Shown here: positions 1-52,621 of the stretch, piece by piece | How the letters are laid out: each line of letters starts with the position of its first letter | Position numbering within the stretch: position 1 is the first letter of the stretch | IMG/VR virus record: IMGVR_UViG_3300025769_000167 | Location: 1 to 52,621 of that record | Length of the DNA: 52,621 bases | DNA from: a virus | Taxonomy: Duplodnaviria; Caudoviricetes | Direction: 5' to 3' (one strand) | Notes under the pieces: generated by a model | What the model saw: only the letters and a program-made list of their open reading frames with translations | Told to the model about the DNA's origin: nothing | The model's database searches: none | Position numbers and translations under genes: made by a program

Positions 1-12
1 TATAAATTCCAT
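1..12 (-). CDS. 5' end (MEFI...) of small membrane protein, truncated by window edge; homolog of 42619..42756
   Basis: Minus strand reads TGTTATAAT-CGTTCCT-ATG GAA TTT ATA, matching TGTTATAAT-CCAAGA-ATG GAT TTT ATA at 42756. Confidence 0.6.
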
Positions 13-19
13 AGGAACG

Positions 20-28
20 ATTATAACA
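20..28 (-). promoter_or_regulatory. Extended -10 promoter (TGTTATAAT), 7 nt before ATG, leaderless type
   Basis: Consensus TGnTATAAT; same motif before the homologous gene in the second copy. Confidence 0.65.
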
Positions 29-34
29 GATTAT

Positions 35-337
35 TTATGCAGGTTTTGGATTGTCTGATTTAACTTTAGCTATGTGGTCTTTCCATGTGGTTGTACCATT
101 GACTGCATCTTTATATTGCATATCAAGTTGGTCGCCAATAGAACCATAAGCTTCTTGTCTTTTTTCTATGTAATCAAACTGTTGTTTATGCCATTTACTA
201 TTACCCAAATCAACCTTAGCTTGTGCATAATCAGCATCAGATAATTCTGACCTAACATTATTAACTTGTTTATATAAAGGTTTAGCAGCTTCTATTTCTG
301 CATTAGCTTCAGTTTGTAATTCTTCTTTTGTTGCCAT
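35..337 (-). CDS. Tail-fibre-associated protein (possible assembly chaperone)
   Basis: 100 aa; R..AYGSIGDQLDMQY...W...I..VK...PKP motif typical of small marine-phage tail-associated proteins; AGGAG SD. Confidence 0.55.
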   Translation of the reverse strand: MATKEELQTEANAEIEAAKPLYKQVNNVRSELSDADYAQAKVDLGNSKWHKQQFDYIEKRQEAYGSIGDQLDMQYKDAVNGTTTWKDHIAKVKSDNPKPA

Positions 338-357
338 ATCTCTCCTATGTTAGCATA

Positions 358-891
358 TTATTCTGATAATAGTTTATACAAAGTAAAAGTTCCACCACTT
401 ATTTGTGTAGCATCTCCACCTATTGCAATGCCATTATGTGCTTCTGCTACTGTATAAACAAATCCTCCAACATTTCCTGCAGGACTTGTATGAGAACTTT
501 CGTATGCAATATCCTGTACAGTAACATAACTAAACTCACTAGAGTTATTAAAATTATACAAATATAAAATGCAACTTGCATCTTCTCCTGTTGCGTTTCC
601 TACTGGTTGAGAACCTTGAAAATACATTTCAGCTCTATTTTCCTGGTTATAATTTTGCGGTGTTGTGTGTGCTCGTATAACATTAGCAGAAAAATCATAG
701 TTACTTGTTGTTTGTTTTGTTGTTGTACCACTAACATCTTTAGTAACTGTATATCTTAGGTAAGCAGTATCTACTGTGTGAGTTATTCCACTAGCTACAA
801 GCATATATACATCATCAGTATTTATACCATCTATTAACACATCAGTAGTGTTAGAAGAAATTGTTGTTGTGTTTACTTGTTCTAATCCCAT
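358..891 (-). CDS. Tail tip/fibre protein, paralog 3
   Basis: 177 aa beta-rich; ends GGTFTLYKL; paralogous to the two upstream ORFs; translationally coupled. Confidence 0.6.
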   Translation of the reverse strand: MGLEQVNTTTISSNTTDVLIDGINTDDVYMLVASGITHTVDTAYLRYTVTKDVSGTTTKQTTSNYDFSANVIRAHTTPQNYNQENRAEMYFQGSQPVGNATGEDASCILYLYNFNNSSEFSYVTVQDIAYESSHTSPAGNVGGFVYTVAEAHNGIAIGGDATQISGGTFTLYKLLSE

Positions 892-1406
892 TAACCTACC
901 TTCAATCCATAAACTGTTGCCTGTTCTAAACTAAAATTAGTTGAACCATCTATTAAAAAATTAACTCCTGTTATTGAAACTGCTTGATGTAAAGCTGCAA
1001 CACCTTTTCTACCAACTGTACCTAATGTACTTTGGGAACTATTTTCCCACATAGCAAAGGTATAAGTCGAACTTGAATGAGGATTAAAAACATAAATAAC
1101 AGTTCCATTACCTACTTGTAATGTATCATCATAAGAAACAGCATCTATTAAATCTCCAGTTTTACTACTTGTATTGCCAAAACCACTATAACCTCTAATA
1201 ATTTTTGAAGAGTGGTCATAATCACTATCAGCTACAACTCCTGAACCATCTATAAATCTCATATTTAAATTAGCACTTGCACCACCTGCATCATAATCAA
1301 CTAAAGTTATTTTATATACATCATAATCTGAACTAAAACAATTTGTTATTGAATGATTAGTACCTGAACTAAAAGTATTGTTACTAATTAATTGTAAGTT
1401 ACTCAT
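891..1406 (-). CDS. Tail tip/fibre protein, paralog 2
   Basis: 171 aa; YDVYKITL, IYVFNP and TVYGLK motifs shared with neighbours. Confidence 0.6.
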   Translation of the reverse strand: MSNLQLISNNTFSSGTNHSITNCFSSDYDVYKITLVDYDAGGASANLNMRFIDGSGVVADSDYDHSSKIIRGYSGFGNTSSKTGDLIDAVSYDDTLQVGNGTVIYVFNPHSSSTYTFAMWENSSQSTLGTVGRKGVAALHQAVSITGVNFLIDGSTNFSLEQATVYGLKVG

Positions 1407-1978
1407 GTTTTTTTAAGTCCATACAGGGTAAAAACCCCACTAGCAATATTGCTACCATTAGACATACAAATTCTTATTCCATCAACAGTTGCAGCTTGGT
1501 CATAAAGACCACCACCATAATTAGATTTATATTTTCCATTAACATTAATTGTTGTTGTTTGCATTGTAACAAAACTTTGTTTAGAACTGTCGTGTAAATT
1601 GTAAAAGTAAGCGTATCCATGACCTTTTTCATTTGTTGCGTTACCTTGATTTAAAGTAAAAAATATTTGATTTATATTAGTATCTCTACTGTCATCTGTT
1701 CCACCATCTGCAGAAAGAGTAAATATTGCTCTTTGATAATCACTGTCAGTATCGTATGTACCACCAACAGAAAATCTTATTGCAAACTGTTGGTCATCAG
1801 TAGCATTTTTAATATTGTGTGCTTGTAAAAAATGTACATCATATTCTGAACCTTTAATATTATCAAAATCTACTTCTGTAACATTACTTGTTATTGTTTG
1901 TTTTTCAATAATTTCTAATGCACCTGATGAAGCACCACCTGCTGTGATTAAAGCTCTGGCTACACCTAGTGGAGCCAT
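1403..1978 (-). CDS. Tail tip/fibre protein, paralog 1, with N-terminal docking motif
   Basis: 191 aa; MAPLGVARAL start; YDVHFL, YFYNL and GVFTLYGL motifs. Confidence 0.6.
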   Translation of the reverse strand: MAPLGVARALITAGGASSGALEIIEKQTITSNVTEVDFDNIKGSEYDVHFLQAHNIKNATDDQQFAIRFSVGGTYDTDSDYQRAIFTLSADGGTDDSRDTNINQIFFTLNQGNATNEKGHGYAYFYNLHDSSKQSFVTMQTTTINVNGKYKSNYGGGLYDQAATVDGIRICMSNGSNIASGVFTLYGLKKT

Positions 1979-2934
1979 TATGCAAACGCTAGTTGACTAA
2001 ATAAAAATGGTGTTGTACCTACAAATACAAATGTAAGTATATCTATAGATGCTGCTGCTGTTGATAATGTTAGTCCTGCACCACCGACAGTCTTTGCAGT
2101 AACATCACTACCACCATTAACGCTTACTGCATCTATGTCCATTGTTCTTGAACCTGTTCCATCTTGTGTTACTACTAAAGTAAATGTTGTTACTCCTGTT
2201 GCAGGTACATTTGTAAAATGCAAGTCATCAACTGCAGTAGCAATAGTTAAAGTACCTGTATTACCAAGTGCTAAATCTATTGCAAGGTCTGTTGCTGATG
2301 TAATAACTTGTGATGTTTCATTATAATCTTTTAATACTGCTGCTGATATTGTTTGGTCAGCACCTGTTACAGCACCTGATAAAGTAACAGCACCTAATGT
2401 TTTATTTGTTAGAGTAGCTGTTTCTGCATCAACATAGTTCTTAACTGCTGCTGTTGTAGGTATCTTTGATTCACTATCATTTGATGTAATAGTTTCTGTT
2501 TGTGTAATAATATCTGCAGGATTAATCATAGCGAAGTCTACTGCACCTGCAGCTATTGTTGTCGCTACATCTTGTGTAGCTGAAGCTAATGTACCTGTAA
2601 CATCTCCTGTTAAAGCTACATCATTTATTCTGTCATGTACATCTTCAAAGTGTTGCTTAACTACTGCGAGTCTAACCTTAGTACCTGATGCGTGTGTTGG
2701 ACCACTATTATCACCATCTAAATCTCTGTTAATAGTAGCAGCAGCGTGGTCTGTTCCTGTTGACCAAAAAACTATTTCTCTGCTGTCACTATCAGGGTCT
2801 ATTACAAAATATGCAGGGCTATCTACGCCTGGGTTATCTGCTAAATTCATTGTACCTGTTGGTCCGCCCGCACTTAACTGTGCAGCTAATGTAGTTTCAA
2901 AAGCGTTTACTATATTAGATTCTTGTGCTGTCAT
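1978..2934 (-). CDS. Tail fibre (proximal) protein, copy A
   Basis: 318 aa, Thr/Ala-rich; IPTTAAVKNYVD, TLTNKTL and QDGTGSRT fibre motifs; homolog at 44788..45747. Confidence 0.7.
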   Translation of the reverse strand: MTAQESNIVNAFETTLAAQLSAGGPTGTMNLADNPGVDSPAYFVIDPDSDSREIVFWSTGTDHAAATINRDLDGDNSGPTHASGTKVRLAVVKQHFEDVHDRINDVALTGDVTGTLASATQDVATTIAAGAVDFAMINPADIITQTETITSNDSESKIPTTAAVKNYVDAETATLTNKTLGAVTLSGAVTGADQTISAAVLKDYNETSQVITSATDLAIDLALGNTGTLTIATAVDDLHFTNVPATGVTTFTLVVTQDGTGSRTMDIDAVSVNGGSDVTAKTVGGAGLTLSTAAASIDILTFVFVGTTPFLFSQLAFA

Positions 2935-2958
2935 TCTTCTCCATTATATACTATTTTT

Positions 2959-4881
2959 TTATCCAAATCTCATTATTCCAAAACCATTTACTCCAGGTAC
3001 ATTACCTGATGTAACTTGGCTAAAGGTCTCTTGTCTTGTACCTCTGACAGTTAGTATAGCATATTGTGTGACGCTGCCAACATTTGGATTACTTTGTATT
3101 GGGTAGCTTATCTTTTCTACAACACCTCTAACTATCTCAGCAGGGTCATATAGTTCTAAAGTTATAGCAGCTCCTTCTTTTTCTTTTAAAGATTGATAAA
3201 TAGTTTCACCTAAATTCTTAACAAGGATTGGTTTTCTGTATGGTCTCTCTACTCTATCAGATATGTTTACTGGTATCTGTATAACTATAAGCTCTGGTCT
3301 TGCTAATGCTCTTACTTTAAATGCTTTAAACTTAGGAGAGTTAATTTGATTAGGAGATTTTAAAACAACTTTTGCTACAACATATCTTGCTACCCTTTGT
3401 AGCTGTACTGCTTCTTCACCTACTCCTGATAAAACGTTAACTTCTAAATCCCAAGTACTATCAGTACTATCGTTAATAGATTCGTACTTATTTGATAAAT
3501 GTAATTCTACAGTATTGCTATCTGATAACTCTTCCACCTCAAGACTTGCTTCTACAAACTGTTTATTTTCCGCAGTGAAGAAATCTGCAGGGGGTGCTAT
3601 AAGAAAACCTTCCTGTTCATATATAGATGTTTGGTTATATACACCATCTGAACTTACAGTAAACAAAAACTTTTCATTAAGACTTACTATATTATGCACA
3701 GCTCCACCTGCACTAGCTTTATAATACCTAGCTATACCTGATGTAGGTAGATAATATCTCCATAGAAAACTTGTACTAGCTGTTTCTTTTACACCTATGT
3801 AAACACTATCCCTAGTAGTAAACAAAGCGTTAGGTGAGTTATCTTGACTGTCTACGTCCCATTGTTTTATTAATTGATTTTGTGTCAAGATATATAAATC
3901 ATCTGCGACTGTTAGAGTTGCACGGTATAATCTTCCTATGACTTTAGTACCTGTCTGTACTTCTTTAGTTCCATAAAAGACTATACCCTGTGACTCTACT
4001 ATGCAAGTAGGTTGCTCTCCTGATATTTCTGTCTGCCCCTTAGCAGTAAATGTTCCAGCAACATCTTTGATTGAATAGATTCTACCATCAGTAGCAGTTG
4101 CTAATACTACAGCTCCTGCATCTGTTACATCTGTAAAGCTTTGTCCTGAAGGCAATGTTATTATTGCAGAGCCAACAGTTGTAGCTCCATCATAGGAATG
4201 TATTGAACTCCCTATAGTAACTAAGAACTGACCTTTTACTGAAAATATTTTATCATAAATAGCAGCAGACATTTTTTGAGTAGAGGTGCCACCACTTGTC
4301 AGTGTTTCTATTTCACCTGCTGAACCATTGTTAGCTGTTATATAAAGTAAGTCACCATGTGCAGCTAAACCTTTTATCTGATAACCTGCAGTTAAACCTT
4401 CAGTAACTGGACTCCAGTTAGCACCACCATCATCTGACTTGTATAATGTTACATCATCAGATACATATATCCTTGTACCTACTACTGTCATATGATTTAC
4501 AGCAGAAGATAATGCTTGACCTTTTTCTGTAGTGTGTAGTAACTGTACATTGTATCCCTTACCTAAGTCTGTATTAAAAACATCTACACCTTGGCTATCC
4601 CAGAATCTTCTTACATCATCTGGTTTACCATTAGCCTTATGTGCTGAGTCTAAGTTAGAACCACCACTAAAATCATTCCTAGAATATATACGTCCTAAGT
4701 TAGATGTAAAGTCTTCAGGGTTTTGTCTGACGTTAACTCCAGCATCCTGGACTTCTGATGACTGTATAGTCATCTCCCTACCACTACCTATAGCACTTCT
4801 ATATAATTGATTGTCTATACGAAAGTCATAACCTTTTCTTTTAGGGTTATTTTCTTCTGCTTGCGTAGTAAGTCTAGGCAT
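2959..4881 (-). CDS. Tail nozzle/tubular-B-like beta-propeller protein, copy A
   Basis: 640 aa beta-rich, BNR-like SDDGGANW box, sits after the adaptor; homolog at 45772..47694. Confidence 0.6.
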   Translation of the reverse strand: MPRLTTQAEENNPKRKGYDFRIDNQLYRSAIGSGREMTIQSSEVQDAGVNVRQNPEDFTSNLGRIYSRNDFSGGSNLDSAHKANGKPDDVRRFWDSQGVDVFNTDLGKGYNVQLLHTTEKGQALSSAVNHMTVVGTRIYVSDDVTLYKSDDGGANWSPVTEGLTAGYQIKGLAAHGDLLYITANNGSAGEIETLTSGGTSTQKMSAAIYDKIFSVKGQFLVTIGSSIHSYDGATTVGSAIITLPSGQSFTDVTDAGAVVLATATDGRIYSIKDVAGTFTAKGQTEISGEQPTCIVESQGIVFYGTKEVQTGTKVIGRLYRATLTVADDLYILTQNQLIKQWDVDSQDNSPNALFTTRDSVYIGVKETASTSFLWRYYLPTSGIARYYKASAGGAVHNIVSLNEKFLFTVSSDGVYNQTSIYEQEGFLIAPPADFFTAENKQFVEASLEVEELSDSNTVELHLSNKYESINDSTDSTWDLEVNVLSGVGEEAVQLQRVARYVVAKVVLKSPNQINSPKFKAFKVRALARPELIVIQIPVNISDRVERPYRKPILVKNLGETIYQSLKEKEGAAITLELYDPAEIVRGVVEKISYPIQSNPNVGSVTQYAILTVRGTRQETFSQVTSGNVPGVNGFGIMRFG

Positions 4882-5873
4882 TAACTGTATGCTATCTTAT
4901 TAACAGTTACTGGTTCAGGGTACCTAGCTCTTAAATCCTTTCGTGCTTGTGTTATCAAAGCAGTTTGGTACTGGAGTAAAGAGTTTCTTATTGTTGATGC
5001 AGAGTTAACAGGAAATGTATTTACACTCATTTGGTCTGTTATATAGTCTGCTGTAGCTGTTGGTATATCTCTACCTGATATTAGTTGAGCTGCTACTCCT
5101 GTCATAATAATAGGTTCGTACTCGTCCTCTAAACCTACTGTAGCTAGAGTATCATCTTCTTGTGTAGGAGTTACAAACTTCTTTTTAAATGTAACAAATA
5201 CAGTATGACCTGAAGCAACACTGTAAAACTGAATTGCTTTAACATTATCAGGACCATTGTTACTATAAGTAATTGTTTGAGAGGCACCGTCATCATCTGT
5301 GTATGTAAAAGGATTTGGTAAATCTATTAACTCACATGAAACACCAGAGAATACTGTACCTGTTTCATCTGAGCCTGCAGAAAAGTTTGTGTTTTGTGAT
5401 ATAGATTTAATTGGTGCTATCAAATGATTATCAGTAGAACCACTAAGAGGTACGTAACCTACCTTAGCTACTATTGATTTAGTTTCTACTGCAAATAAAG
5501 TTGGATATAAATTTTTAATCTGGTCACACACTGCATCAAAAACATTCTTACGTGGAAAGACAGGAGAAATTTTAATTACTTTATCTGCAACATGTATAGC
5601 TGCTGTAGTACCTAATACTCCTCTATCAACAGTTACTTTATTGTTTACAGTATCTAAAGATTTACACCTCATTAATTCTTGTTCACACTCAATGATAGTT
5701 CCTGCATCCATTGCATCTTCTTCTTCTTGTGTTAACAAATCTCCATTAAAAATTATTTCAGTTACTGATGCATTAACCTCAGTCTTTAATGTTGTGTAAG
5801 ATTGTAAATCATCCATAGGTTCTAAGTATTCCCTATAGACTCTATTAACTAAGTCACTTATTTTTTGACTCAT
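4881..5873 (-). CDS. Head-tail adaptor-like virion protein, copy A
   Basis: 330 aa; position after capsid genes; RGVLGTTAAIH motif; homolog at 47694..48698. Confidence 0.55.
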   Translation of the reverse strand: MSQKISDLVNRVYREYLEPMDDLQSYTTLKTEVNASVTEIIFNGDLLTQEEEDAMDAGTIIECEQELMRCKSLDTVNNKVTVDRGVLGTTAAIHVADKVIKISPVFPRKNVFDAVCDQIKNLYPTLFAVETKSIVAKVGYVPLSGSTDNHLIAPIKSISQNTNFSAGSDETGTVFSGVSCELIDLPNPFTYTDDDGASQTITYSNNGPDNVKAIQFYSVASGHTVFVTFKKKFVTPTQEDDTLATVGLEDEYEPIIMTGVAAQLISGRDIPTATADYITDQMSVNTFPVNSASTIRNSLLQYQTALITQARKDLRARYPEPVTVNKIAYS

Positions 5874-6058
5874 TACGCTGCTCCTTCTTCAACTAATGAT
5901 GTAGCAAAGATTGCTTGACCAAAGCTACCTAATGCAAACCATCCATCATTGGCTGTATTGTTTGGATTAACAATAGGGAACGAAGGTTCTAATGGTTGGT
6001 CAGGAATACTTTCTATATTAAGATTTCTTCCCTCTTTTAATATTAAGAGCATACTCAT
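5873..6058 (-). CDS. Small virion-module protein, copy A
   Basis: 61 aa; AGGAG SD; MSMLLILKEGR start shared with 48698..48892. Confidence 0.65.
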   Translation of the reverse strand: MSMLLILKEGRNLNIESIPDQPLEPSFPIVNPNNTANDGWFALGSFGQAIFATSLVEEGAA

Positions 6059-6067
6059 AAGTATCTC

Positions 6068-6397
6068 CTAACTGTGTCTAAAGTGTAATACTATTTCTCT
6101 ATCTGCTGCTTCGGTACCATTAGATGTAACTCTAATGTATCCATTGCTAGCAAAAGCCCAGCCACTAGGGTCTACTCTTACTACATCTCCTGCTGAAACA
6201 GTGTAACTTACTTCAGTACCATCTGTTTCTTTTACGTCTAACCATGTAGTATTGTCCATTGAAAAATCAAATGTGATTGCAGAACCTGTCATAGCTGCAG
6301 GAAACTGTACACCACAGAGAAGCATTCCATCTGTTTGTACACCTAAGCTGTCATTGTTATCTGCTGAAACATCTATTAAAGCTAATTTACTTATCAT
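6068..6397 (-). CDS. Virion protein (possible head decoration protein), copy A
   Basis: 109 aa beta-rich, directly after the capsid gene; near-identical homolog at 48901..49233. Confidence 0.6.
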   Translation of the reverse strand: MISKLALIDVSADNNDSLGVQTDGMLLCGVQFPAAMTGSAITFDFSMDNTTWLDVKETDGTEVSYTVSAGDVVRVDPSGWAFASNGYIRVTSNGTEAADREIVLHFRHS

Positions 6398-6415
6398 ATC
6401 TTCCTTACTATAGCA

Positions 6416-6453
6416 GAAGAAAAGAGTGGAGGTGGAGTTCCACTCTAATCTTC
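6416..6453 (-). terminator. Stem-loop after capsid gene (terminator/attenuator)
   Basis: GAAGA-TT-AGAGTGGA..TCCACTCT-TT-TCTTC; compensatory changes in copy B. Confidence 0.7.
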
Positions 6454-6462
6454 AATATTAAA

Positions 6463-7587
6463 TTATGCTACTGACTGAATCTTGCAGTGATATGAAGGAG
6501 GTCCGAACTCGAATCCCATCTCCATATAAATTGCTTTACCAATTCTAGCGTTGGCATCTTGGTCTATGTCACGAACAAACATTGTTCCATATCCTGGGAT
6601 ATTTGTAAACACTGTTTGAATGTAAGCTAAGTCCAAGATAAAAGCAGAACCTGCAGGCATGATATCAGGGTCAATAACCATTAGTCCTATTGAACCAAAT
6701 GGTGTAATGATTGTATCGATATCGACACCAGCAACATTTCTATCTCTAGGAATAATTGTTCCTGCTATGTCAACTGTACCTTTAACAAGTTCATTGTTAA
6801 GGTCTAGTAATTGCTTTGGACTCACGCAGAGTACTGGTTGAGACATTGGTGCATGGTTGTCATACATTCTCTTTAAAGCACCTGAAATGGTTTTAAAGGA
6901 TATGACTTGTGATGCTCCAGTTCCGTCACCATCTACGTCATTGTAGTAACAGTTACCACCTAATGGGTTAACTGCTGCAGCATTGTTGGCGTTCTTGTTT
7001 ATGGTAATCCATACATCAAGACCATACATTTCTCTAGTTCCTGAACCAGGTGATGTGTTTGCACCATCTGAGAAAGAACCATTGAATGCAAACCACTCAA
7101 CTTCTCTTGCTACTTTTTCCATTGCTTTTTCCATTTGGAAAGCAAATTCGTCTGCCACTGGGCTACCACCAAAAAGAGCCAATTTATCACCAGCTGTGTT
7201 GCCACCTGTTCCATTGGAAAAGTTTGCAGCGTTTGCTGATAGGTCGAAAGGATTTTGGTTTTGGGTAGATGCCAAAGCGGTATATGTCATTTGTACACCC
7301 TTGTGGAAAATCTGAGTTACATATGTGTATGCAGCTCTATCTCTTCCAAGATATTCTGTTGGTGCATTACCTTCTTGTGCCTTAGTTGGTTCTGAAGAAA
7401 CGGTTGCATTATCTTCTACTTGGACTTGCCAAAATGTAGAGTTCAATACTTTACCGCCATTCAAACCACCAACTGCACTAAGCAAAGGTGTTCTTTGACC
7501 ACCGACTTTAAACAATTCACCAGTGAAGTTATTAATCTGTTGGGCATAAATAGGTGCTGTTGCACTTAATCCACTTATACTTGCCAT
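6463..7587 (-). CDS. Major capsid protein (SU10/DUF5309-like, HK97 fold), copy A
   Basis: 374 aa; TPLLS, TQIFHKGVQMTYTA and TPFGSI motifs; follows scaffold gene. Confidence 0.8.
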   Translation of the reverse strand: MASISGLSATAPIYAQQINNFTGELFKVGGQRTPLLSAVGGLNGGKVLNSTFWQVQVEDNATVSSEPTKAQEGNAPTEYLGRDRAAYTYVTQIFHKGVQMTYTALASTQNQNPFDLSANAANFSNGTGGNTAGDKLALFGGSPVADEFAFQMEKAMEKVAREVEWFAFNGSFSDGANTSPGSGTREMYGLDVWITINKNANNAAAVNPLGGNCYYNDVDGDGTGASQVISFKTISGALKRMYDNHAPMSQPVLCVSPKQLLDLNNELVKGTVDIAGTIIPRDRNVAGVDIDTIITPFGSIGLMVIDPDIMPAGSAFILDLAYIQTVFTNIPGYGTMFVRDIDQDANARIGKAIYMEMGFEFGPPSYHCKIQSVA

Positions 7588-7612
7588 TGTTATCTTCTCC
7601 TATTATAAATTA

Positions 7613-8080
7613 TTACTTGTCTTCTTTAAGAGTTTCCATCATACGCAACTTAGCGTTAATAGAATCTCCTACTTTTGTGTTGGAATCTGTTACAAATTTC
7701 ATAAACTCATCTCCTATGTTTTGTGGATTTGAATTTACACCAAGTTTATTGAGCTGCTCTACACGTGATTGAGCTTCTACTACATTAGAAGTAAGGTTGT
7801 TGCTAGGCTGTTCAGAACTACTAACTTCTCCAAACTCTTGAGCAACAAAGTCTTTGACTCCATCAACAGTAACATCACCTTCATAGAGTTTTACCACAGC
7901 TTTACCTATGCCCTTCTCTGCATTAAGTCCTAATGAACTTAACGCTGAGTTCATAGCATCGGCTTTAAACTGTCTGTTTTCAGCTTTAAGCTTTTTAAAC
8001 TCTTCTCTAAGTTGTTTGATATTATCTGTTGGTTCGTCCACTATTGTAGTTTCCTCAACTTGTTCTGTATTTTTTTCCAT
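7613..8080 (-). CDS. Capsid scaffolding protein, copy A (start re-assigned to MEKNTE, 155 aa)
   Basis: GGAG SD before ATG at 8080; acidic N-terminus plus coiled coil; directly upstream of MCP; start aligns with copy B. Confidence 0.7.
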   Translation of the reverse strand: MEKNTEQVEETTIVDEPTDNIKQLREEFKKLKAENRQFKADAMNSALSSLGLNAEKGIGKAVVKLYEGDVTVDGVKDFVAQEFGEVSSSEQPSNNLTSNVVEAQSRVEQLNKLGVNSNPQNIGDEFMKFVTDSNTKVGDSINAKLRMMETLKEDK

Positions 8081-8240
8081 ATTTTTTCTCCATCTTTTCT
8101 CTAGCATATTAAATTCCATAACATTAATCGCTAGGTAATTAAAAGGAATTTTCACAAGGGTTTGCGAATAACACATAACGCACCTCGGCAGCGTTATCGA
8201 ATTGTGTGTGACCCTATTCTAAGCGGAACTCACCACGCTA
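8081..8240 (-). ncRNA. Structured cis-regulatory RNA leader of scaffold/capsid operon, copy A
   Basis: Several stems covary with the copy B leader; loop CTAGC can pair with downstream GCTAG (pseudoknot). Confidence 0.6.
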
Positions 8241-8247
8241 CTATATA

Positions 8248-8275
8248 TAGTACTACTCTTTAATACTCTGTCAAG
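8248..8275 (-). promoter_or_regulatory. Sigma70-like promoter TTGACA-16-TACTAT for capsid operon
   Basis: TTGACA lies in the last codons of the upstream gene and is conserved in copy B. Confidence 0.5.
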
Positions 8276-17971: not shown

Positions 17972-20900
17972 TGAATACTCCTCCGAGGTTCTCTTCCTCT
18001 ATTTCTAATCTAAAAATATCATACCACAAATAGTAGAAGTCAGGGTGTTGCATCATAAGTTGTTTAGATAATGTACTTAAATACTGTCTTGCTTCTGCAG
18101 CTTCTGACCTACTTAAACTAGCATTAGCTCCAAACTGTGAACGTATAGATTGAAGTACATTTTGTCTAGCTACTAAGTATTTCATTGCACCTTGAATAGA
18201 AGGTAAGTTCTCTATAGCAACTTGGCTACCATCAGGCATCTTAACTGTTTTACCACTTTCATTTGCTAACAAAGCTTGAAACTGTGCTATCTTAGCATCT
18301 ATATCTAATGATTTAGCTACTGATGATGTAGTTCCATAACCAACGAATTTCTTTTGTAAGTCTAATTTAGTTAAATACAACTGTTCAAATTTCTTATCCA
18401 TTGGTACAGATGCATAGACATTAGTATCTAAAAGTAATCTTCTAGCATTTTCATAAGCTAAGGAACCTTGTGCTTGTCTTATAGAACGTTTAAATTCAAC
18501 GTCAGTTAAATCTACTCTTCTTCCTTCTGTAAAAGCATCAGCCCATTGTTGATAATCAAATTCCCCTAAAGGACTGTCAGGGAATAAGTAATAAGATATG
18601 TCAGGATACTTGTCCATAATCTCTTTGTTTGCTTTATAAAAATATCCACCTTCTGTTGTATAAGCTGTTGCTTGTATCTTTTTAGATTTAGAAACAAGTA
18701 ATGCACTAGGGTCAAATCCAAATGTTCTTATAAACTCAGCAGTAGCTGTAACTCTGTCTCCATCTACACCAGCTAACATTTGATAATATGCGTCAGAAAA
18801 TAAAGTATCTGCAAAAAACTTATGTTGTGGGTCATTTGCTTTAGCTTCCCATGGGTCTAGAAATGCTGCACCATCTGGTCCAACTTCATATTCATAATTA
18901 ACTACAGCAGGTGAAGGAGCAACGAATGCTATAAACGCTTGGTATTTTAACATTGAGTTAGCTAACTTACGTGCTTGTTCTAAACTTTTTTGTTCTGCTT
19001 CTGGAGTACTGTCATCATAAATACCTGAAACAAACATAGCCCTTTGTACTTCTTTAACTCTGTTTGCGTAAGCTCTTTGTAGTTGTGGACTTCCACTACC
19101 ACTTGTAGAACGTAATCTATTTAACCATGTTGGCAAAGCTGCCTCTACATAATAACTTGGGTCTAAAGGTGAGTACTGTGGTCTACCATAAGGAAACAAC
19201 GCTTGGTCAATTCCTTTAGTAGAAGGTAATACTGCTGATGCAGGTAGTGATACTAATGGTCCTAGACCAGGTACTACTGAACCAGCTACCATGTTTAATC
19301 CGCTTGCATAGCCTTCTATTCTAGCATTAACACCAGGAGCATCTATATCTTGAGCACCTGTAATAGGATTAGTAATTGCATTTTCTGGACTAGGATTTCC
19401 AAGTTGTCTATCCAAACTGTTGTTTAACCCGAAACCAGGTGCATTATACATTTCCTCTCCACTTTGTGGGTCAGTAGTAAAGAAGCCTTCATCATCTTCC
19501 TCACCAAATATGCTAGGCTTTCTTGCACCTTCAACACCTCGTTGTAGTTTTCTACCAAATAATGTTTTTTGATTCTTTAATAACCTTGTCCACGTACCAG
19601 CAATTTCTAAATAAACTTCTGCGAAAGGAAAAGCAAGTCTTAACATATCAGAGATAGCATGTCTTTTGTTTAAGTCATATAGTAATGATTGTGTTTCTTT
19701 TAAGGAATAAGCTTTAGCTAATGTATCTATCTGCTCTAAATCATCTATACCTATTTGTTTACTAACGTCAGCAAACCCCATGTTTTCTAAATTTTTAATA
19801 TACTTGTTACCACTACCACCTTTAGGTAAACCTCTCATACTTTTTTTAGCAGCTCTCATAATTTCTCTTCTAGCTACTTCATCCATATTGGCGTATGCAC
19901 TTTCTATAAATCTCCAGTAGTACTGTCTAAATGCAGGCGACCTTGACAACTCATTAGTAGATGCACCCATTAAAGTAGAGAACAATGTTTCTAGAACTCT
20001 GTTGTATTGACTTACTCTGTCTCCATCCATATCATATCTTGAAGCTTTAACTTTAAAAGTATTGTCTATCATGTCGCCTTTAAAGTTTTTGAGCCAAGTA
20101 CTATACGAATTAAATTCACTTCTTGTCATGTTCCTATTAAAGTTTCTTTCTACATAATCATTAGCTTTCTTACTAAAGATAGAAATTTTATTAGAAGCAC
20201 GGTCATCTAAAGCATTTATAGAGATATGTTCTATTAACTCTTTGTCCCCTGCATTTTTAATTACATAGTCTATTGGATTCTTTATTTCCAAAACATTTGG
20301 GTCTGAAGTATTTATAAATCGTTTAGTACCATTAGGTAGTATCTCGTATGCTTCGTATTTACCACCAGTTTTAAGATGTATACGTGCAACTATAGAATCA
20401 ACGTACGAATCTGAATAAGCTTTGTTTTTATTAATTAAGTCTTTTAGATATCTACCTTCCTCAGTAGAGTTACCAACATAAGCTTTACGCCATTTTGACA
20501 AGTCTCCATTCCAGAAAGATTGTTTAACTGCATCTACTGACTCTTTATATTTTATAGGATTTTTAACTGGGTCTATATTTATCTTTGCTAATAAAGGAGC
20601 TATAGGGTCATCAGCTAGCTGTAACAACTCTGAGGTCCAGCTACTGTAAAAACCTGCTGCTTCTTTATTCTTTGTTATAAAACCTCTACTCCTTCTAGGG
20701 TCCATACCTAACATCACACCATTATTTGTCTGTGACATGGCTTCTTGATGAAAGAAACTTTTTTCCATAGTCTCATCAAATATGTCTGTTCCACCTCTAC
20801 CATAATTTTCAGTTAACCAATCTCTACTCTTTTCTCTTTGAGTCATAAACAGTTGTCTATTTCTTTGTGGACTTCTACCAAATATCCAAGCAAAAGCAGA

Positions 20901-23900
20901 AACAGGATGCGTAAACACATTGTCTAGTCCTTCTGCCCACATTCTAATTTGCTCTTCTCCTACGACCCTTGTAACCCAAGCTGGACGCAATAGGATAGAA
21001 GGTTTCCAAAGCATCTGCATATATCCATCACCAATCAAAGAAACCATACCATCTGTAATTTGTGCTATGTCATCACCATCTGTATTAAGTTTTACATTTA
21101 CTCTTGTCTTTCTTACTAACCTAGATATAGATTCAGCCATGTTTCTTTCTGCACCTTTTACTTCTAATTTAGCTAAGTCAGTAATCGGTTTAGATAATAA
21201 TTTATCGTAGGCTTCATCTGTTATGTTTCTACTTCTACCAGTTAATCTAAGGTGTAAATCTCTCATAGGTCTAAATACACGTAAGAACAATCTAGCATCA
21301 GGCATTGGTATATAACCTTCATCCCAATACTCAGATAACAAGTGTGCTGTAGCTCTAGGTCTATTAACAGTTTTAAGACTTCTACCTGAAGTTGTTTTAG
21401 TAAACTCTTCATAGATAGCATTGATTACTTCATCACTGCTTTCATCAGTAGGTACTTTACGTATTTGTTCTAAATTTTCTTCCAATACAGTTTTTAATTT
21501 ACCTAAAGTTACTCTTTGATTTTTACTTTGGTAATATAATAAATCTTCCATTATATTTTTTTGTAATGCTTTTTGTACATTGTCTATATCTGAACTACCT
21601 ACAACGTTTAATTTCTTTACACGATTTCTATAAATAAACTCTTGCATTTCTTTTATTTGTTTCTTTGAAGTAGTTTTAGATAAATCAATAACTATGTGTG
21701 GTTTGTTACCTTGATATGCACCTGTCTTTAAAGTACCACGTACTCCTAAGTCTGCATTGTCTAGATACCCTTTAATTGATTTTAAGTTTTTAGATGTAGT
21801 ACCTGAATAAAATATAATAGTTCCATCAGATTCTTCAATGTTTCTTTTAACAACAGATGCTAAATCTTCTTTAGGGTTTATTGAACCCCAATCTTTATTC
21901 CAATAATCAGGGTCATATACATCTTTGCTTTCTAATATTTCATTAGCTTTCTTAAAAGAAGGTACAACTTCTGATATTTCACCATCTAATTTAACAATAT
22001 TTTGTGCAATTCTTTTTCTATCATTAATAAGATTTTGTTTAACTATGCTAAGTGAAGGACCAGAAGAAACTTTAATTACATCTTGTACTGACTCTTGTTC
22101 AGTTCCTTTTTCTATTGCACCATCTTTGCCTTTGCGGAAATCTCTACTTCTATATCTTGTAGTTCTTTGTATTTCTTTATTAACTTGATTTAATGCATCT
22201 TCTTTTAATTTGTTTAAACCAATAACAATTTCTGCATCTTCCATTTCATCAGTACCATAATTTTTACGGTACCAATCTTTATTTACTTTATTAGGTGCAT
22301 ACTGTGCTTTAACTCTAGCTAATTGTGCGTCAAGGTTCTCTATAGCTTTCTCTATAGTATTCATTACTTTTTTAGAATCTTCTATAGTTTGTATTTTATT
22401 TTGTACTTGTAATCTTGTTTTCTTAGGTAATGAGTTTATTTCTTCTTGACTACCACCTAAAGCTTCGTCTCTAAGATTGCTATATTCTTTCTGTGCGGTT
22501 AATTCATCTACAGCTTTACCATCATCTAAGTTAAGTTCTTTCATTCTTGGTGATTGGTTGTCGTATCTAGCTCCCTTAGTCACTTCAAAATCAAGTAACT
22601 TAAAAGCTCTTTTCTCTGTCTGCACTAGGTTAAACAATTCTTTATTAGTCATACCAGTTTTAGACAAAATCATTTCTAACTGTGTAGCTTTCTGTGGATT
22701 AGTAAATACATCCATAGGTATGCTTGTGACACCTTTCACTCTTAAATATGTATTCTGATATCTATAAACTTTATTTGTAACTTTGCCTTTAAAGAACTTA
22801 AAGCCTTCTGCTGTATCTACAAATGCAGTAACTGTGCCATCTGCTATCTCTTTAGTTTTTTCAAAGAAGTAAGGTCCATATTTTTCTGATAAGTCAAATA
22901 CATTCTCAGGGTCAGATAAAGTACCATCTGGTATAGTGTATCCTTTAGAAACTTTACCACCTGTAGCAACACCTATTTCTTCAGCTATATCTAATGCATT
23001 ACGTTCTGCACCTTCATAAAATCCTGATGATATCTCATCTACTAATATCCTAGTTTCTACAGCAGTAGGGTCGTTTGATATCTCTTTAACTTGTGCGACT
23101 ATATCTTCTATTTCTTTTGTAACGACTGTTGTGTCGCCTTTAAATTTTGCTAATACTTTTTCAATAACTGTAATTGTGTCGTCATCAGTTAATATTTCAG
23201 AAAATTCTTCTTTCATCATCTTAGGTATTTGTTCAAATTTAGAACCAGGGAACCACTCAAGTTCACCTAACTCATTAACAAAGTATCTATGTGTCTCGTC
23301 TACACTTGCCATCCATCGTTTAATACCTTTCATTAATTGTGGAGGTAAATCTATAGCTTCAAACTTTTGTCCAATATGACCAAGTACATCATTCCAAATA
23401 TCTAACACGTCTCCCATATTTTGTAATGATTGTGCTTCATCAGGATTTAATATTTGATTTTCAGCTAGTTCTGCTAATTTCTGTAATGCAGGTTCAGCAA
23501 CATCATCATCTACTTTTGCCCACTTCATCCATTGTTTAAAATCAAAAAAGGATTGGTTTAAATCTTTAACATTTAATTTTGGTACAGGAAATTCTGCAAA
23601 TATTCTACCTAATGCACTATCAGCTTGTGATTTACGAACTGCACCCATAAACCCTACTGCTTCTCCAAATTCCCCACCAACTAATCTACCTGCTGCACTA
23701 GAAACAGAACCTCTTAGTGCTAATGAATTAGGGTCTAGTCTTTTAAATTTAACAGCAGTTTCTATTGCTGGTATTAATAAATCAGTAACTTCTTGTGGTG
23801 AGTTAGCTTTCATTAAATTTTTATGCAAGGCAGCATCACCTTGATTTTTTAATAAACGACCAACAGTGTCAAAGTTATCAGCTAATGCTATTTGTTCTAC

Positions 23901-24911
23901 AATTTTTCTACCACCTTTTGTAGCAGTCAAATATTCTGTAGCAGAAGGAACGTGTATAGTTTTACGTACAGCATTATCTATAATGCCTGCACTTTTTAAA
24001 ACATCAGCTTGTGATAATGACCTAACAGCTTTACCTGCTTTGTTTAGGTAACTACCAACTAATATTGATGGGTCAGCTACTAAAGTAAAAGCACCGTCAA
24101 TAATTCCTGACATAATATCGTAACCTTTTGTTCCTGGTTCAAATACAGTAGCTGTTAATGGTGCTGCTGGTGTTAATTTACTTGTACCAAATCTAGTTTG
24201 TATGGTAAGACTTTCGTCACGTTCTCTTTCGTTATTAGTAATATCTTGACCGTAATAAGTTTGTATTATTTTTTTAGCTTCACCTTGGTCTACACCTCTA
24301 CCTACTAATTCTTTATACACATCTGTATCTTCAGCTAATGTAGAGTTAGGAAAGTATCCTTCACCTAAGTTAACCTTTTTACCTGCTGACAAATTCTGTA
24401 ATGCTGTTCTACCTACAGAAGGTCCTAATATATCTCTTACTTGTCCAAGCTCATTACGTGCATCATTACTAATTAAAAGCTGTAGTGATGCACCTAATAT
24501 TCCTTGACTGTCTCTATACTTCTTTTGGTTTAAATATTTTTGATAAGCTAGTACAGGTTTTTTAACTATTTCATCTTGCACAGAATCAAATGCTGTGAAC
24601 GCAGTTCTTATAGTTCCTCTACCTACAGACTTTACTCTATCCCACCAAGTCTTTTCAGAGTCAAGCCATCGTTCAACTATAGTTCCTATTTCAGGAGATT
24701 GTGCTGTTAAGTTCATTAAAGATGCACCGACTAATACATCTTTTGGTAAATAAAAATGTTCTCTAACTAAACCTTGTAGATTGGTAGCAGTCTGTGGTGC
24801 AGACTCAATCATACCTTGAATTACTTTAGCTTGGTCTATTCTTGAATTTTGTTGTGTTTCTTCTATTTCATCTTGTACGGGAGATTGCCACCACCATCTT
24901 ATTTCAGCCAT
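17964..24911 (-). CDS. Large internal virion/ejection protein with split cpYpsA-like SLOG domain
   Basis: 2315 aa in structural operon; EISSGFYEGAERNALDIAEEIGVATGGKVSKG and RNIEESDGTIIF..KPHIVIDL..KKLNVVG motifs. Confidence 0.65.
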   Translation of the reverse strand: MAEIRWWWQSPVQDEIEETQQNSRIDQAKVIQGMIESAPQTATNLQGLVREHFYLPKDVLVGASLMNLTAQSPEIGTIVERWLDSEKTWWDRVKSVGRGTIRTAFTAFDSVQDEIVKKPVLAYQKYLNQKKYRDSQGILGASLQLLISNDARNELGQVRDILGPSVGRTALQNLSAGKKVNLGEGYFPNSTLAEDTDVYKELVGRGVDQGEAKKIIQTYYGQDITNNERERDESLTIQTRFGTSKLTPAAPLTATVFEPGTKGYDIMSGIIDGAFTLVADPSILVGSYLNKAGKAVRSLSQADVLKSAGIIDNAVRKTIHVPSATEYLTATKGGRKIVEQIALADNFDTVGRLLKNQGDAALHKNLMKANSPQEVTDLLIPAIETAVKFKRLDPNSLALRGSVSSAAGRLVGGEFGEAVGFMGAVRKSQADSALGRIFAEFPVPKLNVKDLNQSFFDFKQWMKWAKVDDDVAEPALQKLAELAENQILNPDEAQSLQNMGDVLDIWNDVLGHIGQKFEAIDLPPQLMKGIKRWMASVDETHRYFVNELGELEWFPGSKFEQIPKMMKEEFSEILTDDDTITVIEKVLAKFKGDTTVVTKEIEDIVAQVKEISNDPTAVETRILVDEISSGFYEGAERNALDIAEEIGVATGGKVSKGYTIPDGTLSDPENVFDLSEKYGPYFFEKTKEIADGTVTAFVDTAEGFKFFKGKVTNKVYRYQNTYLRVKGVTSIPMDVFTNPQKATQLEMILSKTGMTNKELFNLVQTEKRAFKLLDFEVTKGARYDNQSPRMKELNLDDGKAVDELTAQKEYSNLRDEALGGSQEEINSLPKKTRLQVQNKIQTIEDSKKVMNTIEKAIENLDAQLARVKAQYAPNKVNKDWYRKNYGTDEMEDAEIVIGLNKLKEDALNQVNKEIQRTTRYRSRDFRKGKDGAIEKGTEQESVQDVIKVSSGPSLSIVKQNLINDRKRIAQNIVKLDGEISEVVPSFKKANEILESKDVYDPDYWNKDWGSINPKEDLASVVKRNIEESDGTIIFYSGTTSKNLKSIKGYLDNADLGVRGTLKTGAYQGNKPHIVIDLSKTTSKKQIKEMQEFIYRNRVKKLNVVGSSDIDNVQKALQKNIMEDLLYYQSKNQRVTLGKLKTVLEENLEQIRKVPTDESSDEVINAIYEEFTKTTSGRSLKTVNRPRATAHLLSEYWDEGYIPMPDARLFLRVFRPMRDLHLRLTGRSRNITDEAYDKLLSKPITDLAKLEVKGAERNMAESISRLVRKTRVNVKLNTDGDDIAQITDGMVSLIGDGYMQMLWKPSILLRPAWVTRVVGEEQIRMWAEGLDNVFTHPVSAFAWIFGRSPQRNRQLFMTQREKSRDWLTENYGRGGTDIFDETMEKSFFHQEAMSQTNNGVMLGMDPRRSRGFITKNKEAAGFYSSWTSELLQLADDPIAPLLAKINIDPVKNPIKYKESVDAVKQSFWNGDLSKWRKAYVGNSTEEGRYLKDLINKNKAYSDSYVDSIVARIHLKTGGKYEAYEILPNGTKRFINTSDPNVLEIKNPIDYVIKNAGDKELIEHISINALDDRASNKISIFSKKANDYVERNFNRNMTRSEFNSYSTWLKNFKGDMIDNTFKVKASRYDMDGDRVSQYNRVLETLFSTLMGASTNELSRSPAFRQYYWRFIESAYANMDEVARREIMRAAKKSMRGLPKGGSGNKYIKNLENMGFADVSKQIGIDDLEQIDTLAKAYSLKETQSLLYDLNKRHAISDMLRLAFPFAEVYLEIAGTWTRLLKNQKTLFGRKLQRGVEGARKPSIFGEEDDEGFFTTDPQSGEEMYNAPGFGLNNSLDRQLGNPSPENAITNPITGAQDIDAPGVNARIEGYASGLNMVAGSVVPGLGPLVSLPASAVLPSTKGIDQALFPYGRPQYSPLDPSYYVEAALPTWLNRLRSTSGSGSPQLQRAYANRVKEVQRAMFVSGIYDDSTPEAEQKSLEQARKLANSMLKYQAFIAFVAPSPAVVNYEYEVGPDGAAFLDPWEAKANDPQHKFFADTLFSDAYYQMLAGVDGDRVTATAEFIRTFGFDPSALLVSKSKKIQATAYTTEGGYFYKANKEIMDKYPDISYYLFPDSPLGEFDYQQWADAFTEGRRVDLTDVEFKRSIRQAQGSLAYENARRLLLDTNVYASVPMDKKFEQLYLTKLDLQKKFVGYGTTSSVAKSLDIDAKIAQFQALLANESGKTVKMPDGSQVAIENLPSIQGAMKYLVARQNVLQSIRSQFGANASLSRSEAAEARQYLSTLSKQLMMQHPDFYYLWYDIFRLEIEEENLGGVFSG

Positions 24912-24912
24912 A

Positions 24913-25242
24913 CTACAAGTCTTTCAGTAAGGCTGCTATCTCCTTGCTAGGCAATACTTTATACATAGCTTGTAAAATCATATTCGCATCAGGAGCTGCG
25001 TTAAATCTATTAAATCCATCTTGTGTACCTGCTAAAGGACTAACCATAGGGTCCTGTTCAGGAGCAGTGACGTCTTGTACAAATCCACCTAAATTACTAG
25101 GTGCAGGTTGTCTTGCTTGTGTAGGTACAATAGGTTCTTCTATCTGTTCTAATGGTGCAGAGTTTCTCAAAGTATCTAACTCTTTAGCTTGTCCTTTATA
25201 GTCATCAGCTTTATAATCTGCAACTTTTCTTTTTCTACTCAA
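24913..25242 (-). CDS. Hypothetical virion-module protein
   Basis: 109 aa, Pro/Gln-rich, coupled to neighbours downstream of the portal. Confidence 0.55.
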   Translation of the reverse strand: MSRKRKVADYKADDYKGQAKELDTLRNSAPLEQIEEPIVPTQARQPAPSNLGGFVQDVTAPEQDPMVSPLAGTQDGFNRFNAAPDANMILQAMYKVLPSKEIAALLKDL

Positions 25243-25445
25243 AATATATTCCCATGTGTATCAGGATGAAATGTAATTTCTATTCTCCCTAAACCAGGAA
25301 TGTAAGTAACTGCTAATGTAGTATATTCTGCATCAACATATTCAGGTACGTTATACTCTTCTGTTACTTCTTCTATTGGTTCTGAAAAATTCCTAGCAAT
25401 TATTTGTGCAAACTCTTCGTTATCACTATTGAACAGGGGGGGCAT
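25239..25445 (-). CDS. Hypothetical protein
   Basis: 68 aa; GGAGG SD within the end of the portal gene. Confidence 0.55.
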   Translation of the reverse strand: MPPLFNSDNEEFAQIIARNFSEPIEEVTEEYNVPEYVDAEYTTLAVTYIPGLGRIEITFHPDTHGNIF

Positions 25446-27168
25446 TACCGCCTCCTAACATAGCTTGTAAGTTTGGTGGACCACCTTGTTGTTGTCCAGC
25501 CATTGCTTGTTGCAACATAGCTTGTTCCTGTGGACTTGGCTCTTCACCTTGTGCTGTAAAGTATTTTTCTAATATAGAACCTTTTTGTTTAGGGTTATTA
25601 TATATTTCTACAACAGCAGCCATAGCAGTTTTGTCACCTTGCTGAGAGGCTTGTATTAACATTTGGTCCATAATTTCTTCTGACTTCTGTTTAGTAATTC
25701 TTTCATTGATGTGTGTTATATTTTCTAAACCATCCATTTCTTGTTGCATAGTTTCTTTATCTATAACTCCAGCTTGCATTAACTGCAGTCCTGTAATAAT
25801 TTTATTTGGTGCATCAAAAGAAGCCATAGCACCATACTTTCTTCTAGTAACATAGTTTTTATCTATATCAATAGATGGTGTATAGTTTTCTGAAAAAGCT
25901 GAACCTTTATAAGTTCCTGTCAGAGGTTTTCTTTTGTTACCAAAAAGCACTTCATCTAACTCTAATCTTTTAGAATCTATTTCTTGTAAAGCATATTCGA
26001 GTATTGTGTGATACTCAGTAACCATAGCTCCTACACCAGATTCCAGTTCTTCCAGACCTCTACCAGTTACAAATGAATTAGGTGATATAGCATCGTCTTG
26101 AACTGGATATCCAGCAACAACTCTTAATTGTCTTTCTAATCTACCTACAGCTTCAAATAACTGATACGGTAAGTTAGTAACAGGTTTTACTATTTGTGAG
26201 CCAGGTGATAAATAGTTTATAGCATTTCTACCTTTTCTATATTGTCCTGATTCTATTTCTCCAACTATATTTGTTTCTGTAAATACTGCATCCTCCATAG
26301 CTATAACAGATAAAATGTTTATCTTTGCCATAGAAGCCATGAGTCCAACTACTTGGTCAAACTGACCTTGTATTTTGTCAAAGCTAAATCTTTTAGCTAC
26401 AACAAAAGACGGACCTGATTTAAGAGGATTGGGAACAAAGTCTACTATTTTTTTTGAAGCAACATGTACAACATATGTACCTTCTAGGTTCATATATTCT
26501 AAAATGACATCTCCGTTTTCATCTGAGTTTTCCCAACTACCATCGTCAGAAGTCCTTAGATTGTAACCATCATATGATTGTTCATCAGTATCCTTAGTCT
26601 CATAATATGCTCTAAGCTCTGGGTACATATCCATAAGTTTTCTTATAGGAATTTTTTGAATAATTGCTAACTCATCAGGTTGTTGTGTGTTTCCAAAATA
26701 ACCAGGAAAACAATCGTAAGGGTTACGTAATTCTGCACATGGATACATATGTCCATTCATATCTAATTTTGTTGTAATAACCCATACAGCAAATCCGTAA
26801 CCAGGAAGCCATCTTGAAACTTGAGGTAATTGTAATTCTAATTTTTGCATACTGTCGTATGAAGATAATATTCTCTCTACTTTTTCTTTCTTGCCTTTAT
26901 TCCTAACACTATCTCTAGCATTAGTAATATGCACATCTAACGTTGGGACTTTACCAATTTTTTGAGCTAGTCTATCTAAAGCAGATAGCATAAGGTTAGG
27001 TGCTGGTATTGTATGTGAATCACTAGAATCAAGTCCAGGACCTAATAACTGTTTAATACCATCTTCACCACCATTTAATATAGCTCTAAATCTTGCTCTA
27101 TCTGTTAATGCATCATCATGCATTCGTTTTAAATAGGAAGCTCTTTCGATTATTGCGTCAGGTTTCAT
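25426..27168 (-). CDS. Portal protein
   Basis: 580 aa directly after TerL; helical with Gln-rich C-terminal tail typical of podovirus portals. Confidence 0.8.
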   Translation of the reverse strand: MKPDAIIERASYLKRMHDDALTDRARFRAILNGGEDGIKQLLGPGLDSSDSHTIPAPNLMLSALDRLAQKIGKVPTLDVHITNARDSVRNKGKKEKVERILSSYDSMQKLELQLPQVSRWLPGYGFAVWVITTKLDMNGHMYPCAELRNPYDCFPGYFGNTQQPDELAIIQKIPIRKLMDMYPELRAYYETKDTDEQSYDGYNLRTSDDGSWENSDENGDVILEYMNLEGTYVVHVASKKIVDFVPNPLKSGPSFVVAKRFSFDKIQGQFDQVVGLMASMAKINILSVIAMEDAVFTETNIVGEIESGQYRKGRNAINYLSPGSQIVKPVTNLPYQLFEAVGRLERQLRVVAGYPVQDDAISPNSFVTGRGLEELESGVGAMVTEYHTILEYALQEIDSKRLELDEVLFGNKRKPLTGTYKGSAFSENYTPSIDIDKNYVTRRKYGAMASFDAPNKIITGLQLMQAGVIDKETMQQEMDGLENITHINERITKQKSEEIMDQMLIQASQQGDKTAMAAVVEIYNNPKQKGSILEKYFTAQGEEPSPQEQAMLQQAMAGQQQGGPPNLQAMLGGGNAPPVQ

Positions 27169-29085
27169 TTAACTCCAAGGTGTCTCGTTCCATTGTACAC
27201 TATTATAGCCATCAAAACTAGGAGTGTATTCTATTCCTATATCAGAATATACTAATTTTGTTAATGCTCTAATAACTTTCATAGGAAACCAACTTGCCAT
27301 AACAACGTCTGATTTGTAGCCTTTACCACCCTTACCCTTAGATGCAAAGTAAACTAATTGTTTTGTATACGTTATAGATTTACTTTGTGCATCTGCGTCA
27401 TAAAAAGGTAGTACTATCATCTGCTCATTAAACATAGGTGCTAAAGCAGTTACTCCAAATTTTTCATCCCATTTGTTTTTATGTGTCTCGTGTCCCTCTA
27501 GTTTAATACCTTGGACATTACAGTATTCTTTTATTCTCTGGTCTTGTCTTATAGCTTTTTGAAAACCATTCTCTTCTATAACCCAGTGGTAACAACCATA
27601 TTTGTCGTGCCACATTTTGATTAGGGCAAAAGCTTCATCTAAACCACCACCCTGATGATTTTCTAAGTCAACTAATGTTAATTTAATTTGGGAAGCATTT
27701 GTCTCTACCGCCCATAAGAAACCTGCTTGATATCCTGTAGCGGCAGGGTCAAGTCCTGCTACTAGATATGCACCTTTAGGAATATGACCTAAACCAATAT
27801 TAGGGTCATAACATTTCTCTATTTGTTCAGGATTAAATAATCTAAGACTGTCACTGTAAGCTTTATTAAGATAAACCATTTCAAAATTCTTTAAACCACC
27901 TGTAGTCATAGCATCACGTTTTCTGTTTATTAACCACTTAAAAGTTCTCTTACCTGACCACAACATACAATCAACATGGTCTTCTTCTTCAAACTCAGGT
28001 ATAACACAAAGGCTATCGTGTGCTTCTTCTACTATAGTTTCCCATGCTTCTGACTCTAAAATTGCAGAGTACAAATCTTCAGGATGCTGACGTGAACCAA
28101 TAAGTACCATAGCTGTGTGTTCTTCTTTTCTTGAACCTAATGTAGTTGTCCACCAGTTTTTTGTATTTTCTCTTGATGCTGGTTGCATAGTAGAGCTGTG
28201 GTCTTCAATGTCATCAGCAATAATTAAGTCACAGTCACGTGAAAGTATCTTACCACCACGACCTATACCTATCATTGTTGGTGATTTAATACCAGCTACT
28301 GTTCGTGTTGATACAGTAAATCCACTACGTGACCACATTTTACCTGCTCTTGTTGCTGGTTTAAATGTTCCTCCTGGACCACAAAAATCTTCTTTAAGTT
28401 TTTCATTTTGCTCTAGTGTATCCATAACTGACATAACAGAGTTCATAGCAATATCTTCGTTACCACCGACCCACATAATACGTATGTTAGGGTTTCTCAT
28501 AATAAGCCAGATAACAAAATGTATTAACAATTCAGTTTTACCATGACGTGGTGGTGACAGTATCATTTGCTGTCCACCAGTTAGTAAAGCTTTGTTAATA
28601 GATTTTATCCAGTTAACGTGAAAGTCTGCAGTTTCAAAAGGTATACCCATTTCAGTTAAAAAGTATCTGTCTCTAAATTCTGCAAAATCTTTTAAAGATT
28701 GTTCTGCATCTTCTGATATCTCCCAGCTTTCAGCTTGCCTATCTTTAGCGTAATCTTCTTGGAATGCACCTAGTAGCCTACTGATATGTGAAGACGTACA
28801 TTTTAATTCGTCTGCTATTTCTTGTCTAGTTAATCTGCCTTGTATTAAATCTAAAGCATATCCTTCATTTACAAACTTATCATATAAAGCACCACGTCTA
28901 ACTTGTGTAACTGTGCCTTTGTTAGATTCTTTTATTTCAGGTTCGTACTCTCTACCTTGTTCTTTATAACGTTGTTTTCTTTTTTGCTCACGCCACTTAC
29001 AAGTATCAGAACAATACTTACGTGCTTTTTGAGGTAACGTATTTTCACATTCTGGTGAAATACATATTATATTTTTAGTTACCAT
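27169..29085 (-). CDS. terL: Terminase large subunit with N-terminal Zn-finger/HTH extension
   Basis: Walker A PPRHGKTE, Walker B LIIADDIED, IGSRQHPEDLY coupling motif, RNase H GLDPA..EENGFQ..DVVMA. Confidence 0.9.
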   Translation of the reverse strand: MVTKNIICISPECENTLPQKARKYCSDTCKWREQKRKQRYKEQGREYEPEIKESNKGTVTQVRRGALYDKFVNEGYALDLIQGRLTRQEIADELKCTSSHISRLLGAFQEDYAKDRQAESWEISEDAEQSLKDFAEFRDRYFLTEMGIPFETADFHVNWIKSINKALLTGGQQMILSPPRHGKTELLIHFVIWLIMRNPNIRIMWVGGNEDIAMNSVMSVMDTLEQNEKLKEDFCGPGGTFKPATRAGKMWSRSGFTVSTRTVAGIKSPTMIGIGRGGKILSRDCDLIIADDIEDHSSTMQPASRENTKNWWTTTLGSRKEEHTAMVLIGSRQHPEDLYSAILESEAWETIVEEAHDSLCVIPEFEEEDHVDCMLWSGKRTFKWLINRKRDAMTTGGLKNFEMVYLNKAYSDSLRLFNPEQIEKCYDPNIGLGHIPKGAYLVAGLDPAATGYQAGFLWAVETNASQIKLTLVDLENHQGGGLDEAFALIKMWHDKYGCYHWVIEENGFQKAIRQDQRIKEYCNVQGIKLEGHETHKNKWDEKFGVTALAPMFNEQMIVLPFYDADAQSKSITYTKQLVYFASKGKGGKGYKSDVVMASWFPMKVIRALTKLVYSDIGIEYTPSFDGYNSVQWNETPWS

Positions 29086-29351
29086 TTAGTTTTTGCTGCC
29101 CAATATGCAGCCGACATTTTACCCTTCTTGATGTTCTTAGCATGCCTAGCTCTAAATGCTTTATTTCTTTTTGTTCCTTTAGGACTACCCTTAACTCCTT
29201 TTTGTCCAAATCTAATTAACTTAACTGTGCTACCTGATTTAGCTAACACTGCATGTGATTTAGAACCATGTTTAGGAGTAGCTTTAGGTTTGTTATAACC
29301 TGAAAATTTTTCACCTCTATACTCAATTGCCATTTTGTGCCTGTTCGACAT
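29079..29351 (-). CDS. Small very basic phage protein
   Basis: 90 aa Lys/Arg-rich; KLIRFGQKG..FRARH..KMSAAYWA..KW motif common in marine phages. Confidence 0.7.
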   Translation of the reverse strand: MSNRHKMAIEYRGEKFSGYNKPKATPKHGSKSHAVLAKSGSTVKLIRFGQKGVKGSPKGTKRNKAFRARHAKNIKKGKMSAAYWAAKTKW

Positions 29352-29520
29352 TAATATTATAATCGTCTACAAACTGCTCTACTAACTTATCTATAAGAGG
29401 TGCGTTATGTGGCTTCTGTACAATTATACTTCCACATGCATCTGATAATGACAAAGACCATTTCTTTAAAGATTGTGGACTATGAAATATATTTTGCTTT
29501 ACTTTTGTTTTCTTTCCCAC
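29323..29520 (-). CDS. Hypothetical protein
   Basis: 65 aa; GTG start overlaps the upstream TAG. Confidence 0.5.
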   Translation of the reverse strand: MGKKTKVKQNIFHSPQSLKKWSLSLSDACGSIIVQKPHNAPLIDKLVEQFVDDYNINVEQAQNGN

Positions 29521-29582
29521 TATTTTTTAGGTTTTCTGCCAGTACCGTATCTTTTTTTCTTACCTTTTTTTCCTATTGGCAC
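29520..29582 (-). CDS. 20-aa Lys-rich peptide (MPIGKKGKKKRYGTGRKPKK)
   Basis: GAGGAG SD, GTG start, TAGTG coupling to next gene. Confidence 0.55.
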   Translation of the reverse strand: MPIGKKGKKKRYGTGRKPKK

Positions 29583-29583
29583 A

Positions 29584-29697
29584 TTATCTCCTCTTTTTAA
29601 TATTGTATTTTATACATCCTAGATTAACACATTTTTTATAATTTGGTGTTATCTCATAATCTTTATAACAAGATGTACACAACAATTTGTTTTTCAT
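29584..29697 (-). CDS. 37-aa zinc-finger microprotein
   Basis: MKNKLLCTSCYKDYEITPNYKKCVNLGCIKYNIKKRR; CxxC-x12-CxNxxC; fills the operon gap. Confidence 0.6.
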   Translation of the reverse strand: MKNKLLCTSCYKDYEITPNYKKCVNLGCIKYNIKKRR

Positions 29698-29704
29698 TAT
29701 TTTA

Positions 29705-30241
29705 TTATAGTAGATTAGCCTCCACTTCCTCTAGCAAGTGATAAGAAACGTTTAGCGTCTTTACGAGCCCAGTCGCGACCAGGTCCTCAATAGGTACGAT
29801 AAGGTTGCGTGAAAAAAAATTTTTATTCTCAGCTTCTATTATTTTGTACTTACCTTCCATTATCCAGTCTACAATGTAGGGTATCATCGCTTCAGGTTGC
29901 CAGTAAAGAAGTTCGCTGGTCGGATAAATCCAGTAGAACATAAAGTCAGCAAATGTTTTAAATTGACACCCTATCTGTTTGCTGCCGTTGTCCTGTACTA
30001 TCTGTATCTCTAGAGCTACGTTACCTGTGTCTTTAGCTTGTGTATCTGTTTTAACTTCAACATAGCGTACACCTAGTTCGTTGCTAATTACCATAAGGTC
30101 TGCACCTTTGAGCTGTTCGTCAGGTCTGGCGTCCTTTACAATGAATTTTCTTTTACCATCATCTTGTTGTGTGTCATAAAATAACTTAACTAATTGTTCA
30201 CCTTTTTTGCCTACCTGTAACTGTTCTTTAAAATCAAACAT
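29705..30241 (-). CDS. PD-(D/E)xK-family nuclease-like protein
   Basis: GKKGE, KGADL, VEVKTD and TGNVALE motifs; AAGGA SD; TATAAT upstream. Confidence 0.65.
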   Translation of the reverse strand: MFDFKEQLQVGKKGEQLVKLFYDTQQDDGKRKFIVKDARPDEQLKGADLMVISNELGVRYVEVKTDTQAKDTGNVALEIQIVQDNGSKQIGCQFKTFADFMFYWIYPTSELLYWQPEAMIPYIVDWIMEGKYKIIEAENKNFFSRNLIVPIEDLVATGLVKTLNVSYHLLEEVEANLL

Positions 30242-30295
30242 ATTTTTCCTTCTTTAACTTGATTATAATTTTACTATAGCTAAGGTTATAAACAT

Positions 30296-30500
30296 AGGCA
30301 TTACAATTTAGTAGCTTTCAGACATAAGTTGTAAGATTATAGGCAATTCTCAAGCCGATTAGCTACACGGTGTTAACTAGCGTTAAAGGCTATTACTTCA
30401 CATATTTATAAATAGTCAAGTCAAACAAATCATTCACTAAACTTATTTACTGCGTTGGGAGGGAGTGACACAGGGTTCGTTGCGTCTACAACGCACCTCA
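30296..30500 (+). ncRNA. Candidate structured non-coding RNA
   Basis: Stems TTACAATTTA/TAAGTTGTAA (G-U on + strand), GGC/GCC, TTAAC/GTTAA, TGCGTTG/CAACGCA; no credible ORF. Confidence 0.35.
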
Positions 30501-30896
30501 AGCGTACTATAAAAAAACATTCTTTTTTCTTACCTTTACTAGCAGTAGTGTGTTAATATAGGACAATAGGAACGGTGGTGTAGGTTACCAATCTATACCT
30601 TCTTGATTGTTCTACAATGCCTGTAATCAATCTATACCACAGTTCTTTTTCCAAACAATTACCAGCAATTTTTTCTCTACTTACGTAATGATATATAGGG
30701 GGTGTCAGGTTAAATCCCCCCTCTCAACACACATGCATAACGCTACGTACGGTGCAAGTGTTAACTATGTACTATATACTACTTCTCTCCTCTTTACACT
30801 ACATATAGTAGGTTCTTTGCTAATATGTCCTATCTTTCCTCTATAACCATACCTTCTGTTAAACACCATAGATAATTGTATTACTAACTCCTCTAC

Positions 30897-31018
30897 GTAC
30901 TACAGAAACAATAACATAGAAACAAACACACAAAATCAATACACTAACAGCCACAACCCAACCACCACCGCTATTAGTATGTTTTGTGTGTTTCTTTATT
31001 GTTATTCTTTATTAGTAC
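30897..31018. repeat. Long imperfect inverted repeat (hairpin 1) with C/A-rich loop
   Basis: GTACTA/TAGTAC, AACAATAA/TTATTGTT, AAACACACAAAA/TTTTGTGTGTTT, CTAACAGC/GCTATTAG. Confidence 0.8.
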
Positions 31019-31028
31019 TGTGTGATTA

Positions 31029-31185
31029 TATATATAGTACTCCAGACGCTTCATAACAGATTAGTAAAGTCAAATTCCTAAAGTAATACTATAAAATAAT
31101 ATACACTCACACACACTCAATAAGTATTACTAATAGGCGGTTTGACTTGACTTAACATGTTAATTGCGTAAGAGTACTATATATA
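31029..31185. repeat. Long imperfect inverted repeat (hairpin 2) with C/A-rich loop
   Basis: Perfect 14-bp TATATATAGTACTC/GAGTACTATATATA; ACGC/GCGT; AAGTCAAA/TTTGACTT; AGTAATACT/AGTATTACT. Confidence 0.85.
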
Positions 31186-31225
31186 ATAAATAGTTATATA
31201 AATAATAATAGAAAGTAGGTGTAAA

Positions 31226-31675
31226 TTGGTACAAGCACTAAAACAGTTATTCTATCTTAAAGATGAGGATATAATACAAAACATATACAAATCATCTAAA
31301 AAATGGCTACCCAATAATATGGTATTAGTCAAATTACGTGGTACTCCTTCGTTCAAATTCTCCCCAGAAGGATTAGGTAAAACTAGGTACATGATAGCTA
31401 GTGTCAAATCTAATGGAGAATTTAAGAATTTAGGGATATTAAAACAATATGAAGCAGTCGTTCAGCTTCAAGAATTGTGTAAACAGTATCCCAAAATTCT
31501 AAATCGTAAGGCGTTCAAGCCTACTAAAAGTGGAACTATGAGTGAAACTTTTCTTAAGGAAATAGGAACTAATGCGATAGCAGAACGTTTCCCTAAAGAA
31601 GTGCCTACTCTACAGGAGGCTAAAGCTTATATGAATGCTGGGTTTAAAGGTAAACCTCAGGACTACATTTCATAA
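31226..31675 (+). CDS. Hypothetical basic protein, stand-alone early gene
   Basis: 149 aa, TTG start after AGTAGGTG SD, has its own terminator. Confidence 0.65.
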   Translation: MVQALKQLFYLKDEDIIQNIYKSSKKWLPNNMVLVKLRGTPSFKFSPEGLGKTRYMIASVKSNGEFKNLGILKQYEAVVQLQELCKQYPKILNRKAFKPTKSGTMSETFLKEIGTNAIAERFPKEVPTLQEAKAYMNAGFKGKPQDYIS

Positions 31676-31682
31676 TTGCCCT

Positions 31683-31724
31683 AGTTATTCTCCCCTTTCA
31701 TTAGGGGAGTTTAACTTTTTTTTT
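31683..31724 (+). terminator. Rho-independent terminator
   Basis: CTCCCCT-ttcatt-AGGGGAG stem followed by a T9 tract. Confidence 0.8.
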
Positions 31725-31804
31725 ATCTTAGTATCCAAGTCGTGTAGTCTTACACACCATAATCAGTTCCTATATCAACACAACATCATCATATATAATT
31801 ATTA

Positions 31805-31963
31805 ATATGCATATGCATATGTATATATACATACATTAATCTACTCTATACTATCTCTCTCTCTATACTACTACTACATATAGTGGTAGTAATAATATAA
31901 TCTACGTGCACGTAGTAAAATAAATATTATTTTTTTTTCCAGATATATATTTAAATATATATC
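31805..31963. repeat. Cluster of perfect palindromes in AT-rich DNA
   Basis: ATATGCATATGCATAT (31805-31820), TATGTATATATACATA (31818-31833), CTACGTGCACGTAG (31902-31915), GATATATATTTAAATATATATC (31942-31963). Confidence 0.8.
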
Positions 31964-32113
31964 ATACGCAGGTCAAGGGAGTCAATGCATAGGGGTTGTC
32001 AAATTTCTCTGGTCTATAAGACCCTATGTCGCCTAGGGCAAAATGTTAGATTTTGTTCAAGTCAATTCAAGATTTTATTTTGACACGACTATATAGAATA
32101 TGAAAGGTGCGTA

Positions 32114-32596
32114 ATGAAACATAATAAAAAACCTTCTGTACCTAAGTTCAAGAGAACTTATGATGCAGTAGAGAAAGCTGTAATACATACAGAGATACCT
32201 GACCTTAATGGTATCAAAGAATATAAATACCCTGTACCTAATGCTATGCCTAAGACTTCAGTATGCAAGTACTGTAGCAAGAACTTAGTTCGTGGCTATA
32301 TATGCAGGGATTGTAGGGAGTTAGAAAACCCTACCATACCAGTCAAAGATACCTCAGGTATCAAGGAAGGTCTGGTATTATTAGCAGAAATTCGTGCTAA
32401 TGAGAGCATGCAACGGCAGGAGGATATGGAGGAGAACGCTACTATATCTATACCTAAGAAAGAAATCACTTATGATACCTGTGGTTTTTGTGGTATGAGT
32501 ATTGGCTTACAAGATAAGCTATATACTATGCTCGTTACTGTTAAGAAAAGAAAACACAAGAAAAGAATTGCAGTATGTTATGACTGTAAGTTCTAA
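32114..32596 (+). CDS. Protein with two zinc-ribbon motifs
   Basis: CKYC..CRDC and CGFC..CYDC; GAAAGGTG SD. Confidence 0.7.
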   Translation: MKHNKKPSVPKFKRTYDAVEKAVIHTEIPDLNGIKEYKYPVPNAMPKTSVCKYCSKNLVRGYICRDCRELENPTIPVKDTSGIKEGLVLLAEIRANESMQRQEDMEENATISIPKKEITYDTCGFCGMSIGLQDKLYTMLVTVKKRKHKKRIAVCYDCKF

Positions 32597-32597
32597 A

Positions 32598-32808
32598 TAG
32601 CTACCATAACAACTTATCCCTACCTGTTCGTTACCCTTTCGTTGCAGGTAGGGGGTAGCTTGTAGTACATGGTTCATAGTCTGTGTACTACGAGCTATCT
32701 GGGGAGATAGTAAGTATCAAACAATACGATACTTGTACGTATGGTGAAGCCCTAGTCCGTAGGAATTATGACGTCCCTGTTTGTAATGACCGAAGGCTAG
32801 GGTTCACC
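32598..32808 (+). ncRNA. Intergenic multi-hairpin element (candidate structured RNA)
   Basis: CCCTACCTG/CAGGTAGGG, TAGCTTGTAGTACAT/GTGTACTACGAGCTA, CTATCT/AGATAG, AAGTATC/GATACTT, GGTGAAGCCCTAGTC/GGCTAGGGTTCACC. Confidence 0.5.
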
Positions 32809-32827
32809 TATTTATGGAAGGAATAAT

Positions 32828-32983
32828 ATGGAATGCGATAATTGTAGACAAGATAACTACATTGAGTTAGCAATACATAGCAACGTTAAGAGTAGTGTAC
32901 ACGTAATAGTGCAGTGCTTTACATGTGGTTATCAAACTATCAAGAAACAAAATAGTAAAAGGAGGTTAGATAGTGTCCAGTAA
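32828..32983 (+). CDS. 51-aa zinc-ribbon protein
   Basis: MECDNC...VQCFTCGY; GGAAGGA SD; not in ORF track. Confidence 0.7.
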   Translation: MECDNCRQDNYIELAIHSNVKSSVHVIVQCFTCGYQTIKKQNSKRRLDSVQ

Positions 32984-33197
32984 AGATGACATCTACGTGT
33001 ATGTAGATGAGAACATGAAGAAAGATGAGAACATACTGACTGTTGATTTCTTATTTGAAAGTGATGTAACAGTAGAAGATGCAGTAGCAGAGGTTGATAA
33101 CATTGTATCTTTAGCAGATAACAATGATGAGTTTGTACTACGAGCTCATAGACCAACTATCTATACTGTGTCACCATTCGTAGAGAAGGAGGAATAG
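32973..33197 (+). CDS. Acidic hypothetical protein
   Basis: 74 aa; AGGAGG SD; coupled to next gene. Confidence 0.7.
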   Translation: MSSKDDIYVYVDENMKKDENILTVDFLFESDVTVEDAVAEVDNIVSLADNNDEFVLRAHRPTIYTVSPFVEKEE

Positions 33198-33568
33198 TGG
33201 AAGCTATTAAAGAACAAGAGTACGTAGAGCCTAATCATTGGACATGGGTAGGCGATGCAATAAAGCACAGACAAATCCTAAAGATACAGAACGACCCTTC
33301 TTGGATAGAGGAGAGTGAAGCTAATGGTTGGGTAGTGATTGACAATAGTACAACAGTACCTGATGACCTTTGGATATGTGATATGTGTAACAACTCACTT
33401 GATACTCTACTACCTATAGCAATATGGTGTGGTAGCAGAGCAATGTGTGATGAGTGTAAGACGGAAATAGAAAAAGATTACAGTACTAAATACGACACGT
33501 ATGAGTATTGTAGCTGTGGTTGTTCAGAAGGAATAACCCTTAGTAAAGAACAGGAGGATAATAAGTAA
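33197..33568 (+). CDS. Cys-rich (zinc-binding) hypothetical protein
   Basis: CDMC, CDEC and CSCGC motifs; GGAGG SD. Confidence 0.7.
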   Translation: MEAIKEQEYVEPNHWTWVGDAIKHRQILKIQNDPSWIEESEANGWVVIDNSTTVPDDLWICDMCNNSLDTLLPIAIWCGSRAMCDECKTEIEKDYSTKYDTYEYCSCGCSEGITLSKEQEDNK

Positions 33569-34287
33569 TGGGAGACTTTGGCGATTTTATGAAAGACAAC
33601 CCAGAAGAGTACGAACAATTTGCTCGTATTATGGACGCAAAGATGAAGAAGGCAGAGGAGTGGGGACTAGAAAGTATATCTAAAGGACTAGCTATGACAG
33701 AGTTAGACCTATTCGGTGTAGGTATATTCTATGACCCTGACAAAGATGAGGATGGTAATGCTGTAGGTAATAGTGACAACAGACGTTTTCATGTAGGCGC
33801 ACAAGATACTATCGGTGCCATGAAATTCATAGAGGATTACATATGGCAGAGACGTATGAAAGACTTTGCGTTTGGTGTTACTGCTTTCATGCAACAGGTT
33901 ATTAAGGACGTTCGTGATAAACGTACACCAGCTGATAATGAAATACTAGGACATGTCGTTCATCTTATGGAGGACGAAGGTATTGATAGTGCAGACACGT
34001 ACGAAGTGTGTCTATTTATTATGCAGATTGTAATGAGCATGATGTCAGATAGTAAAACCTTTGCTATGATGTACAAACAAGTTGTAGAACATGAGGAACC
34101 ACAGATGATAGCCCTTGGTTATCCACAGTCTATAGCCTCTATCATAGAAGGCTACAAAGATGCAGACCTTACTGATATGAGACACCCAAGTAACATGGAC
34201 ATGTCTCTTACAGATGAGGATATAAAGAACTTCTTAAAAGAAGTAATGCCTGACAAGAAAGACAACAAGAAAAACGAGGAGGAATAG
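33568..34287 (+). CDS. Hypothetical acidic protein
   Basis: 239 aa; AGGAGG SD; TAATG coupling. Confidence 0.7.
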   Translation: MGDFGDFMKDNPEEYEQFARIMDAKMKKAEEWGLESISKGLAMTELDLFGVGIFYDPDKDEDGNAVGNSDNRRFHVGAQDTIGAMKFIEDYIWQRRMKDFAFGVTAFMQQVIKDVRDKRTPADNEILGHVVHLMEDEGIDSADTYEVCLFIMQIVMSMMSDSKTFAMMYKQVVEHEEPQMIALGYPQSIASIIEGYKDADLTDMRHPSNMDMSLTDEDIKNFLKEVMPDKKDNKKNEEE

Positions 34288-34739
34288 TGGAAGCACTTAA
34301 AAGCTACGTAGCTATTACGAAAACAATATTGAATTATCTTAATTCATTAGCGATTTCTAATGGTTACAACAGGTCACTCATGGAGTGGCTATTTAATACT
34401 GAAGGTACAGAGGAGATGAAAGCTATTGACGGAAGGTTTCCAATCTTTCTAAAAATGGCTATGCCTCATTACCATATAGAAGGAGTAGTTGCACCCATGC
34501 ACTACAGAACTGTATGGGAATGTGTACTCATAGGAGATGATGATACAGTTAACGAGAGTGCAACTGTTATCGTAGACATACCAGCAGAAGCTTACGAGTT
34601 ACTGCCTGATGTACCTGAGGTACAAAATATTACTGATGATGTCATGTCAGTATGGGAGAATATAAAACAGGAAGAGATGACAGAGAACTTCATTAAGGAA
34701 GTGGAGGAACTGTTGTCTAAAGAAAGCGAGGAAGAATGA
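34287..34739 (+). CDS. Hypothetical acidic protein
   Basis: 150 aa; GGAGG SD; TAGTG coupling. Confidence 0.7.
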   Translation: MEALKSYVAITKTILNYLNSLAISNGYNRSLMEWLFNTEGTEEMKAIDGRFPIFLKMAMPHYHIEGVVAPMHYRTVWECVLIGDDDTVNESATVIVDIPAEAYELLPDVPEVQNITDDVMSVWENIKQEEMTENFIKEVEELLSKESEEE

Positions 34740-35437
34740 CAAACGAAAATACAGTATGGTCTTTACTAGAAAAGGTCATACCACATACACCAAGACTATT
34801 GCTCTATGGTATACCTGGTACAGGTAAGTCATATCAAGCAAGTAATCTTAGTGTTAAGAAAGAACAACAAGTATACACTACTACATTGACTCACGATAGT
34901 ACGGCAGCAGAATTGATGGGACACTATGTTCCTACAGATACTGGTAGTTTTGAGTGGATTGATGGCTTAGGTATTAGAGCTTGGCGTGAAGGTGCAAGAT
35001 TAGTTATTAACGAGATAGACCATGCAGGTGCTGACGTAATGACTTTCTTACATGCCTTACTAGATGACCCACAGTTTGCGAAGTTCACACTTCCTAACAA
35101 GGAGAAGGAAACAGTTAGACCAGCTGATGGCTTTCAAGCAATAGCCACTATGAATGGTGTACCTAGTGACCTAGGTGATGCCTTACGTGACAGGTTCCCT
35201 GTAACAATGAAGATTGATACAGTCCACCCTGATGCACTTAATGTACTACCTAAGAACATACGTGCCGTATACAACGACTTTGAACATGATGCGTTCTCTA
35301 TTCGTAGATGGTCAGCGTTTGCTAACCTTATGAGTAGCGGCTTATCTAAAGAGGACAGCGTTCGTGCTGTGTTTCCTAACGAAAGTTCAATGATATTGGA
35401 AGCACTAGCATTACAAGAACATAATGATACGCAATGA
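34736..35437 (+). CDS. MoxR/CobS-like AAA+ ATPase
   Basis: Walker A GIPGTGKS, ELMG..FEWIDG, Walker B LVINEID, IATMN, ALRDRF. Confidence 0.85.
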   Translation: MTNENTVWSLLEKVIPHTPRLLLYGIPGTGKSYQASNLSVKKEQQVYTTTLTHDSTAAELMGHYVPTDTGSFEWIDGLGIRAWREGARLVINEIDHAGADVMTFLHALLDDPQFAKFTLPNKEKETVRPADGFQAIATMNGVPSDLGDALRDRFPVTMKIDTVHPDALNVLPKNIRAVYNDFEHDAFSIRRWSAFANLMSSGLSKEDSVRAVFPNESSMILEALALQEHNDTQ

Positions 35438-37170
35438 GTGACCTGTTTAGTAAGGAGTTAGGTGCGTTAAACTTACCTACTACTCTTACTAACCTGTCCC
35501 TTATAGGTGACAGAGTTAGGAAACATAAGGTAGTAAGAAAGCATAACCTAACGCCTACTCCTAACAAGAGTGATTTAGTAATAGCTAGTTACCCTTATCT
35601 TAACAAGAAAGAGAGTGCTACTATATCAATCGCTACTGCAATGAAAAAGTATAATCTGTTTGCTAATATGAAGTTCCGTAGCAATGACAAAGTTGCTTTG
35701 CATACGGCACAGTACATGATAGCTCATAGATATGTTGTAAGCGACCAAGGTAAAATACTAAAAGCCATGGCTAATGGTTTAGGTTATAGTGGAAACCACG
35801 CACAAGTTAAGTTAAAAGAAATACTTGAAGCAAGACAACAAGAGGGTGACAACCTTACTGATAACGAGCTGAAGTTCCTTGACTATTGTAGTGTTCACTT
35901 ACCTTACTGTTCAGAAAATCATAACGATAGAATGAGTTCTACTGCTGTTGATATGTTACTAGAAGGTGCAAGTCTTGGAGAGGTAATGAGTTTTCTTGTT
36001 CCTCATACACCTTTCTATATGCACATTAAGAGACAAGAGGTAGTTAGTTACTGTGTTAGTGCATTACGATTGCACTATCCACCTAACTCTAATATACCTG
36101 AACAGTATTTACTTAAAGATGCTAAGCAGTTAACAGATACTGTTTCTCAACTGTTCAATATATGTGCTCATGCTAAGTCATACGTAAGAAGCCTACAACT
36201 TGTAGGAGAATACAAGTGGCATAGTGAATTACAGAGGTACAAAGGACGACCTCTTAGCAAAACACAGTTACGTAGGAGAGTTAATAAGGTAGTAAGAATA
36301 TTAACTCTTAAAGACTTAGACTATTGGGATAGGAAACGGATGTCTAAGTATGGATTTGCTGATAAAGATGGCGACTTAGATACAGAACAATCTATTCAAC
36401 TAGCAAGTGATGAGTATTTAGAAATGCTCCTTAAACAAAGCTTGACTGATGTTGATGATACTGTATTAACATTGCCTGATAATCTTAGCAAAGAGTTAGC
36501 TGATAATATTAAAGACTCAGCACAACAATACCATGACAGAAACCTTATTGATTACGCTATGGACGAAGGTGGTGTTCATGGTGTAGCTAAGATAAAACCA
36601 TTTGTTCCTAATCATAGGATACAAAAAGCAATTAGAGAAATTACTAGACGTAGTAGTGATACAGGTGTAGTGCCTAAGAAAATGTATCGCTTAACTACTG
36701 ATAGAAAAGTATTCAATGTTAAGTCTACTACCCTAGGTGGTAGCTTAATGATTGACTTTAGTGGCTCTATGAGTTGGAATGAACAAGATGTAAGAGAAGT
36801 AATTGACTTACTTCCTGCTGCTAACATAGCAGGTTACACAGGTTATGGTTACAAGAGAGATGACTGTGATGGCATGATAGAAGTAATTGCTAAAGACGGC
36901 AAATTAAATACTAAAGCTATTAGTAATCTCTATGAACATGGGTACAACTCTGTTGATTTAGATGCACTTAAATGGTTAGCTCAACAACCTGAGCCACGTA
37001 TCTGGATTAGTGACCAACAAGTTGTAGGTGTAGGAAGTGATGGTAGTGCTAGAAACTTACCATTAGAACTACGACATGAGATAGCACAGTTCATGATAAA
37101 GAATAATATAATCCCTATCAAGGCTAAAGAACTTGTTAAAAGATTAGCAAAACAATTAGCTAAACGCTAA
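35434..37170 (+). CDS. von Willebrand A (MIDAS) domain protein, partner of the MoxR ATPase
   Basis: LMIDFSGSMS (DxSxS) and WISD motifs in C-terminal part; adjacent to the AAA gene. Confidence 0.75.
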   Translation: MSDLFSKELGALNLPTTLTNLSLIGDRVRKHKVVRKHNLTPTPNKSDLVIASYPYLNKKESATISIATAMKKYNLFANMKFRSNDKVALHTAQYMIAHRYVVSDQGKILKAMANGLGYSGNHAQVKLKEILEARQQEGDNLTDNELKFLDYCSVHLPYCSENHNDRMSSTAVDMLLEGASLGEVMSFLVPHTPFYMHIKRQEVVSYCVSALRLHYPPNSNIPEQYLLKDAKQLTDTVSQLFNICAHAKSYVRSLQLVGEYKWHSELQRYKGRPLSKTQLRRRVNKVVRILTLKDLDYWDRKRMSKYGFADKDGDLDTEQSIQLASDEYLEMLLKQSLTDVDDTVLTLPDNLSKELADNIKDSAQQYHDRNLIDYAMDEGGVHGVAKIKPFVPNHRIQKAIREITRRSSDTGVVPKKMYRLTTDRKVFNVKSTTLGGSLMIDFSGSMSWNEQDVREVIDLLPAANIAGYTGYGYKRDDCDGMIEVIAKDGKLNTKAISNLYEHGYNSVDLDALKWLAQQPEPRIWISDQQVVGVGSDGSARNLPLELRHEIAQFMIKNNIIPIKAKELVKRLAKQLAKR

Positions 37171-37184
37171 CTGTTGCCGACTAG

Positions 37185-37222
37185 AAAGAGAGAGGTGTCC
37201 TTCCACGCCTCTCTTTTTTTTT
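37185..37222 (+). terminator. Rho-independent terminator
   Basis: AGAGAGGTGT..ACGCCTCTCT stem plus T tract. Confidence 0.8.
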
Positions 37223-37230
37223 GTATATTA

Positions 37231-37301
37231 TATGCATATGCATAAGTTCTTTTTATTTTTTTTTCATATGCATATGCATACGCATAACCATATGATATAC
37301 T
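37231..37301 (+). promoter_or_regulatory. Two TATGCATATGCATA palindromes plus extended -10 (TGATATACT), leaderless promoter
   Basis: Palindromes at 37231-37244 and 37267-37280; -10 ends 6 nt before ATG at 37308; no SD. Confidence 0.6.
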
Positions 37302-37307
37302 GTTTGT

Positions 37308-37550
37308 ATGAGTAATATAGAAAACTTGCTTACAAAAGCACTACAGGGAAAACAAGGAGGAGTAACTCCTTGGTATGAGAATATATCTAAAGAAGCTAAA
37401 CCCTTCATTGATGGTATAGAGCAGATGATAAAAGAAGGAAAGAAACCCAACGCATCAAGCGTAACAAGAATACTTAATGAAGAGTTAGGTGTTAAAGTTA
37501 GCCGTTCACGAGTAAGTGCATGGATGTATAAGTTGGATGAGAATGAATAA
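37308..37550 (+). CDS. Small HTH-like DNA-binding protein
   Basis: ASSVTRILNEELGVKVSRSRVSAW winged-HTH-like motif. Confidence 0.6.
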   Translation: MSNIENLLTKALQGKQGGVTPWYENISKEAKPFIDGIEQMIKEGKKPNASSVTRILNEELGVKVSRSRVSAWMYKLDENE

Positions 37551-38586
37551 AGAGTTAGCAAAACTATTAGCTGAAGCAGAAAGCAACACTATTAAAGAGC
37601 TAAAAGATACTAATGTTAGATTACTTAAACAATTAGAAAGAGCTAAGGATAAGAAAGCTGACCTGATTGAAGCAGTATATAGTGCGGCTAAAGATGGTAT
37701 ATCAACACTTGATATACCTACTTTAAAAGCTCCACCTAAAAGTAAAAAGAAATACAAAGATGAAGAGATTTGTGTTCCTTTATTAAGTGACATTCAGTTA
37801 GCTAAGACAACTCCTACCTATAGTACTGAGATAGCAGAGGAGAGAGTGCTACGTTATGCTGATAAGATAATTAAAATTGCACGCATTCAGGGTGCAAACC
37901 ATAAGGTAAGAAAGTGTGCAGTGTTAGCACTCGGTGATATTGTAGAGGGAGAACTTATATTTCCTGGACAAGCACATCTTATTGATAGTTCCCTGTATAG
38001 GCAGGTCACTGTTGATGGTCCTAGAATACTATACGGTTTCTTTAGTAAACTATTAGCTGAGTTTGAAGAGGTAGATGTTTACTGGGTTATAGGAAACCAT
38101 GGCTCTCTAGGAGGTAGGGCAAGAAAAGACTACAATCCTGAGAGTAATGCTGATAGAATGTTAGGTAAGATATTGGAAACTATGTTTACTAATGAGAAAC
38201 GTATTAAGTTTATAGTACCAGATAACAACTGGTACTTAGTTGCTGACCTCGGTAGTAAATCTAAGTTCCTTTGCTTTCATGGAGATAACATTAGAGGTAG
38301 TATGGGACTACCATTCTATGGATATAACAAAAAAATTCTAGGATGGAAAGCTCTAGCTTCTAACGGATTAATGGAGGATTTCACTCACGCAGTCTGTGGT
38401 CACTATCATACACCTACTAATTTGTATATCAACGATATACGTGTATGGATTAATGGTAGTACAGAATCACATAATGGATATGCATTAGAACAATTAGCCA
38501 GTATGGGTAGACCATCACAGCATTGTTTGTTTGTTAAGCCTGACAAAGGTGTGACTGCTGAGTATTTAATAAACCTAGAGGAGTAG
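37543..38586 (+). CDS. Calcineurin-like metallophosphoesterase/nuclease (start re-assigned to MNKELAK)
   Basis: LSDIQL, GDIVEG, GNHG, HGD and GHYH motifs. Confidence 0.85.
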   Translation: MNKELAKLLAEAESNTIKELKDTNVRLLKQLERAKDKKADLIEAVYSAAKDGISTLDIPTLKAPPKSKKKYKDEEICVPLLSDIQLAKTTPTYSTEIAEERVLRYADKIIKIARIQGANHKVRKCAVLALGDIVEGELIFPGQAHLIDSSLYRQVTVDGPRILYGFFSKLLAEFEEVDVYWVIGNHGSLGGRARKDYNPESNADRMLGKILETMFTNEKRIKFIVPDNNWYLVADLGSKSKFLCFHGDNIRGSMGLPFYGYNKKILGWKALASNGLMEDFTHAVCGHYHTPTNLYINDIRVWINGSTESHNGYALEQLASMGRPSQHCLFVKPDKGVTAEYLINLEE

Positions 38587-38587
38587 T

Positions 38588-38722
38588 ATGTCGCACATAT
38601 GTGTGAGTTGTGGTGATGCTTTATACTGTTACATGGGGTTTTTGCAATGCACTAACCCTATGTGCAGAAGGTATAAAGTAAAACAATTTACTTTAAACGT
38701 AGAGACATCTAAAATAAAATAA
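38588..38722 (+). CDS. 44-aa zinc-finger microprotein
   Basis: MSHICVSCGDALYCYMGFLQCTNPMCRRYKVKQF...; GAGGAG SD; not in ORF track. Confidence 0.65.
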   Translation: MSHICVSCGDALYCYMGFLQCTNPMCRRYKVKQFTLNVETSKIK

Positions 38723-38742
38723 CAATTAAGAAGGAGGAGCTT

Positions 38743-39507
38743 ATGGGCTTTGATTTAAACAGTTACGAAACAGTAGAGGATAGACTAAAAAAGTTTTGGT
38801 CTGAATATCCTAACGGAAGAATAGATACATACATACAGAACATGGCTGATGATGGTACTTGGTGTGTCGTAGGAGCACATGTGTACAAAGATATAGAGGA
38901 TGAACGCTCAGTAAGTTCTGGCTATGCACAAGAATTTAAAGGACAGGGTGGCTTTGCTAATAAAGAAGCATGGCTAGAGAACTGTGAAACTTCTGCAATA
39001 GGTAGAGCTTTAGCTAACTGGAAGTACCAAGGTAGTGATAAAGCTAGACCATCAAGACAAGAAATGTCTAAGGTAACGCAGGGTAAAGCCCCAGTCAAAG
39101 AAAGTAAACCTACACCACAGGTAAAGAAACAAGCCCCTGTACAAGATAAAGTTGGTGGTCCAATTAAAATATTAACAGATGCAGGGTTTTCTATAAAGAC
39201 AACAGAACATGATAACGGTACTGTTGCTATAGATAACGTAGGTCTATGGTGTACATGTGGTGGTGGTGTGCAATACATACCATCAAGTGAAAAGAAATCA
39301 GAAAGGTCTCCTGACTTTAGATGCATCATGGCTAGTAAATGCACGACTGGTGACACTGTGGATGGAAAAGTATTTTCTAAATCATGGTGGGTTGATAACA
39401 AAGTTACACCCAATGCATGGAATGATTATGCTTCAGCTATAAATGGTGTTGTATTACCTAGTGCAAAATCTTTGGATGATGTTAAACCTGGAGAAGTACC
39501 CTTCTAA
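38743..39507 (+). CDS. Rad52/Sak-like ssDNA-annealing protein with C-terminal Zn-binding domain
   Basis: YETVEDRL..YPNGRI..LENCETSAIGRALA; CTC..C..C; ends EVPF. Confidence 0.55.
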   Translation: MGFDLNSYETVEDRLKKFWSEYPNGRIDTYIQNMADDGTWCVVGAHVYKDIEDERSVSSGYAQEFKGQGGFANKEAWLENCETSAIGRALANWKYQGSDKARPSRQEMSKVTQGKAPVKESKPTPQVKKQAPVQDKVGGPIKILTDAGFSIKTTEHDNGTVAIDNVGLWCTCGGGVQYIPSSEKKSERSPDFRCIMASKCTTGDTVDGKVFSKSWWVDNKVTPNAWNDYASAINGVVLPSAKSLDDVKPGEVPF

Positions 39508-39516
39508 TTTATCGAA

Positions 39517-39558
39517 AGCACGAGCCGAGGCAGAAAGGATAACATCCTCGGCTATGCT
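39517..39558. terminator. Hairpin between convergent operons (bidirectional terminator candidate)
   Basis: AGCCGAGG/CCTCGGCT stem between the stop codons at 39507 and 39566. Confidence 0.6.
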
Positions 39559-39565
39559 ATTTGAA

Positions 39566-39853
39566 CTATTTGCTAATTTGTTTTTTAGCGTATGTCTTGA
39601 CAACTGCTAGTGCAGCACCACCACCAGCTAACGCAGCTAACTCTAAAGTATTTGCGTCAACGGATATTAAAGGTGCGACAACTAAAGCTCCAAGGAATGC
39701 TTCAACGAACGTCCATAATGTTCGTTCCAACATATCTTTTAAGTCTTCACTCATCTTATACTCCCACGAATCGGACCAAGGTGTCCACGCTACATCCTTC
39801 TTGAATGTACCATCTTGGTTTCTTGCTCTCTTTGATTTCTCAAACAAACTCAT
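39566..39853 (-). CDS. Holin (r1t-like) with N-terminal extension
   Basis: LERTLWTFVEAFLGAL plus second hydrophobic helix and basic tail; follows endolysin candidate. Confidence 0.65.
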   Translation of the reverse strand: MSLFEKSKRARNQDGTFKKDVAWTPWSDSWEYKMSEDLKDMLERTLWTFVEAFLGALVVAPLISVDANTLELAALAGGGAALAVVKTYAKKQISK

Positions 39854-40446
39854 TGTATCAATCTACCTTTCAACATGGCGTTAGTTTTAATAACATTACC
39901 ATTGATTTCTTGTAGTTTATCAAAGACTGTGCTAGCTAAGACAGTATGGTCTTTAGCTTTATTATCAACAGTAGGTTTACTTTCTAATAATTTATTTATA
40001 GTTGTGTACTCAATACTTACTGGCTTACCTTGTAGTAATTCACCTGCTACTTTTCTGTACATTTTCTTGTACGCCACAGCACTTGAACCTATGAAGCCGT
40101 CCTTAGATACATCTAAATCTTGTTGACTTTCTCCGACAATAAGACAACCCGAAGTATGCTCATCGGTGTTGCCAGTGTGTATCAGTATATAAGTAAAGTT
40201 AGGTACGTTCTGTACATGAAGCATACCATAGTGTGCGTTCTTGTATCTCTCTGTGTACTTAGCGTGGAATCCACCAGTCTTTCTAAACTCTATTGCGTAT
40301 TCACCTTCAGGTATGCAGGTCTCATGCATAACTTTTACTACTTGATACTGGTCTTCTAATGTATAACATTCAAATAAACCATCTATAAACAACAATCCGT
40401 TGGTAGCATCTGTACCAAATTGTGTCCTAACTACTGTGAGCTTCAC
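39850..40446 (-). CDS. DUF5675-family putative endolysin (L,D-transpeptidase-like)
   Basis: CYTLED, CIPEGEY and VPNFTYILIHTGN..TSGCLIVG motifs; GGAGG SD. Confidence 0.75.
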   Translation of the reverse strand: MKLTVVRTQFGTDATNGLLFIDGLFECYTLEDQYQVVKVMHETCIPEGEYAIEFRKTGGFHAKYTERYKNAHYGMLHVQNVPNFTYILIHTGNTDEHTSGCLIVGESQQDLDVSKDGFIGSSAVAYKKMYRKVAGELLQGKPVSIEYTTINKLLESKPTVDNKAKDHTVLASTVFDKLQEINGNVIKTNAMLKGRLIQ

Positions 40447-40514
40447 TTAAACCTCCATATTTACAGTGACACATAGTTACATGTGTTCCATTCTTATCTA
40501 TATAAGTATAGCAT

Positions 40515-40556
40515 TTATTTTGTGCCACAACATCCACCACCACAACATCCACTCAT
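40515..40556 (-). CDS. 13-aa Cys/Gly micropeptide (MSGCCGGGCCGTK)
   Basis: AAAGGAG SD; ATG 1 nt after the upstream stop. Confidence 0.4.
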   Translation of the reverse strand: MSGCCGGGCCGTK

Positions 40557-40557
40557 G

Positions 40558-40746
40558 CTACTCTCCTTTCCTAAATCCTATTGTTAATAGCCATACAGCT
40601 AATGTAATTAGGGTAGCAAGTCCTGTCACTTGTTGTGCAGAACCAGTCAATGTTAATGTTGCAATAACTAAACCGACAAGAGTCCAACTAAGGTTAAGTG
40701 TTTCCTTAATCGCATCTATTATCCAGTTGCCTAGTTTTTTAAACAT
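40558..40746 (-). CDS. Small two-TM membrane protein (lysis-block accessory)
   Basis: 62 aa with two hydrophobic helices; AGGAGAGG SD. Confidence 0.65.
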   Translation of the reverse strand: MFKKLGNWIIDAIKETLNLSWTLVGLVIATLTLTGSAQQVTGLATLITLAVWLLTIGFRKGE

Positions 40747-42451
40747 TACCTCTCCTATATATAAAAGCAGCCATAGTAGCTATTCTAGTCAGAATTACAG
40801 GGACTACAACTTCTTGAGCTTTTTCCTTTTGGTCATTAGTCATGTCATTACCTATCTCACTAAAGTTTATGTCCTCTATATCAATGTCTATAAAAGTTTG
40901 TATTGGGTTTTCTATGAAGGTTTCAAACTGTACCTCTGTTACAACGTCAGCTAATGTATAGTTCTCTACGTCTGTATTTTCTACAGCACGTGCAACGTAC
41001 TCTTCTACTGCTTCAGCTATAACCTCATCATCTTTAACAGACTCAGCAATGATAGCTACATCTGTTGCTTCTACTTGTAATACTTCTGCTACAACTTCTA
41101 TCTGTTCTTCAGTAAGTTCTTCAACATCTGCAATAGCTTCTTCTACAACAGCTTGTACTATCTCTTGTACTTCTTCAGTAGCTTGGTCTAAGTTCTGTAC
41201 ACCGACATCATTAACTTGTTCTAGTACTTCAACAACTTCTTCAACGGTAGCTTCTACTACTACAATGTTTTCTATAATTTCTTCTACTTCAGCTACCTCA
41301 ACTGCAACTTCTTCTTCAGTTAGTTCTAAGGGTTCTTCATCTTCCACTCTTGGTAGTGTTGTGGTTGGCGTATCTTCACTAACAACTTCCTGTATCGGCT
41401 CATCCAAAACTTCCTGGACATCCTCTTCAATCTCTTCATCTATAATCTCCTCTTCTATTTCATCTTGTATTGGTATTTCCACCACGATTTCGGGTGCAAT
41501 GTCTTCCAAATCAAATTCAATAATCTCGAACTCAATAGGTAGTTCTTCAAATTCCAGTACTTCTTCTTCAATAACTTCCTCTTCAGGTGGGTCCAGTACA
41601 ACAACATCATCCTCAGGAATGAGGACATCCACATCTTCTTCAATCTCTTCAACGATTACCTCCTCCTCTATAATATCATCTTCAATATTTTCTTCAATAG
41701 GTTCTGGTATATCACAATCACCACGCTCTATCTGTGCATTAGTCATAAAGCAACCAAACATATCTTCATTATCTATACGCTCTTGGTCACGCTCTATGGT
41801 GCCATCATTGACGTCAGCTTGTGTGTAAGTTTTATCAACACCTTCTACCACTATATCTACAATAATTTCTTCAGGTGTAGGAGGTGGTGGAGGTGGAGGT
41901 GGTGGTGGAGGTGGAGGCAAAGTAGTAGTAGTGGTAGTAGTGGTTGGAGTAGGAGTAGCATAAGTAATAGATATATCATCTAGTCCTACATAGTCACTAT
42001 AAAAATTAAGGTTTATTTCTTTTATAAATTTGCCTGATGTTTCTGTATAACTAAACTCTTTATCTTCCCAAGCAGGACTTTCATCAGGTTTATTAGCAGT
42101 AAATGTATTAGCTATCCATCCACTATCTGTGTCATCTGTATATAAATACTTTATATCCCAGTCATTGTTAAGCCCACTAAGGTCAACAGCAAAAGTTTGT
42201 ATGTCTGTTCTTTCCCACCATAATCTAAGAACATATCCACTACCTGAATTACGATTGTATTCTAAACAATAACCATCACATAAATGAGTACCATCATAAA
42301 GATTTGTTACAGAGTTTTCTGCACCACCACTATCGTAAGATATTACAGATGTCCAACCATTTTCATCAAAAGATTCTGTGACTGTTGTTACTTCATTTGC
42401 AAATACAGGTGTGGGTATTAATAAGAATAATGCAAGACATAGTCTCCACAT
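40739..42451 (-). CDS. Secreted, C-terminally anchored, highly acidic surface protein
   Basis: Signal peptide (..PTPVFA), beta domain, T8-L-P13 linker, Glu/Asp/Val/Ile-rich stalk, hydrophobic C-terminus plus RR. Confidence 0.65.
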   Translation of the reverse strand: MWRLCLALFLLIPTPVFANEVTTVTESFDENGWTSVISYDSGGAENSVTNLYDGTHLCDGYCLEYNRNSGSGYVLRLWWERTDIQTFAVDLSGLNNDWDIKYLYTDDTDSGWIANTFTANKPDESPAWEDKEFSYTETSGKFIKEINLNFYSDYVGLDDISITYATPTPTTTTTTTTLPPPPPPPPPPPPPTPEEIIVDIVVEGVDKTYTQADVNDGTIERDQERIDNEDMFGCFMTNAQIERGDCDIPEPIEENIEDDIIEEEVIVEEIEEDVDVLIPEDDVVVLDPPEEEVIEEEVLEFEELPIEFEIIEFDLEDIAPEIVVEIPIQDEIEEEIIDEEIEEDVQEVLDEPIQEVVSEDTPTTTLPRVEDEEPLELTEEEVAVEVAEVEEIIENIVVVEATVEEVVEVLEQVNDVGVQNLDQATEEVQEIVQAVVEEAIADVEELTEEQIEVVAEVLQVEATDVAIIAESVKDDEVIAEAVEEYVARAVENTDVENYTLADVVTEVQFETFIENPIQTFIDIDIEDINFSEIGNDMTNDQKEKAQEVVVPVILTRIATMAAFIYRRGNV

Positions 42452-42618
42452 TACATTACAAGTGCTGCTACAACTCCACCTATTGCTACAATTAAAGTTA
42501 GTACTTTATAAAATTCTGCTTTATCTAGCTTTGCATCTAGCTTATCTTCTATTTTGTCTAGTCGTTCAATAACCATATTAAGAAGTTCCTTTTGTGTATA
42601 GCCATTGTTGTTTGTCAT
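42451..42618 (-). CDS. 55-aa coiled-coil plus C-terminal TM protein
   Basis: MTNNNGYTQKELLNMVIERLDKIEDKLDAKLDKAEFYKVLTLIVAIGGVVAALVM; abuts or overlaps both neighbours. Confidence 0.7.
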   Translation of the reverse strand: MTNNNGYTQKELLNMVIERLDKIEDKLDAKLDKAEFYKVLTLIVAIGGVVAALVM

Positions 42619-42756
42619 TTATGGTAAATCATCTCTAGATAGGAAATCCCATTCCTTATCTATGTTACTATCTAGGTCGTAGTTGCTTATTCTTTTAAGA
42701 TAAGAACTAATTTCTTTTAAAAAATAACCTAGTAAAAATCCAATTATAAAATCCAT
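42619..42756 (-). CDS. 45-aa small membrane protein
   Basis: MDFIIGFLLGYFLKEISSYLKRISNYDLDSNIDKEWDFLSRDDLP; leaderless after TGTTATAAT. Confidence 0.65.
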   Translation of the reverse strand: MDFIIGFLLGYFLKEISSYLKRISNYDLDSNIDKEWDFLSRDDLP

Positions 42757-42762
42757 TCTTGG

Positions 42763-42771
42763 ATTATAACA
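42763..42771 (-). promoter_or_regulatory. Extended -10 promoter (TGTTATAAT), leaderless, for lysis block
   Basis: 6 nt before ATG at 42756; same motif at 20..28. Confidence 0.65.
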
Positions 42772-42775
42772 CAAC

Positions 42776-43498
42776 TTAATCTTTTTTTAATTTATGATAC
42801 CCACTTTTAAATGTATAAATAACTTTATACAAATTAACTCTTACATCTAATAAAAATTTTTCTCTTTCTTTTTTATTAGTAATCAATTTATATTTATTTT
42901 TTAATCTTTTATAAGGAACTAAATAACATATTGGCTCACCTGCTTTAATAAGTATCTCATCCTTATCTGATGTGTATAGTAACTGTGCATTTATTTCATT
43001 ATGTACATCTGTTCTAACAACTCCATAAGCTATTGTCCAATCAGGATTATTAGCATACAACATAGGAAACTGTCTTACACTATATCCTTTAGGTGTTTTA
43101 AATTTCCAAGGAAGATTTAATTTAAACACTGCTCTTATATTTTTATCACCGTAAGGGTCACGAAATTGTTCATGGTCGTGAAACTCTACATCTACTGCTT
43201 TTTCTAATCTAGTTTCCCACTGCCATTCATTGTCAAAGTTATATAATCTTATCCATATATCACAAGGTGCAACTACAACAAGACCTTCATCAAATATTTC
43301 ATGGAAACTAGGACATCTCTTAACAGTTCTTAATCCTGGTTTCTTTTTAGATTTAAACTCATCAGTATTTGAATCTGTATGTGCATCTCCAGGAGTTTTT
43401 TTAAACCATTCAGGTATAAATTTTTTTCCTGGTTGTGGTTGTAATTCTTCTATATGTAGTAATTCTTCTAAAGTAGAAGTATATTTTAATATTGTCAT
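42776..43498 (-). CDS. Conserved hypothetical (DUF6065-like, possible dUTPase-like fold) protein in tail variable region
   Basis: IPEWFK, TVKRCPSF, FKLNLPWKFKTPKGYS, GVVRTD and IKAGEPICYLVPYKR motifs. Confidence 0.5.
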   Translation of the reverse strand: MTILKYTSTLEELLHIEELQPQPGKKFIPEWFKKTPGDAHTDSNTDEFKSKKKPGLRTVKRCPSFHEIFDEGLVVVAPCDIWIRLYNFDNEWQWETRLEKAVDVEFHDHEQFRDPYGDKNIRAVFKLNLPWKFKTPKGYSVRQFPMLYANNPDWTIAYGVVRTDVHNEINAQLLYTSDKDEILIKAGEPICYLVPYKRLKNKYKLITNKKEREKFLLDVRVNLYKVIYTFKSGYHKLKKD

Positions 43499-43520
43499 GT
43501 TTCCACCTTTTTTAATTAAA

Positions 43521-43916
43521 TTATTCTACCCAAGTTTGTGTATCTTCATCCCAAGTATAAGGGTGTGTATCGCTATTGTCTAGTAGAAAAGGATGTGTAG
43601 TTGGAGGTTTCCATGACCAGTCATCAGTATCTAAAGTCCAACTAGGATAGGGTTTTTGTCCATAAAAAACATCATTAGTAGGGTCATATACACAACCTAC
43701 TCCTGCATAGTTTCCTCTAAATGGGGTTCCACCATCTGTATGTGTATTTAAAATTGTATTGACAGAAGTTCTTTTGCAAGTTTGTCCTCTAAAATCTCCA
43801 TACCATTCTTCCCAAGAACTAAAACCTTCAGGTAAATCATCTAAAGCATCTTCTTCGTTACCTACAATAACTTCAGTAACAATATTATTTTCATCTAAAA
43901 ATGCGTAGTGTGCCAT
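43521..43916 (-). CDS. Tail-fibre-associated protein (start re-assigned to MAHYAF)
   Basis: AFLDENNIV..RTS.N..FRGNYAG.G..YD...D.F...PYPSWTLD...W.PP..YTWDE; family that follows Gly-rich fibres. Confidence 0.65.
   Translation of the reverse strand: MAHYAFLDENNIVTEVIVGNEEDALDDLPEGFSSWEEWYGDFRGQTCKRTSVNTILNTHTDGGTPFRGNYAGVGCVYDPTNDVFYGQKPYPSWTLDTDDWSWKPPTTHPFLLDNSDTHPYTWDEDTQTWVE

Positions 43917-52621: not shown

Follow-up and report, generated by a model that had tools for sequence, protein, structure and literature searches.

A Covariation-Supported Chain of Pseudoknots in the 5' Leader of Putative Scaffold and Capsid Genes of Uncultured Marine Phages

Introduction

Pseudoknotted translational operators are textbook objects but few of them are known, and most consist of a single pseudoknot. 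The H-type pseudoknot lying beside a ribosome-binding site is the architecture of several riboswitch classes, and this kind of structure includes the pseudoknot operator of the alpha operon (S4) together with the preQ1-II and SAM-II riboswitches, which mask the Shine-Dalgarno sequence. Structured mRNAs also dock on the platform of the 30S subunit, and in-vitro selection against S1 and 30S subunits is reported to have given pseudoknots. Arrays of tandem pseudoknots are carried by tmRNA and by the 3' UTR of TMV. With respect to phage structural genes, the autoregulation of the P22 scaffold represents a precedent for a scaffold operator. A 5'-terminal stem-loop is said to stabilise mRNA in Escherichia coli.

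According to the available part of PMC3014915, the leader of T4 gene 32 contains one pseudoknot located about 67 nt upstream of the start codon, followed by an unstructured A+U-rich tract along which gp32 spreads; the same part of this source mentions the pseudoknot operator of S15 (rpsO). The intergenic IRES of dicistroviruses is described as "tandem pseudoknots" in the available part of 10.1101/2024.04.17.590008. In addition, a survey published in 2023 (PMC10690425) mined 8,495 candidate structured RNAs, named DNAVirus_X, from the intergenic regions of IMG/VR, 12 of which precede gp32 genes, and one of which, DNAVirus_5306, precedes a gene with a "Phage-scaffold" domain.

The present work deals with the leader that precedes a putative scaffold gene and the major capsid gene of an uncultured marine phage. 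The window, i.e., the whole stretch of DNA analysed, corresponds to a single IMG/VR virus record, which is 52,621 bases long and has a G+C content of 35.4%.

Genomic Setting of the Leader

The structural module occurs twice in the window, at 2006-8204 and 44816-51037, in two versions sharing 80.4% identity, so that two copies of the leader, A and B, can be compared inside the window. On the minus strand, the genes follow each other in the order of a 370-aa ORF (8260-9372) belonging to a PHROG with function unknown, a gap, a 155-aa ORF and the capsid gene. In this gap lies the leader, which acts in cis as the untranslated 5' part of the late scaffold-capsid mRNA, and the transcription unit is composed of a promoter, the leader, the genes for the putative scaffold and the major capsid protein, and a terminator (Table 1).

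Table 1. Positions of the leader, its structural elements and the neighbouring genes and signals in copies A and B (numbering of the window).
Feature	Position	Strand	Details
-35 hexamer TTGACA, copy A	8269..8274	-	Inside the final codons of the upstream 370-aa ORF
-10 hexamer TACTAT, copy A	8247..8252	-	
Whole 5' leader, copy A (159 nt)	8081..8239	-	Predicted +1 (A8239) to the last base before the ATG
Pseudoknot 1, copy A	8208..8239	-	AGCG/CGCT (8239-8236 with 8225-8222); loop GTGA (8233-8230) with TCAC (8211-8208)
Pseudoknot 2, copy A	8155..8197	-	P2 8197-8191 with 8181-8175; loop CGAGG (8187-8183) with CCTTG (8159-8155)
Pseudoknot 3, copy A	8101..8150	-	Outer AATTCC/GGAATT, inner TAATT/GATTA; loop CTAGC (8134-8130) with GCTAG (8105-8101)
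Shine-Dalgarno GGAG, copy A	8088..8091	-	9 nt past the last pseudoknot strand; outside all helices
Putative scaffold gene, copy A (155 aa)	7613..8080	-	Start ATG 8080
Major capsid protein gene, copy A	6463..7587	-	Pfam SU10_MCP, E 3.5e-43
Terminator-like hairpin with T-run	6423..6446	-	Directly after the capsid gene
-10 hexamer TATACT preceded by TGc, copy B	51082..51087	-	TTGACA at 51108-51103, 15-nt spacer (by eye)
Whole 5' leader, copy B	50917..51075	-	
Pseudoknot 1, copy B	51037..51075	-	AGTGCC/GGCACT; loop GCAG with CTGC
Pseudoknot 2, copy B	50989..51031	-	GATAGCAC/GTGTTGTC; loop CAAGG with CCTTG
Pseudoknot 3, copy B	50936..50986	-	AAATCCC/GGGATT, inner TAATT/GATTA; loop CTAGC with GCTAG
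Shine-Dalgarno GGAG, copy B	50923..50926	-	
Putative scaffold gene, copy B	50437..50916	-	
Major capsid gene, copy B	49299..50417	-	

The 155-aa protein matched no named family, its PHROG family being of unknown function, and a profile search of the PDB returned no relative. Its AlphaFold model is built exclusively from helices, non-compact and of low confidence (pLDDT 63.6, pTM 0.25). The ORF stands where Mycobacterium phage Mendokysei, which is among the nearest cultured relatives with respect to the capsid protein (29.8% identity), has its annotated scaffold gene. Position, the all-helical low-confidence fold and the synteny with an annotated actinophage designate the protein as a putative scaffold. 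More generally, tblastn searches of GenBank phages with the capsid protein retrieved relatives of at most 30% identity, most of them actinophages. In Mendokysei, the scaffold gene is preceded by 69 nt which contain a GC-rich hairpin followed by a T-run, by eye a terminator, and which are devoid of any comparable leader; in phage Doucette, a gap of 258 nt precedes the scaffold-like gene. Concerning the host, no tRNA was found in the window, and none of 23 ORFs contains a WhiB or other host-telling domain. The module also occurs on one contig of a metagenome-assembled genome labelled Actinomycetota, binning being weak evidence for a host.

The conserved start of the scaffold gene is the ATG located 3' of GGAG. 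Another in-frame start, ATG 8176, which heads the listed ORF, is not conserved in copy B. An N-terminal extension or an upstream reading frame within the leader was similarly discarded, ATG 8176 and the ATG within TATATGCTAGAG shifting frame or meeting a stop between the two copies, and both being missing from groups 2 and 4 of the related leaders described below.

Collection of Related Leaders

Homologous leaders were gathered independently of the RNA, by a capsid-protein scan of IMG/VR; it matched 144 stretches, from which 80 loci were retained. Of these 80 loci, 76 supplied the gap preceding the scaffold gene; three others (L004, L020 and L063) lack the region and L065 begins at the capsid gene. 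Together with the two copies of the window, the 76 loci yielded 78 leaders, 69 of them distinct. Further scans added a few extra loci and, subsequently, a sister clade of 78 loci.

Depending on their sequence type, the leaders have been classified in four groups. Group 1, the type of the window, is represented by alignment A2, which consists of 34 loci and the two window copies (36 rows, 34 distinct), and group 2 by alignment A3 (33 rows). Group 3 comprises three leaders (L043, L073 and L084) and enters no alignment or count. Group 4, the sister clade, is represented by alignment A5, with 62 distinct rows out of 75 extracted leaders; three loci (L186, L226, L247) yielded no leader, two (L231, L240) were dropped upon failure of the -10 pattern, and L089, the same stretch as L170, was assigned to this group. 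Alignment A4 brings groups 1 and 2 together in 68 rows, with the omission of L036, which reads like copy B of the window. Exact-core scans of IMG/VR retrieved 86 stretches for group 1, 98 for group 2 and 52 for group 4.

Structural Organization of the Leader

As judged from the covariation presented in the next section, the fold of the leader is a run of three consecutive H-type pseudoknots rather than hairpins followed by one pseudoknot. In each pseudoknot, the hairpin loop pairs with a segment that immediately follows the hairpin, and no gap separates the loop strand from the 3' arm of the stem; P1, P2 and P3 are the first stems of pseudoknots 1, 2 and 3, respectively. A first-pass annotation of the window, based on the comparison of the two copies, had located the constituent motifs (P1, P2, P3, the inner TAAT(T)/(G)ATTA stem, CTAGC and GCTAG) correctly on the minus strand of both copies. 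It also placed GCTAG about 8 nt upstream of GGAG, the measured distance being 9 nt in both copies. It recognized a single pseudoknot, formed by CTAGC and GCTAG; this last pseudoknot is real, but the loops of P1 and P2 form pseudoknots as well, which brings their number to three in all and to four in the sister clade. The AGGG/ACC(C)T stem which was supposed to enclose P2 must be abandoned: it is 58.9% paired as against 69% when slid by +1, and it competes with pseudoknot 2 because the same strand is needed for the pairing with the P2 loop.

By themselves, the two copies of the window are little proof of structure. Single-sequence folds of both copies are no better than those of shuffled sequences (z of -0.25 and -1.20; 85 and 28 of 200 shuffles, respectively, fold as well), and such folding is uninformative for pseudoknots because nested folding cannot see them.

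Covariation in the Related Leaders

The larger alignments are 93.5-99.3% paired in the proposed helices, as compared to 31-47% in slid controls, in which the 3' partners were shifted along, and compensatory changes occur throughout (Table 2). They bear out the proposal of the first-pass annotation that the structure is selected, and the leader, to judge from these alignments, is under selection for RNA structure.

Table 2. Pairing and changes on both sides of pairs in the four alignments and their slid controls.
Alignment	Pairs/helices	Paired (slid)	Both-side changes (slid)
A2, group 1	37/7	94.6% (33-43%)	16 (1-7)
A3, group 2	38/7	93.5% (36-46%)	11 (0-5)
A4, groups 1 and 2 (P1 core, P2, P2-loop pairing)	15/3	99.3% (33-47%)	12 (3-8)
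A5, group 4	51/9	97.8% (31-41%)	24 (3-7)

In each of the four alignments, none of 500 shuffles came up to the real leaders in percentage of pairing, in cells with changes on both sides or in covariation score. The number of pairs changed on both sides was equalled by 0, 17, 125 and 0 of 500 shuffles in A2, A3, A4 and A5, and the count of further pair types by 9, 496, 3 and 23. This shuffle control ignores relatedness, and more weight attaches to the slid controls and to the number of pairs showing compensation. Compensatory changes are found in every kind of helix, including all eight pairs of P2 in group 1 (8/8). RNAalifold, applied to A4 with no structure supplied, recovered the P1 core and P2 as 10 pairs, 9 of them compensatory. 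Finally, G-U cells (286) exceed A-C cells (53), which designates the sense RNA as the folded strand.

The pairings of the loops deserve separate consideration. They are 92-100% paired in group 1 (A2), with compensation in one column of pseudoknot 3 and in two to three more columns over pseudoknots 1 and 2, and 98-100% paired in group 4 (A5). On this comparative evidence the elements belong to the H-type class, the loop pairing with a strand 3' of its hairpin and both stems being supported. The pairing of the P2 loop occurs in all 65 distinct rows of A4 (65/65), three of its five pairs differing on both sides between groups 1 and 2 (CAAGG/CCUUG and CUACU/AGUAG). In group 2, the first five pairs of the loop helix of pseudoknot 1 are kept in 23 of 23 haplotypes and both pairs beyond a one-base bulge in 21 of 23, the post-bulge pair being seen as U-A, A-U, C-G and G-C. 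Similarly, the loop helix of pseudoknot 3 consists in this group of 5-7 contiguous pairs in 20 of 20 haplotypes (33 sequences), in at least five duplex versions, with an A-rich crossing loop of 8-10 nt, and the pairing stops 4-5 nt short of the Shine-Dalgarno sequence.

The CTAGC loop and its GCTAG partner, held to be invariant in the first-pass annotation, are so throughout A2 apart from one leader (L028), in which both partners are changed. A partner-blind test was performed on IMG/VR, in which the search for the loop context accepted either A or G. Among the 86 stretches retrieved, 78 have A opposite U and seven G opposite C, there is no discordant case, and the one that is left is too short for assessment; in one of the 78 A-U stretches the flank was missed by the pattern, the partner being the same. 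This outcome upholds the H-type pseudoknot which had been proposed next to the ribosome-binding site. The seven G-C stretches form two sublineages within one clade and probably reflect a single evolutionary event.

Variation Across the Leader Family

Leaders of group 4 possess four pseudoknots, the extra one being inserted between pseudoknot 2 and the last one. Their last pairing, CUAUG/CAUAG, covaries to CACGG/CCGUG and CACAG/CUGUG and ends 0-1 nt 5' of GGAGG. In some leaders of group 2, a small GNRA-capped hairpin, recognized by eye, occurs where group 4 has its extra pseudoknot. Two leaders (L066 and L072) consist of a group 4-like 5' half joined to a group 1-like 3' half. In group 3, examined by eye, pseudoknot 2 is kept and the last pseudoknot abuts the Shine-Dalgarno sequence. 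Inside each clade, the loops and linkers are almost invariant.

With respect to the window, the capsid proteins of group 1 are 81-100% identical and those of group 2 are 77-89% identical, the corresponding values for the scaffold being 47-97% and 27-42%. By these identities, leader type tracks scaffold type and not capsid type.

Promoter and Transcript Ends

The TTGACA-16-TACTAT site of copy A (8274-8247) fits the sigma-70 type at 10 of 12 positions and is the top promoter-like site in the region 6000-9500. Sites of the TTGCA/TATAAT type occupy the equivalent place in groups 2 and 4. In all 131 aligned rows (131/131), the first paired base occurs 5-11 nt, mostly 7-9 nt, 3' of the -10 hexamer, a spacing by virtue of which pseudoknot 1 would open the transcript. 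Pseudoknot 1 is accordingly predicted to begin at +1, this start resting on promoter geometry and one contig end. That the structure starts at the predicted 5' end of the transcript had not been considered in the first-pass annotation.

Among the sequencing runs listed by a run search, 20 runs from 11 studies carry the stretch and 11 of them are recorded as RNA. Contigs containing the leader occur in three of the four marine RNA libraries (metatranscriptomes) examined; these data are assembled contigs, which do not show where molecules start or end, and RNA libraries can include DNA. A contig of 1,729 nt from an RNA library (X1 record 4), with 0 differences, spans 6513-8239 and ends at the A which opens P1, a single contig end being a hint only. 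Another contig (X11) ends inside the leader, at 8185, and a third one from a related strain (X7 record 20, 35 differences) continues through the promoter to 8445. No contig of X1 covers 8240-9252; such holes prove nothing.

Possible Functions of the Leader

The reading favoured here, with a rough probability of 0.45, is that the leader protects the 5' end of the mRNA and presents an open ribosome site. Pairing from +1, or from a few bases further on, would leave no single-stranded 5' tail and would hinder enzymes attacking from the 5' end. The chain of pseudoknots would lock nearly the whole leader, leaving the Shine-Dalgarno sequence and the AUG single-stranded beside a rigid helix, and the open ribosome site would favour a strong and steady translation of the two most abundantly needed proteins; the last pseudoknot, near the ribosome site, may be a docking or control point too. 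In this respect, the Shine-Dalgarno sequence (GGAG, GGAC or GGAGG) and the AUG are located outside all covarying helices in A2, A3 and A5, and simple masking models are inapplicable because both sit outside every helix. Under nested folding only, the Shine-Dalgarno sequence has a median probability of being unpaired of 0.27, 0.62 and 0.30 in groups 1, 2 and 4, and this becomes 0.58, 0.66 and 0.64, respectively, when the pseudoknot model is imposed, a gain that is small in group 2 and dependent on the model. Against protection as the role of the leader, a single 5' hairpin suffices to stabilise an mRNA; a more specific partner is suggested, since three to four conserved pseudoknots with near-invariant loops and linkers exceed the needs of protection.

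Such a partner might be a head protein. The leader could be a candidate autogenous operator, in which unassembled scaffold or capsid protein would bind the array, likeliest at the last pseudoknot, and would block or trap the 30S subunit, coupling synthesis to assembly. This is a serious alternative, if on balance an unlikely one. It agrees with a last pseudoknot that ends, in every group, about 0-9 nt ahead of the Shine-Dalgarno sequence, with loops and linkers that are near-invariant within clades, as those of a protein-binding site would be, and with the association of leader type and scaffold type, but the adjacency and linkage of the leader and the scaffold gene alone account for their travelling together, and the Shine-Dalgarno sequence and the AUG belong to no helix. 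The autoregulation of the P22 scaffold argues by analogy in its favour, but the P22 RNA site has no definition in the literature searched. The pseudoknot operator of T4 gene 32, as presented in the available part of PMC3014915, is a further precedent.

A bolder and less likely scheme would make the array an assembly-coupled controller of translation: a prokaryotic IRES-like platform would dock the 30S subunit next to a canonical Shine-Dalgarno sequence, the synthesis of both head proteins would be throttled by whichever of them, scaffold or capsid protein, is free, and the modules would be duplicated and added or dropped by lineages to give three pseudoknots, three and a GNRA hairpin, or four.

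Docking of the ribosome might also occur as such, the array binding the platform of the 30S subunit or S1 directly and raising initiation, or representing a standby site. The array abuts a canonical Shine-Dalgarno sequence, its crossing loops are A-rich, and in group 4 the last strand comes so close to GGAGG (0-1 nt) that the helices could stack; the spacing to the Shine-Dalgarno sequence nevertheless varies by group, from 0-1 nt to 3-9 nt, and an enhancer of this kind seems improbable.

There is still less to recommend a switch sensing a ligand or temperature, similar to a riboswitch, with a last pseudoknot forming conditionally. The likeness in architecture to riboswitch classes and the competition of leader segments for the Shine-Dalgarno sequence in nested-only folds speak for it, but no Rfam match occurs at any threshold tried, the Shine-Dalgarno sequence lies in no covarying helix, no conserved anti-Shine-Dalgarno strand was seen, and the downstream genes are structural and not metabolic, which makes such a switch very improbable. 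As for an element acting at the DNA level (operator palindromes, promoter features) or a chance complementarity devoid of RNA structure, the CTAGC/GCTAG inverted repeat could in principle bind a protein dimer and single-sequence folding energies are ordinary, but covariation over 37-51 pairs in each alignment, where slid partners reach 31-47% pairing, the G-U to A-C ratio of 286 to 53 and interleaved, pseudoknotted helices which DNA palindromes leave unexplained deprive it of nearly all credibility.

Comparison with Known Systems

The view, expressed in the first-pass annotation, that the element corresponds to no described family agrees with the searches performed. Rfam 15 gave 0 matches over the whole window at the gathering score, and a permissive search returned as best match L10_leader, with 13.4 bits for a gathering score of 44 (E = 5.1); eight related loci gave 0 matches at E <= 0.1. 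No match was found by blastn of the group 1, 2 and 4 leaders against 50,697 GenBank phage records, and a full-text literature search found neither a tandem-pseudoknot phage leader nor such a structured leader of a capsid or scaffold gene.

Compared with the DNAVirus_X candidates of PMC10690425, the leader stems from the same source collection and is an object of the same type, but these candidates measure 29-151 nt, with a mean of 67 nt. Two 16-base cores of the leader gave 0 matches in the supplementary files searched, and the published alignments may include fragments of the leader.

The dicistrovirus intergenic IRES resembles the leader by a run of three pseudoknots immediately before a capsid reading frame. 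However, arrays of the IRES and TMV type act on eukaryotic ribosomes, have neither Shine-Dalgarno sequence nor AUG and rely on tRNA mimicry, in contrast to the canonical Shine-Dalgarno sequence and AUG encountered here, and the IRES, tmRNA and TMV arrays share no sequence or Rfam similarity with the leader. The rpsO and alpha-operon operators and the preQ1-II and SAM-II riboswitches have in common with it an H-type pseudoknot located where translation of the bacterial type is initiated, but their Shine-Dalgarno sequence and/or AUG are within the pseudoknot, whereas here both are outside (A2, A3, A5). The 5' stem-loop stabilisers of the ompA and papA type have a paired structure directly at the 5' end of the transcript or a few bases from it, as the leader would according to its promoter geometry and one contig end; theirs are simple hairpins, whereas here a pseudoknot is followed by more pseudoknots, and stabilisation by the leader is putative.

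The operator of T4 gene 32 is the closest described system by behaviour and differs from the leader in the features compared. Both are 5' leaders of phage mRNAs for a protein made in abundance, and both carry an H-type pseudoknot on the 5' side of the ribosome site, as far as the T4 system is presented in the available part of PMC3014915. Instead of a single pseudoknot followed by an A+U-rich tract, three to four contiguous pseudoknots fill the leader, with 0-9 nt left to the Shine-Dalgarno sequence, and the downstream gene, which precedes that of the capsid protein, encodes a helical protein of 155 aa, the putative scaffold. The leader offers a defined RNA for the old question of how phages set the amount and the ratio of scaffold and capsid proteins, and provides structural studies with a compact natural fold made of several pseudoknots. 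With its whole length of 160-190 nt forming a chain of three or four covariation-supported pseudoknots before the head genes of marine phages, it can be regarded as a multi-pseudoknot version of a phage leader operator or stabiliser.

Mosaic and Modular Organization of the Leader-Scaffold-Capsid Region

Among the retrieved loci L001-L080, the capsid proteins of the loci with the window's leader type (group 1) and those with the second leader type (group 2) are equally close to the capsid protein of the window, with median identities of 88% and 86%, respectively, but their scaffold proteins are not, the corresponding values being 70% for group 1 and 32% for group 2. These loci are mosaic, with an exchange boundary located between the scaffold and capsid genes.

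The leaders themselves vary in their building blocks. Depending on the group 2 locus, pseudoknot 2 is separated from the last pseudoknot by a small optional hairpin with a GUAA loop, recognized by eye in L030, L034, L044 and L059, and the additional pseudoknot of the sister clade (group 4, L170-L246), whose leader consists of four tandem pseudoknots, occupies this same site, also by eye. The loops of pseudoknots 2 and 4 of the sister clade resemble each other (GCCUAC.. and GCCUAU..), which hints at duplication of a pseudoknot module.

Signals Overlapping the Leader and Its Upstream Gene

The codons that end the ORF upstream of the leader (370 aa in the first copy) are conserved and spell the -35 hexamer TTGACA in both window copies, so that the leader promoter and the C-terminal end of the upstream protein overlap in the DNA. 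An AUG that overlaps the 3' strand of pseudoknot 3 is invariant across group 1. Some members have it in the reading frame of the scaffold gene, whereas in others, e.g., copy B, a stop follows; it does not open a conserved reading frame.

Features located in the window and in retrieved loci
Feature	Location	Remark
Last codons (Gly-Leu-Thr-Glu) of upstream ORF	8263-8274 and 51097-51108	both copies; spell the -35 hexamer TTGACA
ATG inside TATATGCTAGAG	8106-8108	overlaps 3' strand of pseudoknot 3
2,315-aa ORF	17964-24911	(-)
1,515-aa ORF	10790-15337	
Structural module	2006-8204 and 44816-51037	80.4% identity
Sister-clade leader, example	L223:298-504	
Gap before scaffold-like gene, Propionibacterium phage Doucette	L250:852-1109	258 nt

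Organization of the Record

The structural module occurs twice in the window, whose record exceeds in size the related contigs of ~40-44 kb, and a like pattern was seen for IMGVR_UViG_3300020468_000009 in the capsid-protein scan of IMG/VR. This double module probably results from an assembly joining two related strains end to end rather than from a true repeat. Elsewhere in the window, residues 1014-1106 of the 2,315-aa ORF match a circularly permuted YpsA SLOG domain (PF12694, E 2.9e-11), the rest of this ORF yielding no further match and the 1,515-aa ORF none at all.

Host and Cultured Relatives

A single match was found among 185,579 species genomes, L248 (PBPX01000045.1), a 58-kb contig of a MAG labelled Actinomycetota, which possesses a group 1-type leader. 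According to tblastn against GenBank phage records, the cultured relatives of the capsid protein are mostly actinophages and, taken with the label of this MAG, they weakly hint at an actinobacterial host. In the cultured phage Doucette, whose capsid protein is related, a terminator-like hairpin stands at the start of the gap preceding the scaffold-like gene.

Follow-up and report, generated by a model that had tools for sequence, protein, structure and literature searches.

Our analysis showed that the giant open reading frame of a 52,621-nucleotide stretch of viral DNA (the window, positions 1 to 52,621 of IMG/VR record IMGVR_UViG_3300025769_000167) encodes a SLOG domain of the cpYpsA type in two pieces, which very probably fold into a single Rossmannoid domain carrying a nested insertion of about 345 aa at a permissive loop. 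We propose that the giant protein is delivered with the virion and that its central part binds a ligand, and we put this explanation as a whole (split SLOG, virion delivery and ligand binding) at about 0.6, a compromise figure. The gene and the parts of its centre are as follows, with aa positions counted in the giant protein.

17964-24911, minus strand: giant ORF, 2315 aa
22908-23051, minus strand: N piece of the cpYpsA SLOG (aa 621-668), with strand 1, the loop SGFYEGAER, helix 1 and strand 2
22542-22907, minus strand: module 1 of the insert, an ASCH/PUA-like beta-barrel by fold match (aa ~669-790)
21882-22541, minus strand: module 2 of the insert, a helical hairpin or arm by its DSSP helices (aa ~791-1010)
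21537-21881, minus strand: C piece of the cpYpsA SLOG (aa 1011-1125), with helix 2 and strands 3 (SDGTIIF), 4 (KPHIVID) and 5 (LNVVGSSD) and their helices

The giant protein has conserved scaffolds at its N-terminal (aa 1-600) and C-terminal (aa ~1160-2315) ends, with a variable central cassette (aa ~620-1125) between them. Four relatives are 76-98% identical to it overall and just 37-41% identical in aa 651-750, and the cassette is the least conserved stretch of the window giant in this comparison. No match to the giant was found in PHROG, NCBIfam or the PDB sequences, nor among the INPHARED phages, which were searched by protein and by DNA. For the C-terminal scaffold, a protein atlas gave LPD38/LPD39 as a lead with a score of 0.89 (150/256 features), below the 0.9 mark; the Pfam models of LPD38 and LPD39 had no match in the window at E<=10, LPD38 being likewise silent in all control genomes, which makes its blank uninformative. 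In a Kyte-Doolittle scan of the giant, only aa 1877-1895 stood out as hydrophobic, and weakly so (mean 1.43), and we considered this lone stretch an insufficient basis for membrane insertion.

The whole giant scores 43.7 bits (E 2.9e-11) against the Pfam family cpYpsA (PF12694; profile length 145, curated gathering cut-off 26.2 bits), and the match is made of two colinear pieces, aa 627-668 on profile positions 1-42 and aa 1014-1106 on positions 50-125. A six-frame search of the record gave PF12694 matches at 22830-23033 and 21594-21872, both on the minus strand, in agreement with an earlier sequence-only reading that had placed two colinear cpYpsA halves about 1 kb apart in this gene; the same profile matched in 0/14 control genomes. 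Scanned separately, as that reading had suggested, the N-terminal half (aa 600-690) gave 20.0 bits (E 6.3e-4), which is under the cut-off, and the C-terminal half (aa 1000-1140) gave 34.6 bits (E 1.9e-8). Judged by its profile score, the two-piece match is far beyond chance. A phmmer search of 1.84 billion representatives returned 18 matches at E<=1e-3, half of them (9/18) short unsplit proteins of 154-268 aa in which the parts corresponding to the two pieces are adjacent. All nine match both window pieces in order, and each of the seven that were scanned carries a contiguous PF12694 match of 88-161 bits.

The structural models predict that the halves assemble into the Rossmannoid SLOG fold that the earlier reading had envisaged. 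In an AF2 model of aa 600-1140 (mean pLDDT 69.3, with 78-84 in the N piece and 82-91 in the C piece), DSSP assigned strands at model positions 27-30, 50-54, 431-436, 473-477 and 501-506, which make up a five-stranded sheet drawn from both pieces. VIA-align matched this model to PDB entry 3imk with Z 17.3, rmsd 3.2, 155/158 residues aligned and 23% identity, in an alignment spanning both pieces (model 18 to 527), the AF2 alignment having included the nine unsplit cpYpsA proteins and thus steered the model toward the joined fold; the next unrelated entries reached Z<=9.8. The entry 3imk, deposited as a 'putative molybdenum carrier protein' of Syntrophus aciditrophicus, is a solved cpYpsA structure. 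Folded as separate chains and without alignments, the two pieces gave a median score of 0.42 against 0.02 for the best of three controls; the mark used for such pairs is reached by 51/78 solved complexes and 2/108 mismatched pairs, and at scores <=0.60 by just 5/78 solved complexes, with all 4 passing mismatches (of 180) falling there. Contacts agreed by at least 60% in these runs and partner pLDDT was at least 49. This outcome weakly supports the predicted pairing; as the fold is already solved in 3imk, the pass may reflect a structure familiar to the predictor. The chain would thus leave the SLOG past strand 2 and the loop next to it, and return with helix 2 and strands 3-5. Two half-domains and a mobile-element insertion were the other arrangements considered, and both were set aside in favour of a nested domain insertion.

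The signature motifs of the domain are partly changed in the window. The loop after strand 1 reads SGFYEG, with two aromatic residues replacing the glycine-rich loop in the window clade, as compared with SGGQTG or SGGQNG in six of the seven unsplit relatives aligned and SGGQAG in the seventh. The tail motif reads VGSSD (NVVGSSD) in the window, and AG or CG followed by [HNSP]R..., HTN or PKR in the nine relatives; its Arg comes right after the residue following the Gly in 7/9 of them and one position later in an eighth, and a Ser takes its place in the window clade. The canonical SGGQTG loop and NVAG-x-R-(E/A)-S tail, which are a consensus of the relatives compared here and not curated family criteria, are thus both absent from the window copy. 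The GxD/E signature is retained (G634-A-E636), as it is in 21/21 clade representatives aligned, and it is treated as the substrate-binding signature of the YpsA clade in the part of PMC6459960 available to us. The claim that key residues are altered holds for the loop and the tail, with the correction that GxD/E is kept, and because of this the case for a non-catalytic binder or decoy is weaker than first stated, although such a reading of the SLOG sequence remains plausible.

The insert of about 345 aa is predicted to comprise an ASCH/PUA-like barrel followed by a long helical hairpin. An AF2 model of aa 661-794 (pLDDT 75.4, pTM 0.66) was compared by VIA-align with 48,161 chains, and the six chains at Z>=5 (7.8-6.1) are all of the ASCH type; the best, 9kyf_A (YqfB), aligns 92/102 residues at rmsd 3.4 with Z 7.8, none reaching 8 and 7.8 lying within the range described by the tool as common among unmatched models. 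The next two entries are 1xne (Z 4.9) and 2kku (Z 4.1), presumably also of the ASCH type. Foldseek likewise placed 9kyf_A first (E 3.8e-3; others worse), and the larger AF2 model (aa 600-1140) gave the same ASCH-type result for the barrel. At the sequence level, no Pfam family matched the window barrel or the corresponding module of relative P0009 at E<=10; Pfam ASCH (PF04266) was matched by 2/14 module sequences of relatives (best E 0.025), the window copy not among them; and profile searches of the PDB sequences with the module gave nothing significant (best PsbU, E 0.56, and 1t62, E 0.44). We accordingly call the module ASCH-like by its predicted fold alone. The barrel motif is G-T-V-T-A-F-V-D in the window and G-K-R-T-S-T-T-R in other clades, where it sits at the segment of YqfB that contains Lys21, Thr24 and Arg26. 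Alanine mutants of these three residues inactivate the enzyme, according to the portion of PMC6972931 consulted, and a catalytic Lys/Thr/Arg set of this type is absent from the window barrel in the motif alignment.

One short segment of the barrel (aa 684-699, '...KEIADGTVTAF') resembles the SDGT strand of the SLOG, and our home-built HMM and two of the unsplit relatives align there. We considered it as a second copy of SLOG helix 2 and strand 3 and set this aside as doubtful, since the likeness is found among the window clade only in P0002 and P0003, the other clades read G-K-R-T-S-T-T-R at this place and both models put it within the barrel; the likeness is probably due to chance.

The hairpin has DSSP helices at model positions 200-309 and 355-395 and a basic tip of low confidence (aa ~910-949; pLDDT <50 at model 311-350), and its structural matches are generic coiled coils only (Z 7-10). 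No Pfam family came near its cut-off in aa 691-999 (best AP1AR, 16.9 bits vs 27), a protein atlas search with the insert gave no usable match, and intein or Hint families were absent from the matches to aa 691-999 at E<=10. The sequence-only reading had seen no intein termini in the insert, and this was borne out: a conserved barrel and helices are found there instead. Compared with six close loci, which are not independent and yield few countable changes, dN/dS points to purifying selection in the C piece (0.04-0.26) and the barrel (0.06-0.12), and is 0.22-0.36 in the hairpin, the least constrained of the segments with enough changes to judge.

The split is a recurrent property of a family of 79 giant proteins (the window giant and 78 relatives of its C-terminal region). 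Both cpYpsA pieces are present in 52/79 giants, always broken at the same loop, and this break point is held down to about 31% identity; by our home-built HMM, the end of the N piece falls at positions 34-86 across the family, and the start of the C piece at positions 41-66. The gap between the pieces varies from 40 to 408 aa (median 245), the shortest being found in P0083 and P0085, which also have the canonical SGGQTGAD loop. In the window, P0025 and P0009 clades, the gap holds the ASCH-like module; elsewhere this module precedes the SLOG in P0055, P0064 and P0067, follows it by about 600 aa in P0083 and P0085, and is absent from P0034 and P0038. A further domain, DUF7831, is nested in another loop, within the C piece, in P0009 (aa 1115-1218, E 1.2e-36) and lies downstream, not nested, in P0055; our literature text search found no mention of DUF7831/PF25176. 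Nearly a third of the proteins (25/79) have no cpYpsA at all, which indicates that the scaffold works without the SLOG.

Three neighbours in the window give the context of the giant gene.

27169-29085, minus strand: large terminase subunit (phrog_38, E 2.2e-63)
25426-27168, minus strand: portal-position protein of 580 aa, named by position only
6463-7587, minus strand: major head protein (phrog_1328, E 7.5e-28)

In 10/10 loci examined, the giant gene has the terminase and portal-position genes upstream of it, and the portal-position protein, which had no match in PHROG, Pfam or NCBIfam, directly follows the terminase gene in all ten at 79-97% identity. The capsid gene is downstream of the giant gene in 8/8 distant loci, one of them being cut off at the end of the locus. 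The terminase, portal-position and capsid proteins of these eight loci are 71-91% identical to those of the window, and the giants in their clades are 41-44% identical to the window giant over aa 1160-2315. The nearest cultured terminase is only 24.5% identical to that of the window; the lineage is one of uncultured marine phage, of about 43 kb. Because the giant has no PHROG, NCBIfam, PDB or INPHARED match, we infer its virion location from gene order alone. The scaffold regions would carry the giant into the virion and out again at infection, in the manner of the phage polyvalent proteins, for which packaging and injection are proposed in the sections of PMC5512222 at hand. By analogy with these, we give even odds to delivery of the giant with the virion.

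The central cassette would be an accessory, host-directed module of this giant. We read it as a binder and not as an enzyme because the SLOG keeps the GxD/E ligand signature but has the aromatic loop, and because the Lys/Thr/Arg needed by YqfB-type ASCH enzymes are lost in the barrel: the window cassette would bind a nucleotide-derived ligand, for example an ADP-ribose-derived immune signal, or nucleic acid, without catalysis. That the cassette binds a ligand is a tentative suggestion; we know of no cpYpsA protein with a demonstrated ligand, and a literature text search for cpYpsA found nothing related. As few copies would be present per virion, the giant would make a poor stoichiometric sponge.

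The same features could be explained without a small ligand, if the SLOG were an oligomerisation or docking domain and the hairpin a spacer arm, an explanation we find doubtful but consider seriously. The motifs of the barrel and the SLOG would then be degenerate because only the folds matter, which fits the loss of the glycine loop and of the YqfB-type residues in the window clade and the low conservation of the cassette; the clade-dependent gap length (40-408 aa) is spacer-like, and no other well-sampled segment has a dN/dS as high as that of the hairpin. Such a purely architectural role sits poorly, however, with the derived loop SG[FY]Y.GAE, which is kept together with GxD/E among clades that are only 32% identical in this region, with the 25/79 giants that have no SLOG, and with the way in which modules enter and leave the cassette, as accessory domains do.

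A still bolder extension of the binding explanation, which we regard as improbable, would join these observations. The loop behind strand 2 of the SLOG would be a hot spot for nested insertion, used repeatedly to place extra readers next to the nucleotide pocket: a base-binding barrel of the ASCH type, held on a helical arm, and, in a second loop, DUF7831. The products would be composite sensors or sponges for the immune nucleotides of the host, delivered with the virion. On this view, the giants of this abundant marine lineage would form an undescribed branch of counter-defence cassette proteins that are injected and that evolve several times faster than the adjoining capsid genes.

It is rather less probable that the SLOG of the window is an active enzyme, cleaving, immediately on ejection, an N-glycosidic bond in a signal that derives from ADP-ribose or is a modified nucleotide. 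To our knowledge, no catalytic activity of any cpYpsA has been reported, and the window clade has two aromatics within the loop that follows strand 1 and a Ser in place of the tail-motif Arg. On the other hand, GxE is retained in the window, and the distant clades with SGGQTGAD and G-K-R-T-S-T-T-R may, from their motifs, be active; such an activity would also agree with the general proposal for viral YpsA-like SLOG domains in the accessible part of PMC9503650. Finally, it is hardly credible that the pieces resemble the family by chance, or are what is left of a decaying domain after a mobile element or intein broke it up, as the altered key motifs and the sub-threshold score of the N piece (20.0 vs 26.2 bits) might be taken to mean, given a frame open over 2315 codons in the window and 2316-2319 in the four relatives, dN/dS well below 1 in the C piece and barrel, an identical break point in 52 proteins, an insert free of Hint/intein families and a whole-protein E of 2.9e-11.

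Nucleotide-based immunity in bacteria relies centrally on SLOG domains, the Thoeris sensor being one example, and a role of phage SLOG copies against such immune signals has been proposed, not demonstrated; the SLOG clades were reportedly first classified in a 2015 paper in NAR. In the binding explanation that we prefer, the cassette is a candidate delivered anti-defence module of uncultured marine phages. Here a SLOG in a block of virion genes accommodates 40-408 aa of inserted sequence at a single loop, with neighbouring modules swapped between clades, and the cassette shuffles while the adjoining capsid, portal-position and terminase genes stay highly similar. The giant family thus offers a natural series for the study of nested domains in a Rossmannoid fold, and aa ~617-1126 define a construct of 510 residues suited to expression and ligand testing.

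Among known systems, the window domain resembles cpYpsA (PF12694, 3imk) in scoring above the family cut-off, in the order of its elements, in its structural match (Z 17.3) and in the presence of GxD/E. It differs from the standalone members compared here, which are contiguous and 154-268 aa long, in being interrupted by about 345 aa within a 2315-aa protein, and in having SGFYEG in place of SGGQTG and no tail-motif Arg. The barrel resembles in its predicted fold the ASCH proteins YqfB (9kyf), ZmASCH (5guq), EF3133 (1t62) and EOLA1/CXorf40A (6kir), which are its sole matches at Z>=5, but differs from them in having no sequence-level family match and no YqfB catalytic residues. As a phage-encoded YpsA-like SLOG, the window domain is comparable to the ligand-sensing Thoeris ThsA SLOG and to the viral domains surveyed in PMC9503650; in the part of that survey available to us, viral SLOG domains belong mostly to the YpsA-like clade, and sensing or degradation of cADPR-type signals is their proposed role. 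As a rule they stand alone there, and fusions, to HTH, HNH, exonuclease, helicase or guanylate kinase domains, are sporadic. A SLOG nested with other domains in a giant protein of a virion module was not found in that part of the survey.

Of the domains that mark the polyvalent proteins (among them MuF, ART, MPTase, PBECR and methylase-helicase), none was detected in the giant, and the recognised domains of the family, namely cpYpsA, the ASCH-like module and, in relatives, DUF7831, include none from the published polyvalent inventory; the main text of PMC5512222 makes no mention of SLOG, YpsA or PUA. What the giants appear to have in common with these proteins, as far as they are described in the accessible part of that paper, is the form of a very large multidomain protein encoded with the terminase-portal morphogenesis genes, in which accessory domains are shuffled on a conserved frame.

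The cpYpsA-type SLOG domain that the sequence-only reading placed in the window as two separated halves lies within the giant protein, whose residue numbering is used throughout.

Genes at the split domain (coordinates, strand, description)
17964-24911, minus strand: giant-protein gene, 2315 codons, one open frame enclosing the split domain
27169-29085, minus strand: terminase (phrog_38), upstream of the giant gene

Our Pfam scan of the whole protein matched cpYpsA (PF12694) in two stretches, with an E-value of 2.9e-11 and 43.7 bits (curated cut-off 26.2 bits). Scanned alone, the N piece (aa 600-690) aligns residues 627-668 to profile positions 1-42 (20.0 bits, E 6.3e-4) and the C piece (aa 1000-1140) aligns residues 1014-1106 to positions 50-125 (34.6 bits, E 1.9e-8), so that both halves are colinear with the profile; the intervening 309 residues came near the cut-off of no Pfam family. 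A six-frame search found PF12694 at 22830-23033 and 21594-21872 of the record and in 0 of 14 control genomes. The coordinates, colinearity and separation of about 1 kb read from the sequence agree with these positions, and the observation of a cpYpsA-type SLOG domain split within a giant protein is thus confirmed by the two-piece Pfam match, the six-frame positions and the control genomes. On what was checked, namely its sequence and predicted fold, the split domain is a member of the cpYpsA family.

Unsplit relatives show what has been interrupted. A phmmer search of 1.84 billion representative proteins with aa 560-1160 gave 18 matches at E<=1e-3, half of which (9/18) are short proteins of 154-268 aa. 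On a local re-run each of these nine matches the giant protein twice, its first ~55-80 residues corresponding to aa ~621-698 and the adjoining residues to aa ~1014-1124, and all seven that were scanned consist of a single contiguous PF12694 domain (88-161 bits). Because standalone cpYpsA proteins are contiguous, the insert must, judged from these sequences, be the derived state. The altered motifs noticed beforehand also hold against these relatives: the loop that follows strand 1 is SGGQTG or SGGQNG in six of the seven printed and SGGQAG in the seventh, and the last strand is followed in all nine by AG (CG in one) and then [HNSP]R in seven, HTN in one and PKR in one, where the giant protein has SGFYEG and VGSSD, respectively. 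It retains the G-x-D/E triplet (G634-A-E636), reported as a substrate-binding signature in the YpsA literature (PMC6459960).

The two pieces are predicted to form one fold. AlphaFold2 was run on aa 600-1140 with a 19-row alignment of the giant's relatives and the nine unsplit proteins, the latter biasing the model toward the joined fold (mean pLDDT 69.3, pTM 0.46; N piece 78-84, C piece 82-91; linkers and insert tip of low confidence). Foldseek with this multi-domain model returned no match at E<=1e-3 (3imk at E 2.1e-2). VIA-align over Foldseek's best 1000 chains placed 3imk, a cpYpsA protein of known structure entered under the name 'putative molybdenum carrier protein', at the top (Z 17.3, rmsd 3.2, 155/158 residues, 23% identity), above generic coiled coils at Z<=9.8, and the alignment runs from model residue 18 to 527, i.e. 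on both sides of the insert. By DSSP the N piece supplies two strands and the C piece three, in agreement with the sheet of five strands that Rossmannoid domains of this class are described to have (PMC9503650). Folding the pieces as separate chains without alignments lent weak support (median score 0.42, against 0.02 for the highest of three controls; runs sharing at least 60% of their contacts, partner pLDDT at least 49). In the benchmark, the mark let through 51 of 78 solved complexes and 2 of 108 mismatches, and scores at or below 0.60 held only 5 of the 78 complexes plus all 4 passing mismatches of 180; as the fold is already solved, this result may reflect likeness only.

The first insert module, a predicted barrel at aa ~669-790, resembles ASCH domains in fold. 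The top Foldseek rows for the aa 600-1140 model are ASCH-domain proteins, with YqfB (9kyh_B) at E 5.5e-3 alongside EF3133 and the ASCH domains of Zymomonas and Lactobacillus, and VIA-align places YqfB over model residues 71-179 with Z 8.7. We also modelled aa 661-794 alone (12 rows; pLDDT 75.4, pTM 0.66), with module sequences gathered across the wider family, and a Foldseek-independent search with this model gave six chains at Z>=5 among 48,161, all ASCH-type.

Chains matching the barrel model (chain, protein, score)
9kyf_A: YqfB, Z 7.8 (rmsd 3.4, 92/102 aligned)
3s9x: Lactobacillus crispatus ASCH domain, Z 6.9
5guq: ZmASCH, Z 6.8
1t62: EF3133, Z 6.6
6kir: EOLA1/CXorf40A, Z 6.4
2z0t: PH0355, Z 6.1

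Next come 1xne (Z 4.9) and 2kku (Z 4.1), which we take to be ASCH-type (their entry titles do not say so), before scores fall to 3.6. With such modest structural scores and little backing from sequence (Pfam ASCH picks up 2 of 14 module sequences, best E 0.025, and misses the giant's own barrel; the module profile reaches 1t62 at E 0.44 among PDB sequences), we call the predicted barrel ASCH/PUA-like at the level of fold. In most clades the module reads G-K-R-T-S-T-T-R at the position of the YqfB segment containing Lys21, Thr24 and Arg26, whose alanine mutants are reported inactive (PMC6972931). G-T-V-T-A-F-V-D replaces this catalytic-type segment in the giant protein, so that YqfB-type activity would not be expected in this copy. 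The second module, the hairpin at aa ~791-1010, was modelled by AlphaFold2 as long helices with a basic tip of low confidence, and its structural matches are generic coiled coils only. Together, joined model and insert modules support and extend the structural interpretation made from the sequence.

Within the barrel, aa 684-699 (22815-22862, minus strand; ...KEIADGTVTAF) resemble the SLOG 'SDGT' strand, which recurs at aa 1028-1034. An HMM of the unsplit proteins and two unsplit relatives align to this segment, in the window's closest subclade only, and in the models it forms the opening helix and strand of the barrel; the likeness is either a trace of duplication or chance.

A search with the C-terminal 1156 residues of the giant protein brings up 78 uninformatively named proteins, 1317-2958 aa long, whose sources are marine and other metagenomes. 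Scanning the 79 sequences with an HMM built from the nine unsplit proteins found N and C pieces together in 52, the C piece only in 2 fragments, and no cpYpsA in 25. The break region is common to 52/52, the N piece ending at HMM positions 34-86 and the C piece starting at 41-66, and the gap varies by clade.

Gap between the SLOG pieces (relatives by family number)
P0083, P0085: 40 aa, canonical SGGQTGAD also kept
P0034-39: 153-173 aa
P0040-63 and allies: 204-245 aa
P0025-27: 291-296 aa
Window clade: 312-353 aa
P0009 and P0055 clades: 372-408 aa

The loop after strand 1 varies as a series, from SGGQTGAD (P0083/85) through SGGQEG[IV]D, SGGNTGVD or TGGGRGSE, and GGFYDGVE to SG[FY]Y.GAE (window, P0009 and P0025 clades), and GxD/E is retained in all 21 clade representatives printed. 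Module searches found the ASCH-like module in 21 of 79 proteins: within the gap in the window, P0025 and P0009 clades, upstream of the SLOG domain in P0055/64/67 and ~600 residues downstream in P0083/85; P0034/38 lack it, their gap holding the helical part only. DUF7831 (PF25176), for which a literature search found no paper, is nested, in P0009 (2495 aa), within a second loop of the SLOG C piece (aa 1115-1218, E 1.2e-36) and lies far downstream in P0055 (aa 1841-1949). Because the searches place them differently between clades, the sequences show these modules as mobile within the family.

The cassette (aa ~620-1125) is the least conserved part of the giant protein within the window clade, identity to three relatives of 2316-2319 aa being 37-41% over aa 651-750 and 76-77% overall.

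Nei-Gojobori dN/dS against six close IMG/VR loci (small counts; the six near-identical to each other)
Scaffolds (conserved N- and C-terminal regions): 0.03-0.13
SLOG C piece: 0.04-0.26
Barrel: 0.06-0.12
Hairpin: 0.22-0.36
SLOG N piece: 0-0.52 (0-5 non-synonymous and 3 synonymous changes)

These values show that the cassette is not decaying, and nothing beyond that.

In the window, an IMG/VR virus record, the giant gene is immediately preceded by the genes for the terminase and for a 580-aa protein in portal position; on its downstream side are those for a lysozyme-like 318-aa protein (PF18896, 25.7 bits, slightly below the cut-off of 27), for a protein of 1515 aa and for the major head protein (phrog_1328). 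Among 37 related loci fetched (L003-L039) we examined ten, eight distant and two close. Terminase and portal-position genes precede the giant gene in 10/10; in the eight distant loci it is followed by genes for a 472-aa protein, a 370-aa protein and the capsid (in one locus the capsid gene runs off the end). These eight were fetched with P0043, a relative of 2234 aa, and their terminase, portal-position and capsid proteins share 71-91% identity with those of the window, whereas P0043-clade and P0055-clade relatives of the giant (clade relatives, not the loci's own giant genes) share 41-44% with the window's giant over aa 1160-2315. Given this gene order and identity contrast, the giant gene has a fixed place in the morphogenesis block and is also a hot spot of variation. 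The 1515-aa and lysozyme-like proteins (10790-16374, minus strand) were seen only in the two close loci, both of which end within the 1515-aa gene, and the distant loci have just ~2 kb between the giant and 472-aa genes; this region is a second variable region of the block.

The closest cultured terminase (24.5% identity) is from Streptomyces phages. Terminase matches among cultured phages are mostly to actinophages (Mycobacterium 59, Microbacterium 58, Streptomyces 31 of 309 records), NCBI lists relative P0038 under a MAG of marine Actinobacteria, and G+C is 33-39%, from which our guess at the host is a low-GC marine actinobacterium. The record ends, 1-10800 and 42800-52621, are repeats of one another with unchanged order and 73-91% identity (start-to-start ~42.8 kb), and their ORFs run in parallel, for instance 640, 330, 109, 374 and 640, 334, 110, 372 aa. 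The record looks like an assembly that completed one turn of a ~43-kb circularly permuted genome and carried on into the sequence of a related variant; it is probably a chimera joining two strains, with ~42.8 kb the probable length of the actual genome. At 40995-41698, within overlapping ORFs 40739-42451 (minus) and 41049-41828 (plus), a TC-rich repeat of ~41 nt occurs six times (65-100% alike); read on the minus strand, the copies would encode an acidic repeat region.

Its position in the morphogenesis block and the published packaging and ejection model for phage polyvalent proteins (PMC5512222) suggest that the giant protein would be packaged in the virion and ejected at infection, and the cassette might, with some uncertainty, be a delivered, non-catalytic ligand binder. 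For aa 1160-2315 (17967-21434, minus strand) the nearest entries in a language-model atlas are viral clusters with LPD38 or LPD39, domains named from polyvalent proteins (score 0.89, 150/256 shared features, below the tool's threshold); the Pfam LPD38 and LPD39 models match nowhere in the window. The main text of the polyvalent-protein paper (PMC5512222) makes no mention of SLOG, YpsA or PUA, and among the papers covered by a literature search cpYpsA turned up in a single, unrelated one. A nested ASCH-like barrel and helical arm in a giant protein of the virion block, the gap varying throughout the family, is thus not described in the literature covered, although supplementary tables or the 2015 paper on SLOG clades may list it. 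YpsA-like SLOG domains are already on record from phages and have been proposed to sense or degrade cADPR-type signals (PMC9503650); as described there, viral YpsA-like SLOG domains are typically standalone with few fusions, whereas that of the giant protein is nested in a giant virion-block protein.
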